Shown: one piece after another, positions 1 to 64,000 of the stretch
Layout of the letters: each line of letters starts with the position of its first letter
Position numbering within the stretch: the first letter of the stretch is position 1
Assembly: GCA_964187785.1 (NCBI GenBank)
Contig: OZ076409.1
Location: forward strand, 21,330,001-21,394,000
Origin: Amphiscolops sp. MND2022
Lineage: Eukaryota
Direction of reading: 5' to 3'
Length of the DNA: 64,000 bases
Made by a program: the position numbers and the translations under genes
Notes under the pieces: generated by a model
Database searches by the model: none
Told to the model about the DNA's origin: nothing
Seen by the model: the letters and a program-made list of their open reading frames with translations, nothing else

Positions 1-2
1 TA

Positions 3-1259
3 CAGCCTTGTGCATATTAGTTCGATCACTCTGTCAAATTAGCTTTTGGCTTCAATAAAAACGGATTTGAGACAAAATTTATATTTAAACAGAAAATAAA
101 ACAAACTACAGGAATCAAGGATTGGCTCAGTATCCTATAGGGTATCCACGAGCTTGCAAAACACTCTTTACTCGTCTTGGAAGAGATTCAAACAGTTTTT
201 GAATAAAACTGTCCGGAATTTCATAAAATTCAATTCCTTCTCAGTTTTTTCCCACAAATCATCCAGTGTTGCACATTGATACCGCTCCAGGCGTTGTTTA
301 AGAACTCCCCAGCAGTTTTCAAAAAAGTTGAGGTCTGGTGACCTAGCGGGCCAGTCCGGGGCTACCGCAACGCCAAATTTTTGACTTCATTAGACTTATG
401 GCATGGAGCTTTCTCCTGCTGTAGAACTTGGTCATCCTGCATTAAGGGAAGAATATATGATTTCAGTATGTCAATATAACTACTGGAAGACCAGATGGCG
501 CCAAAAACCATAACTTTCTTCGAACCTCCAGGCGTTTTTGTCGAAAGATATTTTGTCTTGTATCTTTCCTGTGCCCCAGCTGGACGCCTGACAAACTGTA
601 TGTGTCTTCCGGATAGTTGTATGCAACTCTCGTCGGAAAAAATAAGTTTGTCCCAATCTTGAGCCGAATTATTTTTCACAGATCGGCACCATTCAAATCT
701 TGCTTTTGCGTGAAATTTGAATAAAAGTGATTTTCGCGCTGCTTTTAGTCCGTTGAGTCCTTGTTTTATCAAAAAACAGCGGACAGTTGAATGATGCACC
801 TTGTGTCCATCTGTCCAGTCTCTTTGTAGCTGTTTTGATGTTAATTTTGGGCAAAATCGGGCAAGTCTTACGAGAAACGATCGCGATTTTTGGCTTGTTT
901 TGGGCGTCCTCCCTGGTCTCCGCAAAGGCGACAGCGTTCCTACCATTCGATAATGCGAAATAATATTGGAAAGTGTTGCTTGTGGTACTAATAGCATTTT
1001 CGAAAATTGCCGTTGGCTATATTTTTCCCGCGTTTTTTGAAAGATCAATTTTCTGACACATTCAGACACTGTTTTGCCTGGCAATATTGCTTTGCTAACC
1101 GCACAGAAATTCAAACTGACAACTTGGTGGAAAGCAACAGTGTATGTGTTGTTAAAATACAAGGAAGTTAAATGTTCGGCGTGAAATCAAAACGTGAAAA
1201 AATTAAATTAAACAGTGTGTGAAAATAGACAAATGATCGAACTATTATCCACAAGGCTG
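3..1259 (-). mobile_element. Tc1/mariner DNA transposon, full length but degenerate
   Basis: About 26-bp TIRs (CAGCCTTGTGCATATTAGTTCGATCA at 3; TGATCGAACTATTATCCACAAGGCTG ending 1259; 2 mismatches), flanked by TA at 1-2 and 1260-1261. Contains a Tc1 transposase. Confidence 0.95.
130..1162 (-). pseudogene. Tc1-family DD34E transposase, frameshifted with an internal deletion
   Basis: ORF 362-1162 has the HTH region, RPGRTPKT, W..LIFSDES and VMVFGAIW. The catalytic QD is altered (QQEKAPCH). The C-terminal motif DWPARSPDLNFFENCW lies in another frame at about 310-357. Confidence 0.9.
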
Positions 1260-1437
1260 TATTTGCATCCAAATTTTCAGTGAATTCTCGTATAACTCAT
1301 TCGTCATATATAATATATCATTAAATGAGGCATTGTATAACCAAGTGTGAACAACAGTTAACTGAATGTAACAAATTAGTTAATGGAATGAGGCATACTG
1401 AGTAGTTTTCAGTTTTGAACTGAAGTTATTACGAAGT

Positions 1438-1518
1438 GCGAGAGTATTTTGAACTTTCTTGTATTGAGTTTTCCGTGATTGCGAGAGTATTTTGAACTTT
1501 CTTGTGTTGAGTTTTCCG
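1438..1518. repeat. About 43-bp tandem duplication
   Basis: GCGAGAGTATTTTGAACTTTCTTGT[A/G]TTGAGTTTTCCG occurs twice, at 1438 and 1481. Confidence 0.85.
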
Positions 1519-1798
1519 GACCCCCTAAAATTCGAATGAAACTCAATAGGACGAAACTCGATATATAAAATCAAGTTTTTGAAAATTTTCTATTGAAGAT
1601 TCGGATAAATTTTTTGAATCAGTCTTTTAAAATTGCAAATGGTGTACTGTCGGTGAGATATAAGGAGTTATAGAAAACAACTTGGTACCACTTGTATATA
1701 AACTTCCAAAACTTACGTCTTTTTTCCAAAAGACCAACGGCTTTGAATGGTGTAAGACACGTCTATGCAAGATGACATGAGAGTTGGGTTGTTATCAG

Positions 1799-4700
1799 GA
1801 GTCAGCGCATTGGGTGACAGACTGGGGTCTGATAGTGGCCAGTGTGACACTGTTTGTGACCTTCGCCTCCCTCCTGTACCTCATGGAGTTCCTTGACCCC
1901 ACAGAGGTCACTCTGCACTTGCAGCTACTCCTCACCCTCGTCTTCTCCGTCTGCTGTTACCACCTCAGCAAGCTCAAGGTCACCTTGATACTCATTGCCA
2001 TTTAACAAGACCCCAATCTCGAAAGTTATTTTTAATCAAAATTGGCTGCAAACCTTTTAGTTAAAAGCTCATTAATTTATTGCAATGCAAGTTACCAAAA
2101 CTCATGCGTAATGCCGTTAAAAAGTGGCCCTTTTCTGTCATAATTTCCTTGGGTAGTGTTTGAGATCCTCCCCTTTCAGTTTTTTCGGCATTATGAGACC
2201 TTCAATTTTTTGATATTTTGCAACAAAGGATTTTGAAAAATGCGAAAGGGTCCACTTTTAGCCGGGGCCCTTTTTCGGTTCAACCTTTTGGGTTTTTCAG
2301 GTACTGTAGAAGAGTATACTTTGACACTTTGAAGTCCTTTTGCTATTTTTGAGCCTTAGATATGGCGCCGACTTCGGCCGGTCCCGGCTTGTTTAAAAAC
2401 ATGATAGTAATGAAATATGTGATACCCCCAAATTTTCAGAAACCGTCTAATTTTTGTATAACAAAATTAGAAGCTCGAACACGGAACAAAAAAGGAAGAA
2501 GACAAACCTAAATTTATTGCCCCTCCTGATTTAAAAGGAAAACAGTTGCTCCTCAAGTAATCCCACCAAAAAATCATCATTTATTCAATTTATTCAGTGG
2601 GAGAACCGTGTGTTGTGTGAGCTGTCAGCGGCCCTGACTCAGTTCTCGCTCCTGTCCTCAGTGGGTGCCCTCTGTTCTGCTGTGTACTTCATGCACCTCG
2701 AGTACAGGGCTCTCAACTACCAACTCCAACCCTCATACAAGTTGCACAGACGCGTCTCTTTCCTCTGGATTCTGTTCCCAGGTTACCTCTGTTTGTTTGT
2801 GTTTGTTTGTTTGTTTGTTTGTTTGTTTGTAACACTCAACTTTTCAATTTTGCTTTTCTTTTCCGTATGAATTTTCCTATAGAAAGAAAGAAATAGGATG
2901 AAGATAATGCAATATTCAATTTCTATCCGGGTCATGTCCAAAGCGCATTTGCCTCAACTTGAACAATTTTTTCCAATATATCATTGAAAAAAAAGAACTT
3001 TCTCAAAATTGTGTGACCCAAGAATTTCCATGTTGAATGGTTTCGTTTTAATAGCAGATGAAGAAATAGGATAAAGATGATGGATGATGCAATATTCCAT
3101 CTGCCATTAAAACGAATCAATTCAACTTTAGAAATTTCTGGGTCACGCAATTTTGAGAAAGTTCTGTTCAAATATATTCAGGAAAAATTGGTTCAAGTTG
3201 AGACAAATGCGATGTTGATATGAACCGGAAATTTCTGCTAACCAAGATGGATTTTCGGAGATTGAAAGTGAAACTAAAGTGCAATTTCCCCATTTCCGAC
3301 ATTAATTTTCCAAGAGTAAAACAATCGTTCAAACATCGTGTCAGCTCAACTCAATCGGCAGTTGAACGTTTTTGACATTATCCTGAGAAACATTGATATG
3401 ATTTTAGCAATCTTACAAAACTAAGTGTTCGGAAGGTGAGCTCGTACGGATACTACTTGAATTTTCAATCAATTTTCGATACACAGTACATACTTTCCAA
3501 AATGTGGACTTCCTAAAATCAGGATAAATTTTCAAGTTGACAGCTGATTAATTGTTTTTATTTTCCGTCCATATTTCATATGGAAAAGGAAAATATTTAA
3601 ATCAGACGAAATCAATTTTTTCCAAGCATCAAATTTATATCCAAGTTAAACGGGTTCACCCATAAAATTCAACTGACGTAAGAATAGTATCATGCGATAT
3701 GTATTTGTAGAGATTTTTGGACTTCTTTGGTTGACGCCAAATTGACCCCAAATATGACAAAAACGGCAATTTTTTCCACTTTTTAACGGTTTTATGCATA
3801 TTTTTTCAATTTTTTTGGTAGATTTGGTGGCTTAGAAAGTGGAAAACATTGAAAGGAAAAATTTCGTTGACCAAGAGGTTTGTTTGAAGAAATAAAAGTA
3901 ATTTTTCAATGAAAAAATGCCTCAAATTGAGACTGAAATTTGAAAAATCCAAAAAGTTCAGATTTTAAACGTTTTAATGCAATTTTTGTCAAATTTTTGA
4001 TACACTTGCTAGCTTCGAAAGTTAACAAGGTTGAAAGGTCAAATGACCGCAAAGTTGTCGAAAACTCAAAAAATTCAAACTTTTGACGTTTTTAGTGACT
4101 TTTCGTGCAAAATTATAAAAAAAAATTGGTCAGCTTTTAGACAAAAACCAAAAAGGTGTTCAGTGTGTTCTTGAAGTGTTTCCTTCAGAATTGGGTTGAC
4201 TTTAATCAAAAAGTTTCAATTTTTTTCCATCAAACTTCTATGCGTTTTCATAGTGCAAAAGCCACTCTTGAGCCTCAAAAGTATGTCGTTGCTAGAACAG
4301 TTTGGACGGAGAATATCCTGCTGGTCAGTGGGCGTCTTGTTTTTTTCCATGCCTGTAACTTTCGAGTAAAATTATTATTGAAGTCACATTGTTAAACGTT
4401 CCACGCAACGTTTCCTTTTGTGTTAGCATTCAAAAGTCATTTTGTTTCAGGAATAATTTCGGCTCTCATTTTTTTGGCTAACTCCAAAAACATGAATGAA
4501 TGGGGCTTTTGCTTCTTCTATCCCTCTACGCAGTGGATATTTCTCAATGTGACATTCCTCTCAATGTACGGCTTGGCAATTGTTTATTGTTTCCTGAAAT
4601 CTTATCAAAATATCATGAGATACGCCAAACAAACGACCAATCTTCTGGATGAGAAAGACTTACTTTTTCCTACTTTGAAATGCAACGTTCTTCTTTTTCT

Positions 4701-7700
4701 GGGTAAGTACCCAATTCATTAATATCTACAGTGAACACCGATGCAAAAATCTTGAAAACTTAAGAAGACAGCACGTCTGGATTTGAAAGTCATTCATGTA
4801 TATTGGCTTAATTGTCATCATGCGATTAGTTGATCCAAAAAACGGAACGTGCAGAAATTTTCGATCTCTAGAACATTCAAATGTTTGTCAACAAAAGTTT
4901 CATAACATCTTTGAACGCTGCTGTCAATCATTCACATTGGCATCGCTTCGACAAATGTTCGAAACTTTCAGAGCTCAAATATTTTCATGCGTTCCGTGTT
5001 TCACATGTTTTCATCATGTTTCACATGGTACTTTTGTTTCACATAGGTTTCCTTCAATTTTTTGTCTATCATTTTTAAAAAAGGTCGTTACATGATTGCA
5101 TTTTCAACTTAAGATGATTCGAAATAGTCTAGACGTCTTTACCGGTGTTGACGTGGAACTCGTAGAAGATGTTAAAAACAATTGAGGGATGAATGTGAAT
5201 TGATGAATAATTGAGTATTGATAGAACTGTCTTTTAAACTCAGGCTAGAACGCAATGAAGCGTAGCAAATGTTAGACTTTAACAATGTTACTGGTACTTG
5301 TTTACAAATACTGTCTACGATTCATCACTCTACTACATTCCCCCTTTTTGGGCGTAACGTACAAGATTAATAATGTAACTCAAATTAAAATAGTAATTCA
5401 TCAGTTTACTAGGTTATAACTAGCACTGGCAAGTAGTTGTTTATGTTGCGTTTACACTTTTTTTTTTCAGTTTTCTCCAATCGCCTTCGTTTCTTCTTCA
5501 GCTTGCTTCTTCTGGCGCTTTGATATCAGGTCAATCCCATATCGCTTTGGTGGGACGTGCTTCCTCTCCGACATTCTTCTATCCATCTGCCATACTGTGG
5601 TGGCTTTTATGGGGATTGTCACTTTTTCGGGTTTGTTGCTTTCTTTCGGCGCATGATTTTCTTTCTTGACCTCTGTGTCCTTTGATTGTTCTTTAGTTGT
5701 GCTTTCATTTTCCGTTGTAGTCGACGAAATATCGATGATCGAGGGGGGCATTTCTTCGTCAAACTCTATGGCGACTTCAGGGGTTTTTGTTGTTCCCTGA
5801 TTTTGGGTTTTTCCCTTCTTATGCACTGGTTGTTCGGATTCACTTGAACTTGAGGTTTCGTTAATTGTTGCTCTTTTTGCCGCTTTCTTGAGCACCTTCT
5901 TTTGCTCTGACGAGGTGCTTGCGATGTCTCTTTTGGAGAAGATCTTTGGCTGTTTTGCCTTTTCGGGAAGTATCGCAATTGTGTGCGGTGTCTCTTCTAT
6001 CACTTTCCCCGTCTTCCTGGCAAAAGTTGGTTCTAATTTGGAGCCTTTTGTTCGTTCACGGACCAGTATCGTTGAGTCTGTATCATCGTGGAAGTCCGAG
6101 GGTTGGAATTCCAGTTGCGAATCTTGGGCTGAAAAATCCCGAAATTTTCCCACTACATTGGATTTTACAGTATTTGGCTCCCTACCCATGTGCTTCTCAA
6201 ACGGCGATTTCCCGTCCTTTTTCTTACTTATTCTCAGGGAATATAGAATTTCCGACAATCCCGACTTATCTTTGCTAAGAATGATTTGCCTATTCGTTCG
6301 AAGTCTGTCATTTATCGTTCGAATTAATCGTTCGATTTTTCCGTTTCCTCTATGGTCTCCAATCGGACAGATAATGTGGTTTATTCCGAACTTTTCGCAA
6401 AATTGTGTAAACGCTTCACTTACGAATACTGTGCCTGGATCCGTACGTATTTTCTTCGGTACGCCATATTGTGCTATATACTGTTTTAAAAATTCAATTA
6501 CTTTTCTTGTTGTTGGGCTGTGTAAAAATTTTGCGTCTGGCCATCCCGAGAAATGGTCTACCGATACTAACAAATACTTTTTTCCCTTTTTTGCATTTTG
6601 AAAGGGTCCCGCAAAGTCTAGGGCTACTTCTTCATTTTGCTCTTTCACCTCAGGTAGTTTTCCAAATTGCTTTTGTTTCAAAATGTATTTTAAATTCTTA
6701 CCTGCTTCGAGACACTGTTCGCATAACCGTGCCTGGTCAATCACCTCACGGTGAATGCGGGGCCACCAAATGTCTTCGATCATGGCGAGCATTGCATCTC
6801 GGCCAGGATGGCCATAATGAAGGGAACACATGATCATAGATCTCATGGACTGAGGAATGACCAGTCTATTATCCATGTAAAGGAATTCGCGTTCGTCTAG
6901 TGAAAAAGCTTGAAATTTTTCACGCCAAGGCGATGGCAAACGTGTGACGCCGGATTTATTGTAATTTTTTACTAAGCGGATAACTCGCTGGATTAATTTA
7001 TCGGCGTTGTAATTAGCCGGCAAGAGTTTTTCATTTAACGCCTTTATTGACGGGCTTTGACTCATCTTGCGTGTGCGCGCGGTATTACTACAATGGCTCT
7101 TACTTGTTTCCCGCGGATAACGTTCATCCTGCATTTTGATTGGCTGGCGTAGATTAGCTTTATTAATGCGGTTGACAGCATTCGCTTCATTCGCACGTTC
7201 CGTCGATCTGCTTTTCGCTCTGTTTGCTTCGCTGCTATCTAAAACATCATTTAGGCTAATTACGCTATTTACCGTGAACCATTCATTCCAAAGGGTTTCT
7301 GCTTTTATGGATGATCCCTGTAGTTCTGTTGGATGTCGTGATAAATAGTCAGCCATTCCAAGCGTTCTACCTGCTACATGTACAACTTCAAAATCGAATG
7401 GGAGTAATCTATCTACCCATCTTGTTAATCTGCTTGAAAACGTTTTGTTTCCTCTATTTGGCTTCAATACCGACATTAGTGCTTTATGATCAGAGATTAT
7501 TTTAAACTGTACACCATATACATAGTTTCTAAAATGTTCTACAGCCCATACAATTGCTAATAATTCTAATTCATTTATAGAATATTTTGACTCAAAATCT
7601 GTTAAAAACCTAGATGCGAAGCAGATTGGTCTCCACTCACCATTTGTTTGGCTTTGTTGCAAAACTGCGCCTAGTCCTTTTTTGCTTGCGTCACAAATAA

Positions 7701-10700
7701 TTCGAATTTCTTGGTTTCTTTTAAAATGTGACAATTCTACCACCCCTTTTATTTCATCATTAATTTTTACAAATGCGTTTTCATGTTCTATATTCCATGT
7801 CCACTCTGCGTCTTTTTTCAAAATAGTTCTAAATGGAAAACTGATGCTTGCCAAGTTTGGTATAAATTTATTGAATTGGTTAACCGCTCCGAGAAATGAG
7901 CGTAATTGCTTCAAATTTGTTGGTCTCAACCTATCGCTTATTCCCTGGGCCTTTGTATTTATTGGGGAAATGCCCGTTCTCGTTAATTTGAAGCCTAGCC
8001 ATTCTATGCTTTCTTGTGCTATGACGCATTTTTCTGCCTTCAGTTGCAAATTTGCTTCATCCAGAATTTTCATTACTTCTCTCACTTTGTTCAAATGTTC
8101 CTGCTTGGTTCCTTTAGTTACAATTAATATATCATCTATATACACAAATACACTATTTACATTTGCCAACGTGAGATCCATTAGCTTTTGAAATTCTGTC
8201 GGCATTACTGTAAGGCCATAAAATCCCGTTGTAAAGCGATAGGTTCCCGTGGATTTTCCCCCTACAATTTGAAAATTACAATGTCTTTTCGTCAATTCTT
8301 GTAGTGGAATTTGTCCGTAGGCATAAGTCATGTCTACTGACGAATACCACGCCTCACCTTCTTTTTCGTCTAATTTCTCTGCGATCATATCAATTAAATT
8401 ATCTAGGTTAGGCATTTGGTATTTGTCTTTTGCTATAGATTGGTTTAGCGCTCTCGCATCTAAAGCAATTTTCACAGACTTATCCTTTTTGACAGTTATT
8501 ACTGTTGGCTGAATAAACACATCATCTTGAATTTTATCAACTTTCTCAATATGTCCTTCTTTCAATAGCTTTTCAATTTCTTTATCTACTTGATTCTGTA
8601 ACTGGATTGGCACTCGGCGTCCCTTTTGCTGGGTAATTTTCGCATCATTTTTCATTTTAATTTTAATTTCGTAATTCTTCACGCGTCCTTTCCGACAAAA
8701 CAATTTTGGAAATTCCCTCACTAATTGCTGAACCTCGGGATTTTGTTCTTTCCCGGGACTTATCTCACAAATTGATTCTTTACAATTTACATTTTGTTTA
8801 TTTATTTTACACTCACCTCTTTCGGTCGGCTGCGTAATTTTGTAGCGGAGAGCAACTAGCCAATGCCGGCCCACGATTGACTTTCCTGAATTAGGCGCTA
8901 CTAAGACTCGAGCTTTTGAGACTATTACTCCTGCGACCTCAAGTCGTACAAATTGATAGCCCAATAACTTCAGGGGTTTTTTGTTATAGTCGACGTAGTT
9001 TTCTCCTTCAATCATGTCCCTGATCACTACTTTTCTCTCCCCCACTATTTTCTGTAAGTCCCGTTTTGTAAAAATAGAAACTGGCGACCCAGTGTCGATA
9101 ATTGCTTTAAAATAATTGCCACACATTGTCCCTTCCATGTAAAAAGGCTTGCACCCATCGCCATCCACGCGCAATACTAGTTGCTCTTCGTCGTCTTCTT
9201 CTGATTCCTCGTCCGATTCCTCAATATAGTTTACTCTTCGCAAACTCTTTTCATTATCACGAGTCTTCAATCGTTGCATCATCTCCTTCTGTCTTTGTGG
9301 AAACTTCTTATTGCAGCATTTTTCTAGATGCCCAATTATTTTACAAAATTTACAACGATGATTGGTAGCCATGCAGAAATTTACATGTTCCATCGTGAAG
9401 TTTGCAGCCCCACATCTATAGCACTCCCTGGGGTTAGTCTTTTCTACCGCGTAAACCGGCTCGCTCTTTACAGTTGTTTTTGCTGAATCGGCTGCTTGTG
9501 TGCCATAAGCCTTTTGTCGCTTCACTCCTTCTTCGAAAGCAATGGCAAACTCCAATGCTTGCTCCGGCTCTTTTGGCTCTGTGCATAATTTTTCTTGCAC
9601 CTTTTTATTATTCATATGAAGGATAAACATGTCCAGGACTAACGTTGTAGTTATTTCCCCGAAATCACACATGGCTGCCAACCCATTTAGGGCGTGCCAA
9701 AATTGAAATAACGTTTCACCCGGCTGTTGTAATCTTGAAAAGAATCGGTGTCTATCAAGGGTTCGGTTTCTCTTTTTTCGGAAGCATTCAATACATAAGT
9801 TGATCAATTCTAGGGCTTTTAGATTCCATAGGGCTACGTGCGGGTGTTTATCCACGAATTGCTTTCTCGCCGCGTCACCCAATGACAAGTACAGAATACT
9901 AATCACCTTCTTGTTTGCAGGGTCTTCATCAAGGTCCCCCAACAATGTTCGAACCCTGGGAGACTGCTGCGTCGTCTCACGTGTCAACTCCGAAATGGAG
10001 ATGGAATATTTTGCCATCATGGCAACTTGAAACAGATCAAACCACTTGTCCCAATCCATCGTAGGGTTCGTGGTCGCGTCCATCCAGAACACTGGCAGTC
10101 CCGCAAGATGTGACGTTGAGGATGAAGAGGATGACGTTGAAGAATTTTCGGCTCGCAGCGCCATGTTGACGTGGAACTCGTAGAAGATGTTAAAAACAAT
10201 TGAGGGATGAATGTGAATTGATGAATAATTGAGTATTGATAGAACTGTCTTTTAAACTCAGGCTAGAACGCAATGAAGCGTAGCAAATGTTAGACTTTAA
10301 CAATGTTACTGGTACTTGTTTACAAATACTGTCTACGATTCATCACTCTACTACAACCGGTCATTTCGTTATCACTTTTGATGTGTGAGAGTTCTTTCGC
10401 TTTTTAGAAACGATGCTAATTTGAATGATTGACAACAGTGGTCAAATTTGCTTTGAAACGTTTGTTGACAAGTATTTGGAATTTGAGAGCTCGAAAACTT
10501 TTATCCGTTGCGTTTTTTGTTCACCTAGTAGTACTACTAAATTTTATATGACTCACAAAAAACGGCACACGTACAAAAATGTTCAACCTTCAGCGGACTG
10601 ATTTGCTGGTAATTTTTAATTGAAGAGGTCTTCAACCGAGAACGTTGTTTCTGAATCGAGTTGCCATTTCTGATACGTTTGCACGTTTTGATTGACAGAT

Positions 10701-12997
10701 TAGTTAGCATTCACACTTACTTTCCAGCCAAAATTGATGGATTTCACATTTTTGTTCATTCGACAAGAAAATACCTGTACCGTTTTTAGCTGATAAGCAC
10801 TAAGCGAGGTGTCCAAAGAAAAGCTCCCATGGGCCGTCGTACAAATGGAGCCCGATCTCAGCTATATTCTAGTTTCATCAGAAACGATTATTCTTCCAGC
10901 CCTGCAAAGTGTTTTTATATGGCGTTATATGGCTCGAAAAAAGCAGTGTTTTGTTTGGAAGGATCGCTCATCTCCAAAAAACACCCACATAGGATCCTCT
11001 TGACGCCGGAGTCACTATATTTGGGTTCACCTGCCCAGTCGCTTTTTGATTGCTTGGATGTCAGTTTTGGGCTCAGAACTGTAAGACGTCTCACATTTTG
11101 CGGGGTTTTTTCTTGGACTTTGTAGGGCACCCCACAAGTTTCTTGTATTCTGTTCAACCTTCTTTGGATGCTTTCATTACTTGAACTCTACGCGGATGCA
11201 GGGAGAGATGTAGCTCAATGCGGCTCATTTTATACTTCTCGTGTTCTAGATACGTTTTCCGATCTATGGCGTTCTCAATTTAGCCCAACATTGTTTTTAA
11301 AACAATGTGAAAACAGCTGTTTTAAAAATAATGGGGGCTAAATTTAGAACGCCATAGATCCGAAAACGTCCTTAACAAATCGGAAAATTAGCTCGGTAAC
11401 CTACAAAAACATGTAAAAAGTTCAAGCAGTTCCAACCAGGGCTATGATAACGTTAACACAAAACAGTGAAAAGCTTTCGAACTTAACATCGTTGACCGGT
11501 ACTTTGCGATTAACACACTGACGTGTAATTTGGATTTTGCGACGTTCTTCTCGATTAAGACAGTATTTTACATGTACTTTTTCAAAAACCAAAGCTCAAA
11601 AAACAGTTTTTTAAGGTGTCTACTCATTCGTGGTTCTCGGACTTGTCGGCACTGTTTCCAATGATGTCATGCTACTCGTGATCTCAAGTGTGACGTCAGG
11701 AGCTTCTAGCATTCTTATCATGCTTGTCTTGCTGCTTCGAAACGAGACCCGAGCTGCTCACTCAAGGAAAAGAAACGATCTCTTAATGCCAAAGAAGAAA
11801 CGGAAATGTTAGTGATTTTTTTCAAACTTTTCCATAATGGATCAACTCCCGGGTTGCATACCTCAGCTGATAAGGGCTTGGATCGTAAAGCAACACTTGT
11901 ATCATTAAACAACCCAAATTTTCATTGATATGGTTGAGATAAACTTTAATGACCATTATACTGAAGTGTCTGGAGTTATAAATGGAGCTCATAAAGACGT
12001 GAACTGTAAAAATGCTGGTGAACAGCGCAATCCCCCTATCCCTGAAAAATATAACTTTTGTTGCAGTGTCTTCGTTTCAAGGATTTGTGATTCATTCAAG
12101 GCCAAATATAGATACATCAGCATAAGACGTGAAAAATGGTAACTCTAAAACTTTTGGATAAATATGGGCAAGATTGGTTAGTGAATGCTAAGAAAAATCA
12201 TCATTGTCCGATCTGAATACTTTATGCTAATATGCCATTTTGCAACTAGACTTAGCATGGAAGCCATACTGTTCAATACGGTAGACCATGATTAGTCTAT
12301 TTCTGTACAGGAGAATCCGCGTTTTATCGAAAGAAAAACAGTTTCGAAACTTTTCAAGATCAGAGTGACTGTTTGTTCAAAGTTTCAAATTTCGGTTACA
12401 ATAATCCTTTACTCGTACCAGGGTTGGTTAAAAAACGTTAAAAAGTATTTTCATACGTTTAAAACAGGGTTTGAGAGTGAAAAACTCAATTCAATTCATT
12501 TATCACAAAAATTACTCAGAACCCGCGGCAGAATTCAGCAAGCGTATACAAAATACTTTGTTCCCATCTTTAGGTTGCAGTTTTAAAAATGCCCTTGTTT
12601 TAAAACAGTTTAAAAATCCTGTTTCAAAACATGGCAACCCCGACTCGTACAAGAGCTGATATTGCTTTTCTTTTAACGCAAATGAAACTGTTACATTTCA
12701 GCACGGCACAAGCAATACGAGAAAAAAATGTCTGGTCCCTCGCCATCGTGCGAAATTACCCAAGGAAATTTTGGATCGGACCAAGAACCAATTATTAACA
12801 CAGTGAGGAAAACGAGGGACGAGCCTAATGAGCGATCTATTTCTAATTCAACTATGTCAACAAGGTCTGCTGGTTCCTCTAGAATGATATCTCCCCCGAA
12901 CTCTTCCCTCGTTTCGAAGTCTCCGCGTCCGAGTTTAGACACAAACCAGTATTATGGGAATTCTACTTTGGCGGATTCGGATGACTGGATGGATTGA
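1799..12997 (+). CDS. Class B (secretin/adhesion-like) 7TM GPCR, 3' portion, multi-exon
   Basis: AG/GT-bounded, phase-compatible exons: 1799-1978, 2598-2781, 4451-4702, 11616-11807, 12702-12997 (TGA). The joined translation gives seven hydrophobic segments: TM1 GLIVASVTLFVTFASLLYL, TM2 TLHLQLLLTLVFS, TM3 LCELSAALTQFSLLSS, ECL2 WGFCFF, then TM5-7 and a Ser-rich tail. AATAAA at about 13076 and 13115. The 5' exons lie upstream of the window. The family call is by motif resemblance only. Confidence 0.75.
2150..2393 (+). repeat. Interspersed non-autonomous repeat ending in a GC-rich hairpin-like segment plus CTTGTT
   Basis: Shares CCCTTTCAGTTTTTTCGGCATT..GAGAC, AAGGGTCC and GTACTGTA.AAGAG.ATACTT.GACACTT blocks with 36340-36770. 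Its 3' end (GCCGACTT...CGGCTTGTT) resembles that of 28970-29273. Confidence 0.6.
2789..2830. repeat. (GTTT)n microsatellite
   Basis: Read directly, just 3' of the exon donor at 2782. Confidence 0.95.
2926..3229. mobile_element. Foldback/MITE-like element with about 135-bp imperfect inverted arms
   Basis: 2926-3061 is the reverse complement of 3097-3229, e.g. GAACTTTCTCAAAATTGTGTGACCCA vs TGGGTCACGCAATTTTGAGAAAGTTC. Confidence 0.8.
5146..5337 (-). repeat. 3' LTR
   Basis: Direct repeat of 10164-10355, adjacent to the PPT (TTCCCCCTTTTT on +, 5338-5349). Confidence 0.97.
5467..10164 (-). CDS. Gag-Pol polyprotein, single ORF, 1565 aa
   Basis: Uninterrupted ORF: Gag with two Cys/His knuckles (CYRC..H..C, CKFCKIIGHLEKCC), protease IDTGS, RT YIDD, RNase H CDAS..ELE, integrase HHCC and DDE core. 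PR-RT-RH-IN order indicates Ty3/Gypsy. Confidence 0.97.
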   Translation of the reverse strand: MALRAENSSTSSSSSSTSHLAGLPVFWMDATTNPTMDWDKWFDLFQVAMMAKYSISISELTRETTQQSPRVRTLLGDLDEDPANKKVISILYLSLGDAARKQFVDKHPHVALWNLKALELINLCIECFRKKRNRTLDRHRFFSRLQQPGETLFQFWHALNGLAAMCDFGEITTTLVLDMFILHMNNKKVQEKLCTEPKEPEQALEFAIAFEEGVKRQKAYGTQAADSAKTTVKSEPVYAVEKTNPRECYRCGAANFTMEHVNFCMATNHRCKFCKIIGHLEKCCNKKFPQRQKEMMQRLKTRDNEKSLRRVNYIEESDEESEEDDEEQLVLRVDGDGCKPFYMEGTMCGNYFKAIIDTGSPVSIFTKRDLQKIVGERKVVIRDMIEGENYVDYNKKPLKLLGYQFVRLEVAGVIVSKARVLVAPNSGKSIVGRHWLVALRYKITQPTERGECKINKQNVNCKESICEISPGKEQNPEVQQLVREFPKLFCRKGRVKNYEIKIKMKNDAKITQQKGRRVPIQLQNQVDKEIEKLLKEGHIEKVDKIQDDVFIQPTVITVKKDKSVKIALDARALNQSIAKDKYQMPNLDNLIDMIAEKLDEKEGEAWYSSVDMTYAYGQIPLQELTKRHCNFQIVGGKSTGTYRFTTGFYGLTVMPTEFQKLMDLTLANVNSVFVYIDDILIVTKGTKQEHLNKVREVMKILDEANLQLKAEKCVIAQESIEWLGFKLTRTGISPINTKAQGISDRLRPTNLKQLRSFLGAVNQFNKFIPNLASISFPFRTILKKDAEWTWNIEHENAFVKINDEIKGVVELSHFKRNQEIRIICDASKKGLGAVLQQSQTNGEWRPICFASRFLTDFESKYSINELELLAIVWAVEHFRNYVYGVQFKIISDHKALMSVLKPNRGNKTFSSRLTRWVDRLLPFDFEVVHVAGRTLGMADYLSRHPTELQGSSIKAETLWNEWFTVNSVISLNDVLDSSEANRAKSRSTERANEANAVNRINKANLRQPIKMQDERYPRETSKSHCSNTARTRKMSQSPSIKALNEKLLPANYNADKLIQRVIRLVKNYNKSGVTRLPSPWREKFQAFSLDEREFLYMDNRLVIPQSMRSMIMCSLHYGHPGRDAMLAMIEDIWWPRIHREVIDQARLCEQCLEAGKNLKYILKQKQFGKLPEVKEQNEEVALDFAGPFQNAKKGKKYLLVSVDHFSGWPDAKFLHSPTTRKVIEFLKQYIAQYGVPKKIRTDPGTVFVSEAFTQFCEKFGINHIICPIGDHRGNGKIERLIRTINDRLRTNRQIILSKDKSGLSEILYSLRISKKKDGKSPFEKHMGREPNTVKSNVVGKFRDFSAQDSQLEFQPSDFHDDTDSTILVRERTKGSKLEPTFARKTGKVIEETPHTIAILPEKAKQPKIFSKRDIASTSSEQKKVLKKAAKRATINETSSSSESEQPVHKKGKTQNQGTTKTPEVAIEFDEEMPPSIIDISSTTTENESTTKEQSKDTEVKKENHAPKESNKPEKVTIPIKATTVWQMDRRMSERKHVPPKRYGIDLISKRQKKQAEEETKAIGEN
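10149..10163 (-). promoter_or_regulatory. Primer-binding site, probably tRNA-Ser type
   Basis: TGGCGCTGCGAGCCG directly after the 5' LTR is complementary to a tRNA ending ...GCTCGCAGCG-CCA. The serine assignment is an inference from the G discriminator and GCTG acceptor stem. Confidence 0.7.
10164..10355 (-). repeat. 5' LTR
   Basis: Direct repeat of 5146-5337, followed immediately by the PBS on the - strand. Confidence 0.97.
10800..11230 (-). pseudogene. Tc1 transposase relic
   Basis: VRRLTVLSPKLTSKQSKSDW aligns with VRLARFCPKLTSKQLQRDW of the element at 3-1259. WKNNRF..ETRI is a degenerate W..IFSDE motif. Multiple stops and frameshifts. Confidence 0.7.
11252..11369. repeat. Near-perfect palindrome of about 118 bp (hairpin MITE)
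   Basis: ACGTTTTCCGATCTATGGCGTTCTCAATTTAGCCC ... GGGCTAAATTTAGAACGCCATAGATCCGAAAACGT. Confidence 0.85.
12419..12642. mobile_element. hAT-type MITE
   Basis: 8-bp TSD ACTCGTAC (12411-12418 and 12643-12650); termini CAGGGTTGG / GGCAACCCCG. Confidence 0.8.
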
Positions 12998-13533
12998 CAA
13001 GTGACAACAATGAAACAAGTGTACACGGTGGTACAAACAGAACAGTACGGAGACTTAGAAAGAAAAAGAAATCTAAATAAAACTCATATATATATTTTAT
13101 TAAGAGTGCTATAGAATAAAGTAAATTATTGAGGAATGGTTTGATTACAACTGGTACCAAAAAGCCAATAATTTACAAACCGAGAGATGATTAAAGGATG
13201 ACGATCACTGAGTTATGTAAGTAACCCTAGGAAAATTAACGAAGGCAGGTATGCAGAGAGAAAGTTCTACGAAAGATAAAATTAAAAGGACGCACCATAC
13301 GTGGAGGTGTCAACAAGGTGCAGTGGTACGGTGATATTTTTAGTATACCCAATCCAAAATTGCAAATCCAAAAGGTTTTCCTGTCTACTCAGAACCGACC
13401 CCTCAAGAAAAATACCGGATGTGAATAATACTTTTTGAAGATCGGCACTTTTTAGAGCTACGATAACACTAAAGAATCTTGAAACTCTTGGTCAAGTCAG
13501 TTGAATGAAGGTTACGAGTTTCAGAGAGTTGTA

Positions 13534-13665
13534 CTGTAGAAACTGCTCAATAGCAAGTCGAATAATAGCAATTAATGTTTATTAGCAAGACGCCTATAGG
13601 AATGAACCAATCATAACGCATGATTTTGATTTTTTTAATAGCGACTTATTAAGCAGTTTCTACGG
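13534..13665. mobile_element. Tc1/mariner-type MITE
   Basis: TA TSDs; TIRs CTGTAGAAACTGCTCAATA / TATTAAGCAGTTTCTACGG. Confidence 0.8.
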
Positions 13666-13929
13666 TATTGGTACAGTAGTGACTCCATCAGAGGTAGGTT
13701 TCCACTACTTGCTAAGCAAAAATTCGGGTTCAAACCATTTGTTCTGCTTATAGTTTGGCCGACACTATGACAGTCGTTGGTAGACCAACCATAAAAATAA
13801 GAAAGGAGAAAACTAAATTACGAACAAAAGACGAGAGTGATATTAATCAAATATACACTATTTACAGAACTGATCTATTATACTTGTAATAAAGCCATAT
13901 GTTTGTTGAGATGACTCATTGATGTGGCA

Positions 13930-16900
13930 TTAGTTATGTCTTGAAATCAGTTTCAGGGTTCTCACTGCAGGAACCACTCGGTCTAAACTATCGACGCCTG
14001 AAACGAAGTTATAATTTTAGTGAGACATCATTGAAAAAATCACTGATTATTTTCAAGGCAAATAGTAGATTGCTTTTACAAACCTAAAATTTTCATGAGT
14101 TCTTCAGCCATTTCCTCGAATTCTGGGAAAAACTCGTCGTGGATTCGAACTTTCTCGGATATTCTGAAACATCAACTTCACATGCATCTCGAATACCATG
14201 ATGACAACTAAAAGATAAAATGCACAAAAAATATGAAACTTCGGAAAAAATACAATTACTTTTCATTTGAAACTGACTGCGACTCAATTCTACTTGAGAA
14301 ATGCCAAGAGCACTCAAGTTTCAAGGCGTTCAACTCGGAATTGTGAAATCACAGTAAAAGGCATTACCTCTACATCATCAAAAATTACATCCGTACATGG
14401 TGTTGAAAGGTATCTTGGAAGTCTAATTACAATACACACCCTTTCAAATCTTCGTCAGAGACCAGAGATTTCAATTGGTCATAAGCACGGTTGTTGAACT
14501 CACGACAAACAGCTTCGAAAGCACCAATCAATGTTCTGGTTGAAGTAGTTGTCAAATCTGAAACCCAAAAAAGCCACTCAACACTAACCAAAGTTAATAG
14601 GCTCATTTCATCATTCAACTAAAATCCGAAAGGGTGCAGACTTAGAAAAGCAGAACTGCTTATTCGAAATCCATCCCGCGGAATTGGATCAAGAAACTTT
14701 TTTCTAAAAATACATTGAAGCATATTGTTTATAACGTAAAATCAGTTTAGATTGATTAATCTCGTTAGTATTGAGATGAGGGTTTGAATAAATCCTTCCA
14801 AGTACGAGATCCATCATCTTCGAAGCACAAATCTTTCGACAGGACGTGTGAAGAGTGCAACTTATGTACATGTATACTTTATGGTCGTATTTGTTTGGAA
14901 AAGGTTTCTGGAAGGTAGAATAATCTCTATTTGATCTCTAATATCGAGAGATCTCTATAGATGTATGCAAACATACCCAATCCGAGTAGATCTTTGAAGG
15001 TGTTGATGGTATTTCTACTCTCTTCCAGCTTGGAGAAGACTTCGTTCATGCGTGGATATACCCCCTGCAGGGAGGGACAGTCGAACAGCTGTTGGAAGTG
15101 ACGCACCATGTCTCTCAGAGTTTTCACGTCCGCCTGTGACTGATCTGCACCCTGTGAACACAATAAGGATCATGAGCACAAAACCCAATCTACAATAATG
15201 GCGTTGAAAGTTACATTTGATAGATGAAAAAATTTGCAAACCTTACTTGATTTAAAAAATATTATGAAGTAAAAACTGCGAAAAGTAACAGATTGTAAAT
15301 TTTATATTCATCAATGGGATTTCTTATATGAAAATCACCAAAACCATCATACCCAGCAACCATTCTGATTATGTCTCACATATTGAATTTACACAACTTT
15401 CTTCATAGAAGCAAACGAAAATCTAATCCACATTGAACATAGTGTTTCACCATAAGGATATGCTTTGGAATTCACAACATTTTCGAGAATGTACTTGAAT
15501 TTAATGGAGGATGTCCTGATAAAAAATTTTGTGATGACTGAGTTCAAAAGCTTTCATTTAAAAGATTGACTAAAACCGAGATGAGGGTTGGCCATCTATG
15601 ATTCAGAATAAGTTCAAACAAAACAAACATATTAAACGTTTTAAAACATGTTCAAAATTCCATTCCAAGACAGAACCTTGAAACAATGAATATCTTCAAT
15701 ATCATTCAAATATCGCATCACAAAAGGTTTTTCAACTTTCTGAACTCCGAGCCTGTTGCGAAAATCAGAATGGATCAATCACATTGTTGCAAAATTTTTC
15801 CAATCCACCGGTGTCAATATCAGTAATTCTCCAGGATAAGCTTTCATTTTCACTTGACATTCTATGAAATTGCTCATTATGACATTACTCGCTGAATAGA
15901 GATTCGAAATCTGTTCTTCATAGTCGTCTGCAAAAAAAACATGAAATATAAAACATTTGAACATTTGAATGTCTTCTTATTCAAAAAATAGGCCCCCGGG
16001 CACACTATTATTTCTGCTTTAATCGTTCATTAGTAATAGAATCATCTCTGGAATACCAATACACTCCTGTTTAATCATTATTTAGCGCTTAATTAATCAG
16101 GTTTCACTTAACATAAAAATAAAACTGTTTACGAGAAAGTTTTAGTGGTCAAAAGCATTCACAATTCAAAAGATTCACTGAAAAAAGTGCGCAAATTACC
16201 GATGAAATTTTCTGAGTTCGATTGTTTATCTGGGTGTTCGGTCGGTTTTAGTTTTATGTTATTTGAAACTAATTTCAATTTTGTTATTTGAAACTAATTT
16301 TGTTTTTATGTTATTTGCTCTTATGTTATTTGGTACGTAATCATTAATCACGGTACCAGTTTATAGCACCTTTAAATCTCGGGCTAAAGCAAATATAACT
16401 ACTAAGCGTAGACGAAGTTTCGCATTCGCATTTGAATGCAGGCGAAGCTCTCCGAGAACAAATAATTAACACTCATTCGCTTTAACTCAATAACTAAGCG
16501 TACGAAAGCATAGTTACGAACATTCACTCGCTTCATCTCAATGACGTCAGCGTAAGAATGCATAATTACCACTCGCTCGTTTCATCGCACGAGAATTGAA
16601 TTGTCGTCGGCAGCTTGAGAAATTTAATTATCACGCTTACAGTCACTGCCGAACAAAATATCTGAATTATTCAGTATCATGCGAAGAATTTTACTGAAAA
16701 AAAGTAGACATCTTCAGATTTCAATAATATTCCTGCTATCGCAGAAATAATAAACAAAACTTTTTAAAATGTTTTAAACCTGTTTTAAAACACCTATGTT
16801 TTTATATTGGCTAACCCTGATCGTGATTCACTAAATACTTACAATTTCTTTGATATTGTCTTGAGAGACTGAGTCAGCGAAGTTCTTCAGATCAGAGACA

Positions 16901-19900
16901 CTCAGATCATCTGATAAGGGCAGAATTTTCTGGGCGGGAACCATGGTCGAAATGAGAGTGTTGATCGAATGATATAGCTCCTGAAAAATGCAAACAACGT
17001 ACACATGTGAAAAGAGGATGGCGGAAATCGGCGTTAACTTTCTCGATGAAAGATACCAACAGTGATTAGTTTGAGTTCTGTGGCCCAAAGTTGCAGAGTT
17101 TGAATGCACGTCTTGTAGCTGCGACGAGAGGCTCCGTTTCTTTTGTTGCCAGGAGTGAGGTTGCAAGGCAGTTTGTCGTCACTCACGATCTCAGTCACTT
17201 CTTGAATGAACTGCAAAACAAAACCATTAAAAACATGCTCAAAAGAAATCAAAAGTTTACGAAATGGTTTGGAAATTTCGACATCTTATCCTAGGAATAT
17301 CGCGCATGATATTGATAATTTATCGATTTGGAACTAGCTTTGAGCTCTCATATGAATTGCTCTGCAATCCGATGTAAATTGAAGAAACGAAAGGAAATGA
17401 GGAAATGACACGATTTTTTGTCTTTAATTGATGAAAGCGCTATAAGATCTACATTGCATAAAAGAAAAATCAAAAGACCCCGAAATTATAAGTTGATATA
17501 ACTTGTATAATTTTGATTCAATTTCTAAACAGGAGATACTGTTGTATTTCTGTTCAAATTTCGGTACTGGTAGTCCTGGAACTTTTGGTAGTCAAATGTA
17601 TCCATTGTATGAAGGAACTATTATGCTGGAATTTTTTGCTGCCGAAAACATTTCAAGTTTCGGATAACTTAGTCAGTTTTTCTATTTGTTTTTATTCGTA
17701 TTAACTAAATTTTAATAACTTCATCAACCCACATCTCAACCTCAAAAATACACAATAAAACGAAAATTAGTATTACTAACTCTTTTCATCTTGTGGAAGT
17801 TCTGAGCTTTTTCTCCAAATTCCCTGAGCCTGGGAAGTACGTCTTGCAGATCTTCAACGTGCAAATGACTGCAGAACATCTTGAGGTACTTGCGCGCAGT
17901 TTCTATGTTCAAGTAGCTGATCTCAGACACAGCCGTGGACTCGCATGCTCCAAATGTTCTACCGTCTTTCTTCTTCGACTGCTCATTCTCGACTGTCGGG
18001 GGAATTCTAAAAACCACTCAACTCTATATCACCTTGGCACTCTTGAAGATTTTGAGAAACAATCAAAAACATTCAACACAAAATAACACAATAACTCTAT
18101 GCTTGGATCCCGGCTCCACGAAACTAGAACAATAGGGATTTCTTCGCAAGGGATTCTTTCTATAATAATCCATTTTCAAGGTATCATATTCGGGTTGAGG
18201 AAACGAAAAATATTCCACGAAAAGATTATGAAGGGATAATTTCAGAAAAGGGAAGAGTAAGAAATTTGGGTGGAAACAAGGATGAAGTTTCAAAGTTTGC
18301 ATGATGGTAACATTTCATGGAAAAGGGTTGACGGTGTAGGTATCTACAGTCGAACCTCGGTTTACCACACCTTTTTTGAGTACTCGTTGATTACGTTTAA
18401 AAAGTTCACGTTTCGAATTCTTGTTTGTGTACTTGATTTTGATTGGTTTAGAAATAAAATTGCTGTATCACGAGAGTTACGTTATGCCGACATAGTGAGG
18501 TCCGACTGTAATGAACGGGGATAGTGCGTGATGAGATCAACTTAATCAGAGTGTAAAATAGAAAACTCCTTCAGTCGGTTCAATTCATATCTATTGAAAC
18601 CAGATGAAAACAAGAAGCGCATCATCGGAGAACAAAAGTGGCCATGATTCAGGAATAGTCCAAGTTCTATTTTCCCTCTTCTATTCTGATTTAAATCAGA
18701 TGCCAATGCTATCAGTGTGAAGTTACTGAAAAGGTTGATCGAAGAGTTCACCTTGGTTCCATTTGCATGTTAAAAGGGTTCTTTTGTGTCCGCATATTCG
18801 AAAATTTGAACATGAACTTTAAGTTGTCACTATTCAATGTCAAAATTTTGCGGAGTATACGAAAATAATCATGAGTGAAACAGGTTTTATTTGAGCAATA
18901 TTTTCCATGACCATAATGATATTGATTGAGCTCTAAAAAAACCTGTTAAAATCATTGAAACGGTTATAGGAATACGCCCCAGTGGAAAGGCCCATAAGAT
19001 ATATTGGTAAAAGAATTAATTCTTTCAACAGCCATAATTTTTACATTGGTTTTATACGCGTCGGCCTTCCGGGGCGCTTCGGCCTTCCGCCAAAATCAAC
19101 CGCTAGACTAGTAATGGCACGTTTCTTTTGCATTGATTAGCAGATAAATTCAAATTCAATTCAATTATCCACTTCACTCCTGTATTTAGGGCACTAGAGG
19201 CATGCGAACATAGTTGACTACGGTTTCGTGATTTTCTATTGACGCTGCTACGCTTTAGCATTAAACCATGAGAAAAATTCAAAGGGCAAATACATGGTTC
19301 AACGACAAAACATTCATACACAAGGGATGAAGCATATGGCAAGAGCCAACAACTGATCATGCACAAGATGAGGCAATACAATACTTTACTTTATATTGTT
19401 TCCACGCAGCAGCTTTTCGAGAACTTTCACGCGTTTCTGCGCGTATAGCAGCTCGTTAGTTGTGAACCTTCAAGAACAAAGTCACTAAATGAAAGAGAAT
19501 AACAAATTTAGTATCATTGAAAAGAGAGAATTTGGCAAAGATTTCACACAGCAACATCAGATTTGACGCTAATTGCGCCGCTTTAGCGTTAGCAAGGGAT
19601 TACATTAGCGGAAATTAGTTAGCGTAATACAATGTATGTAATATTTAGCGACCGCTTAGTGATGGCGTTTTTCTATTGGCCAATTTTTAAAACCGCTTCA
19701 TTTGAAACTTTATCGCCCACATATGATAGAAACGCCGTTGAGTATTGGGCCTCGGTTTAAAAAAAGTAACCTGACAAGGTTCATCCAAGAAGTCCTCGCT
19801 GTACCTGCCAGTGATGTATCAATGGAAAGGTTATTCTCAATTGCTGGGGATGTCCAGCGTCCAAAACGATCTCGACTTTCTAGTGAAATGTTATAAAAAT

Positions 19901-22900
19901 TGCTCATTATTAAATGTAATGTGAATTAAACTTTTCACTATGGATTTTAATTAGTGTTAGCGATTAGCGACTGCCAATTAGCGAAGTTGGCGATTAGCGA
20001 TATGTAATAAGCGTCAGTTAGCGATTAGAGAAAAAAATAGCGAGTCAAATCTCTGCCATTGACAAGTGAATTGTCGTGTATTAAGTTGCAAAAACCGCCA
20101 CGTGTATTCGTGTATTTTGAAAAATCATGTATTTTCGTGTATAATCGTGCATATTCGTGTATTTTTCTGAAAATTAAAAAAACTTCGAAAGTTTGATTTT
20201 CATCTTGCTCATTTTAAACAAAAATTTCCAAGTTCTTTGGCGACATACGGTTTCTTCTATTCGCGCATCGTATGTTACATTGAGAAAATAGCTTTTCGAC
20301 TGCTCCTGAGCTTGCTGGAATGGCTAAAGCTTCAAGGATCAATTATCATGTTATTTCGTGTATTTTTCGTGTATATTTCAAAAAATCGTGTAGGTTCGTC
20401 TACTTAAAAAGCAAAAAATCGTGTATCCTGTCATGTATCGTGTACAATTCACTGCCATTGACGCTCCAAGAAGTGATTAATTCAAAATCCTTCATTGTAC
20501 AATGTAAACTGGAGGTCTTCTAAACAAAAATTGAGTGAAATTTTGATCTGAGAACCGAGCGCAAATTAAGTACTCAATAAAAAAAATGAAGTAATGAGTC
20601 TTTTGCGAGTGGTGACTTGTTTGGAGTTGTTGCTCTTCCTAAAAAAAACACTGAATTTCCTTTTCAAATAAAACGCTATCGTTGAATTATTAAAGGCAGT
20701 GTACAAGACTAAAACAAGTTAATGTTAAAATGAAAGTACATAATAAGTTGGTGTAACATTAAAATCGATAATCTCTCCAACACTTCTTCCTATATTCTGG
20801 ATGCTCTATTTCATGGGCTATTTTACCAATAAAGTATCGTTTCAGTTTACTTTTAATAGTTTCGATAGAATATTTTTCCTTGAATAACATTAGTGGTAGG
20901 CTGTTCCACAAGGGTATAATTCTCATGAAGAAACTATTTTTCATGAAAGCACTTTTTGCTGGACAATCGCAACTAATTTCCTTTGTCCGTGACTGCGTTT
21001 TTATCAGAGCAGTTGTTATTTTATTTGAGCTCTTAAAAGCAGGTAGTAGGTTATTCTGATATTTCCAGAAGTAGGTGACTGCTTTTAGATCTAAAAGAAT
21101 TCTGATCGGAAAAATATTGAGCTTTATTTTTAGATCACTAGAGGAATCATACTTCCTTCGGTTGAAACAAGCTTTCACACCCCAATTTAGTTGTTTCTCT
21201 AGGGTTGTAATTAAATTTTGTGAAATTCCATTAAGTAGTAATGCTGGATAATGTATATGGCTAATAACAAGAGAGTTGAGTAGCATTAAACATGTTTTAT
21301 CTGGTAGAAACGATTTCACTGAGTATAAAGTTTTAATACCACATGCCATTTTCTTTAAAATATTTTTCACTTCATACTCATATGTCAAATTTTGATCTGA
21401 GTATATTCCAAGGTATTTCACAAACGAGGAATGTTTTGTCATATGATTTCTAACACGAAATGTTAGGTTTTTTGTAGAATTGTTTTTAGATCTTTTACAG
21501 AAAACAATGAATTCAGTTTTACTCTCGTTGAGGTTTAATCGATGCTTTTCAAAGTAGTCAACTAAGTTGGCAGCATTAGTTTCAAGTTGACTTACAGCAG
21601 TATTGAGACATTCATTGGAGACAAACAGAAAAGTGTCATCTGCATATTGAACCAATTCACATGGTTCTTGGATTGCACTCTGCATACTATTAACATATAG
21701 ATTAAATAGGAGAGGACCGAGAATAGTACCTTGTGGAACACCCTGGTATAAGTCAATCCAATCAGATGATGTATTTTGGATAACAACTTTTTGCGTTCTG
21801 TTACTCAGGTAGCTTCCAATTAAAGAAATAGCTATCTGATCGAATCCTAAATTTTCGAGCTTTTCCAATAGAATTTCATGGAAGATGGAATCGAAAGCTT
21901 TAGATAAATCGAGAAAGGCCGCAGCTACCATTTTGTTGTTATCAATATCAGATCTTATTTTTTCCGTAGCATACAAAAGAGCATCTGTTGTCGAAGACTT
22001 TGCTCTGAAACCAAATTGAATTTGGCTTAGTAAATTATTTCTTTCGAGATGTTCTAGGATTTGATTGCAAATTAATTTTTCAAAAACCTTCGATAAGGCT
22101 GAAGTTACTGATATAGGTCTATAATTGTTTGGTTCTTCCGCGTCACCATTTTTGTATATTGGTACTACATGAGCTCTTTTAAGATGATTTGGAAATTTTC
22201 CCTGTTCAAGAAACGCATTTATGAGGAATGTGAGTGATTCAGCAATGACGTTTAGAGAGTCTTTAAGCGCCCATGCAGGTATATTAGATGGTCCAAGTGG
22301 TTTCTTTGTGTTTAAGCTCCTCACTATTTTTTTGCATTCATACAGAGTTATCGGATGAAAACTGAATTTTGCGAAGTTTGGGATCGAAGAAATATTAAAC
22401 GTTTCTTCTTTGAAAAATTTGCATTGCCCAATAAAATCGCCCAGTTTTGAAAATCTGTAATTGAGGAGGTTTGCTACTTTCTTTTGATCTGTAACATAAT
22501 CTCCAAAAACATTTTTTAAAGATGGGATGACAGTTTTTGTTCTCAGCGAGTTCCGTGCCTCATTTATGAAGTTCCATTTTTCTCGTTCATTAGTTAATTC
22601 GAGGAAATATTTAGATTTATTCTCATCGCGATCTAAATTAAGATTACGAATAAACTGCTGTTGAATGTCTTCGTATTTTAAGTCATTTGGATTCATATCT
22701 TGCTTAATTTTGTTATAAAGACGTTTGGTCTCAGAGGAAACCCACTTCTGATGAATGGTTAGATTACTCTTATCATTGCGGATAAAAACTTTCTTTTTTG
22801 ATATCGATTTACGCAAGGAATTTTCAATAAAACTCGTTAGTATTGTGAACATTCCCTCAGGACACGTTTGTCCATAAAAGTATTTCCAGTTACAATTACC

Positions 22901-25900
22901 CAGTATGTTTTGAAAAGATTCTTTTTTGTAAGACTTTTTATCGTAGATTTCTTTCATGAAAACTTTTGGCGAGGGTTCCAAATTGATATTACTAATTACA
23001 GAAGTCGCAAAATGATCGATTGGTTTATTAGCTGATGTACGGAACGGGGTGTCAGATACAAATGATGAAAAGGAATGAGCATTATAGTGATCCGTGATAA
23101 TGTAATCTATCAATGACCCCGATTTATTGCTTATTCTGGTTGGTTGATCAGTATTGATTGTTGTTAACCCATAGGGCAATATAACAGTCTCAAGATCTTC
23201 TTTTTCTCTTTGGTTCAGATAATTTATGTTGTAATCGCCCATCATTGTCAGTGGTTTATTTTCGACAATTGCATGATCAATACTTATGGATAACTCTTCA
23301 AGAAATTGATGGTAATGTTTTTTTCGGATTGTAGCTAATATTTATCAACTGCTTCTTCTTGTTGGAAGTACTATTATTCAAGCTGCATTCGATCCAGAGA
23401 CTTTCAAAAAGTTCTTTATTCAAATAGTTTAAATCGTTCCGCGTTTTGGGATTAAGGCATGCAGGAATTATTAGCATTACTCCTCCACCATTTTCTCTAT
23501 TTGGTGCTTCTCTATCAGTCCGAAATGTTTTGAAATGAGTTGGGTTTATTTGCCATAATTTCTTGTCATCACTGGTTTTTAGCCATGATTCTGAAAAACC
23601 AAAAATGGTGTTTGCACCAAGATCGTTGATGAGATTTTCGAGTGTCGATCTTTTTTTAAGTAAACTTTGTGCATTTAGGTGGAAAAACTTCAAACTCCTA
23701 TTATTCTTCTTGAACAAGGTTGTTAAATACTTGAAGTTTATTAGTGGTCCTGGATTTATTTCAAAGTCGCCGCTCAAAGAGAGTTTCCATTAAAAAAACA
23801 TGTTGAAAGTGGTTCGCAATCTTAAAAAACTAGGCTCACCAATTGATGCTTGTTTCAATTTATTCCAAAAGAGGAATATTTTTTTGATCAGTGGAGAGAT
23901 TACGGATATAAAAAAATGATTAGGCTCAAAATGTTTGCACTTGGATTTTAGTTCGTATCTCATTGGGGATCGTCCATTCATTGGTTGCACAGGCATTTCT
24001 TTTGATACTAAGAAATTAAGTATTAGACCAAAAAGAATGAAAAACTTTAGGCTTTTTTTTCATTTTTAAGGTTAGGAATGCCCGTGCTCCGATTGAAGTT
24101 GAACATCATTCAATTCAGTTATCACGCGTCGCCCGTATAGTGGAATGTAGTCAGTGGTTGATGATGATAGTATTGATATTGATTCCTGTGTGTATATTTC
24201 GGGTACTTTGTATTTTGTCTCCAATAACTTGAATTTGGACGATAGTAGGTTGTATTGATTCGGGGCAGATTATTAGAATACCAGGTGATGTATTTCATTA
24301 AGCTATTTCGTATTAGCGGTAAGCCCAACTGGAAGTTGAAATGAATGTCATCGAAGTATAAAGTTTCCGGATTTTTGAAGGACTTTACTTGCTTGTTCAG
24401 ATCAATTATTTGAATATTTTCACCATCTCCATAATGCTCATGTAATAAGTTGTTCCACTCCTCAATTCTACAATTAGCGATTTTGTTCCTCTCATAAATT
24501 CGCAGTGGTGGAGTCTCGCACAGGAATAATTTTTTCGGCTCGAATTTCCGGATGGCTTCTGACACAAGAGCTTGGAAGTTTTCGAATAGTTCTGAGACAT
24601 TCTTCTCCCGATTTTTGAGAATTGTATTTGTTCCGTCTTGAATAGTCAAAGATTGCAAAGGCCTTTTCACGCTATAATGGCGTAGCAGTTCAAGTTTCTG
24701 ACTACTAGTAGATCCCGAATAAGCATGAATTTCTACATCTTCGGGCAAGGACTTATTGGGTATTCGTTTTATGATACTTGAACCAATTATCAAATTTTCA
24801 GTACTGCTGTTGACTGGCAGGGAGTTCATTGGTTTTACTAAGTGTTTTGCTGTCTGTTCTTTTCGGTCTGGTCTTTTGTCTTCATTGGGTTCTTTATTCT
24901 CTGTAGAAAAATTGAAATTTTTAACTAACAATTTGTTGGTGTCGTCCATTCTGGCTAACAATTGGGTAAGTAGCATCTTCAGGGAATCGTGCTCGTTTTT
25001 TTGCTGATAAAGGTCGGTGTAAATCGAATATGATTCTTTTTTATTTAATTTCTCATAGGTTTCAAAAGATAACATTGTCGATAACTGTTGTGATGATTGT
25101 TCGTTTCAAAGCACAGGCTCAATGTTTTATTTTTGCATGAAAAACTTTAGATGCGACTGTGTGCAAACAAATCAAACGCGCGTTGAAAAAAAAACAAATC
25201 AAACGCGCGATTGGAGATATTCCTGGGAGATATTCAAAACGCTGAATAATTCAAACACTAAAGCAATAAATGAAACATTTTATATTTTTATTTATAGGCA
25301 AAGGCTAATTTTCTGCGCGAAATCATTCCAATTTACAAATAGTTCTCAAAAAGGTTTTTAGCAGTTATGGTCGATCATCAGTTAAGTCGGAATACAAAAT
25401 ACTGAAATGAAGCAATGAGCACACACACAAAAACACAATAATTGGAAATTAATAATTAAAAATAATTATTAACTAGAAAAGAATCTCACCGGGTGTCCAT
25501 TTCTATTTTCATGAGAGCCTTTTCGTTCTCACTCTCCCGGTATTTTCGTTTCAGATGCACCACTGACTTTTCCAAATTCTAAACGGAACAAATTTGATTA
25601 ATTTCACTGAAGTTTCGCTCATAACGACTGTTTTTACAACGAACGCTGAATTGGATCACACAGTTTCGAATTCAAAACACTCTTCAGGAAAATAGACATT
25701 GTCAAAAATGAACTAATTTAGAGATTTAATTTTTTCTATCGATCTTCTTCAAAAATGACATTTTGTAAAAACGGAGTCCCTATGGACGCATAGCATAGAA
25801 ATTTGAACCGAAAGTAAAGTGGTATTTCAAACAAAAAGAACCACTAACGGAACATAACTCTTTGTATTGACGGATAGTGTCTCTAGCATTTTCATCCGAC

Positions 25901-28900
25901 GACTCAACATTTCGCTTCATGATCGCTATACTCTCCAGTGTCGAATCCGCGTCACTCTCTTCAGAAGCAGCTATGGACCCTGAGCTGTAAAGAAACTAAA
26001 TTACACTTATAAAACAACCCAGCTCTTCAGCTAGAGGTAGCACAACAGGTAAATATTTCGGTCGAAGACTATGATTAAGAAGAAAAAAACGTACATTTAT
26101 TACAATCGGGAGAAAATGCTCAGCGGCTCATTTCAGGTACTCTGCTTTTTTCAAAAAAGAAAAAAATCGACTTCAAAAAATTTTAAAAAGGAAAAAATCA
26201 ACTCGAGTGAAAACTCATTTTCTCCAGCCTAGGTTAGTAAAGAGTAAGTAGAACATAACCATTTGTGATATTCATCATGACTTGTATTATTTTGGATGAA
26301 GATATTCAGAAGAAATGGTATTCTCAAACATGATTGGACAAAAAATAAAATTCAAGAAAAACGGAAAAACACCCAACAAAAAGAGGGACGGACACAATTC
26401 TTTGAGAGAGTGAAGAAACCAACTGAAGAGAGAGAAAACAAAAATGGAAAACGATTGAATTATTTCTCCTCATAATATAAATCAATGCTCATCCATTATT
26501 TTATCATTGAGTGAAATAGAATATCAATAAATGAATTGAACCTAAACGCTTTCGCCTAGAAAACCACTCGAGCTACTTTAAAACACCATTATTTCATCTT
26601 AAAACTTCTAATTAAGTGCTGATTCTCGCTCGGGGAATGACTTTTAGATGCTATCAAGAATGGCACTTTCATATTTTTTGGGTAAGCAAAAAAAATGTCG
26701 GACAAAAAGTTTAATATGGGAAACTCTGGTATAAAATCCACTTGAGAGGATAGGATCCTCATGCATAGCGGAGAATTCATTCATTTTGCATTTTCTCATG
26801 TAGTTGATGTCGAAGAGATTTCACACGGTGAAGATTGATAATGTTTCAATTTCAGACCAAAAAAATCTTTAAACCTTTGTACGGTAAAAACCAACCTACA
26901 CTGTGCAGCTTAGTTATGAACTTTTTTCGGGTCCCACCCAACAAAGTAAATGAATAATAATCACCGGACATTTTTCATTTTGGGAAAAACGGCTAGCTTA
27001 CCAGTCGCGGGCCATCTGATTCTGCTGCTGAGCCAAAGACGTTATCTTCAGTTTCAAGTTATCGATGGCCTCTTCGTAATGGTCAATCATAGATAATATC
27101 CTGAAAAATCATCCGGTGAAAAACAGATCATGTCGATTCAATTATAATAGAAATGACGCCATCAACTAACTTCCGGTCGGATATTCGCTCGCCACGGGAA
27201 CACTGGGACTTGATTTCATGGAAAACTCTTTCGTTATCTTGTTCACGTTTTTGGTTCTGGAACAAAAAAATTGAATACGATGCGGAATATGAGTGTGTTA
27301 AGATCATGGTCAGAATAGCCAAACACTCGAGTTGAATCTCCAGAGTTGAAAAATTTAGAATCGAAAATTGCAACAAATTACTTAGAATCGTATTATAGAG
27401 GATCGAAATAGATAATTTCATTATGAAATTAGAAATCAAAGTTGGTTGGATAACTCGGTTTTCATCCTTCCGGGGCCTTTGCGCCCCTCCAGATCGGTCA
27501 TCGTCAAAACCTGCCGCTGATCAAGTAGTGGCACGTCGCTTCGATTCGCTCCAGCACTTAGGACAATATGAGTATAGGTGTTATAGTGAATAAATAAGTT
27601 TTCGTCTTTTTCGATCATAGACAAAATAAGGTCACAATTCGATGCCAAATAAATTTGCTAACTTTTCGATCCTACACAATTCGACTCTGCACAGCAATCC
27701 CTGTTCGAGCACAGGTCTCACAACTCTAATTGAGCGAGACGACAGAAGACTAACCAAACCAACCTTTCGATTGACTTTGTCGAGATCTTGAGTCAAGTGT
27801 TTGTTCATCTGCTCCAACTTGGCACACTTGCTCTTCATGTTGTTGTTCTCATCTCTCAACATGAACATCTTCTCGTTCATCTTCTGAGTTTCCATCACAT
27901 GCACTTCTTCCAGTTCCTGAAACACTGCCGCTACATTGCTGGCAAGTTTGAAAAAAATGAACTCGTTTCCTTCTCTGGGTGAAAAATTTATGCATTTGCC
28001 AGGTTCCGAAAACATCCATTCCGAAAACGTTGAAAATAATCAAAGGAAATAATTTTGAAATTGTTCCACAGTATCAAAAAAATTATACGGGAATCCATAC
28101 TTCAACTAGTTTTGGAACTTCAATTACCACTTTGAAATGCTAGGATAAAACCTAGCATTTCAAGTAAAACAGTTTTCAACTTTGGTCTTCGCTGAGTCTT
28201 GGCTGGAATACTTAGAAGCTAATCAGAGTTGGAAAGGGGTTAATGAGCAAATTCAAAGGCAGCCATCTCAGCAGTTGCCTCACGCCGTCTCCAGGTCATT
28301 TTCTGACTTCAATATTTCGAAACATCACTCAAAAGGAGACAACTTTGGAATTCATATGTACTAGGATTGGCAATGAAATTTAACAGAAAACAGCATCAAA
28401 ATTGTTTTTATCATTTTGAATATTTCTGGCACAAAAGAAATATCACTGCATGCTGGACAATCTGAAGGTATTGTAGTAACTATTACGGGATGAAGTTTAC
28501 TAGAAGCATGTCGAAACTGGGAAAATTAACCAATCAAATTCGAAAATGGGAGCGAATTAACTATTTCAAAGGGGTGATGATAATGATAGACAGCTCACAA
28601 AGGGTTAATTTCTTTCACAGTACTACAATAGTTTTGTTCGAAAATTATGAAATTCAAATATAAACGCGAAAGTACATCATATTATGCTGAACATTCCAGT
28701 ACGTCCCTTTCAGTAGTTTCCCCACTGATCTGAGCAGTCTAATTTGAGCGCTCATTTGTCGATGGATTTCAACAGAGGAACATCAAATCCATAGATAGAT
28801 CGATGATAGGATAACTAAATTTTACTTATTAACTGGCATACTGAACTTGAGATGTCAACGTCATTTTAGTCGGCGTTTTTTGTAACAAAAAGTGCCCGAC

Positions 28901-30089
28901 TGACTCCTAAAGAGGCAAGTTTTTTCGTCAGACTAAATGGTCCACTTTTTACAGACTTTATGCCTAAGGTCTAAAGGGTACCCAAGGAGGCCAATGGGTA
29001 CACCCTTTCAGTACTTTATGGTTTTAAGATATACCTTAGAGGTTTTTCGGCACTGTGCGACTTTTTCGAGAGGAAAGTTTTTCGAAAAATGATTTTTCCC
29101 TTCATTTTGCGTTTTTTTTGATGTTTCATCGGTTTCTCGAGCCCAAAGGGCGCCTGTCAAACTTTTTAACACTCTGAATGAGAACGTCATCTCAGCCATC
29201 CTGAGCATTTTAATGAGACTTTGAGCTTTTTCGGCCTTAAGCGGGACGCCGACTTCAGACTTTTCGGCTTGTTTGTACACGAATTAACTTTAGAACTGAC
29301 CCTGATTTTATTTTTCTGTCTACTCAGAGAAGCTTCCATTCCGCTGACCGTTTTGTTTGAGTGCATTGTTGCTTCTCTTTGCTTTTGCAGCTCATCTCTG
29401 AAACATTGAAGACACTGAGATGTATATGGATTGTAACCTTAAGATTCCAAATATTTAAAAATATATATTTAAAGTTTCCTTCAACGAACTCATTTGCACT
29501 ATTGAAATATCAAAGCCACAGAAAACCATATGCAAGCATTTCCAATAATACAATAATTGGGCCAAAATATTTAGCATAAACAAGAACTTAGAGCGCTTGT
29601 TTTTCATTTGTCCCTGCATTCCACAATTAATATTCTCAGCAAAGCTTGGAATTTGTTACTTCAGATTGCCATCTCAAAGATTCAAGCTGAACGGAATGAA
29701 TATTCTACGACAGAAATATCTACTAACTTGAGTTGAGTATTGCTGCTCAGTAGATCTTGAATTATTGCTTGTCGCCTGTTGTTGTCTTTCAGAAGTTGAT
29801 TTATGATTATTTTCACCGAAAATGCGTTCTTCGTATCAAGACATAACAGTCCTAAAGCAAAGTAGTGCTATTAACATAACATAACACACTGAAAAACGAA
29901 GATACCTGAAAGCATAAACCGTAGATTAAATTGGAAGTGGAAAATTTCCCTGAAAATCTGAATTTGAAAACGTTAACACTGATAAGAGTTGAGGAAATAA
30001 CATTAACCTGTTGGATCGAGTCTCTGCAATCCATGGCATTGAAGGTTCTGATTGATTTCCTCCCAGAAGACTTCGTCCAAAACTATTTC
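13930..30089 (-). CDS. CEP70: Centrosomal protein of 70 kDa orthologue, multi-exon; start exon not identified
   Basis: Phase-compatible GT-AG exons, 5' to 3': 30089-30008, 29851-29728, 29397-29301, 27916-27764, 27256-27171, 27100-27002, 25984-25849, 25578-25490, 19467-19390, 18006-17781, 17210-17061, 16980-16843, 15151-14977, 14557-14440, 14163-14084, 13997-13930 (TAA). Motifs I recognise from CEP70: [71 protein letters not shown]. The middle region is coiled coil. Confidence 0.9.
18347..18508. mobile_element. Tc1/pogo-type MITE
   Basis: TA TSDs; TIRs CAGTCGAACCTC / GAGGTCCGACTG. Confidence 0.8.
19558..20055 (+). mobile_element. Internally deleted hAT transposon retaining the C-terminal dimerisation domain
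   Basis: ORF 19702-19896 VLAVPASDVSMERLFSIAGDVQRPKRSRLS matches the hAT dimerisation motif. TTAGCG subterminal repeats on both sides. Approximate TIRs CAGATTTGAC / GTCAAATCTCTG. Confidence 0.75.
20064..20454. mobile_element. hAT-type MITE
   Basis: 8-bp TSD CCATTGAC (20056-20063 and 20455-20462); TIR AGTGAATTGT / ACAATTCACTG; many CGTGTA subterminal repeats. Confidence 0.8.
20759..23996 (-). pseudogene. LINE ORF2 (2A-like motif + APE endonuclease + RT), with one in-frame stop and one frameshift
   Basis: SGDFEINPGP; APE motifs HLNAQSL, SESWL, GGGV, GDYNIN, PTR, LIDYI, DH; RT motifs QFGFR, DLSKAFD, GVPQGTILGPLLF, YADD. TAA at 23790-23792 and a frameshift near 23310. The segment 20759-23245 is open for 828 aa. 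Confidence 0.92.
24122..25075 (-). CDS. LINE ORF1p with N-terminal coiled coil and SGNH/GDSL esterase-like domain
   Basis: LIIGSSII (block I), YSGSTS, QDGTN (block III), DDIH (block V DxxH). It lies upstream of ORF2, the architecture of esterase-type ORF1 in L2/CR1/RTEX elements. Confidence 0.85.
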   Translation of the reverse strand: MLSFETYEKLNKKESYSIYTDLYQQKNEHDSLKMLLTQLLARMDDTNKLLVKNFNFSTENKEPNEDKRPDRKEQTAKHLVKPMNSLPVNSSTENLIIGSSIIKRIPNKSLPEDVEIHAYSGSTSSQKLELLRHYSVKRPLQSLTIQDGTNTILKNREKNVSELFENFQALVSEAIRKFEPKKLFLCETPPLRIYERNKIANCRIEEWNNLLHEHYGDGENIQIIDLNKQVKSFKNPETLYFDDIHFNFQLGLPLIRNSLMKYITWYSNNLPRINTTYYRPNSSYWRQNTKYPKYTHRNQYQYYHHQPLTTFHYTGDA

Positions 30090-30699
30090 CTGTAACAAAA
30101 TAATCGAATTGTAATTGATGGTCTCTTTTACTGGCATTAGCTCATCGGCGAAAAATAAGGCTATCCAAACGTTGTTGCTGGACAGTGTCCCAATAAAATG
30201 TTTCCAGCATAGAATTTTTCTTCACGTGCTTGTGGTCTCAGTCTCCCAGCTGAGTCCATGGAACCAACAAACTACAAAAAACTTCTATCTACGCCCCGAA
30301 AAACACTTACCCCCTGAAAAATCTCCTTCCAGAAATTTTGGAAAAAAAACTATTTTGGGAAAATCATGATGTATCCAAAAGTTGCTGCCGTGCTTGTCGC
30401 AAGCTATCTCAGTGGGATAATACAATCCCATGCAATTCGAATCAATTTGAATTCCACAACTATCAAACTGTAAAAGGGGGACCCTTTGGGATTTATTAAC
30501 ATCCATTCTGTTGCAAAATATTTAAAAAATTGAAGGAGAGACCCTTTGGTGCAATCAAAAAATTTACGAAAAAAGTTTCACAGTGCCGCAAAAAATCTAT
30601 TTATAAATATATGATATATAATACCCTATCTGCGGGAGGATGTTTTTCAATTCACGTAGTTTTCAACTCTTCATCAATTAATTTAGTCCACTAATTCGA

Positions 30700-33670
30700 T
30701 AGTTTCAGGCTTCTTCGTTCTCGTTTAGCTTCTTGGTTTCCAATATGATCTTTTCCATTTCGTCGCAGTCGTCTTTACATAGCTTCAACTCATCAATTTT
30801 TGGGATCGTTGTAAACGTTGCAATTTAGAAAACAGTGTACAGCAGTTTCTTCTGAAGCTCCACGATCACAAAAGAGTGATGCTTTTTTACTCATTTTCCA
30901 GGTATAGTCAGATAAAGAGAACGAGTTTCCCAGAACAAGCTCACAGATCCTGTTTGCTTCGTATTTTGAACAGGTTAAAAATGAGGTAAAGTGATTTTAG
31001 GTCGGTGTCGTCTCGGTATAACATTTGAGGAAGGAATTGTCCGAAGTGTCCATCAACGTCTCCACATAAGTTCGATGAAATCGTTGATGTTATCCACAGT
31101 GTAAAATCTGTTGTCATTGTTCACAAGATTGACAAATCTCCTAAGATGACTTTCTGAAAGATTAGCAACACTTTTTTGTCGTAATACCGACGAATCATGG
31201 GCCGCTGTGAGAAGATCATTTGCTAATATGACTTTTATGAAGAACTTAACGTTGATACTCGAACTCAATATATCAATAGGTGGTACAACTTTCAATATTC
31301 GGCGAATAGCTATGCTTGAAAACCTTCTAATGAGATAATTTTGTACTCTTTGCATGCAGCAGCGATTTCTTCCAAACCAGATCGGGAAGGCTACAGAAAG
31401 AGGGGAAGAATAGTTGTCTTGTACAGCAGAATCAAAGTAGGAATGGTGAGGCTCCATTTGTTGTTACATAAGAAAGAGATGGTGTTCCTATTCCTGTTTC
31501 CTCTTTCAGCTGTTGCTTCTGCATGTTGTCGGTATGTTAACTGTTTGTCGATTACAATTCCAAGTGGTTTAGTGTGGCTCTTGATTTGGCATGGATCACA
31601 TTTGAGCATAAGAAGTTTAATGTCACTGGCTTCACAATTGAAACGAATAATTTCTGTCTTCCCGCCGTTGACCACCATTCTCCAGGTTGAACACCATCTT
31701 TACACTCTAGCACAAGACTGACCAAGCTTTCGCGTCAGATCGTCTGTGGTTTCGCCTATGACTGACTAATTGAGCTGTCGTCCGCGAATTTGAATATTTT
31801 TGTTCATCGCTGCTGTCAGGCAGTCTGACTTCCTGTTCGACATGTTCAAGGAACCTCTCGTCGTAAGACTGTTTGGACAGATGTTGGAGAGAGAGAACAG
31901 TTTCAAATTGTGTAAAAATTTCGCCTTTTGTGTAAGGAAGTTCACCTGTTTTGTTTATTAGAATTCCAAAAAGTTTGCTGTGTCTAGGTGAATTTTCCAA
32001 GGGTATGTATTTCTCCGACGCATCCAGTAAAAGGTTCGAAAAGGTTTTCCACTGTGTAGTGGAGTTCTCGTCATTCAGATTGATTTCGTCAATACCAGTC
32101 GCAACGTAATCTGTCCAAAGCTTCCTATTTTCGTTTTTAGTTTTTCAGTGAACACAGCAAAATCAACTATAACTGGCAGATGACCTCTTTTGGGTGCTCC
32201 AGTGAAGAGTTCAACATACTTGTCTGTTGTTAGATTATGTTTGTAGTGGTTGACAATTGGTCCGTTGATGATGAGACATAGGTCAATTACACTTGAACCG
32301 TTTGTTGAAATAAAGTTGGTTCACTATTGTTGAGTATGCTATATGTATCCACAATTTTGACCATCTCTTCTAAACGGTTACTTTTTGTGGCGAACCAGTA
32401 TTGATGACGAGCGTTCAGGTCTCCGAAGAATATACAACCATTTATTTTGCTGCCATCAACCAATTCCTTACAGTTTTCCAAAACCTTCATTATGTTCTTG
32501 AGTCTATCTAAGTTCTCTGGTTGTACATAGGCTATTGAAACAACCAATTTCAAACCATTTGACACTTTTGTTAACACTATGTTGTCTACTGAGTACTCCT
32601 CTATTGCTGACAGTCTGGCGTACGGAATTTCTTCATTGAGTAGTACTGCCACTCCACCCAAGTCACGTTTGTGTTCACTAATAGCGTTGTAGTTGTTCAG
32701 AAAATGCAGTTGTAAACAGGCATTCGTTTCGTTCAAGAACACCACATCGGGATCTTTCTCTCGTACATAACGATTCATTGCAATTTTAGAGTGTTCACTT
32801 AGTCCGCAGATGTTAATTTGCATGAAGGTCAGTTTTCGATCATCCATTTTTGAAAGGTATGGGTATTCCACGAGCTTCATGGACGGTACGTATTTGCTTG
32901 ATGTATGCCGGGCAATTAGCATCAGGCTCGTGGTTACCTCTGCAATTGTTACACTTAGCTGGTGTGTTTTTGTTGGTAAATTTGACGATGCTATGTTCAT
33001 CAGCGCAATGTTTGGAAGATTCCTTTGGAAGACAGTTGTGGCCAAACTTCTGGCATTTGTAGCATCGAATGATTCTTATACCTTGTTGTACGAACTCGAC
33101 GGTTTGATTTCAAAAAGCATACAGGAATAAGTCGTCTGATGTGGCCTTGTCGTACAGCAGTTTTGAAGGTAACAAAAATTTCACTGTAAAGCTGTTTTGT
33201 CCGCTTTCACGAATCATCGCGCTTCTACACCGGGAAAGTTGTTGTCAAGATGCTGCTCGATTTCATTGTTATAAAGTTCTAGCGGTATCCCTCTAATGAG
33301 CGCTATTTTCATTGGTTTTATCATCTGCTTTCCGCGCAACAGAACATCCTCCAAAGAATTCAGGGTTCCAGAATTTCAAGACAGTGTCGACCTCTTCCAC
33401 TGTGAGCAATTCCAAGTGTGTGTTACCTCAAGCAATTGTGAAAGCATAAACTTGTGTCTGGATCTCGCGGTGATCGGTTTGTTCACATTACGAACTTCTT
33501 CGTTGGATTTGACATTACGGTCGGGCGGTGCTGTTTCAGCCACGGTTGCGTGGCTTGTAGCTTGTTCTGAATTATCCAGTTTCAATTTGATGGTGAGCAA
33601 ATCCTTTTCCATCGATTCGATTAGTTGCGTTTCGTTTCTTGTTTTCGTGTTTCGTTGTCTTTTTTTCTGT
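30700..33670 (-). mobile_element. Decayed LINE (I/Jockey-like: CCHC ORF1, APE, RT C-terminus; RT core deleted)
   Basis: Zinc-knuckle remnant near 32880-33060 (FGH..C...CNNCRGNH....CP). APE motifs QINICGL, LNET, GGVAV, GDLNARH, EPT in 32287-32850. Post-RT motifs KTEII, LGIVIDKQLTYRQH in 31391-31678. Many frameshifts. Confidence 0.75.
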
Positions 33671-33904
33671 CTCTAGTTAAAATCTAGTTAAAAACACCAA
33701 GATAGCCTGAGGGGGATCTTTGGTATGTTTTCGAGGTTCTGGACGTCGGTTTTGTTTTGGACGAGGTTCTGACGTATCCCGTAAGTTTTGGACATCTGTA
33801 GTTCAAGGTGAACAAATGAACAAAAAAGTGGACCTTACACCTATAAACCAGAGCCGCACATGCGGTAAAGGAGTCGCCTTAAGTCTTTTTCCTTCTGACT
33901 CGCT

Positions 33905-34285
33905 TTCGTTCGAATCGTATGAACAGTTTGTGAGAAAATCGAAAAAATCGAAAAATGACTGTTTTTTGGCCATTTTTGGGCTAATTTTGGCTATGTTTCT
34001 CACATCCCAGCCATACGATTTTGATGTCATTGCACATATAGGACTCTAATATGGTGTAGAATAACTGTAGAAAATTTCGTTCGAATCGTATGGACAGTTT
34101 TTGAGAAAATCGAAAAAAGTCGAAAAATGGCTGTTTTTTGGCCATTTTTGGGCTAATTTTGGCTATGTTTCTCACATCCAGGCCATACGATTTTGATGCC
34201 TTTGCACACGCAGGGGCCCCTTTGGGTGAAGAATGACTGTGCAAAATTTCGTGAAAATCGTATGGACAGTTTTTGAGAAATTTGA
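33905..34285. repeat. About 171-bp tandem repeat (2 full copies plus a partial)
   Basis: TTCGTTCGAATCGTATG.ACAGTTT.TGAGAAAATCGAAAAAA... recurs at about 33905, 34076 and partially 34247. Confidence 0.85.
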
Positions 34286-35322
34286 AATTTTCATGAAAAG
34301 GTCGGGAGAAAAAAACAAAAAAAAACAACACGATTGCATAAGTAGTCGAAAATTTTTTCCGACTCCTAAAAACTAAGTTGGGCACTTTTCTAGACAAGCG
34401 CTGATTAGCAATAGCATATCATTTGGTTTTGTTGCAAAAGGTCTTGTAAAAGGATTTGGTGTTGCCTTTATTTATGGTTCAAGAATTTTTGAGGAAATTG
34501 AATTTTGCAAAAAGGGAATTTTGGCAACGTTAAAATTTTTTCTCAGCGTTAGAGCAAACTTCACTTTTGCTATTGCCGTTCGTGCCAAACAGGGTGCCAG
34601 TACATTGTTGAATAAAAACTGGGCTAGGGAAGATAGCCCAGATTGCTGGGCTGGCTTCTAGCAAAACAAATCAGAAGTTGAAAAAAGTATGCTTCCTTCA
34701 AGTACCGCTATGCTGTTTAGGGTTAAAACAGCCCTAAACACAAAGCATAGTCAGCTTAGAAAGTTTTTGGAAACTCATTTACTTACTAAAAATGTTTTCA
34801 AAATTTCTGCAAGTACTATAAAAAATAGGAAACAGTAAAATTTGACAAAATTTAATAAAATTTGCACTTTTTGACATTTTCAAGAAGGGAAAATGCATCC
34901 AAATCTCCTACGGCTGATATAATTTGAATGAAAAAAATATGAACAAAAATTTCGAAATATAACTATTATAGCCTACCTAAATGTATGTATTACAGTGGTC
35001 ATAGATACAGAATCATGGATATTTTTTCTGGTTCAAAACAAACGTCCAATCAGGACTATTTAATAGTTTCGGGAGACTTTAAGGTGTCTCTCAAGGAAAA
35101 ACATCCCACATCTTCGATTTTAAGCTACTCAAATCTCGAAAAAAATGATTAAAATTTTCTAAAAGTTCAAACTTTCAATTTAGGTCGTTCACAAACATTT
35201 TTCAAACTAGGTAAATTTACAAGAAACTTTTGCAGCTGATAAATTTTTGTTCTTATGAAAGCTTACGAGATATATGAATTTGAATGTCGCCAATTGATTC
35301 ATTGAGCTGTAATTGCGATACC

Positions 35323-36081
35323 TCATTTACAGAAGAGCATTTTCTTTGCGACTCGGTGTTTTATTTTATAAATTAGTCCTCCATATGTCGAGATTTCCAA
35401 ATTTATCTCTAAAGGAACGTCTTTGACACTGCAAGGAGGCTCTGCAGCTTGCAGCGTATCGGCACTATTCAAGTCGATTTGCTGACAAGCCCCCTTCAAC
35501 ACGGTCTACGTCGATGTGCACGGTCCATTTAATAATTGAACCTACAGAATTGAAAAGACTGCATTTTGTTTCTTCAACAATAAATCTTTGAATGAATGGC
35601 TAGCAAAGAAACAAGGTTGAGCGAGACAACATCAGACAAAAATATCCGACTACGACCTCAGTGTATATGCCTTTTGATCGCCCCCGACATTTCTACCGGC
35701 CGGGATGTGTGTGTTTAATTCATCTTTTTGTATTGGCTGACGCACGGTCCTTTTAAGTTTTTTTTCGCAAAGAAGGTGTGAAGCTCAGCTGACATAAAAT
35801 TTATAGTTCACGTTTGGACTTTGTGAGTTGATTTTCATCTTTGAAAAGGCATAAAATACATCAGTGCACATATGTCTCTCCATATTTTCATAAAACACAA
35901 CTTACTTCAGCGTTACTTTGGGAGTCAGTCTCGGGAGCCCTCACTGTCGCTAAAGAAGGGGACGCGGTGTTAGCTGAGCCGTCTACCAAGTTTGCGGAGC
36001 ACAATCCGGTGTTCACATTTGATCTGTCCAAAGCAGTGAGTTGATCGGAAATCACAGTATCTGAATCCATCAGCATTCCAT
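35323..36081 (-). CDS. Possible host exons, product unknown
   Basis: Exon-like 36081-35906 (TGCAG acceptor, GTAAGT donor, phase-0 end) and 35505-35323 (open for 60 codons to TGA). Could be the 3' end of another gene, or the first piece could splice into CEP70. Confidence 0.3.
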
Positions 36082-36806
36082 CTGCAATGTGCGGTAAAGA
36101 AGTCGGAAACAGAACAAAATATTGGAAAACAAATTACGTACTTTATTGTCATTTTATTCCATTTTTAGTCGGCGCTTCATGAAGTGAAACGCGACTATTA
36201 TAGTCACTTTTTTCTATCCACACGAACTGACCAAAATATTTCTTAAAAGTTGTACAAAATATTATTGCACCAAATTGCACTATTTGGCCTAGCGAACTGA
36301 ACCAAAAAGGTTTTTCCTGTTTTTCCGCGTAACATACCATACCGGGCGAGACCAAAGGGTCCCCCATTTCATATTTTTCGGCATTGTGAGACTTTTTTCC
36401 TAAATTTTTTTCTCTCCAAAGGGTCCCCCCTTCAGTTTCTTTGATATTTTACAACAGATTGGGTGTTTAAAATCCCAAAGGGTCCCCCCTTTCAGTTTTT
36501 CGGCATTTTTTTTTCGAAAATGTATTTTCTTCGAAGGGTCCCCCCTTCAACTGCGACAAAAATGTTGACAATTTCGAAAGTGCCCCCCCCCCCCTTTTAG
36601 CGCGCCAGGGGCTCGTGGTAGCGGGCCCCGGCGCGCCACTCGGTCCATTTTTTGAGTATGTAATTTTTTCGAAAAATTTTTGATTTTCGAGTACTGTAAA
36701 AGAGAATACTTGACACTTGAAACGTTTCGGCAGATGTTTTTAGCCTGAGACGGCAGATGTTTTTGCCCAAACGTCCGGAATTCTCCTCTATCAGGGTCAA
36801 AGACAT

Positions 36807-37460
36807 TGTTCCTGTAAGCCCATTCAGTAAAGTGATCAATATCCCTTTGTAAATCAGGTTTGGTCAGAAGAGACAGTAATTTACTATCATCTGCAAACAA
36901 ATAGCATGAGGAATTGACAATTTTGTCAGGAAGATCATTCATAAAAATAATGAGGAAAAGAGGTCCGAGGACACTGCCTTGAGGTACACCGCTATTAATA
37001 TCCACCATCTGGGAGAGGGAGCCATTTATTGATACTCGTTGTGACCTTGAGTATAAGTAAGACTTGAATAAGATCAAAAAAGCTTCATCAAAGCTAAAAT
37101 TTGGCAGTTTTTTCAGAAGAATATGATGTGGAACTAAATCGAAGGCCTTCCGAAAGTAGAAGTAGATAACATAACTAGAAGCGTTAATATTTTTGGTTGT
37201 ACAAATCGTCTAGATAGAGTAAGAGCTAGGTAATAGGAGAGCGCTTCTTTGTGATACCATGTTGTTCATCACAGATTGAGAATCGCACTTGCGGGTATAT
37301 GTGTCGGTAGAGCAATTTTTCAAGAATAAGTGAGAGCTGTGGTAAAATGCTGATGGGCCGATAATTTTCCACACTTTCGGGGTTTCCAGACTGATATATC
37401 GGCGTTTTATGTGAGCATTTCCAATCACTTGGCCATCTTCTTGCCTTTATTACTACAGTG
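36807..37460 (-). pseudogene. LINE RT fragment
   Basis: ENYRPISIL, YFYFRKAFD, SGVPQGSVLGPLFL, FADDSK; frameshifted and truncated. Confidence 0.85.
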
Positions 37461-38056
37461 AAAAGTTGAGTGGCAACGAAAGTAGGGAACCCGATACCAG
37501 CCACTATACCAGTAGACCAGTAAAAAAACAACCAACAAACTATTCAAACCAGCCACTATGCAGTCGACCGGTAGAAAGTTTTTAAAAAGGTGCTATGATG
37601 AAAAGGTCAAAAAAATTAGGCTATATGTAATAAATTTATTCAAACGCATCTCTGTCGCTCACAATTCCTAGAATACAGGCCGCATTGCCGATCTGAAGAG
37701 CCATTGAAATCCGTTGCTTCAAAAAGCTGCCTGCTCGCTCATCGTCGTGCGAACGACAGAGCATTTTACAGAGACGCGTGATGTAAATTTCACTGCTCTC
37801 GCCTTCAAGAACCCTGTACTTCCAAGGCAACAAGCTAAAAAATGTATCCATTGTCTATTAGTTCGCGATACTTCTCAATTTTGCGCGCTTCAGCCTTGGT
37901 GGCGGTGGTTCCAGGGTTGCATATAGAGCCTTGATTCAAGCGACTGGGTGCAAGAGCATCCACAACCGTGACATCCCACGCCAGCTGTTTACCCATTTCC
38001 CAAGGAATCATAGTAACACCGTCTGGGCGTTTGCCATCAGTTCGGTACAGTCCACG

Positions 38057-38406
38057 CGGGTGGTCGGAAATAGGTCGAAGGAACGGGATCGAAAATCAGA
38101 GTTAGTCCTCAGGTCGACATACCAAATTTTTGAATGGGATCGAAACAACTCGGATCGAATTTTTTATTACTTAGTCAGATATGTTCACATACCCCTAGTG
38201 CCCTGAATGCAGGAGCGAAGCGAAGCAGAGCGACGTGCCACATGGCCATGCCTCAATGTTGCGACTTGGCGAAGGGAGCGAAGCGACCGAGCCATACAAC
38301 AAATACGATAAAATTCGACCGCATTCCATTCGATCCCTGCAATTCGATCAAAAGGTTCGACCTCTGTCCTTTCGACCAGAAAAATTCGACCTATTTACAG
38401 TCACCC
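38057..38406. mobile_element. TIR MITE (MULE/foldback-like) with TCGA-rich arms
   Basis: GGGTGGTCGGAAATAGGTCGAA / TTCGACCTATTTACAGTCACCC. Confidence 0.7.
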
Positions 38407-38643
38407 TCGTTGATTGTCGTGCGAACGACAGATCTTTTCACAGAGACGCGTGATGAAAATTTCACTGCTCTCGCTTAAAGAACCCTGTACTTCCAAAGCC
38501 ACCGGTTGAAAAATGTATCCATTGTCTATTCATTCGCGATACTTCCCAAGGTTACGTTTTTCAGCCTCTGTGGTTTCTGGGTTGCATAAAGAGCTTTGAT
38601 TCAAGAGACTGGGTCAAGAGCATCCACAACCGTGACATCCCAC

Positions 38644-38992
38644 GTTTCGTCACCAGCCGCTTGGGCGACAGAAAACTCAGCCCATTTCGGCGACAATAAT
38701 GTCGCCCAAATGTCCCGTAGACTAAATTGCCGAATAAATATGTTCACATACCCCTAGTGCACTAAATGCAGGAGCGAAGCGAAGCAGAGCGACGTGCCAT
38801 ATGGCCATGCCTCAATGTTGCTACTTGGCGAAGGGAGCGAAGTGACCTAGCCATACAACAAATATTCTATTCTCTTCAAATGTATCAGTTAATTGATCAA
38901 TTTGATCAACCCATTTGGTCGACCCTTTTGTCGCCCATGTGAGCGATGCCATATTGTTGCCCAAAAGGCTCGTAACGAAATGTCACTGACCC
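38644..38992. mobile_element. MULE-like MITE
   Basis: Arms GTTTCGTCACCAGCCGCTTGGGCGACA / TGTTGCCCAAAAGGCTCGTAACGAAAT. Host sequence ACATCCCAC (9 bp) is duplicated on both sides. The left TIR tip appears to be missing. Confidence 0.65.
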
Positions 38993-40429
38993 ACATCCCA
39001 CAACAGCTGTTTACCCAATTACCAAGGAAACATGGTAACACCGTCTGGGCGTTTGCCATCAGTTTGGTACAGTCCACGCGGTCCGAAAATTGAAGGCAGG
39101 TCGAGAGATCCCAACGTCTGCTCTATGAGAGAAATGGCGGTGGATGTTTGAATCAAATCAATGGGAGGACGGAATGAGATTTAATGGAATAAGATCTAAC
39201 GCGTTGAGATTGCTGGAGAACACCTCACCCATGTCAATTTGAGACATTTTATGAGTTTAGACCTCATTCCGGTTTCTAGAATCAATTCGCGCGAATATGC
39301 AATTTGTCACTGAGATCGAAGTAAAATGGTCAAACGAAATGAGATGGAATCAATGTTTTAAACTACCTAGCGTTTGCAAAAAACAATGTGTTTGGCCCTT
39401 TGATACATCCCCATTTCCTCTAGTGCCCCGCGGCTCCTTGGGGCAAATTGTGTTTTCATCTTCCTAATCGAGGTCAAACAGGAGCAAAAACCTAGCGCGA
39501 ACGGATATCGCGAAGCAACCGTGGTGGGAGCTCGTCTTTGCGACGGTGAGGGCTAGCGTGCATACACCGTATAAGACCCCATATCAGTTGGAGAAAAGAA
39601 CCTAAAAGATTTATAAACGCTTTTAAACGCTTTGAATGAGCAAAACCGTAGCAAAAACGGAACAATTCTGTCTCAAACCTTCCGATCCATATTCGATCTT
39701 GTTTTTTCGATCTTACACAAAATCGATCTCAAAATACCTCACCGAGAAAAGTGAGAATAGCATGGCGTGAGAAGCGACCAGCTCTCTTGGTGCAAGAAAG
39801 ACTATGAGAACCGTCCCGTTCAACTCTTTTACCACAGTGGCACGTATGCGCAACACAGATGTTGGCTCCGAGACGCAAACCAATTGAAATCAAAAGCTGC
39901 TGGTCATCAAGTTTCAGGCCTAGGTCCATGCAAGGAGCGACGTTGAGCCATTGAGACCCAAACTTTCCTTGATGAGCGTTAAGAACTTTCGAACGTTTGT
40001 CATTTCGTGATGTTTGGATTCAGATCCCACGTCATTTTCGGACTCACCCCCAGTCATACGATTCCCATGTCATTGCGCATGCACGATCACCTTTCGGTGT
40101 AGGAATGACTGTCATCTTGTTGGGGAAAAGGCACAAATCCGTGGTCTGCAACGAAAGAAAACCCATACCAGCCACAATCCTTGTCGAGAGAGAGAGAGAA
40201 AAAAACGCTTAATTACTATACCTTACACTGGTGAGCATAAATATGCGCTTCAAGGAAAATTTGAAAAGGCTAAAACAGGAAGCTGAAAAACTAAACTATT
40301 CGCGCCACCATGAAGATTTTGAATTCAATTCAAATACTTTATCACGTTTTGAGGTTGCAATCACGAAAAATGGTCAGTTTTTCGTGTTAAAAAAGAAGCG
40401 AATTGATTGGTGCAAAAAAGTTTGGTGCA

Positions 40430-41030
40430 ACTTTTGACCAAGTTTCTGCCAAATAAGGATATCAAAAACGAACAGTCAAGAACACTTAGCGGCGCTATTT
40501 ATCAACCGGTTCAGTTCGAGATAGGCACAGACCGGGACGACCAAAGATTTTCTTAGTACGAAGCGAAAGACGAATTGTTAGAAAACATGAAGAAAACCCA
40601 TTTTTGACAGCGATTGAGTCCGGCGACCAATGGGCCGTAAGTAGGTTTACTGTTGCAGATGGCCGAATACTCAAGAAGCATGGTCTACAATGCAGAAAAC
40701 CCCACAAAGTGCCAGTAATTAGTCAACAAAACAAAAACATGCGACGCAATTTTGCAGACAAAACTAGAAGGTGGAACTAACAATGGAAACAAATCTTATG
40801 GTCAGATGAGAGTAGGTTTTGCTTGCACCAGCATGATGGTCGGATCAAAATCTATCGTCAACACAAAACCCGATATGCAAAAGAAATCAACTGCAATTTG
40901 ATCGCTGGAAAATGGAAGAACATTGGTTTGGTCTGGAATTTCTCACAACAAGAAAGCTTATTGATTCCATGCCAAGACGAATTATTCAATGTATCCGAAA
41001 AAGAGGTGGACCGACCAGCTATTAGACTCA
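40430..41030 (+). pseudogene. Tc1 transposase relic
   Basis: DRHRPGRPK, RILKKHGLQCRKP, WKQILWSDESRF, DGRIKIYR across broken frames. Confidence 0.8.
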
Positions 41031-41114
41031 GTTTATCGACATTGTTGTGTTTTATTATACCTAAATCTGTTATTCGATATTCAAGCGCATATTTTTGCTC
41101 AGCAGTATATAAAA

Positions 41115-44100
41115 CATAGGCGCGACGGCATGTCGCGCTTAGGCACGAGCAGAAACGTTTAATGGTCTGCAGAAGGTGTAACAAATTCTTTGTGTTCCAA
41201 GGCCCACAACCTTGTGAACTTATCCAGTCTCAGATGAGGATATTTTGATGAAAGAACTAAAAAGATGAAGGAAATTTTTTATTGAGAAAAATGAAAAAAT
41301 GTTTTTTTGGCAGAAACCCGAAAGCGTCATACTTCATGACGGAAACTTTGATAGTACAAAAAGTAGCCTAGGTACTTGCCTCATTTTGTGAGGGAGAATG
41401 GTTTTCTTATCTAATTCCAGTTCGGAGAAAAATCAGCTACAAATTGTAAAAAAATGGAAAAAAAATCGGAAAAAAATTTTTTATTATTTTATTTGCTAAA
41501 ACAAATCCAGAGCGAAAAAAATTTCGACATCAATTTTAGCCTAAAACGTAGCCTACATAATCTTTGTAAAATTAACGAAACCATGAACCCCATATTTGGT
41601 CTCGGTCATGAGATATACGAGCTCAAGTAAAAAAGAACCAAGAATTTTTTTTGAAAAAAATTGAAGTTTTTTTGGCAGAAAAACGAAGGCGTCATACTTG
41701 CTGACGGTAACTTTGTTAGTCCAAAAAGTAGCCTCTATCTATGTTGTTCTTCTCGAAAGACAACAGTTTCTGTATCTTTTCTCAGTTTTGAGAAATATGA
41801 GCTTGGAATGAGAAAAAACTTTTCGAAAAATTTTTTGTCCTCTTTTTGCTCAAAAACACCGGGTATGAAAACAATTTTGACGTCATTTTTAAGCCAAAAT
41901 GTAGCCTCTAAAACTCTTGTACAGTGTACGAAACCATGGACATTGTATTCGGTCTCAGTTCTGAGATATAGGAGATCAAAGATGAAAAATTGCCAAAATT
42001 AGCGTTTTTTCAAAACTTCTTTTGGGAAAAACCCATGAAGCCGAATTTTTTTCGAAAATTTTTTTTAGCGAAAACGTAGCCTAGGATCCTGCGCAACTTT
42101 AAGCGAAAATATGATGTCCGTATCTGTTCTGGAATTTGAGAAATTTGCCTCACAAGTTTGAAAAATTGGCACATGTCACGAAATCTGCGAAAAAAAACAT
42201 AGGTGCGACAGCATGTCGCGCTTGGGGTCAAGCAGAAACGTTCAATGGTCTGCAGAAGGTGTTACAAAATCTTTGTGTTCCAGGGCGCACAACCTTGTGA
42301 ACTTATCCAGTCTCAGATGAGGATATTTTGATGAAAAAGCTAAAAAGATGAAGGAAATTTTTTATTGAGAAAAATGAAAAAAGTATTTTTGGCAGAAACC
42401 CGAAGGCGTCATACCTCATGACGGAAACTTTGATAGTACAAAAATTAGCGTTCTTACTTGCCTCACTTTGTTAGGAAGAATGGTATTCGTATCTATTTTC
42501 AGTTCTGAGAAAAATTAGCTACAAATTGGAAAAAATGGAAAAAATTCAGAAAAATTTTTTCATTACTTTATTTGCTAAAAAAATCCAGAGCGAAAAAAAT
42601 TTCGACATCACTTTCAACCTTAAACGTAATCTACATAGGCTTCGTAAGATTAACGAAACCATGAATCCAATATTTGGTCTCGGTCATGAGATATACGAGC
42701 TCAAGTAAAAAAAAAACAAGAAATTTTTCTGAAGAATTTCGAAGTTTATTTGGCAGAAAAACGAAGGCGTCATACTTGATGACGGTAACTTTGTTGGTCC
42801 CAAAAATAGCCTACATCTATGCTGTTCTTCTCGAAAGTGAACGGTTTCTGTATCTTTTATCAGTTTTGAGAAATATGAGTTTGGAATGAGAAAAAAATTT
42901 TCGAAAAATTTTTTGTCCTCTTTTTTGCCCAAAAACACCAAGTATGAAAAAAAATTGACGTCATTTTTAGGCTGAAATGTAGCCTATAAAATGCTTGTAC
43001 AATTTACGAGACCATGGACATTGTATACGGTCGCAGTTCTGAGATATAGGAGATCAAAGATGAAAAATTGTCAAAAATAGCGTTTTTTCAAAACTTCTTT
43101 TAAAAAAAACCCATGAAGCCGATTTTTTTTCGAAACTTTTTTTCGGCGAAAATGTAGCCTAGGATCCTGCGCAAGTTTTAGCGAAAACATGGTGTCCGTA
43201 TCTGTTCTGAATTTTGAGAAATTTGCCTCACAAGTTTGAAAAATTGGCACATGTCACGAAATCTGCGAAAAAAAAACATAGGCGCGACAGCATGTCGCGC
43301 TTGGGGTCAAGCAGAAACGTTCAATGGTCTGCAGAAGGTGTTACAAAATCTTTGTGTTCCAGGGCGCACAACCTTGTGAACTTATCCAGTCTCAGATGAC
43401 GATATTTTGATGAAAAAGCTAAAAAGATGAAGGAAATTTTTTATTGAGAAAAATGAAAATTCTATTTTTGGCAGAAACCCGAAGGCGTCATACCTCATGA
43501 CGGAAACTTTGATAGTACAAAAATTAGCGTTCATACTTGCCTCACTTTGTTAGGAAGAATGGTATTCGTATCTATTTTCAGTTCTGAGAAAAATTAGCTA
43601 CAAATTGGAAAAAAATGGAAAAAATTCAGAAAAATTTTTTCATTACTTTATTTGCTAAAAAAATCCAGAGCGAAAAAAATTTTGGAATCACTTTCAACCT
43701 TAAACGTAGTCTACATAGGCTTCGTAAGATTAACGAAACCATGAATCCAATATTTGGTCTCGGTCATGAGATATACGAGCTCAAGTAAAAAAAAACCAAG
43801 AAATTTTTTTGAAAAAATTCGAAGTTTATTTGGCAGAAAAACGAACGCGTCATACTTGATGACGGTTACTTTGTTGGTCCCAAAAATAGCCTATATCTAT
43901 GCTGTTCTTCTCGAAAGAGAACGGTTTCTGTATCTTTTATCAGTTTTGAGAAATATGAGTTTGGAATGAGAAAAAAATTTTCGAATTTTTTTGCCCAAAA
44001 ACACCGAGTATGAAAAAAAATTGACGTCATTTTTAGGCTGAAATGTAGCCTATAAAATGCTTGTACAATATACGCGACCATGGACATTGTATACGGTCGC

Positions 44101-44379
44101 AGTTCTGAGATATAGGAGATCAAAGATGAAAAATTGTCAAAAATAGCGTTTTTTCAAAACTTCTTTTAAAAAACACCCATGAAGCCGATTTTTTTTTCGA
44201 AAACTTTTTTCGGCGAAAATGTAGCCTAGGATCCTGCGCTAGTTTTAGAGAAAACATGGTGTCCGTATCTGTTCTGGATTTTGAGAAATTGGCCTCACAA
44301 GTTTGAAAAATTGGCACATGTCACGAAATCTGCGAAAAAAAAACGTCACCATTTGGGCATCTCGCAAAGCTCGTGTCCC
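41115..44379 (-). mobile_element. Putative non-autonomous Helentron-like element made of 3 tandem units of about 1.08 kb
   Basis: Units start at 41115, 42198 and 43277, each with hairpin G[C/T]GCGAC-N5-GTCGCGC. Subterminal inverted repeat GGCACGAGC (41142-41150) / GCTCGTGTCC (44369-44378). Terminal stem TTTGGGCA...TGTCCCAAA. Inserted in an A-run. Non-coding. The tandem structure is certain; the superfamily is inferred. Confidence 0.65.
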
Positions 44380-44380
44380 A

Positions 44381-47300
44381 AAAAGAAACAACTCATTTAG
44401 TACAGTAGGAGTAATTATAAAATGAAAATAAAATTAGTAGCACCTTTGAACTTTTGCAGAAGATGGAAGCAATGCCAAAAATGGTTTTTGTAATGTGGAC
44501 ATTGTTTGTAAAGTAGTAACATGTGTTCTTTGATAAGTTGCTTCCATTTTTCTCGCTTGTATATGATTGTTCTCGATCCAGAGGGTAAGGAATTTGAACT
44601 TCTCAAACAAATATAAAAGAATGTTCCATGAATAAACTTACTTGAACCAGCCTCTTTCAATAGAAATTTTTTTGTTTCGATCATTCATTCAAAAACTCAC
44701 TGTTAAGAGTTTAAGGTCATTCTGAAATACTGAACTTCCGTTTTTGAGAATCGAAATTATTAAGTCAAATGATTATAAGTCAGTTCTTTAGTTCAAACCT
44801 AATATTTCTTCAGATATTCTTAAGGAGGTTAAGTATTTGTTTCTAGATCTGTAGAATACGGTTTGACGAGTCCAATTCAGCTGTTTCTCAAAGGAAAGTA
44901 AAAGAGCAATACTGATGTCCGTTAAAAGAAGGTTACAATATTCAAAATGACTTTGAACCAGAGCATGAAGCAGCACTTTTAAACGTTTTTTGGGTAGGTT
45001 GTTGCGAATTGTTTGGATTGCTTTTATGCCAAGGGCCATTTTTTGAAGTAAACTTTTAACTTGAGTTTCGAAAGTTAGTTTGTTGTAGATGATAATGCCT
45101 AAATACTTTGCTTCATTCTTAAGTTTTGTATTGGAACCGGCGACTATAAGTTGAATATTGGATACGGTCATTTTTGGTGTTGTAAAACGTAAGAGCTCTG
45201 TTTTAGATGCATTCAAAGTTACTTGATTCGACCGAAAATACTTTTCTAGGTTTTTGACACTGATTTGTAAATTCTCAAATGCACTATCAGATTTCGGATT
45301 CGCTGAGTATACCGAACAGTCATCGGCGTATTGGATAATTCTGCATTCTTCCGAGATGTGTTTTGTAATATCGGTATTGTAGGTGTTAAAAAGTAATGGG
45401 CCAAGTACTGTTCCTTGTGGTACACCTTGAAAGGTTTCGATAAAGTCAGATACCGTATTATTGATAACAACTTGTTCACGTCTGTGTGATAAAAAGCTAA
45501 AATTTAGTGGCAGAGCGTCGTCATTGAAGCCGATTAATTTCAATAAATCCATCTAAATTTGATGGGATACGGAATCATCGAATGCTTTCGAAAGATCTAT
45601 ACATACTGAATAAATAGAATCGTTATTGTCCACATGTTTAAGGATCGATTCGGTGAAATAAATGAGAGCATCTTGTGTTGATACTTTCTGGCCAATCCAA
45701 ATTGGAAAGGAGACAGAAGTTTATCAGATAATAGGTATTGATTATTTTGTTTATGCAAAATTTTTTGAAGTTTTTTCGACATACTGCTCGTTTCTGTAAT
45801 AGGTCTGTAGTTCAAAGGGTTTAGTGGATCATCTTTTCTATATAGAAGTGTAATGAGACCTTTCTTCAAAACTGAGGGAAATTATTGTGTTTTATTATAC
45901 CTATTCTGTTATTCGAGATTCAAGCGCATATTTTTGTTCAGCAGTATATGAAAAAGAAACAACTCATTTAGTACAGTAGGCGTAATTATAAAATGAAATT
46001 AAAATTAGTAGCACTTTTGAACTTTTGGAAAAGATAGAAGCCATGCCAAAATTGGTTTTTATAATGTGGACATTGCTTGTAAAGTAGTAACATGTTTTCT
46101 TTGATAAATTTCTTCCATTTTTCTCGCTTGTATTTGATTGTTCTCGATTCAGGGGGTAAAGAATTCGAACTTCTCAAACAGGTATAAAAGAATGTTCCAT
46201 GAGGAAACTTACTTGAACCAGGCTCTTTCAATAGAATTTTTTTGTTTCGATCATTCATTCGAAAACTCACTGTTCAGAGTTTAAGGTGATTCTGAAAAGC
46301 TGAACTTCCGTTTTTGAGAATCGAAATTAATAATTCAAATGATTTTAAGTCAATTCTTTAATTCATACCTAATACTTCTTCAGATATTCTCGAGGAGGTT
46401 GAGTATTTGTTTCTAGATCTGTAGAACACGGTTTGAAGAGTCCAGTTCAGTTATTTCTCAAAAGTAAGTAAAAGAGCAAATATGAAGTCCGTTAAAGGAA
46501 GGTTACAATATTCAAAATGACTTTGAACAAGAGCATGAAGCAGCACTTTTAAACGTTTATTGGGTAGGTTGTTGCAATTTGTTTGGGTTGCTTTTATGCC
46601 AAGGGCCATTTTTTGAAGTAAACTTTTAACTTGAGTTTCGAAAGTTAGTTTGTTGTAGATGATAATGCCTGAAATTCGACCGAAAATACTTTTCTAGGTT
46701 TTTGACACTGATTTGTAAATTCCCAAATGCAATATCAGATTTTGGATTCGCTGAGTATACCGAACATTCATCGGCGTATTGGATAATTCTGCATTCTTCC
46801 GAGATGTGTTTTGTAATATCGGTATTGTAGGTGTTAAAAAGTAATGGGCCAAGTACTGTTCCTTGTGGTACACATTGAAAGGTTTCGATAAAGTCAGATA
46901 CCGTATTATTGATAACAATTTGTTCACGTCTGTGTTATAAAAAGATAAAAATTTGGTGACAGAGCGTCGTCATTGAAGCCGATTAATTTCAATAAATCCA
47001 TCTAAATTTGATGGGATACGGAATCATCGAATGCTTTCGAAAGATCTATACATACTGAATAAATAGAATCGTTATTGTCCACATGTTTAAGGATCGATTC
47101 GGTGAAATAAATGAGAGCATCTTGTGTTGATACTTTCTGGCCAATCCAAATTGGAAAGGAGACAGAAGTTTATCAGATAATAGGTATTGATTATTTTGTT
47201 CATGCAAAATTTTTTGAAGTTTTTTCGACATACTGCTCGTTTCTGTAATAGGTCTGTAGTTCAAAGGGGTTAGTGGATCATCTTTTCTATATAGAAGTGT

Positions 47301-50300
47301 AATGAGACCTTTCTTCAAAATTGAGGGAAATTATTGTGTTTTATTATACCTATTCTGTTATTCGATATTCAAGCGCATATTTTTGTTCAGCAGTATATGA
47401 AAAAGAAACAACTCATTTAGTACAGTAGGCGTAATTATAAAATGAAATTAATATTAGTAGCACTTTTGAACTTTTGCAAAAAATGGAAGCCATGCGAAAA
47501 TTGGTTTTTTATTGTGGACATTGTTTGTAAAGTAGTAACATGTGTTCTTTGATAAGTTTCTTCCATTTTTCTCGCTTGTATTTGATTGTTCTCAATTCAG
47601 AGGGTAAAGAATTCGAACTTCTCAAACAGGTATAAAAGAATGTTCCATGAAGAAACTTACTTGAACCAGGCTCTTTCAATAGAGTTTTTTTTGTTTTGAT
47701 CATTCAATCGAAAACTCACTGTTCAGAGTTTAAGGTGATTCTGAAAAGCTGAACTTCCGTTTTTGAGAATCGAAATTAATAAGTCAATTGATTATAAATT
47801 ATTTCTTTAATTCATTCCTAATATTTTTTCAGATATTCTCGAGGAGTTTGAGTATTTGTTTCTAGATCTGTAGAATACGGTTTGAAGAGTCCAATTCTGT
47901 TGTTTCTCAAAAGTAAGTAAAAGAGCAATTATGATGTCCCTTAAAAGAATGTTACAATATTCAAAATGACTTTGAACAAGAGCATGAAGCAGCACTTTTA
48001 AACGTTTTTTGGGTAGGTTGTTGCAAATTGTTTGAATTGCTTTAATGCCAAGGGCCATTTTTGAAGTAAACTTTGAACTTGAGTTTCGAAAGTTAGTTTG
48101 TTGTAGATGATAATGCCTAAATACTTTACTTCATTCCTAAGTTTTGTATTGGAACCGGCGACTATAAGTTGATTATTGGACACGGTCAGTTTTGGTGTTG
48201 TGAAACGTATAAGCTCTGTTTTAGATGCATTCAGAGTTACCTGATTCGACCGAAAATACTTTTCTACGTTTTTGACACTGATTTGTAAATTCTCAAATGC
48301 AATATCAAATTTTGGATTCGCTGAGTATACCGAACATTCATCGGCGTATTGGATAATTCTGCATTCTTCCGAGATGTGTTTTGTAATATCGGTATTGTAG
48401 GTGTTAAAAAGTAATGGGCCAAGTACTGTTCCTTGCGGTACACCTTGAAAGTTTTCGATAAAGTCAGATACCGTATTATTGATAACAACTTGTTCACGTC
48501 TGTGTAATAAAAAGCTAAAATTTAGTGTCAGAGCATCGTCATTGAAGCCGATTAATTTCAATAAATCCATCTAATTTTGATGGGATACGGAATCGAATGC
48601 TTTCGAAAGATCTATACATACTGAATAAATAGAATCGTTAATGTCCACATGTTTAAGGATCGATTCGGTGAAATAAATGAGAACATCTTGTGTTGATACT
48701 TTCTGGCGGAAGCCAAATTGGAAAGAAGACTAAAATTTATCAGATAATAGGTATTGATTATTTTGTTTATGCAAAAATTTTTGAAGTATTCTCGACAAAC
48801 TGCTCGTGTTTGTAATTCGTCTGTAGTTCAAAGGGTTTAGTGGATCATCTTTTTTATATAGAGGTGTAATGAGACCTTTCTTCAAAATTGAGGAAAATTA
48901 TTGTGTTTTATTATACCTAAATCTGTTACTCGATATTCAAGCGCATTTTTTTTCTGCAGTATATGAAAAAGAAACAACTCAGTTAGTACAGTAGGCGTAA
49001 TTATAAATTGAAATTAAAATTATGAGCACTTTTGAACTTTTGCAAAAGATAGAAGCTATGCCAAAATTGGTTTTTATAATGTGGACATTGTTTGTAAAGT
49101 AGTAACATGTGTTCTCTGATAAATTTCTTCCTTTTTTCCTAATTGTATTTGATTGTTCTCAATTCAGAGGGTAAGGAATTCCAACTTCTCAAACAGGTAT
49201 AAAAGAATGTTCCATGAAGAAACTTACTTGAACCAGGCCCTTTCAATGTAAATTTTTTGTTTCGATTATTCATTCAAAAACTCACTGTTGAGAGTTTAAG
49301 GTGATTCTGAAAAGCTGCACCTCCGTTTTTGAGAATCGAAATTATTAAGTCAAATGATTTTAAGTCAATTCTTTAATTCATTTCTAATACTTCTTCAGAT
49401 ACTCTCGAGGAGGTTGAGTATTTGTTTCTATATCTGTAAAATACGGTTTGAAGAGTTCAATTCACTTGTTTCTCAAAAGAAAGTAAAAGAGCAATACTGA
49501 TGTCCATTAAAAGAAGGTTACAATATTCAAAATGACTTTGAACAAGAGCATGAAGCAGCACTTTTAAACATTTTTTGAGTAGGTTGTTGCGAATTCTTTG
49601 GATTGTTTTTATGCCAAGGGCCATTTTTTGAAGTAAACTTTTAACTTGAGTTTCGAAAGTTAGTTTGTTGTAGATGATAATGCCTAAATACTTTACTTCA
49701 TTCTTAAGTTTTGTATTGGAACCGGCGACTTCAAGTTGATTATTGGATACGGTCATTTTTGGTGTTGTGAAACGTATCACTTCTGTTTTAGATGCATTCA
49801 GAGTTACCTGATTCGACCAAAAATACTTTTCTATGTTTTTGACACTGATTTGTAAATTCTCAAATGCAAAATCAGATTTTGGATTCGCTGAGTATACCGA
49901 ACAGTGATCGGCGTATTGGATAATTCTGCATTCTTCCGAGATGTGTTTTGTAATATCGTTATTGTAGGTGTTAAAAAGTAATGGGCCAAGTACTGTTCCT
50001 TGCGGTACACCTTGAAAGGTTTCGAAAAAGTCAGATACCGTATTATTGATAACAACTTGTTCACGTCTGTGTGATAAAAAGCTAAAATTTAGTGGCAGAG
50101 CATTGTCATTGAAGCCGATTAATTTCAATTTATCCATCAAAATTTGATGGGATGCATAATCGAATGCTTTCGAAAGATTTATACATTCTGAATGAATAGA
50201 CTCGTTTTTGTCCACATGTTTAAGGATCGATTCGGTGAAATAAATGAGAGCATCTTGTGTTGATACTTTCTGGCGGAAGCCAAATTGGAAAGGATACAGA

Positions 50301-53300
50301 AGTTTATCAGATGATAGGTATTGAATTTTTTGTTTATGCAAAAATTTTTAAGTATTCTCGACAAACTGCTCGTTTTTGTAATGGGTCTGTTGTTCAAAGG
50401 GTTTAGTGGATCATCTTTTTTATATAGAGGTGTAATGAGACCTTTTTTCAAAATTGAGGGAAATTATTGTGTTTTATTATACCTAAATCTGGTATTCGAT
50501 ATTCAAGCGCATATTTTTGCTCAGCAGTATATGAAAAAGAAACAACTCGTTTAGTACAGTAGGCGTAATTATAAAATGAAATTAAAATTAGTAGCATTTT
50601 TGAACTTTTGCAAAAGATGGAAGCCTCGCCAAATTTAGTTTTTATAATGTGGGCATTGTTTGTAAAGTAGTAACATGTGTTCGTTGATGAATTTCTTCCA
50701 TTTGTCTTGCTTGTATTTGATTGTTCTAAATTCAGAGGGTAAGGAATTCGAACTTCTCAAACATGTATAAAAGAATGTTCCATGAAGAAACTTACTCGAA
50801 CCGGGCTCTTTCAATATAATTTTTTTGCTTTGATCATTCATTCGAAAACTCACTGTTGAGAGTTTAAGGTGATTCTGAAAAGCTGAACTTCCGTTTTTGA
50901 GAATCGAAATTATTAGGTCAAATGATTTTAAGTCAATTCTTTAATTCATACCTAATACTTCTACAGATATACTCGAGGAGGTTGAGTATTCGTTTCTAGA
51001 TCTGTAGAATACGGTTTGAAGAGTCCAATTCAGTTGTTTCTCAAAAGAAAGTAAAAAAGCAATACTGATGTCCGTTAAAGGAAGGTTACAATATTCAAAA
51101 TGACTTTGAACAAGAGCATGAAGCAGCACTTTTAAACATTTTTTGGGTAGGTTGTTGCAAATTGTTCGGGTTGCTTTTATGCCAAGGGCCATTTTTTAAA
51201 GTAAACTTTGAACTTGAGTTTCGAAAGTTAGTTTGTTGTAGATGATAAAACCAAATTACTTTACTTCATTCTTAAGTTTTGTATTGGAACCGGCGACTTT
51301 AACTTGATTATTGGATACGGTCATTTTTGGTGTTGTGAAACGTATCAGCTCTGTTTTAGATGCATTCAGAGTTACCTGCTTCGACCGAAAATGTTTTTCT
51401 ATGTTTTTGACACTGATTTGTAAACTCTCAAATTCAAAATCAGATTTTGGATTCGCTGAGTAAACCGAACAGTGATCGGCGTATTAGATAATTCTGCATT
51501 CTTCCGAGATGTGTTTTGTAATATCGTTATTGTAGGTGTTAAAAAGTAATGGGTCAAGTACTGTTCCTAGCGGTACACCTTGAAAGGTTTCAATAAAGTC
51601 AGATACCGTATTATTGATAACAACTTGTTCACGTCTGTGTGATGAAAAGCTAAAATTTAGTGTCAAAGCATTGTCATTGAAGCCGAATAATTTCAATTTA
51701 TCCATCAAAATTTGATGGGATACATAATCGAATGCTTTCGAAAGATTTATACATTCTGAATGAATAGAATCGTTATTGTCCACATGTTTAAGGATCGATT
51801 CGGTGAAATAAATGAGAGCATCTTGTGTTGATACTTTCTGGCAGAAGCCAAATTGGAAAGGAGACAGAAGTTTATCAGATGATAGGTATTGATTATTTTG
51901 TTTATGCAAAATTTTTCAAGTATTCTCGACAAACTGCTCGTTTTTGTATTGGGTCTGTAGTTCAATGGGTTTAGTGGATCATCTTTTTTTAGAAATGTAA
52001 TGATACCTTTTTTCAAAATTGAGGGAAATTATTGTGTTTTATTATATTTAAATCTGTTATTCGATATTCAAGCGCATATTTTTGCTCAGCAGTATATAAA
52101 AAAGAAACAACTCATTTAGAACAGTAGGCGTAATTATAAAATGAAATTAAAATTAGTAGCACTTTTGAACTTTTGCAAAAAATGGAAGCCATGACAAAAT
52201 TGGTTTTCTAATGTGGACGTTGTTTGTAAAGTAGTAACATGTGTTCCTTGATAAATTTCTTCCATTTTTCTTGCTTGTATTTGATTGTTCTAAATTCAGA
52301 GGGTAAGGAATTCGAACTTCTCAAACATGTATAAAAGAATGTTCCATGAAGAAACTTACTCGAACCGGGCTCTTTCAATATAATTTTTTTGCTTTGATCA
52401 TTCATTCGAAAACTCACTGTTGAGAGTTTAAGGTGATTCTGAAAAGCTGAACTTCCGTTTTTGAGAATCGAAATTATTAGGTCAAATGATTTTAAGTCAA
52501 TTCTTTAATTCATACCTAATACTTCTACAGATATACTCGAGGAGGTTGAGTATTCGTTTCTAGATCTGTAGAATACGGTTTGAAGAGTCCAATTCAGTTG
52601 TTTCTCAAAAGAAAGTAAAAAAGCAATACTGATGTCCGTTAAAGGAAGGTTACAATATTCAAAATGACTTTGAACAAGAGCATGAAGCAGCACTTTTAAA
52701 CATTTTTTGGGTAGGTTGTTGCAAATTGTTCGGGTTGCTTTTATGCCAAGGGCCATTTTTTAAAGTAAACTTTGAACTTGAGTTTCGAAAGTTAGTTTGT
52801 TGTAGATGATAAAACCAAATTACTTTACTTCATTCTTAAGTTTTGTATTGGAACCGGCGACTTTAACTTGATTATTGGATACGGTCATTTTTGGTGTTGT
52901 GAAACGTATCAGTTCTGTTTTAGATGCATTCAGAGTTACCTGCTTCGACCGAAAATGTTTTTCTATGTTTTTGACACTGATTTGTAAACTCTCAAATTCA
53001 AAATCAGATTTTGGATTCGCTGAGTAAACCGAACAGTGATCGGCGTATTAGATAATTCTGCATTCTTCCGAGATGTGTTTTGTAATATCGTTATTGTAGG
53101 TGTTAAAAAGTAATGGGCCAAGTACTGTTCCTCGCGGTACACCTTGAAAGGTTTCGAAAAGTTAGATACCGTATTATTGATAACAATTTGTTCACGTCTG
53201 TGTGATAAAAAGCTAAAATTTAATGTCAGAGCATTGTCATTGAAGCCGATTAATTTCAATTTATCCATCGAAGTTTGATGGGCAACATAATCGAAAGCTT

Positions 53301-56300
53301 TCGAAAGATTTATACATTCTGAATGAATAGACTCGTTATTGTCCACATGTTTAAGGATCGATTCGGTGAAATAAATGAGAGCATCTTGTGTTGATTTTTT
53401 CTGGCGGAAGCCAAATTGGAAAGGATACAGAAGTTTATCAGATGATAGGTATTGAATTTTTTGTTTATGCAAAAATTTTTAAGTATTCTCGACAAACTGC
53501 TCGTTTTTGTAATGGGTCTGTAGTTCAAAGGGTTTAGTGGAACATCTTTTTTATATAGAGGTGTAATGAGACCTTTTTTCAAAATTGAGGGAAATTTTTG
53601 TGTTTTATTATACCTAAATCTGGTATTCGATATTCAAGTGCGTATTTTTGCTCAGCAGTATATGAAAAAAAAACAACTCATTTAGTACAGTAGGCGTAAT
53701 TATAAAATGAAATTAAAATTAGTAGCATTTTTGAACTTTTGCAAAAGATGGAAGCCTCGCCAAATTTGGTTTTTATAATGTGGGCATTGTTTGTAAAGTA
53801 GTAACATGTGTTCGTTGATAAATTTCTTCCATTTGTCTTGCTTGTATTTGATTGTTCTAAATTCAGAGGGTAAGGAATTCGAACTTCTCAAACATGTATA
53901 AAAGAATGTTCCATGAAGAAACTTACTTGAACCGGGCTCTTTCAATATAATTTTTTTGTTTTGATCATTCATTCGAAAACTCACTGTTGAGAGTTTAAGG
54001 TGATTCTGAAAAGCTGAACTTCCGTTTTTGAGAATCGAAATTATTGAGTCAAATGATTTTAAGTCAATTCTTTAATTCATACCTAATACTTCTACAGATA
54101 TACTCGAGGAGGTTGAGTATTCGTTTCTAGATCTGTAGAATACGGTTTGAAGAGTCCAATTTAGTTGTTTCTCAAAAGAAAGTAAAAGAGCAATACTGAT
54201 GTCCGTTAAAGGAAGGTTACAATATTCAAAATGACTTTGAACAAGAGCATGAAGCAGCACTTTTAAACATTTTTTGGGTAGGTTGTTGCAAATTGTTCGG
54301 GTTGCTTTTATGCCAAGGGCCATTTTTTAAAGTAAACTTTGAACTTGAGTTTCGAAAGTTAGTTTGTTGTAGATGATAAAACCAAATTACTTTACTTCAT
54401 TCTTAAGTTTTGTATTGGAACCGGCGACTTTAACTTGATTATTGGATACGGTCATTTTTGGTGTTGTGAAACGTATCAGCTCTGTTTTAGATGCATTCAG
54501 AGTTACCTGCTTCGACCGAAAATGTTTTTCTATGTTTTTGACACTGATTTGTAAACTCTCAAATTCAAAATCAGATTTTGGATTCGCTGAGTAAACCGAA
54601 CAGTGATCGGCGTATTAGATAATTCTGCATTCTTCCGAGATGTGTTTTGTAATATCGTTATTGTAGGTGTTAAAAAGTAATGGGCCAAGTACTGTTCCTC
54701 GCGGTACACCTTGAAAGGTTTCGAAAAGTTAGATACCGTATTATTGATAACAATTTGTTCACGTCTGTGTGATAAAAAGCTAAAATTTAATGTCAGAGCA
54801 TTGTCATTGAAGCCGATTAATTTCAATTTATCCATCGAAGTTTGATGGGCAACATAATCGAAAGCTTTCGAAAGATTTATACATTCTGAATGAATAGACT
54901 CGTTATTGTCCACATGTTTAAGGATCGATTCGGTGAAATAAATGAGAGCATCTTGTGTTGATTTTTTCTGGCGGAAGCCAAATTGGAAAGGATACAGAAG
55001 TTTATCAGATGATAGGTATTGAATTTTTTGTTTATGCAAAAATTTTTAAGTATTCTCGACAAACTGCTCGTTTTTGTAATGGGTCTGTAGTTCAAAGGGT
55101 TTAGTGGAACATCTTTTTTATATAGAGGTGTAATGAGACCTTTTTTCAAAATTGAGGGAAATTTTTGTGTTTTATTATACCTAAATCTGGTATTCGATAT
55201 TCAAGTGCGTATTTTTGCTCAGCAGTATATGAAAAAAAAACAACTCATTTAGTACAGTAGGCGTAATTATAAAATGAAATTAAAATTAGTAGCATTTTTG
55301 AACTTTTGCAAAAGATGGAAGCCTCGCCAAATTTGGTTTTTATAATGTGGGCATTGTTTGTAAAGTAGTAACATGTGTTCGTTGATAAATTTCTTCCATT
55401 TGTCTTGCTTGTATTTGATTGTTCTAAATTCAGAGGGTAAGGAATTCGAACTTCTCAAACATGTATAAAAGAATGTTCCATGAAGAAACTTACTTGAACC
55501 GGGCTCTTTCAATATAATTTTTTTGTTTTGATCATTCATTCGAAAACTCACTGTTGAGAGTTTAAGGTGATTCTGAAAAGCTGAACTTCCGTTTTTGAGA
55601 ATCGAAATTATTGAGTCAAATGATTTTAAGTCAATTCTTTAATTCATACCTAATACTTCTACAGATATACTCGAGGAGGTTGAGTATTCGTTTCTAGATC
55701 TGTAGAATACGGTTTGAAGAGTCCAATTTAGTTGTTTCTCAAAAGAAAGTAAAAGAGCAATACTGATGTCCGTTAAAGGAAGGTTACAATATTCAAAATG
55801 ACTTTGAACAAGAGCATGAAGCAGCACTTTTAAACATTTTTTGGGTAGGTTGTTGCAAATTGTTCGGATTGCTTTTATGCCAAGGACCATTTTTTGAAGT
55901 AAACTTTGAACTTGAGTTTCGAAAGTTAGTTTGTTGTAGATGATAAAACCAAATTATTTTACTTCATTCTTAAGTTTTGTATTGGAACCGGCGACTTTAA
56001 CTTGATTATTGGATACGGTCATTTTTGGTGTTGTGAAACGTATCAGCTCTAATTTAGATGCATTCAGAGTTACCTGATTCGACCGAAAAAACTTTTCTAT
56101 GTTTTTGACACTGATTTGTAAATTCTCAAATGCAATATCAGATTTTGGATTCGCTGAGTATACCGAACAGTGATCGGCGTATTAGATAATTCTGCATTCT
56201 TCCGAGATGTGTTTTGTAATATCGTTATTGTAGGTGTTAAAAAGTAATGGGTCAAGTACTGTTCCTTGCGGTACACCTTGAAAGGTTTCAATAAAGTCAG

Positions 56301-59300
56301 ATACTGTATTATTGATAACAACTTTTTCACGTCTGTGTGATGAAAAGCTAAAATTTAGTGTCAGAGCATTGTCATTGAAGCCGAATAACTTCAATTTATC
56401 CATCAAAATTCGATGGGATACATAATCGAATGCTTTCGAAAGATTTATACATTCTGAATGAATAGAATTGTTATTGTCCACATGTTTAAGGATCGATTCG
56501 GTGAAAAAAATGAGAGCATCTTGTGTTGATACTTTCTGGCGGAAGCCAAATTGGAAAGGAGACAGAAGTTTATCAGATGATAGGTATTGATTATTTTGTT
56601 TATGCAAAACTTTTTAAGTATTCTCGACAAACTGCTCGTTTTTGTATTGGGTCTGTAGTTCAATGGGTTTAGTGGATCGTCTTTTTTATATAGAAGTGTA
56701 ATGATACCTTTTTTCAAAATTGAGGGAAATTATTGTGTTTTATTATATTGAAATCTGTTATTCGATATTCAAGCGCATATTTTTGCTCAGCAGTATATAA
56801 AAAAGAAACAACTCATTCAGTACAGTAGGCGTAATTAGAAAATGAAATTAAAATTAGTAGCACTTTTGAACTTTTGCAAAAAATGGAAGCCATGCCAAAA
56901 TTGGTTTTTTAATGTGGACATTGTTTGTAAAGTAGTAACATGTGTTCCTTGATAAATTTCTTCCATTTTTCTTGCTTGTATTTGATTGTTCTAAATTCAG
57001 AGGGTAAGGAATTCGAACTTCTCAAACAGATATAAAAGAATGTTCCTTGAAGAAACTTACTTGAACCAGGCTCTTTCAATATAGTTTTTTTTGTTGCGAT
57101 CATTCACTCGAAAACTCACTGTTGAGAGTTTAAGATGATTCTGAAAAGCTGAACCTCCGTTTTTGAGAATTGAAATTATTAAATTAATAAGTCAAATGAT
57201 TTTAAGTCAAGTCTTTAATTCATACCTAATACTTCTTCAGATATTCTCGAAGAGGTTGAGTATTTGTTTCTAGATCTGTAGAATACGGTTTGAAGAGTCC
57301 AATTCAGTTGTTTCTCAAAAGAAAGTAAAAGAGCAATACTGATGTCCGTTAAAAGAAGGTTACAATATTCAAAACGACTTTGAACAAGAGCATGAAGCTG
57401 CACTTTCAAACATTTTTTGGGTAGGTTGTTGCGAATTGTTTGGATTGCTTTTATGCCAGAGGCCATTTTTTGAAGTAAACTTTGAACTTGAGATTCGAAA
57501 GTTGGTTTGTTGTAGATGATAAAGCCTAAATACTTTACTTCATTCTTAAGTTTTGTATTGGAACTGGCGACTTTAAGTTGAATATTGGATACGGTCATTT
57601 TTGGTGTTGTGAAACGTATCAGCTCTGTTTTAGATGCATTCAAAGTTACTTGATTCGACCGAAAAAACTTTTCTAGGTTTTTGACACTGATTTGTAAATT
57701 CCCAAATGCAATATCAGATTTTGGATCCGCTGAGTATACCGAACATTCATCGGCGTATTGGATAATTCTGCATTCGTCCGAGATGTGTTTTGTAATATCG
57801 TTAATGTAGGTGTTAAAAAAGAATGGGCCAAGTACTGTTCCTTGCAGTACACCTTGAACGGTTTCGATAAATACAGATACCGTATTATTGATAACAACTT
57901 GTTGACGTCTGTGTGATAAAAAGCTAAAATTTAGTGTCAGAGCATTGTCATTGAAGCCGAATAATTTCAATTTATTCATCAAAATTTGATGGGATACATA
58001 ATCGAATGCTTTCGAAAGATTTGTACATTCTCAATGAACAGAATCGTTATTGTCCACATGTTTGAGGATCGATTCGGTGAAATAAATGAGAGCATTTTGT
58101 GTTGATATTTTCTGGCGGAAGCCAAATTGGAAAGGAGAGGGAAGTTTATCAGATGATAGCTATTGATCATTTTGTTTATGCAAAAATTTTTAAGTATTCT
58201 CGACAAACTGCTCGTTTTTGTAATGGGTCTGTAGTTCAAAGGGTTTAGTGGATCATCTTTCTTATATAGAGGTGTAATGAGACCTTTTTTTAAAATTGAG
58301 GGAAATCATTGTGTTTTATTATACCTAAATCTGTTATTCGATATTCAAGCGCATAATTTTGCTCAGCAGTATATTAAAAAAAACTCATTTAGTACAGTAG
58401 GCGTAATTATAATATGAATTTAAAATTAGTAGCACTTTTGAACTTTAGCAAAAGATGGAAGCCATGCCAAAATTGGTTTTTATAATGTGGACATTGTTTG
58501 TAAAGTAGTAACATGTGTTCGTTGATAAATTTTTTCCATTTTTCTTGCTTGTATTTGATTGTTCTAAATTCAGAGGGTAAGGAATTCGAACTTCATAAAC
58601 AGGTATAGAAGAATGTTCCATGAAGAAACTTACTTGAACCGGGCTCTTTCAATATAATTTTTTTGTATCGATCATTCATTCGAAAACTCACTGTTGAGAG
58701 TTTAAGGTGATTCTGAAAAGCTGAACTTCCGTTTTTGAGAATCGAAATAATTAAGTCAAATGATTTTAAGTCAATTCTTTAATTCATACCTAATACTTTT
58801 ACAGATATACTCAAGGAGGTTGAGTATTCGTTTCTAGATCTGTAGAATACGGTTTGAAGAGTCCAATTCAGTTGTTTCTCAAAAGAAAGTAAAAGAGCAA
58901 TACTAATGTCCGTTAAAGGAAGGTTACAATATTCAAAATGACTTTGAAAAAGAGCATGAAGCAGCACTTTTAAACATTTTTTGGGTAGGTTGTTGCAAAT
59001 TGTTCGGATTGCTTTTATGCCAAGGGCCATTTATCAAAGTAAACTTTGAACTTGAGTTTCGAAAGTAAGTTTGTTGTAGATGATAAAACCTAAATACTTT
59101 ACTTCATTCTTAAGTTTTGTATTGGAACCGGCGACATTAAGTTGATTATTGGATACGGTCATTTTTGGTGTTGTGAAACGTATCAGCTCTGTTTTAGATG
59201 CATTCAGAGTTATCTGATTCGATCGAAAATACTTTTCTATGTTTTTGACACTGATTTGTAAATTCTCAAATGCAATATCAGATTTTGGTTTCGCTGATTA

Positions 59301-62300
59301 TACCGAACAATGATCAGCGTATTGGATAATTCTGCATTCTTCCGAGATGTGTTTTGTAATATCGTTATTGTAGATGTTAAAAAGTAATGGGCCAAGGGTT
59401 TAGTGGATCATCTTTCTTATATAGAGGTGTAATGAGACCTTTTTTTAAAATTGAGGGAAATCATTGTGTTTTATTATACCTAAATCTGTTATTCGATATT
59501 CAAGCGCATAATTTTGCTCAGCAGTATATTAAAAAAAACTCATTTAGTACAGTAGGCGTAATTATAATATGAATTTAAAATTAGTAGCACTTTTGAACTT
59601 TAGCAAAAGATGGAAGCCATGCCAAAATTGGTTTTTATAATGTGGACATTGTTTGTAAAGTAGTAACATGTGTTCGTTGATAAATTTTTTCCATTTTTCT
59701 TGCTTGTATTTGATTGTTCTAAATTCAGAGGGTAAGGAATTCGAACTTCATAAACAGGTATAGAAGAATGTTCCATGAAGAAACTTACTTGAACCGGGCT
59801 CTTTCAATATAATTTTTTTGTATCGATCATTCATTCGAAAACTCACTGTTGAGAGTTTAAGGTGATTCTGAAAAGCTGAACTTCCGTTTTTGAGAATCGA
59901 AATAATTAAGTCAAATGATTTTAAGTCAATTCTTTAATTCGTACCTAATACTTTTACAGATATACTCAAGGAGGTTGAGTATTCGTTTCTAGATCTGTAG
60001 AATACGGTTTGAAGAGTCCAATTCAGTTGTTTCTCAAAAGAAAGTAAAAGAGCAATACTAATGTCCGTTAAAGGAAGGTTACAATATTCAAAATGACTTT
60101 GAAATAGAGCATGAAGCAGCACTTTTAAACATTTTTTGGGTAGGTTGTTGCAAATTGTTCGGATTGCTTTTATGCCAAGGGCCATTTTTCAAAGTAAACT
60201 TTGAACTTGAGTTTCGAAAGTAAGTTTGTTGTAGATGATAAAACCTAAATACTTTACTTCATTCTTAAGTTTTGTATTGGAACCGGCGACATTAAGTTGA
60301 TTATTGGATACGGTCATTTTTGGTGTTGTGAAACGTATCAGCTCTGTTTTAGATGCATTCAGAGTTATCTGATTCGATCGAAAATACTTTTCTATGTTTT
60401 TGACACTGATTTGTAAATTCTCAAATGCAATATCAGATTGTGGTTTCGCTGATTATACCGAACAATGATCAGCGTATTGGATAATTCTGCATTCTTCCGA
60501 GATGTGTTTTGTAATATCGTTATTGTAGATGTTAAAAAGTAATGGGCCAAGTACTGTTCCTTGCGGTACACCTTGAAAGGTTTCGATAAAGTCAGATACC
60601 GTATTATTGACAACAACTTGTTCACGTCTGTGTGATAAAAAGCTAAAACTTAGTGTCAGAGCATTGTCATTGAAGCCGATTAATTTCAATTTATCCATCA
60701 AACTTTGATGGGATACATAATCGAATGCTTTCGAAAGATTTATACATTCTGAATGAATAGAATCGTTATTGTCCACATGTTTAAGGATCGATTCGGTGAA
60801 ATAAATGAGAGCATCTTGTGTTGATACTTTCTGGCGGAAGCCAAATTGGAAAGGAAACAGAAGTTTATCAGATGATAGGTATTGATTATTTTGTTTATGC
60901 AAAAATTTTTAAGTATTCTCGACAAACTGCTCGTTTTTGTAATGGGTCTGTAGTTCAAAGGGTTTATTGGATCATCTTTTTTATATAGAAGTGTAATGAG
61001 ACCTTTTTTTAAAATTGAGGGAAATTATTGTGTTATATTATATTTGAATCTGTTATTCGATATTCAAGCGCATATTTTTGCTCAGCAGTATATAAAAAAG
61101 AAACAACTCATTTAGTACAGTAGGCGTAATTATAAAATGAAATTAAAATTAGCAGCACTTTTGAACTTTTGCAAAAAATGGAAGCCATGCCAAAATTGGT
61201 TTTTTAATGTGGACATTGTTTGTAGAGTAGTAACATGTGTTCCTTTGTAAATTTCTTCCATTTTCTTGCTTGTATTTGATTGTTCTAAATTCAGAGGGTA
61301 AGGAATTCGAATTTCTCAAACAGGTATAAAAGAATGTTCCTTGAAGAATCTTACTTGAACCAGGCTCTTTCAATATAGTTTTTTTGTTTCGATCATTCAC
61401 TCGAAAACTCACTGTTGAGAGTTTCAAGTGATTCTGAAAAACTGAACCTACGTTTTTGAGAATTGAAATTAATAAATTAATAAGTCAAATGATTTTAAGT
61501 CAATTCTTTAATTCATAGCTAATACTTCTTCAGATATTCTCGAAGAGGTTGAGTATTTGTTTCTAGATCTGTAGAATACGGTTTGAAGAGTCCAATTCAG
61601 TTGTTTCTTAAAAGAAAGTAAAAGAGCAATACTGATGTCCGTTAAAAGAAGGTTACATTACTCAAAATGACTTTGAACAAGAGCATGAAGCTGCACTTTT
61701 AAACATTTTTTGGGTAGGTTGTTGCGAAGTGTTTGGATTGCTTTTATGCCAGGGGCCATTTTTTGAAGTAAACTTTGAACTTGAGTTTCGAAAGTTAGTT
61801 TGTTGTAGATGATAAAGCCTAAATACTTTACTTCATTCCTAAGTTTTGTATTGGAACCGGCGACTATAAGTTGATTATTGGATACGGTCAGTTTTGGTGT
61901 TGTGAAACATATAAGCTCTGTTTTAGATGCATTCAGAGTAACCTGATTCGACCGAAAATATGTTTCTATGTTTTTGACACTGATTTGTAAATTCTCAAAT
62001 GCAATATCAGAATTTGTATTCGCTGAGTAAACCGAACAGTCATCGGCGTATTGGATAATTCTGCATTCGTCCGAGATGTGTTTTGTAATATCGTTAATGT
62101 AGGTGTTAAAAAGTAATGGGCCAAGTACTGTTCCTTGCGGTACACCTTGAACGGTTTCGATGAAATCAGATACCGTATTATTGATAACAACTTGTTGACG
62201 TCTGTGTGATAAAATGCTTAAATTTAGTGTCAGAGCATTGTCAATTCAGGCGAATAATTTCAATTTATTCATCAAAATTTGATGGGATACATAATCGAAT

Positions 62301-64000
62301 GCTTTCGAAAGATTTATACATTCTCAATGAATAGAATCGTTATTGTCCACATGTTTAAGGATCGATTCGGTGAAATAAATGAGAGCATTTTGCGTTGATA
62401 TCTTCTGGCGGAAGCCAAATTGGAAAGGAGACAGAAGTTTATCAGATGATAGGTATTGATTATTTTGTTTATGCAAAAATTTTTAAGTATTCTCGACAAA
62501 CTGCTCGTTTTTGTAATGGGTCTGTAGTTCAAAGGGTTTATTGGATCATCTTTTTTATATAGAAGTGTAATGAGACCTTTTTTTAAAATTGAGGGAAATT
62601 ATTGTGTTATATTATATTTGAATCTGTTATTCGATATTCAAGCGCATATTTTTGCTCAGCAGTATATAAAAAAGAAACAACTCATTTAGTACAGTAGGCG
62701 TAATTATAAAATGAAATTAAAATTAGTAGCACTTTTGAACTTTTGCAAAAAATGGAAGCCATGCCAAAATTGGTTTTTTAATGTGGACATTGTTTGTAGA
62801 GTAGTAACATGTGTTCCTTTGTAAATTTCTTCCATTTTCTTGCTTGTATTTGATTGTTCTAATTTCAGAGGGTAAGGAATTCGAACTTCTCAAACAGGTA
62901 TAAAAGAATGTTCCTTGAAGAATCTTACTTGAACCAGGCTCTTTCAATATAGTTTTTTTGTTTCGATCATTCACTCGAAAACTCACTGTTGAGAGTTTCA
63001 AGTGATTCTGAAAAACTGAACCTACGTTTTTGAGAATTGAAATTAATAAATTAATAAGTCAAATGATTTTAAGTCAATTCTTTAATTCATAGCTAATACT
63101 TCTTCAGATATTCTCGAAGAGGTTGAGTATTTGTTTCTAGATCTGTAGAATACGGTTTGAAGAGTCCAATTCAGTTGTTTCTTAAAAGAAAGTAAAAGAG
63201 CAATACTGATGTCCGTTAAAAGAAGGTTACATTACTCAAAATGACTTTGAACAAGAGCATGAAGCTGCACTTTTAAACATTTTTTGGGTAGGTTGTTGCG
63301 AAGTGTTTGGATTGCTTTTATGCCAGGGGCCATTTTTTGAAGTAAACTTTGAACTTGAGTTTCGAAAGTTAGTTTGTTGTAGATGATAAAGCCTAAATAC
63401 TTCACTTCATTCTTAAGTTTTGTATTGGAACCGGCGACTTTAAGTTGATTATTGGATACGGTCATTTTTGGTGTTGTGAAACGTATCAGCTCTGTTTTAG
63501 ATGCATTCAGAGTTACCTGATTCGACCGAAAATATTTTTCTATGTTTTTGACACTGATTTGTAAATTCTCAAATGCAATATCAGAATTTGTATTCGCTGA
63601 GTAAACCGAACAGTCATTGGCGTATTGGATAATTCTGCATTCGTCCGAGATGTGTTTTGTAATATCGTTAATGTAGGTGTTAAAAAGTAATGGGCCAAGT
63701 ACTGTTCCTTGCGGTACACCTTGAACGGTTTCGATGAAACCAGATACCGTATTATTGATAACAACTTGTTGACGTCTGTGTGATAAAATGCTTAATTTTG
63801 GGGTCAGAGCATTGTCAATTAAGGCGATTAATTTCAATTTATTCATCAAAATTTGATGGGATACATAATCGAATGCTTTCGAAAGATTTATACATTCTCA
63901 ATGAATAGAATCGTTATTGTCCACATGTTTAAGGATCGATTCGGTGAAATAAATGAGAGCATTTTGCGTTGATATCTTCTGGCGGAAGCCAAATTGGAAA
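44381..64000 (-). repeat. Macrosatellite of about 1.57-kb LINE-derived RT/3'UTR units (at least 13, continuing past the window end)
   Basis: Marker AAACAACTCATTTAGTACAGTAGG recurs near 44383, 45954, 47403, 48969, 50537, 52102, 53669, 55237, 56802, 58378, 59533, 61098, 62672. Each unit encodes a broken FPSILKKG..NYRPI..QFGFR..LSKAFD..GVPQGTVLGPLLF..YAD[D/E/H]..KMALGIK..EKQLNW peptide. Confidence 0.97.

Follow-up and report, generated by a model that had tools for sequence, protein, structure and literature searches.

A tandem array of a chimeric LINE-Tc1 unit, probably derived by local duplication within a nest of dead transposons

The window, that is, the whole stretch of 64,000 nucleotides analysed here, contains an apparently single-locus tandem array of at least 13 units, which most probably (at about 85%, by our estimate) arose by DNA-level segmental duplication within a nest of dead transposons and then grew by unequal exchange. 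The array is a clear case of a known route of satellite birth, and there is so far no sign of any role; its likeliest function is none, and it is best regarded as a nascent, passively evolving satellite derived from transposable elements. It reveals neither a new mechanism nor a function. How long satellite monomers first form out of transposon remains has usually to be guessed from arrays that are old and already homogenised; the present one is a worked example, in which the pre-duplication arrangement lies at the left border and the diversity of the units lets the steps be ordered.

Architecture of the array and its chimeric unit

Thirteen units of the same orientation, with the LINE sense on the minus strand, were found in 41041-64000 (anchors 41045 to 62602). 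This count is a lower bound, as the right end of the array lies beyond the window. The units are as follows:

41041..45880, minus strand: U01, the boundary unit, 1575 bp minus its insertion, continuing into the whole Tc1
45881..47329, minus strand: U02, 1449 bp, with a 122-bp internal deletion; mosaic, the 5' half being U01-like
47330..48896, minus strand: U03, 1567 bp
48897..50462, minus strand: U04, 1566 bp, with an open frame of 296 aa, longer than any other in the array; YADH replaces YADD
50463..56728, minus strand: U05-U08, the block of most recent origin, with 1.7-4.7% divergence; U07 combines U06 and U08 as a mosaic
56729..58304, minus strand: U09, 1576 bp, with an 8-bp insertion common to U09, U12 and U13
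58305..59459, minus strand: U10, 1155 bp, the product of an out-of-register 1155-bp duplication
59460..62597, minus strand: U11 (1564 bp) and U12 (1574 bp)
62598..64000, minus strand: U13, cut by the window end at 64000, 1.3% from U12

Ten of the 13 units are 1564-1576 bp long (U01 counted minus its insertion), and the anchor spacing falls in the same range in 9 of 12 intervals. All 12 internal junctions are in register, head-to-tail and of one common type, and none of them carries a poly(A) or a target-site duplication (TSD). In 12 units, which are all those with their RT start inside the window, this start is at the FPSILKKG motif, residue 104 of P0001, a protein of the family; that of U13 lies beyond 64000 and was left out of this count. 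Self-BLAST gave multi-kb matches at 89-99.7% identity (E = 0), far beyond chance; the array period is above the range of Tandem Repeats Finder, whose period limit was 500. The RVT_1 domain was detected in one scanned unit ORF each from U04 (E 3e-23) and U09 (E 1.6e-20), and no Rfam match at gathering scores was obtained for the scanned part, 40000-52000. The original prediction of 13 tandem units of about 1.57 kb was thus borne out by self-comparison in count, orientation, shared junction, common start at FPSILKKG and lack of poly(A) and TSD; it did not hold for contiguity and uniform length, since U01 is split, U02 lacks 122 bp, U10 has only 1155 bp and U13 is cut. The term macrosatellite fits only loosely, with at least 13 units at apparently one locus, where classical satellites and macrosatellites have units numbering from tens to thousands and varying in copy number.

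The left border shows what the unit is made of:

40216..40223, minus strand: candidate remainder of the LINE 3' tail beyond Tc1, K-V-stop, in the frame of the family read-through proteins
40224..41109, plus strand: Tc1/mariner-type DNA transposon, 886 bp, TA at both ends, broken transposase
41041..41109, plus strand: Tc1 right end (subterminal part and TIR), about 69 bp, recurring in each of the 13 units (in U02, for example, at 45881-45948)

The Tc1 element entered the LINE 3'UTR at a TA and is kept entire at the left border of the array. Its TIRs of 30 bp (arms 40224-40253 and 41080-41109) are complementary at 26 of 30 positions, and a piece of its transposase matched Pfam HTH_Tnp_Tc3_2 above the cut-off (E 8.7e-10, at 40505-40780); the catalytic-side fragment gave no Pfam match. 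The TIR was matched in all 13 units with 0-4 differences each. Because the terminal 69 bp or so of the unit are the Tc1 right end, the unit is a LINE-RT and Tc1-TIR chimera, and its junction joins two internal breakpoints. The earlier description of the unit as the RT and 3'UTR part of a LINE is therefore right for the RT part and has to be amended at the end, which belongs to Tc1, while the real tail of the LINE lies outside the unit. The LINE tail appears to continue past Tc1: the family read-through proteins P0126 and P0132 end in LFLFYKV, and 40216..40223 reads K-V-stop in that frame. This is suggestive, over 8 nt only, and a site of the K-V-stop type follows 4 of the 8290 TA dinucleotides of the window.

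Descent from one dead copy and turnover of the units

The DNA-level amplification of a single copy, formerly deduced from the fixed junction alone, is now supported beyond it by a shared nonsense codon, 57 shared changes, a neutral pattern of substitution and mosaic units. A TAA stop at family codon 466 is present in 13 of 13 units, and a one-codon deletion is common to all. Every unit also reads AAG at the position of the family ORF2 stop, contrary to the original prediction that the units run through that stop. At 57 of 460 positions the family residue is missing from every unit, and any of the 68 dispersed family proteins carries at most seven of the diagnostic array residues. These 57 shared changes are rarer at sites conserved in distant relatives (7/57 against 23% of columns, p 0.03), which suggests that selected divergence of a subfamily, and not decay, accounts for some of the stem. 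Among the units, distinct alleles are distributed 118/110/111 over the three codon positions (chi-square p 0.85), and 85 synonymous and 18 nonsense changes compare with 84.0 and 18.9 expected from the mutation spectrum of the same data. The motif-A Asp (D198) is kept in U01-U03, is N in nine units, and its site is missing in one. No functional RT is encoded by the units, and their evolution is neutral.

The parent appears to be an APE-type non-LTR retrotransposon with a 2A-like peptide. Its family has an RVT_1 domain, an APE endonuclease (Exo_endo_phos E 0.003, short of the curated cut-off) and an N-terminal GD(V/I)ExNPGP 2A-like motif upstream of the RT, as read through the overlapping cluster members P0121, P0133 and P0131; the units have neither the APE nor the 2A-like motif. 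The motif is as given in PMC3708506, where 2A is known from Rex1, Crack, L2, L2A, CR1 and Ingi, a spread compatible with several clades for the parent family. The units have 76-80% protein identity to the majority of the 68 dispersed proteins, and some family copies come close to this majority, with amino-acid identities of up to 98-100%. The related family proteins are spread over many different contigs. All seven array-type proteins that were found are encoded in the window, on one contig only, and this is a weak hint that the array may be small and confined to a single locus. A protein search confined to 30-77 aa gave 5 matches at 68-82% and was uninformative. In JGI metagenome contigs no close relative of P0001 or of the family alignment was found (one search gave none, the other two loci at 28% and 43%), nor was one found in viral contigs. 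The LINE at 20759-25105 was considered as the parent and rejected at 43% protein identity.

Pairwise divergence of the units is 0.9-8.7% (mean 6.4%) and grows as units stand further apart in the array (Spearman 0.61, permutation p 2e-4), neighbours being most alike. In six hand-picked triplets, mosaic breakpoints were significant at p 0.001 in three and at 0.03-0.05 in two, and not significant in one. In the U05-U08 block, 52914-54300 is identical to 54481-55867 over 1387 bp. The duplication that gave U10 (58239-59396 against 59394-60551, 99.66% identity) shows a 3-bp overlap at its break. Both turnover by unequal exchange and descent from a single copy, by which a satellite derived from a transposable element is recognised, were thus found in this array.

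Proposed origin and alternative explanations

We propose that a copy of the 2A-APE-RT LINE inserted and died, with the codon-466 nonsense change, the one-codon deletion and the loss of its stop, all common to the units. A Tc1-like element then entered the LINE 3'UTR at a TA, as its TIRs and TA ends show, the tail continuation being suggestive. A 1.57-kb segment would next have been tandemly duplicated, with breakpoints 69 bp inside Tc1 and at the RT-domain start, as seen in the junction, and was probably repaired through imperfect microhomology. When the Tc1 side of the junction is compared with the family peptide that precedes the RT start, 6-11/13 nt agree, depending on codons; the best possible value, 11/13, is an upper bound, as the parent codons were back-translated, and was attained by 0.14% of 20,000 sampled Tc1 13-mers. 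From the dimer, repeated and often out-of-phase local duplications together with unequal exchange probably led to at least 13 units, a process suggested by the observed pattern, which extends from units now drifted up to 8.7% apart to very recent events. A Helentron-like trimer would finally have entered the boundary unit U01.

The alternative that survives best, though unlikely, is that the first dimer arose through RNA. Transcription would have read through the LINE with its Tc1 insertion, and the transcript would have been cut after an AATAAA in the Tc1 end, copied into DNA in trans by the RT of an active family member and inserted into the source copy at the RT start, with unequal exchange thereafter. 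In 11 of 13 units the LINE-sense strand does carry an AATAAA about 11 nt ahead of the junction, the copies close to the family majority mean that an RT could be on hand, and in Drosophila double insertion commonly gives tail-to-internal LINE dimers (PMC5932611). However, the junction is without poly(A) or TSD, the insertion would have to fall less than 1.5 kb from its source locus, AATAAA is common by chance in such A/T-rich sequence, and the microhomology is equally compatible with a DNA event.

The heterochromatic, centromeric, subtelomeric and small-RNA roles suggested earlier find no support in this analysis. It is somewhat less likely that the array is maintained because it has a role, as centromeric or heterochromatic DNA or as a source of antisense small RNA against the parent LINE, transcribed from the Tc1 side. 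The orientation is such that any transcript leaving Tc1 would be antisense to the LINE, 41-68% of 25-mers would pair with at most 2 mismatches if a DNA distance of 8-12% from active copies is assumed, and centromeric repeats of chicken come from CR1-C (PMC6947457). On the other hand, the array-type proteins are on one contig only, unlike a multi-chromosome centromeric satellite, the window has no telomeric repeat runs, the CpG observed/expected ratio of 0.99 equals that of the flanks, and the units are heterogeneous (mean 6.4%). More doubtful again is the particular form in which transcripts from the border Tc1 or from the Tc1 end of each unit would cross at least 13 RT copies in antisense and yield piRNAs against the LINE family, of which young copies still exist, and selection would keep the turnover going; if true, a small-RNA cluster would here be seen at its very origin, its whole pre-history legible at one border.

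It is very improbable that the Tc1 transposase duplicated the segment by alternative (reversed-ends or one-ended) transposition. A transposase cuts at the tip of its element, and here the breakpoint is 69 bp inside it, with the TIR tip and TA intact and internal to the unit, even though a Tc1 TIR is found in each unit and arrays of Bari1 (Tc1-mariner) are attributed to aberrant rolling-circle events in PMC9659126 and PMC5932611. The chance that one or two real copies were multiplied by the assembler is slighter still: judged from the assembled sequence, the exact 1387-bp and the 99.66% 1158-bp duplications would fit such an artefact, but adjacent units differ by 10-113 substitutions yet 0-7 indel events and the units still fall into 10 clusters when the cut-off is 2% and into 8 when it is 3%; at most the 3-5 youngest could be artefactual. 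Independent insertions of an active, R1-like LINE that is specific for a site within its own RT would account for the fixed junction, and R1 arrays of this kind exist (PMC5932611), but this is next to impossible given the nonsense codon and Tc1 fragment in all units, the neutral rather than mostly synonymous substitutions, which show no purifying selection, and the related family proteins on many contigs.

Relation to known satellites and to the insertion in U01

LINE-derived satellites are known from chicken CR1 and cetacean L1 (PMC9659126). Like chicken HinfI (CR1-derived) and Cen (CR1-C-derived), which PMC9659126 and PMC6947457 describe as tandem repeats of partial ORF2 and 3'UTR of a CR1-type LINE, the present array repeats such a segment; unlike them, its unit is about 95% LINE and the rest Tc1 end, the border preserves the pre-duplication state, and neither high copy number nor a centromeric location is indicated. 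LINE sequence has likewise given rise to the monomers of Phodopus PROsat (L1 ORF2) and of the common cetacean satellite (L1 3' part; PMC9659126). Those satellites are abundant, heterochromatic and L1-derived, whereas the array is small, apparently at one locus and derived from a 2A-bearing APE-RT LINE. The R1, Bari1 and hobo arrays of Drosophila grew by unequal exchange from double-insertion dimers; the array shares with them one identical junction, secondary deletions and inserted transposable elements, and is similar in size to the hobo array of 13-19 copies (PMC5932611). The junctions of those arrays represent two insertions, often with a TSD or element termini, whereas here each breakpoint lies inside a dead element, a different one in each case, and amplification began from a copy that no longer had activity. 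The proposed route is a segmental duplication with its two breakpoints inside dead elements, in contrast to the double-insertion route of Drosophila. The monomer of the common cetacean satellite is about 1.6-1.7 kb. A literature search by features, made without the host name, found no paper naming this array, and such a search cannot establish unpublished status.

The insertion that splits U01 is unrelated to the array:

about 41115-44379, minus strand: 3.27-kb insertion in U01, within a T-tract

It consists of three head-to-tail units of about 1.08 kb, each with subrepeats of about 370 bp and terminated by a hairpin with a 7-bp stem, and extra T residues are present at both ends; no second copy in the window and no autonomous partner were seen. 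Helentrons and HINEs are defined by a 3' hairpin, subterminal inverted repeats of 11-15 nt, a T-tract target and internal tandem repeats (PMC4067079). The hairpin, the T-tract and the internal tandem repeats of the U01 insertion resemble those of Helentron/HINE (DINE-1-like) elements, and its candidate subterminal inverted repeat matches at 8/9 nt, short of the 11-15 nt described there; the insertion may be a Helentron/HINE-like trimer.

Organization of the array and its chimeric unit

Self-BLAST of the window showed multi-kb direct repeats of 89-99.7% identity at 44380-64000, and the junction anchor was found at 13 sites from 41045 to 62602, which delimit the thirteen units U01-U13 (spacings of 4840, 1449, 1567, 1566, 1565, 1566, 1567, 1568, 1576, 1155, 1564 and 1574 bp). 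The original prediction of at least 13 contiguous units of about 1.57 kb with one shared junction holds for the number and for the length of 10/13 units (1564-1576 bp), but the array is neither strictly contiguous nor uniform. U13, the last unit, is incomplete at the window end.

Units departing from the common length
U01: interrupted by a 3.27-kb insertion
U02: 122 bp missing
U10: 1155 bp long

The pairwise distance between units is 0.9-8.7% (mean 6.4%). On the minus strand, the units code for a LINE ORF2 portion comprising the RT and the C-terminus, with an RVT_1 domain in both unit frames scanned (n=2). The units do begin at the start of the RT domain, as had been proposed, at residue 104 of P0001, the closest database protein, in 12 of the 13; the start of U13 lies beyond the window.

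The unit end, previously read as the LINE 3'UTR, is the right part of a Tc1/mariner-type transposon (Tc1, 40224-41109), including its TIR, which was found in 13/13 units with 0-4 differences. The sequence at 41080-41109 is an inverted repeat of 40224-40253 (26/30 matching) with TA at both ends, and no other site within 41 kb to the left of the array pairs as well (score 44 vs 27 for the best unrelated site). The TIRs enclose a broken Tc1-type transposase (HTH_Tnp_Tc3_2, E 8.7e-10). Two family proteins reading into the 3'UTR end in LFLFYKV, which the units match as far as the TA, and the bases immediately left of Tc1 supply K-V-stop; only 4 of the window's 8290 TA sites are followed by this pattern. 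The TIRs, the TA ends and the LFLFYKV continuation together indicate that Tc1 inserted in the tail of a LINE copy. The repeated segment spans from 69 bp inside Tc1 to the RT start, and both breakpoints are internal to their elements. Upstream of the RT start, as many as 11/13 nt of the family sequence could agree with the Tc1 side of the junction, a level reached by 0.14% of sampled Tc1 13-mers, but the true match depends on the parent codons and may be only 6/13 nt.

Expansion from a single dead copy

Units lying farther apart in the array are more divergent (Spearman 0.61, permutation p 2e-4). In the tree, U01-03, U05-08 and U10-11 each form a group, and U09 joins U12-13. U07 is a mosaic whose 5' half is U06-like and 3' half U08-like; among six hand-chosen triplets, mosaic breakpoints reached p 0.001 in three and 0.03-0.05 in two and were not significant in one. 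Most recent are a perfect 1387-bp repeat at an offset of 1567 and an out-of-register duplication of 1155 bp with 3 bp of overlap at its break. The gradient, mosaics and young duplications suggest that the units multiplied by unequal exchange or by local duplication associated with repair. At most, the three to five youngest units could be products of misassembly, since adjacent units differ chiefly by substitutions and 8-10 separate unit clusters persist at 2-3% cut-offs.

In all thirteen units family codon 466 reads TAA, a single codon near residue 564 is missing and AAG stands at the family ORF2 stop position; every unit contains 3-5 stops. Distinct alleles among the units number 118, 110 and 111 by codon position; 85 synonymous alleles were observed against 84.0 expected and 18 nonsense against 18.9, the expectations being based on the units' own mutation spectrum. 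These shared lesions and the neutral allele pattern rule out independent retrotransposition of active copies and bear out the predicted DNA-level amplification of one copy. At 57/460 positions the family residue occurs in no unit, and any one dispersed copy has the units' residue at no more than 7 of those 57. Some of the 57 are older-subfamily residues, because a minority of the dispersed copies share them and they are rarer at deeply conserved sites (7/57 vs 23%, depletion p 0.03).

Parent family, known tandem repeats and possible function

P0001 is 77% identical to the frame of U04 and heads a cluster of 83 ENA proteins, of which 15 are listed. The parent ORF2, pieced together from overlapping cluster members, carries a 2A-like motif (GDIERNPGP), an RT and an APE-like domain whose Exo_endo_phos match (E 0.003) is under the cut-off. 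Excerpts of PMC3708506 describe this layout in the Rex1, Crack, L2, L2A, CR1 and Ingi clades. Sixty-eight fetched proteins not encoded in the window showed at least 80% identity to P0001 over at least 100 residues. The contigs carrying them have many different lengths, and the median identity of these proteins to the majority sequence of their set is 95%, although sampling as open frames is biased to young copies and they may stem from more than one organism. Matches of at least 85% to the U04 frame, with their cluster members, were 7 proteins; the window encodes every one of them, and they share a single contig of 523,254 bp. Because the recall of the protein search is imperfect (the U13 frame was missed), this is no more than a slight indication that the array occupies one locus and extends little beyond the units seen.

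According to excerpts of PMC9659126 / PMC6947457, the chicken HinfI repeat consists of CR1 partial ORF2 and 3'UTR, chicken centromeric repeats derive from CR1-C, and the common cetacean satellite and PROsat are L1-derived; for Drosophila, part of PMC5932611 describes expanded TE dimers with a single identical junction, among them a hobo array of 13-19 copies. Unlike these, the present array has a dead founder, a monomer covering two unrelated elements and a junction internal in both. Its distinctive points are details of origin and not a new kind of system; LINE-derived tandem repeats are already known.

A functional role for the array is unsupported at the sequence level: no telomeric repeat runs were found in the window, Rfam gave no match in 40000-52000, and CpG is not depleted in the array relative to its flanks. 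A transcript leaving Tc1 would run antisense to the LINE, which would allow the array to act as a piRNA trap, though such a role seems improbable.

The U01 insertion and other elements in the window

The insertion in U01 (41115-44379) sits in a T-tract directly outside the Tc1 TA and consists, by self-BLAST, of three ~1.08-kb units built of ~370-bp subrepeats that are about 69% alike, a second tandem structure nested within the array. A 7-bp-stem hairpin closes each of the three units, and a ~35-bp 5' end is missing at both inner junctions. The terminal hairpin and T-tract setting resemble those of non-autonomous Helentrons in excerpts of PMC4067079, but the subterminal repeat is just 8/9 nt, so the insertion is only Helentron-like. 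It is younger than the first duplication because it is confined to one unit.

The window is transposon-dense throughout. The LTR element listed below has a Gypsy-type domain order, and its insertion is very recent because its terminal repeats are identical.

Other elements
362-1186, minus: fragment of a Tc1-type transposase (HTH_Tnp_Tc3_2, E 9.6e-14) whose family differs from that of 40224-41109
5146-10355, minus: LTR retrotransposon; one 1594-aa open frame with RT, RNase H and integrase; 192-bp terminal repeats, 100% identical
20759-25105, minus: near-complete second LINE from a related family; 43% identity with the array units; ORF1 of 327 aa without Pfam match; 2A-like GDFEINPGP motif; ORF2 broken into two frames
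31707-33075 and 36547-37471, minus: further broken LINE parts, one of APE (Exo_endo_phos E 8.5e-6) and one of RT (RVT_1 E 1.4e-15)
33904-34287: 172-bp unit, 2.2 copies, 86% alike; A/T-tract style similar to the U01-insertion subrepeats, with no BLAST match between them
37734-39081: direct repeats (89-247 bp, 85-95% identity) in shuffled order, a short way left of Tc1; looks like a rearranged duplication, part of which recurs inverted near 19172-19220
2926-3229 and 11252-11369: two imperfect palindromes (~300 and ~120 bp, self-BLAST), possibly MITE remnants
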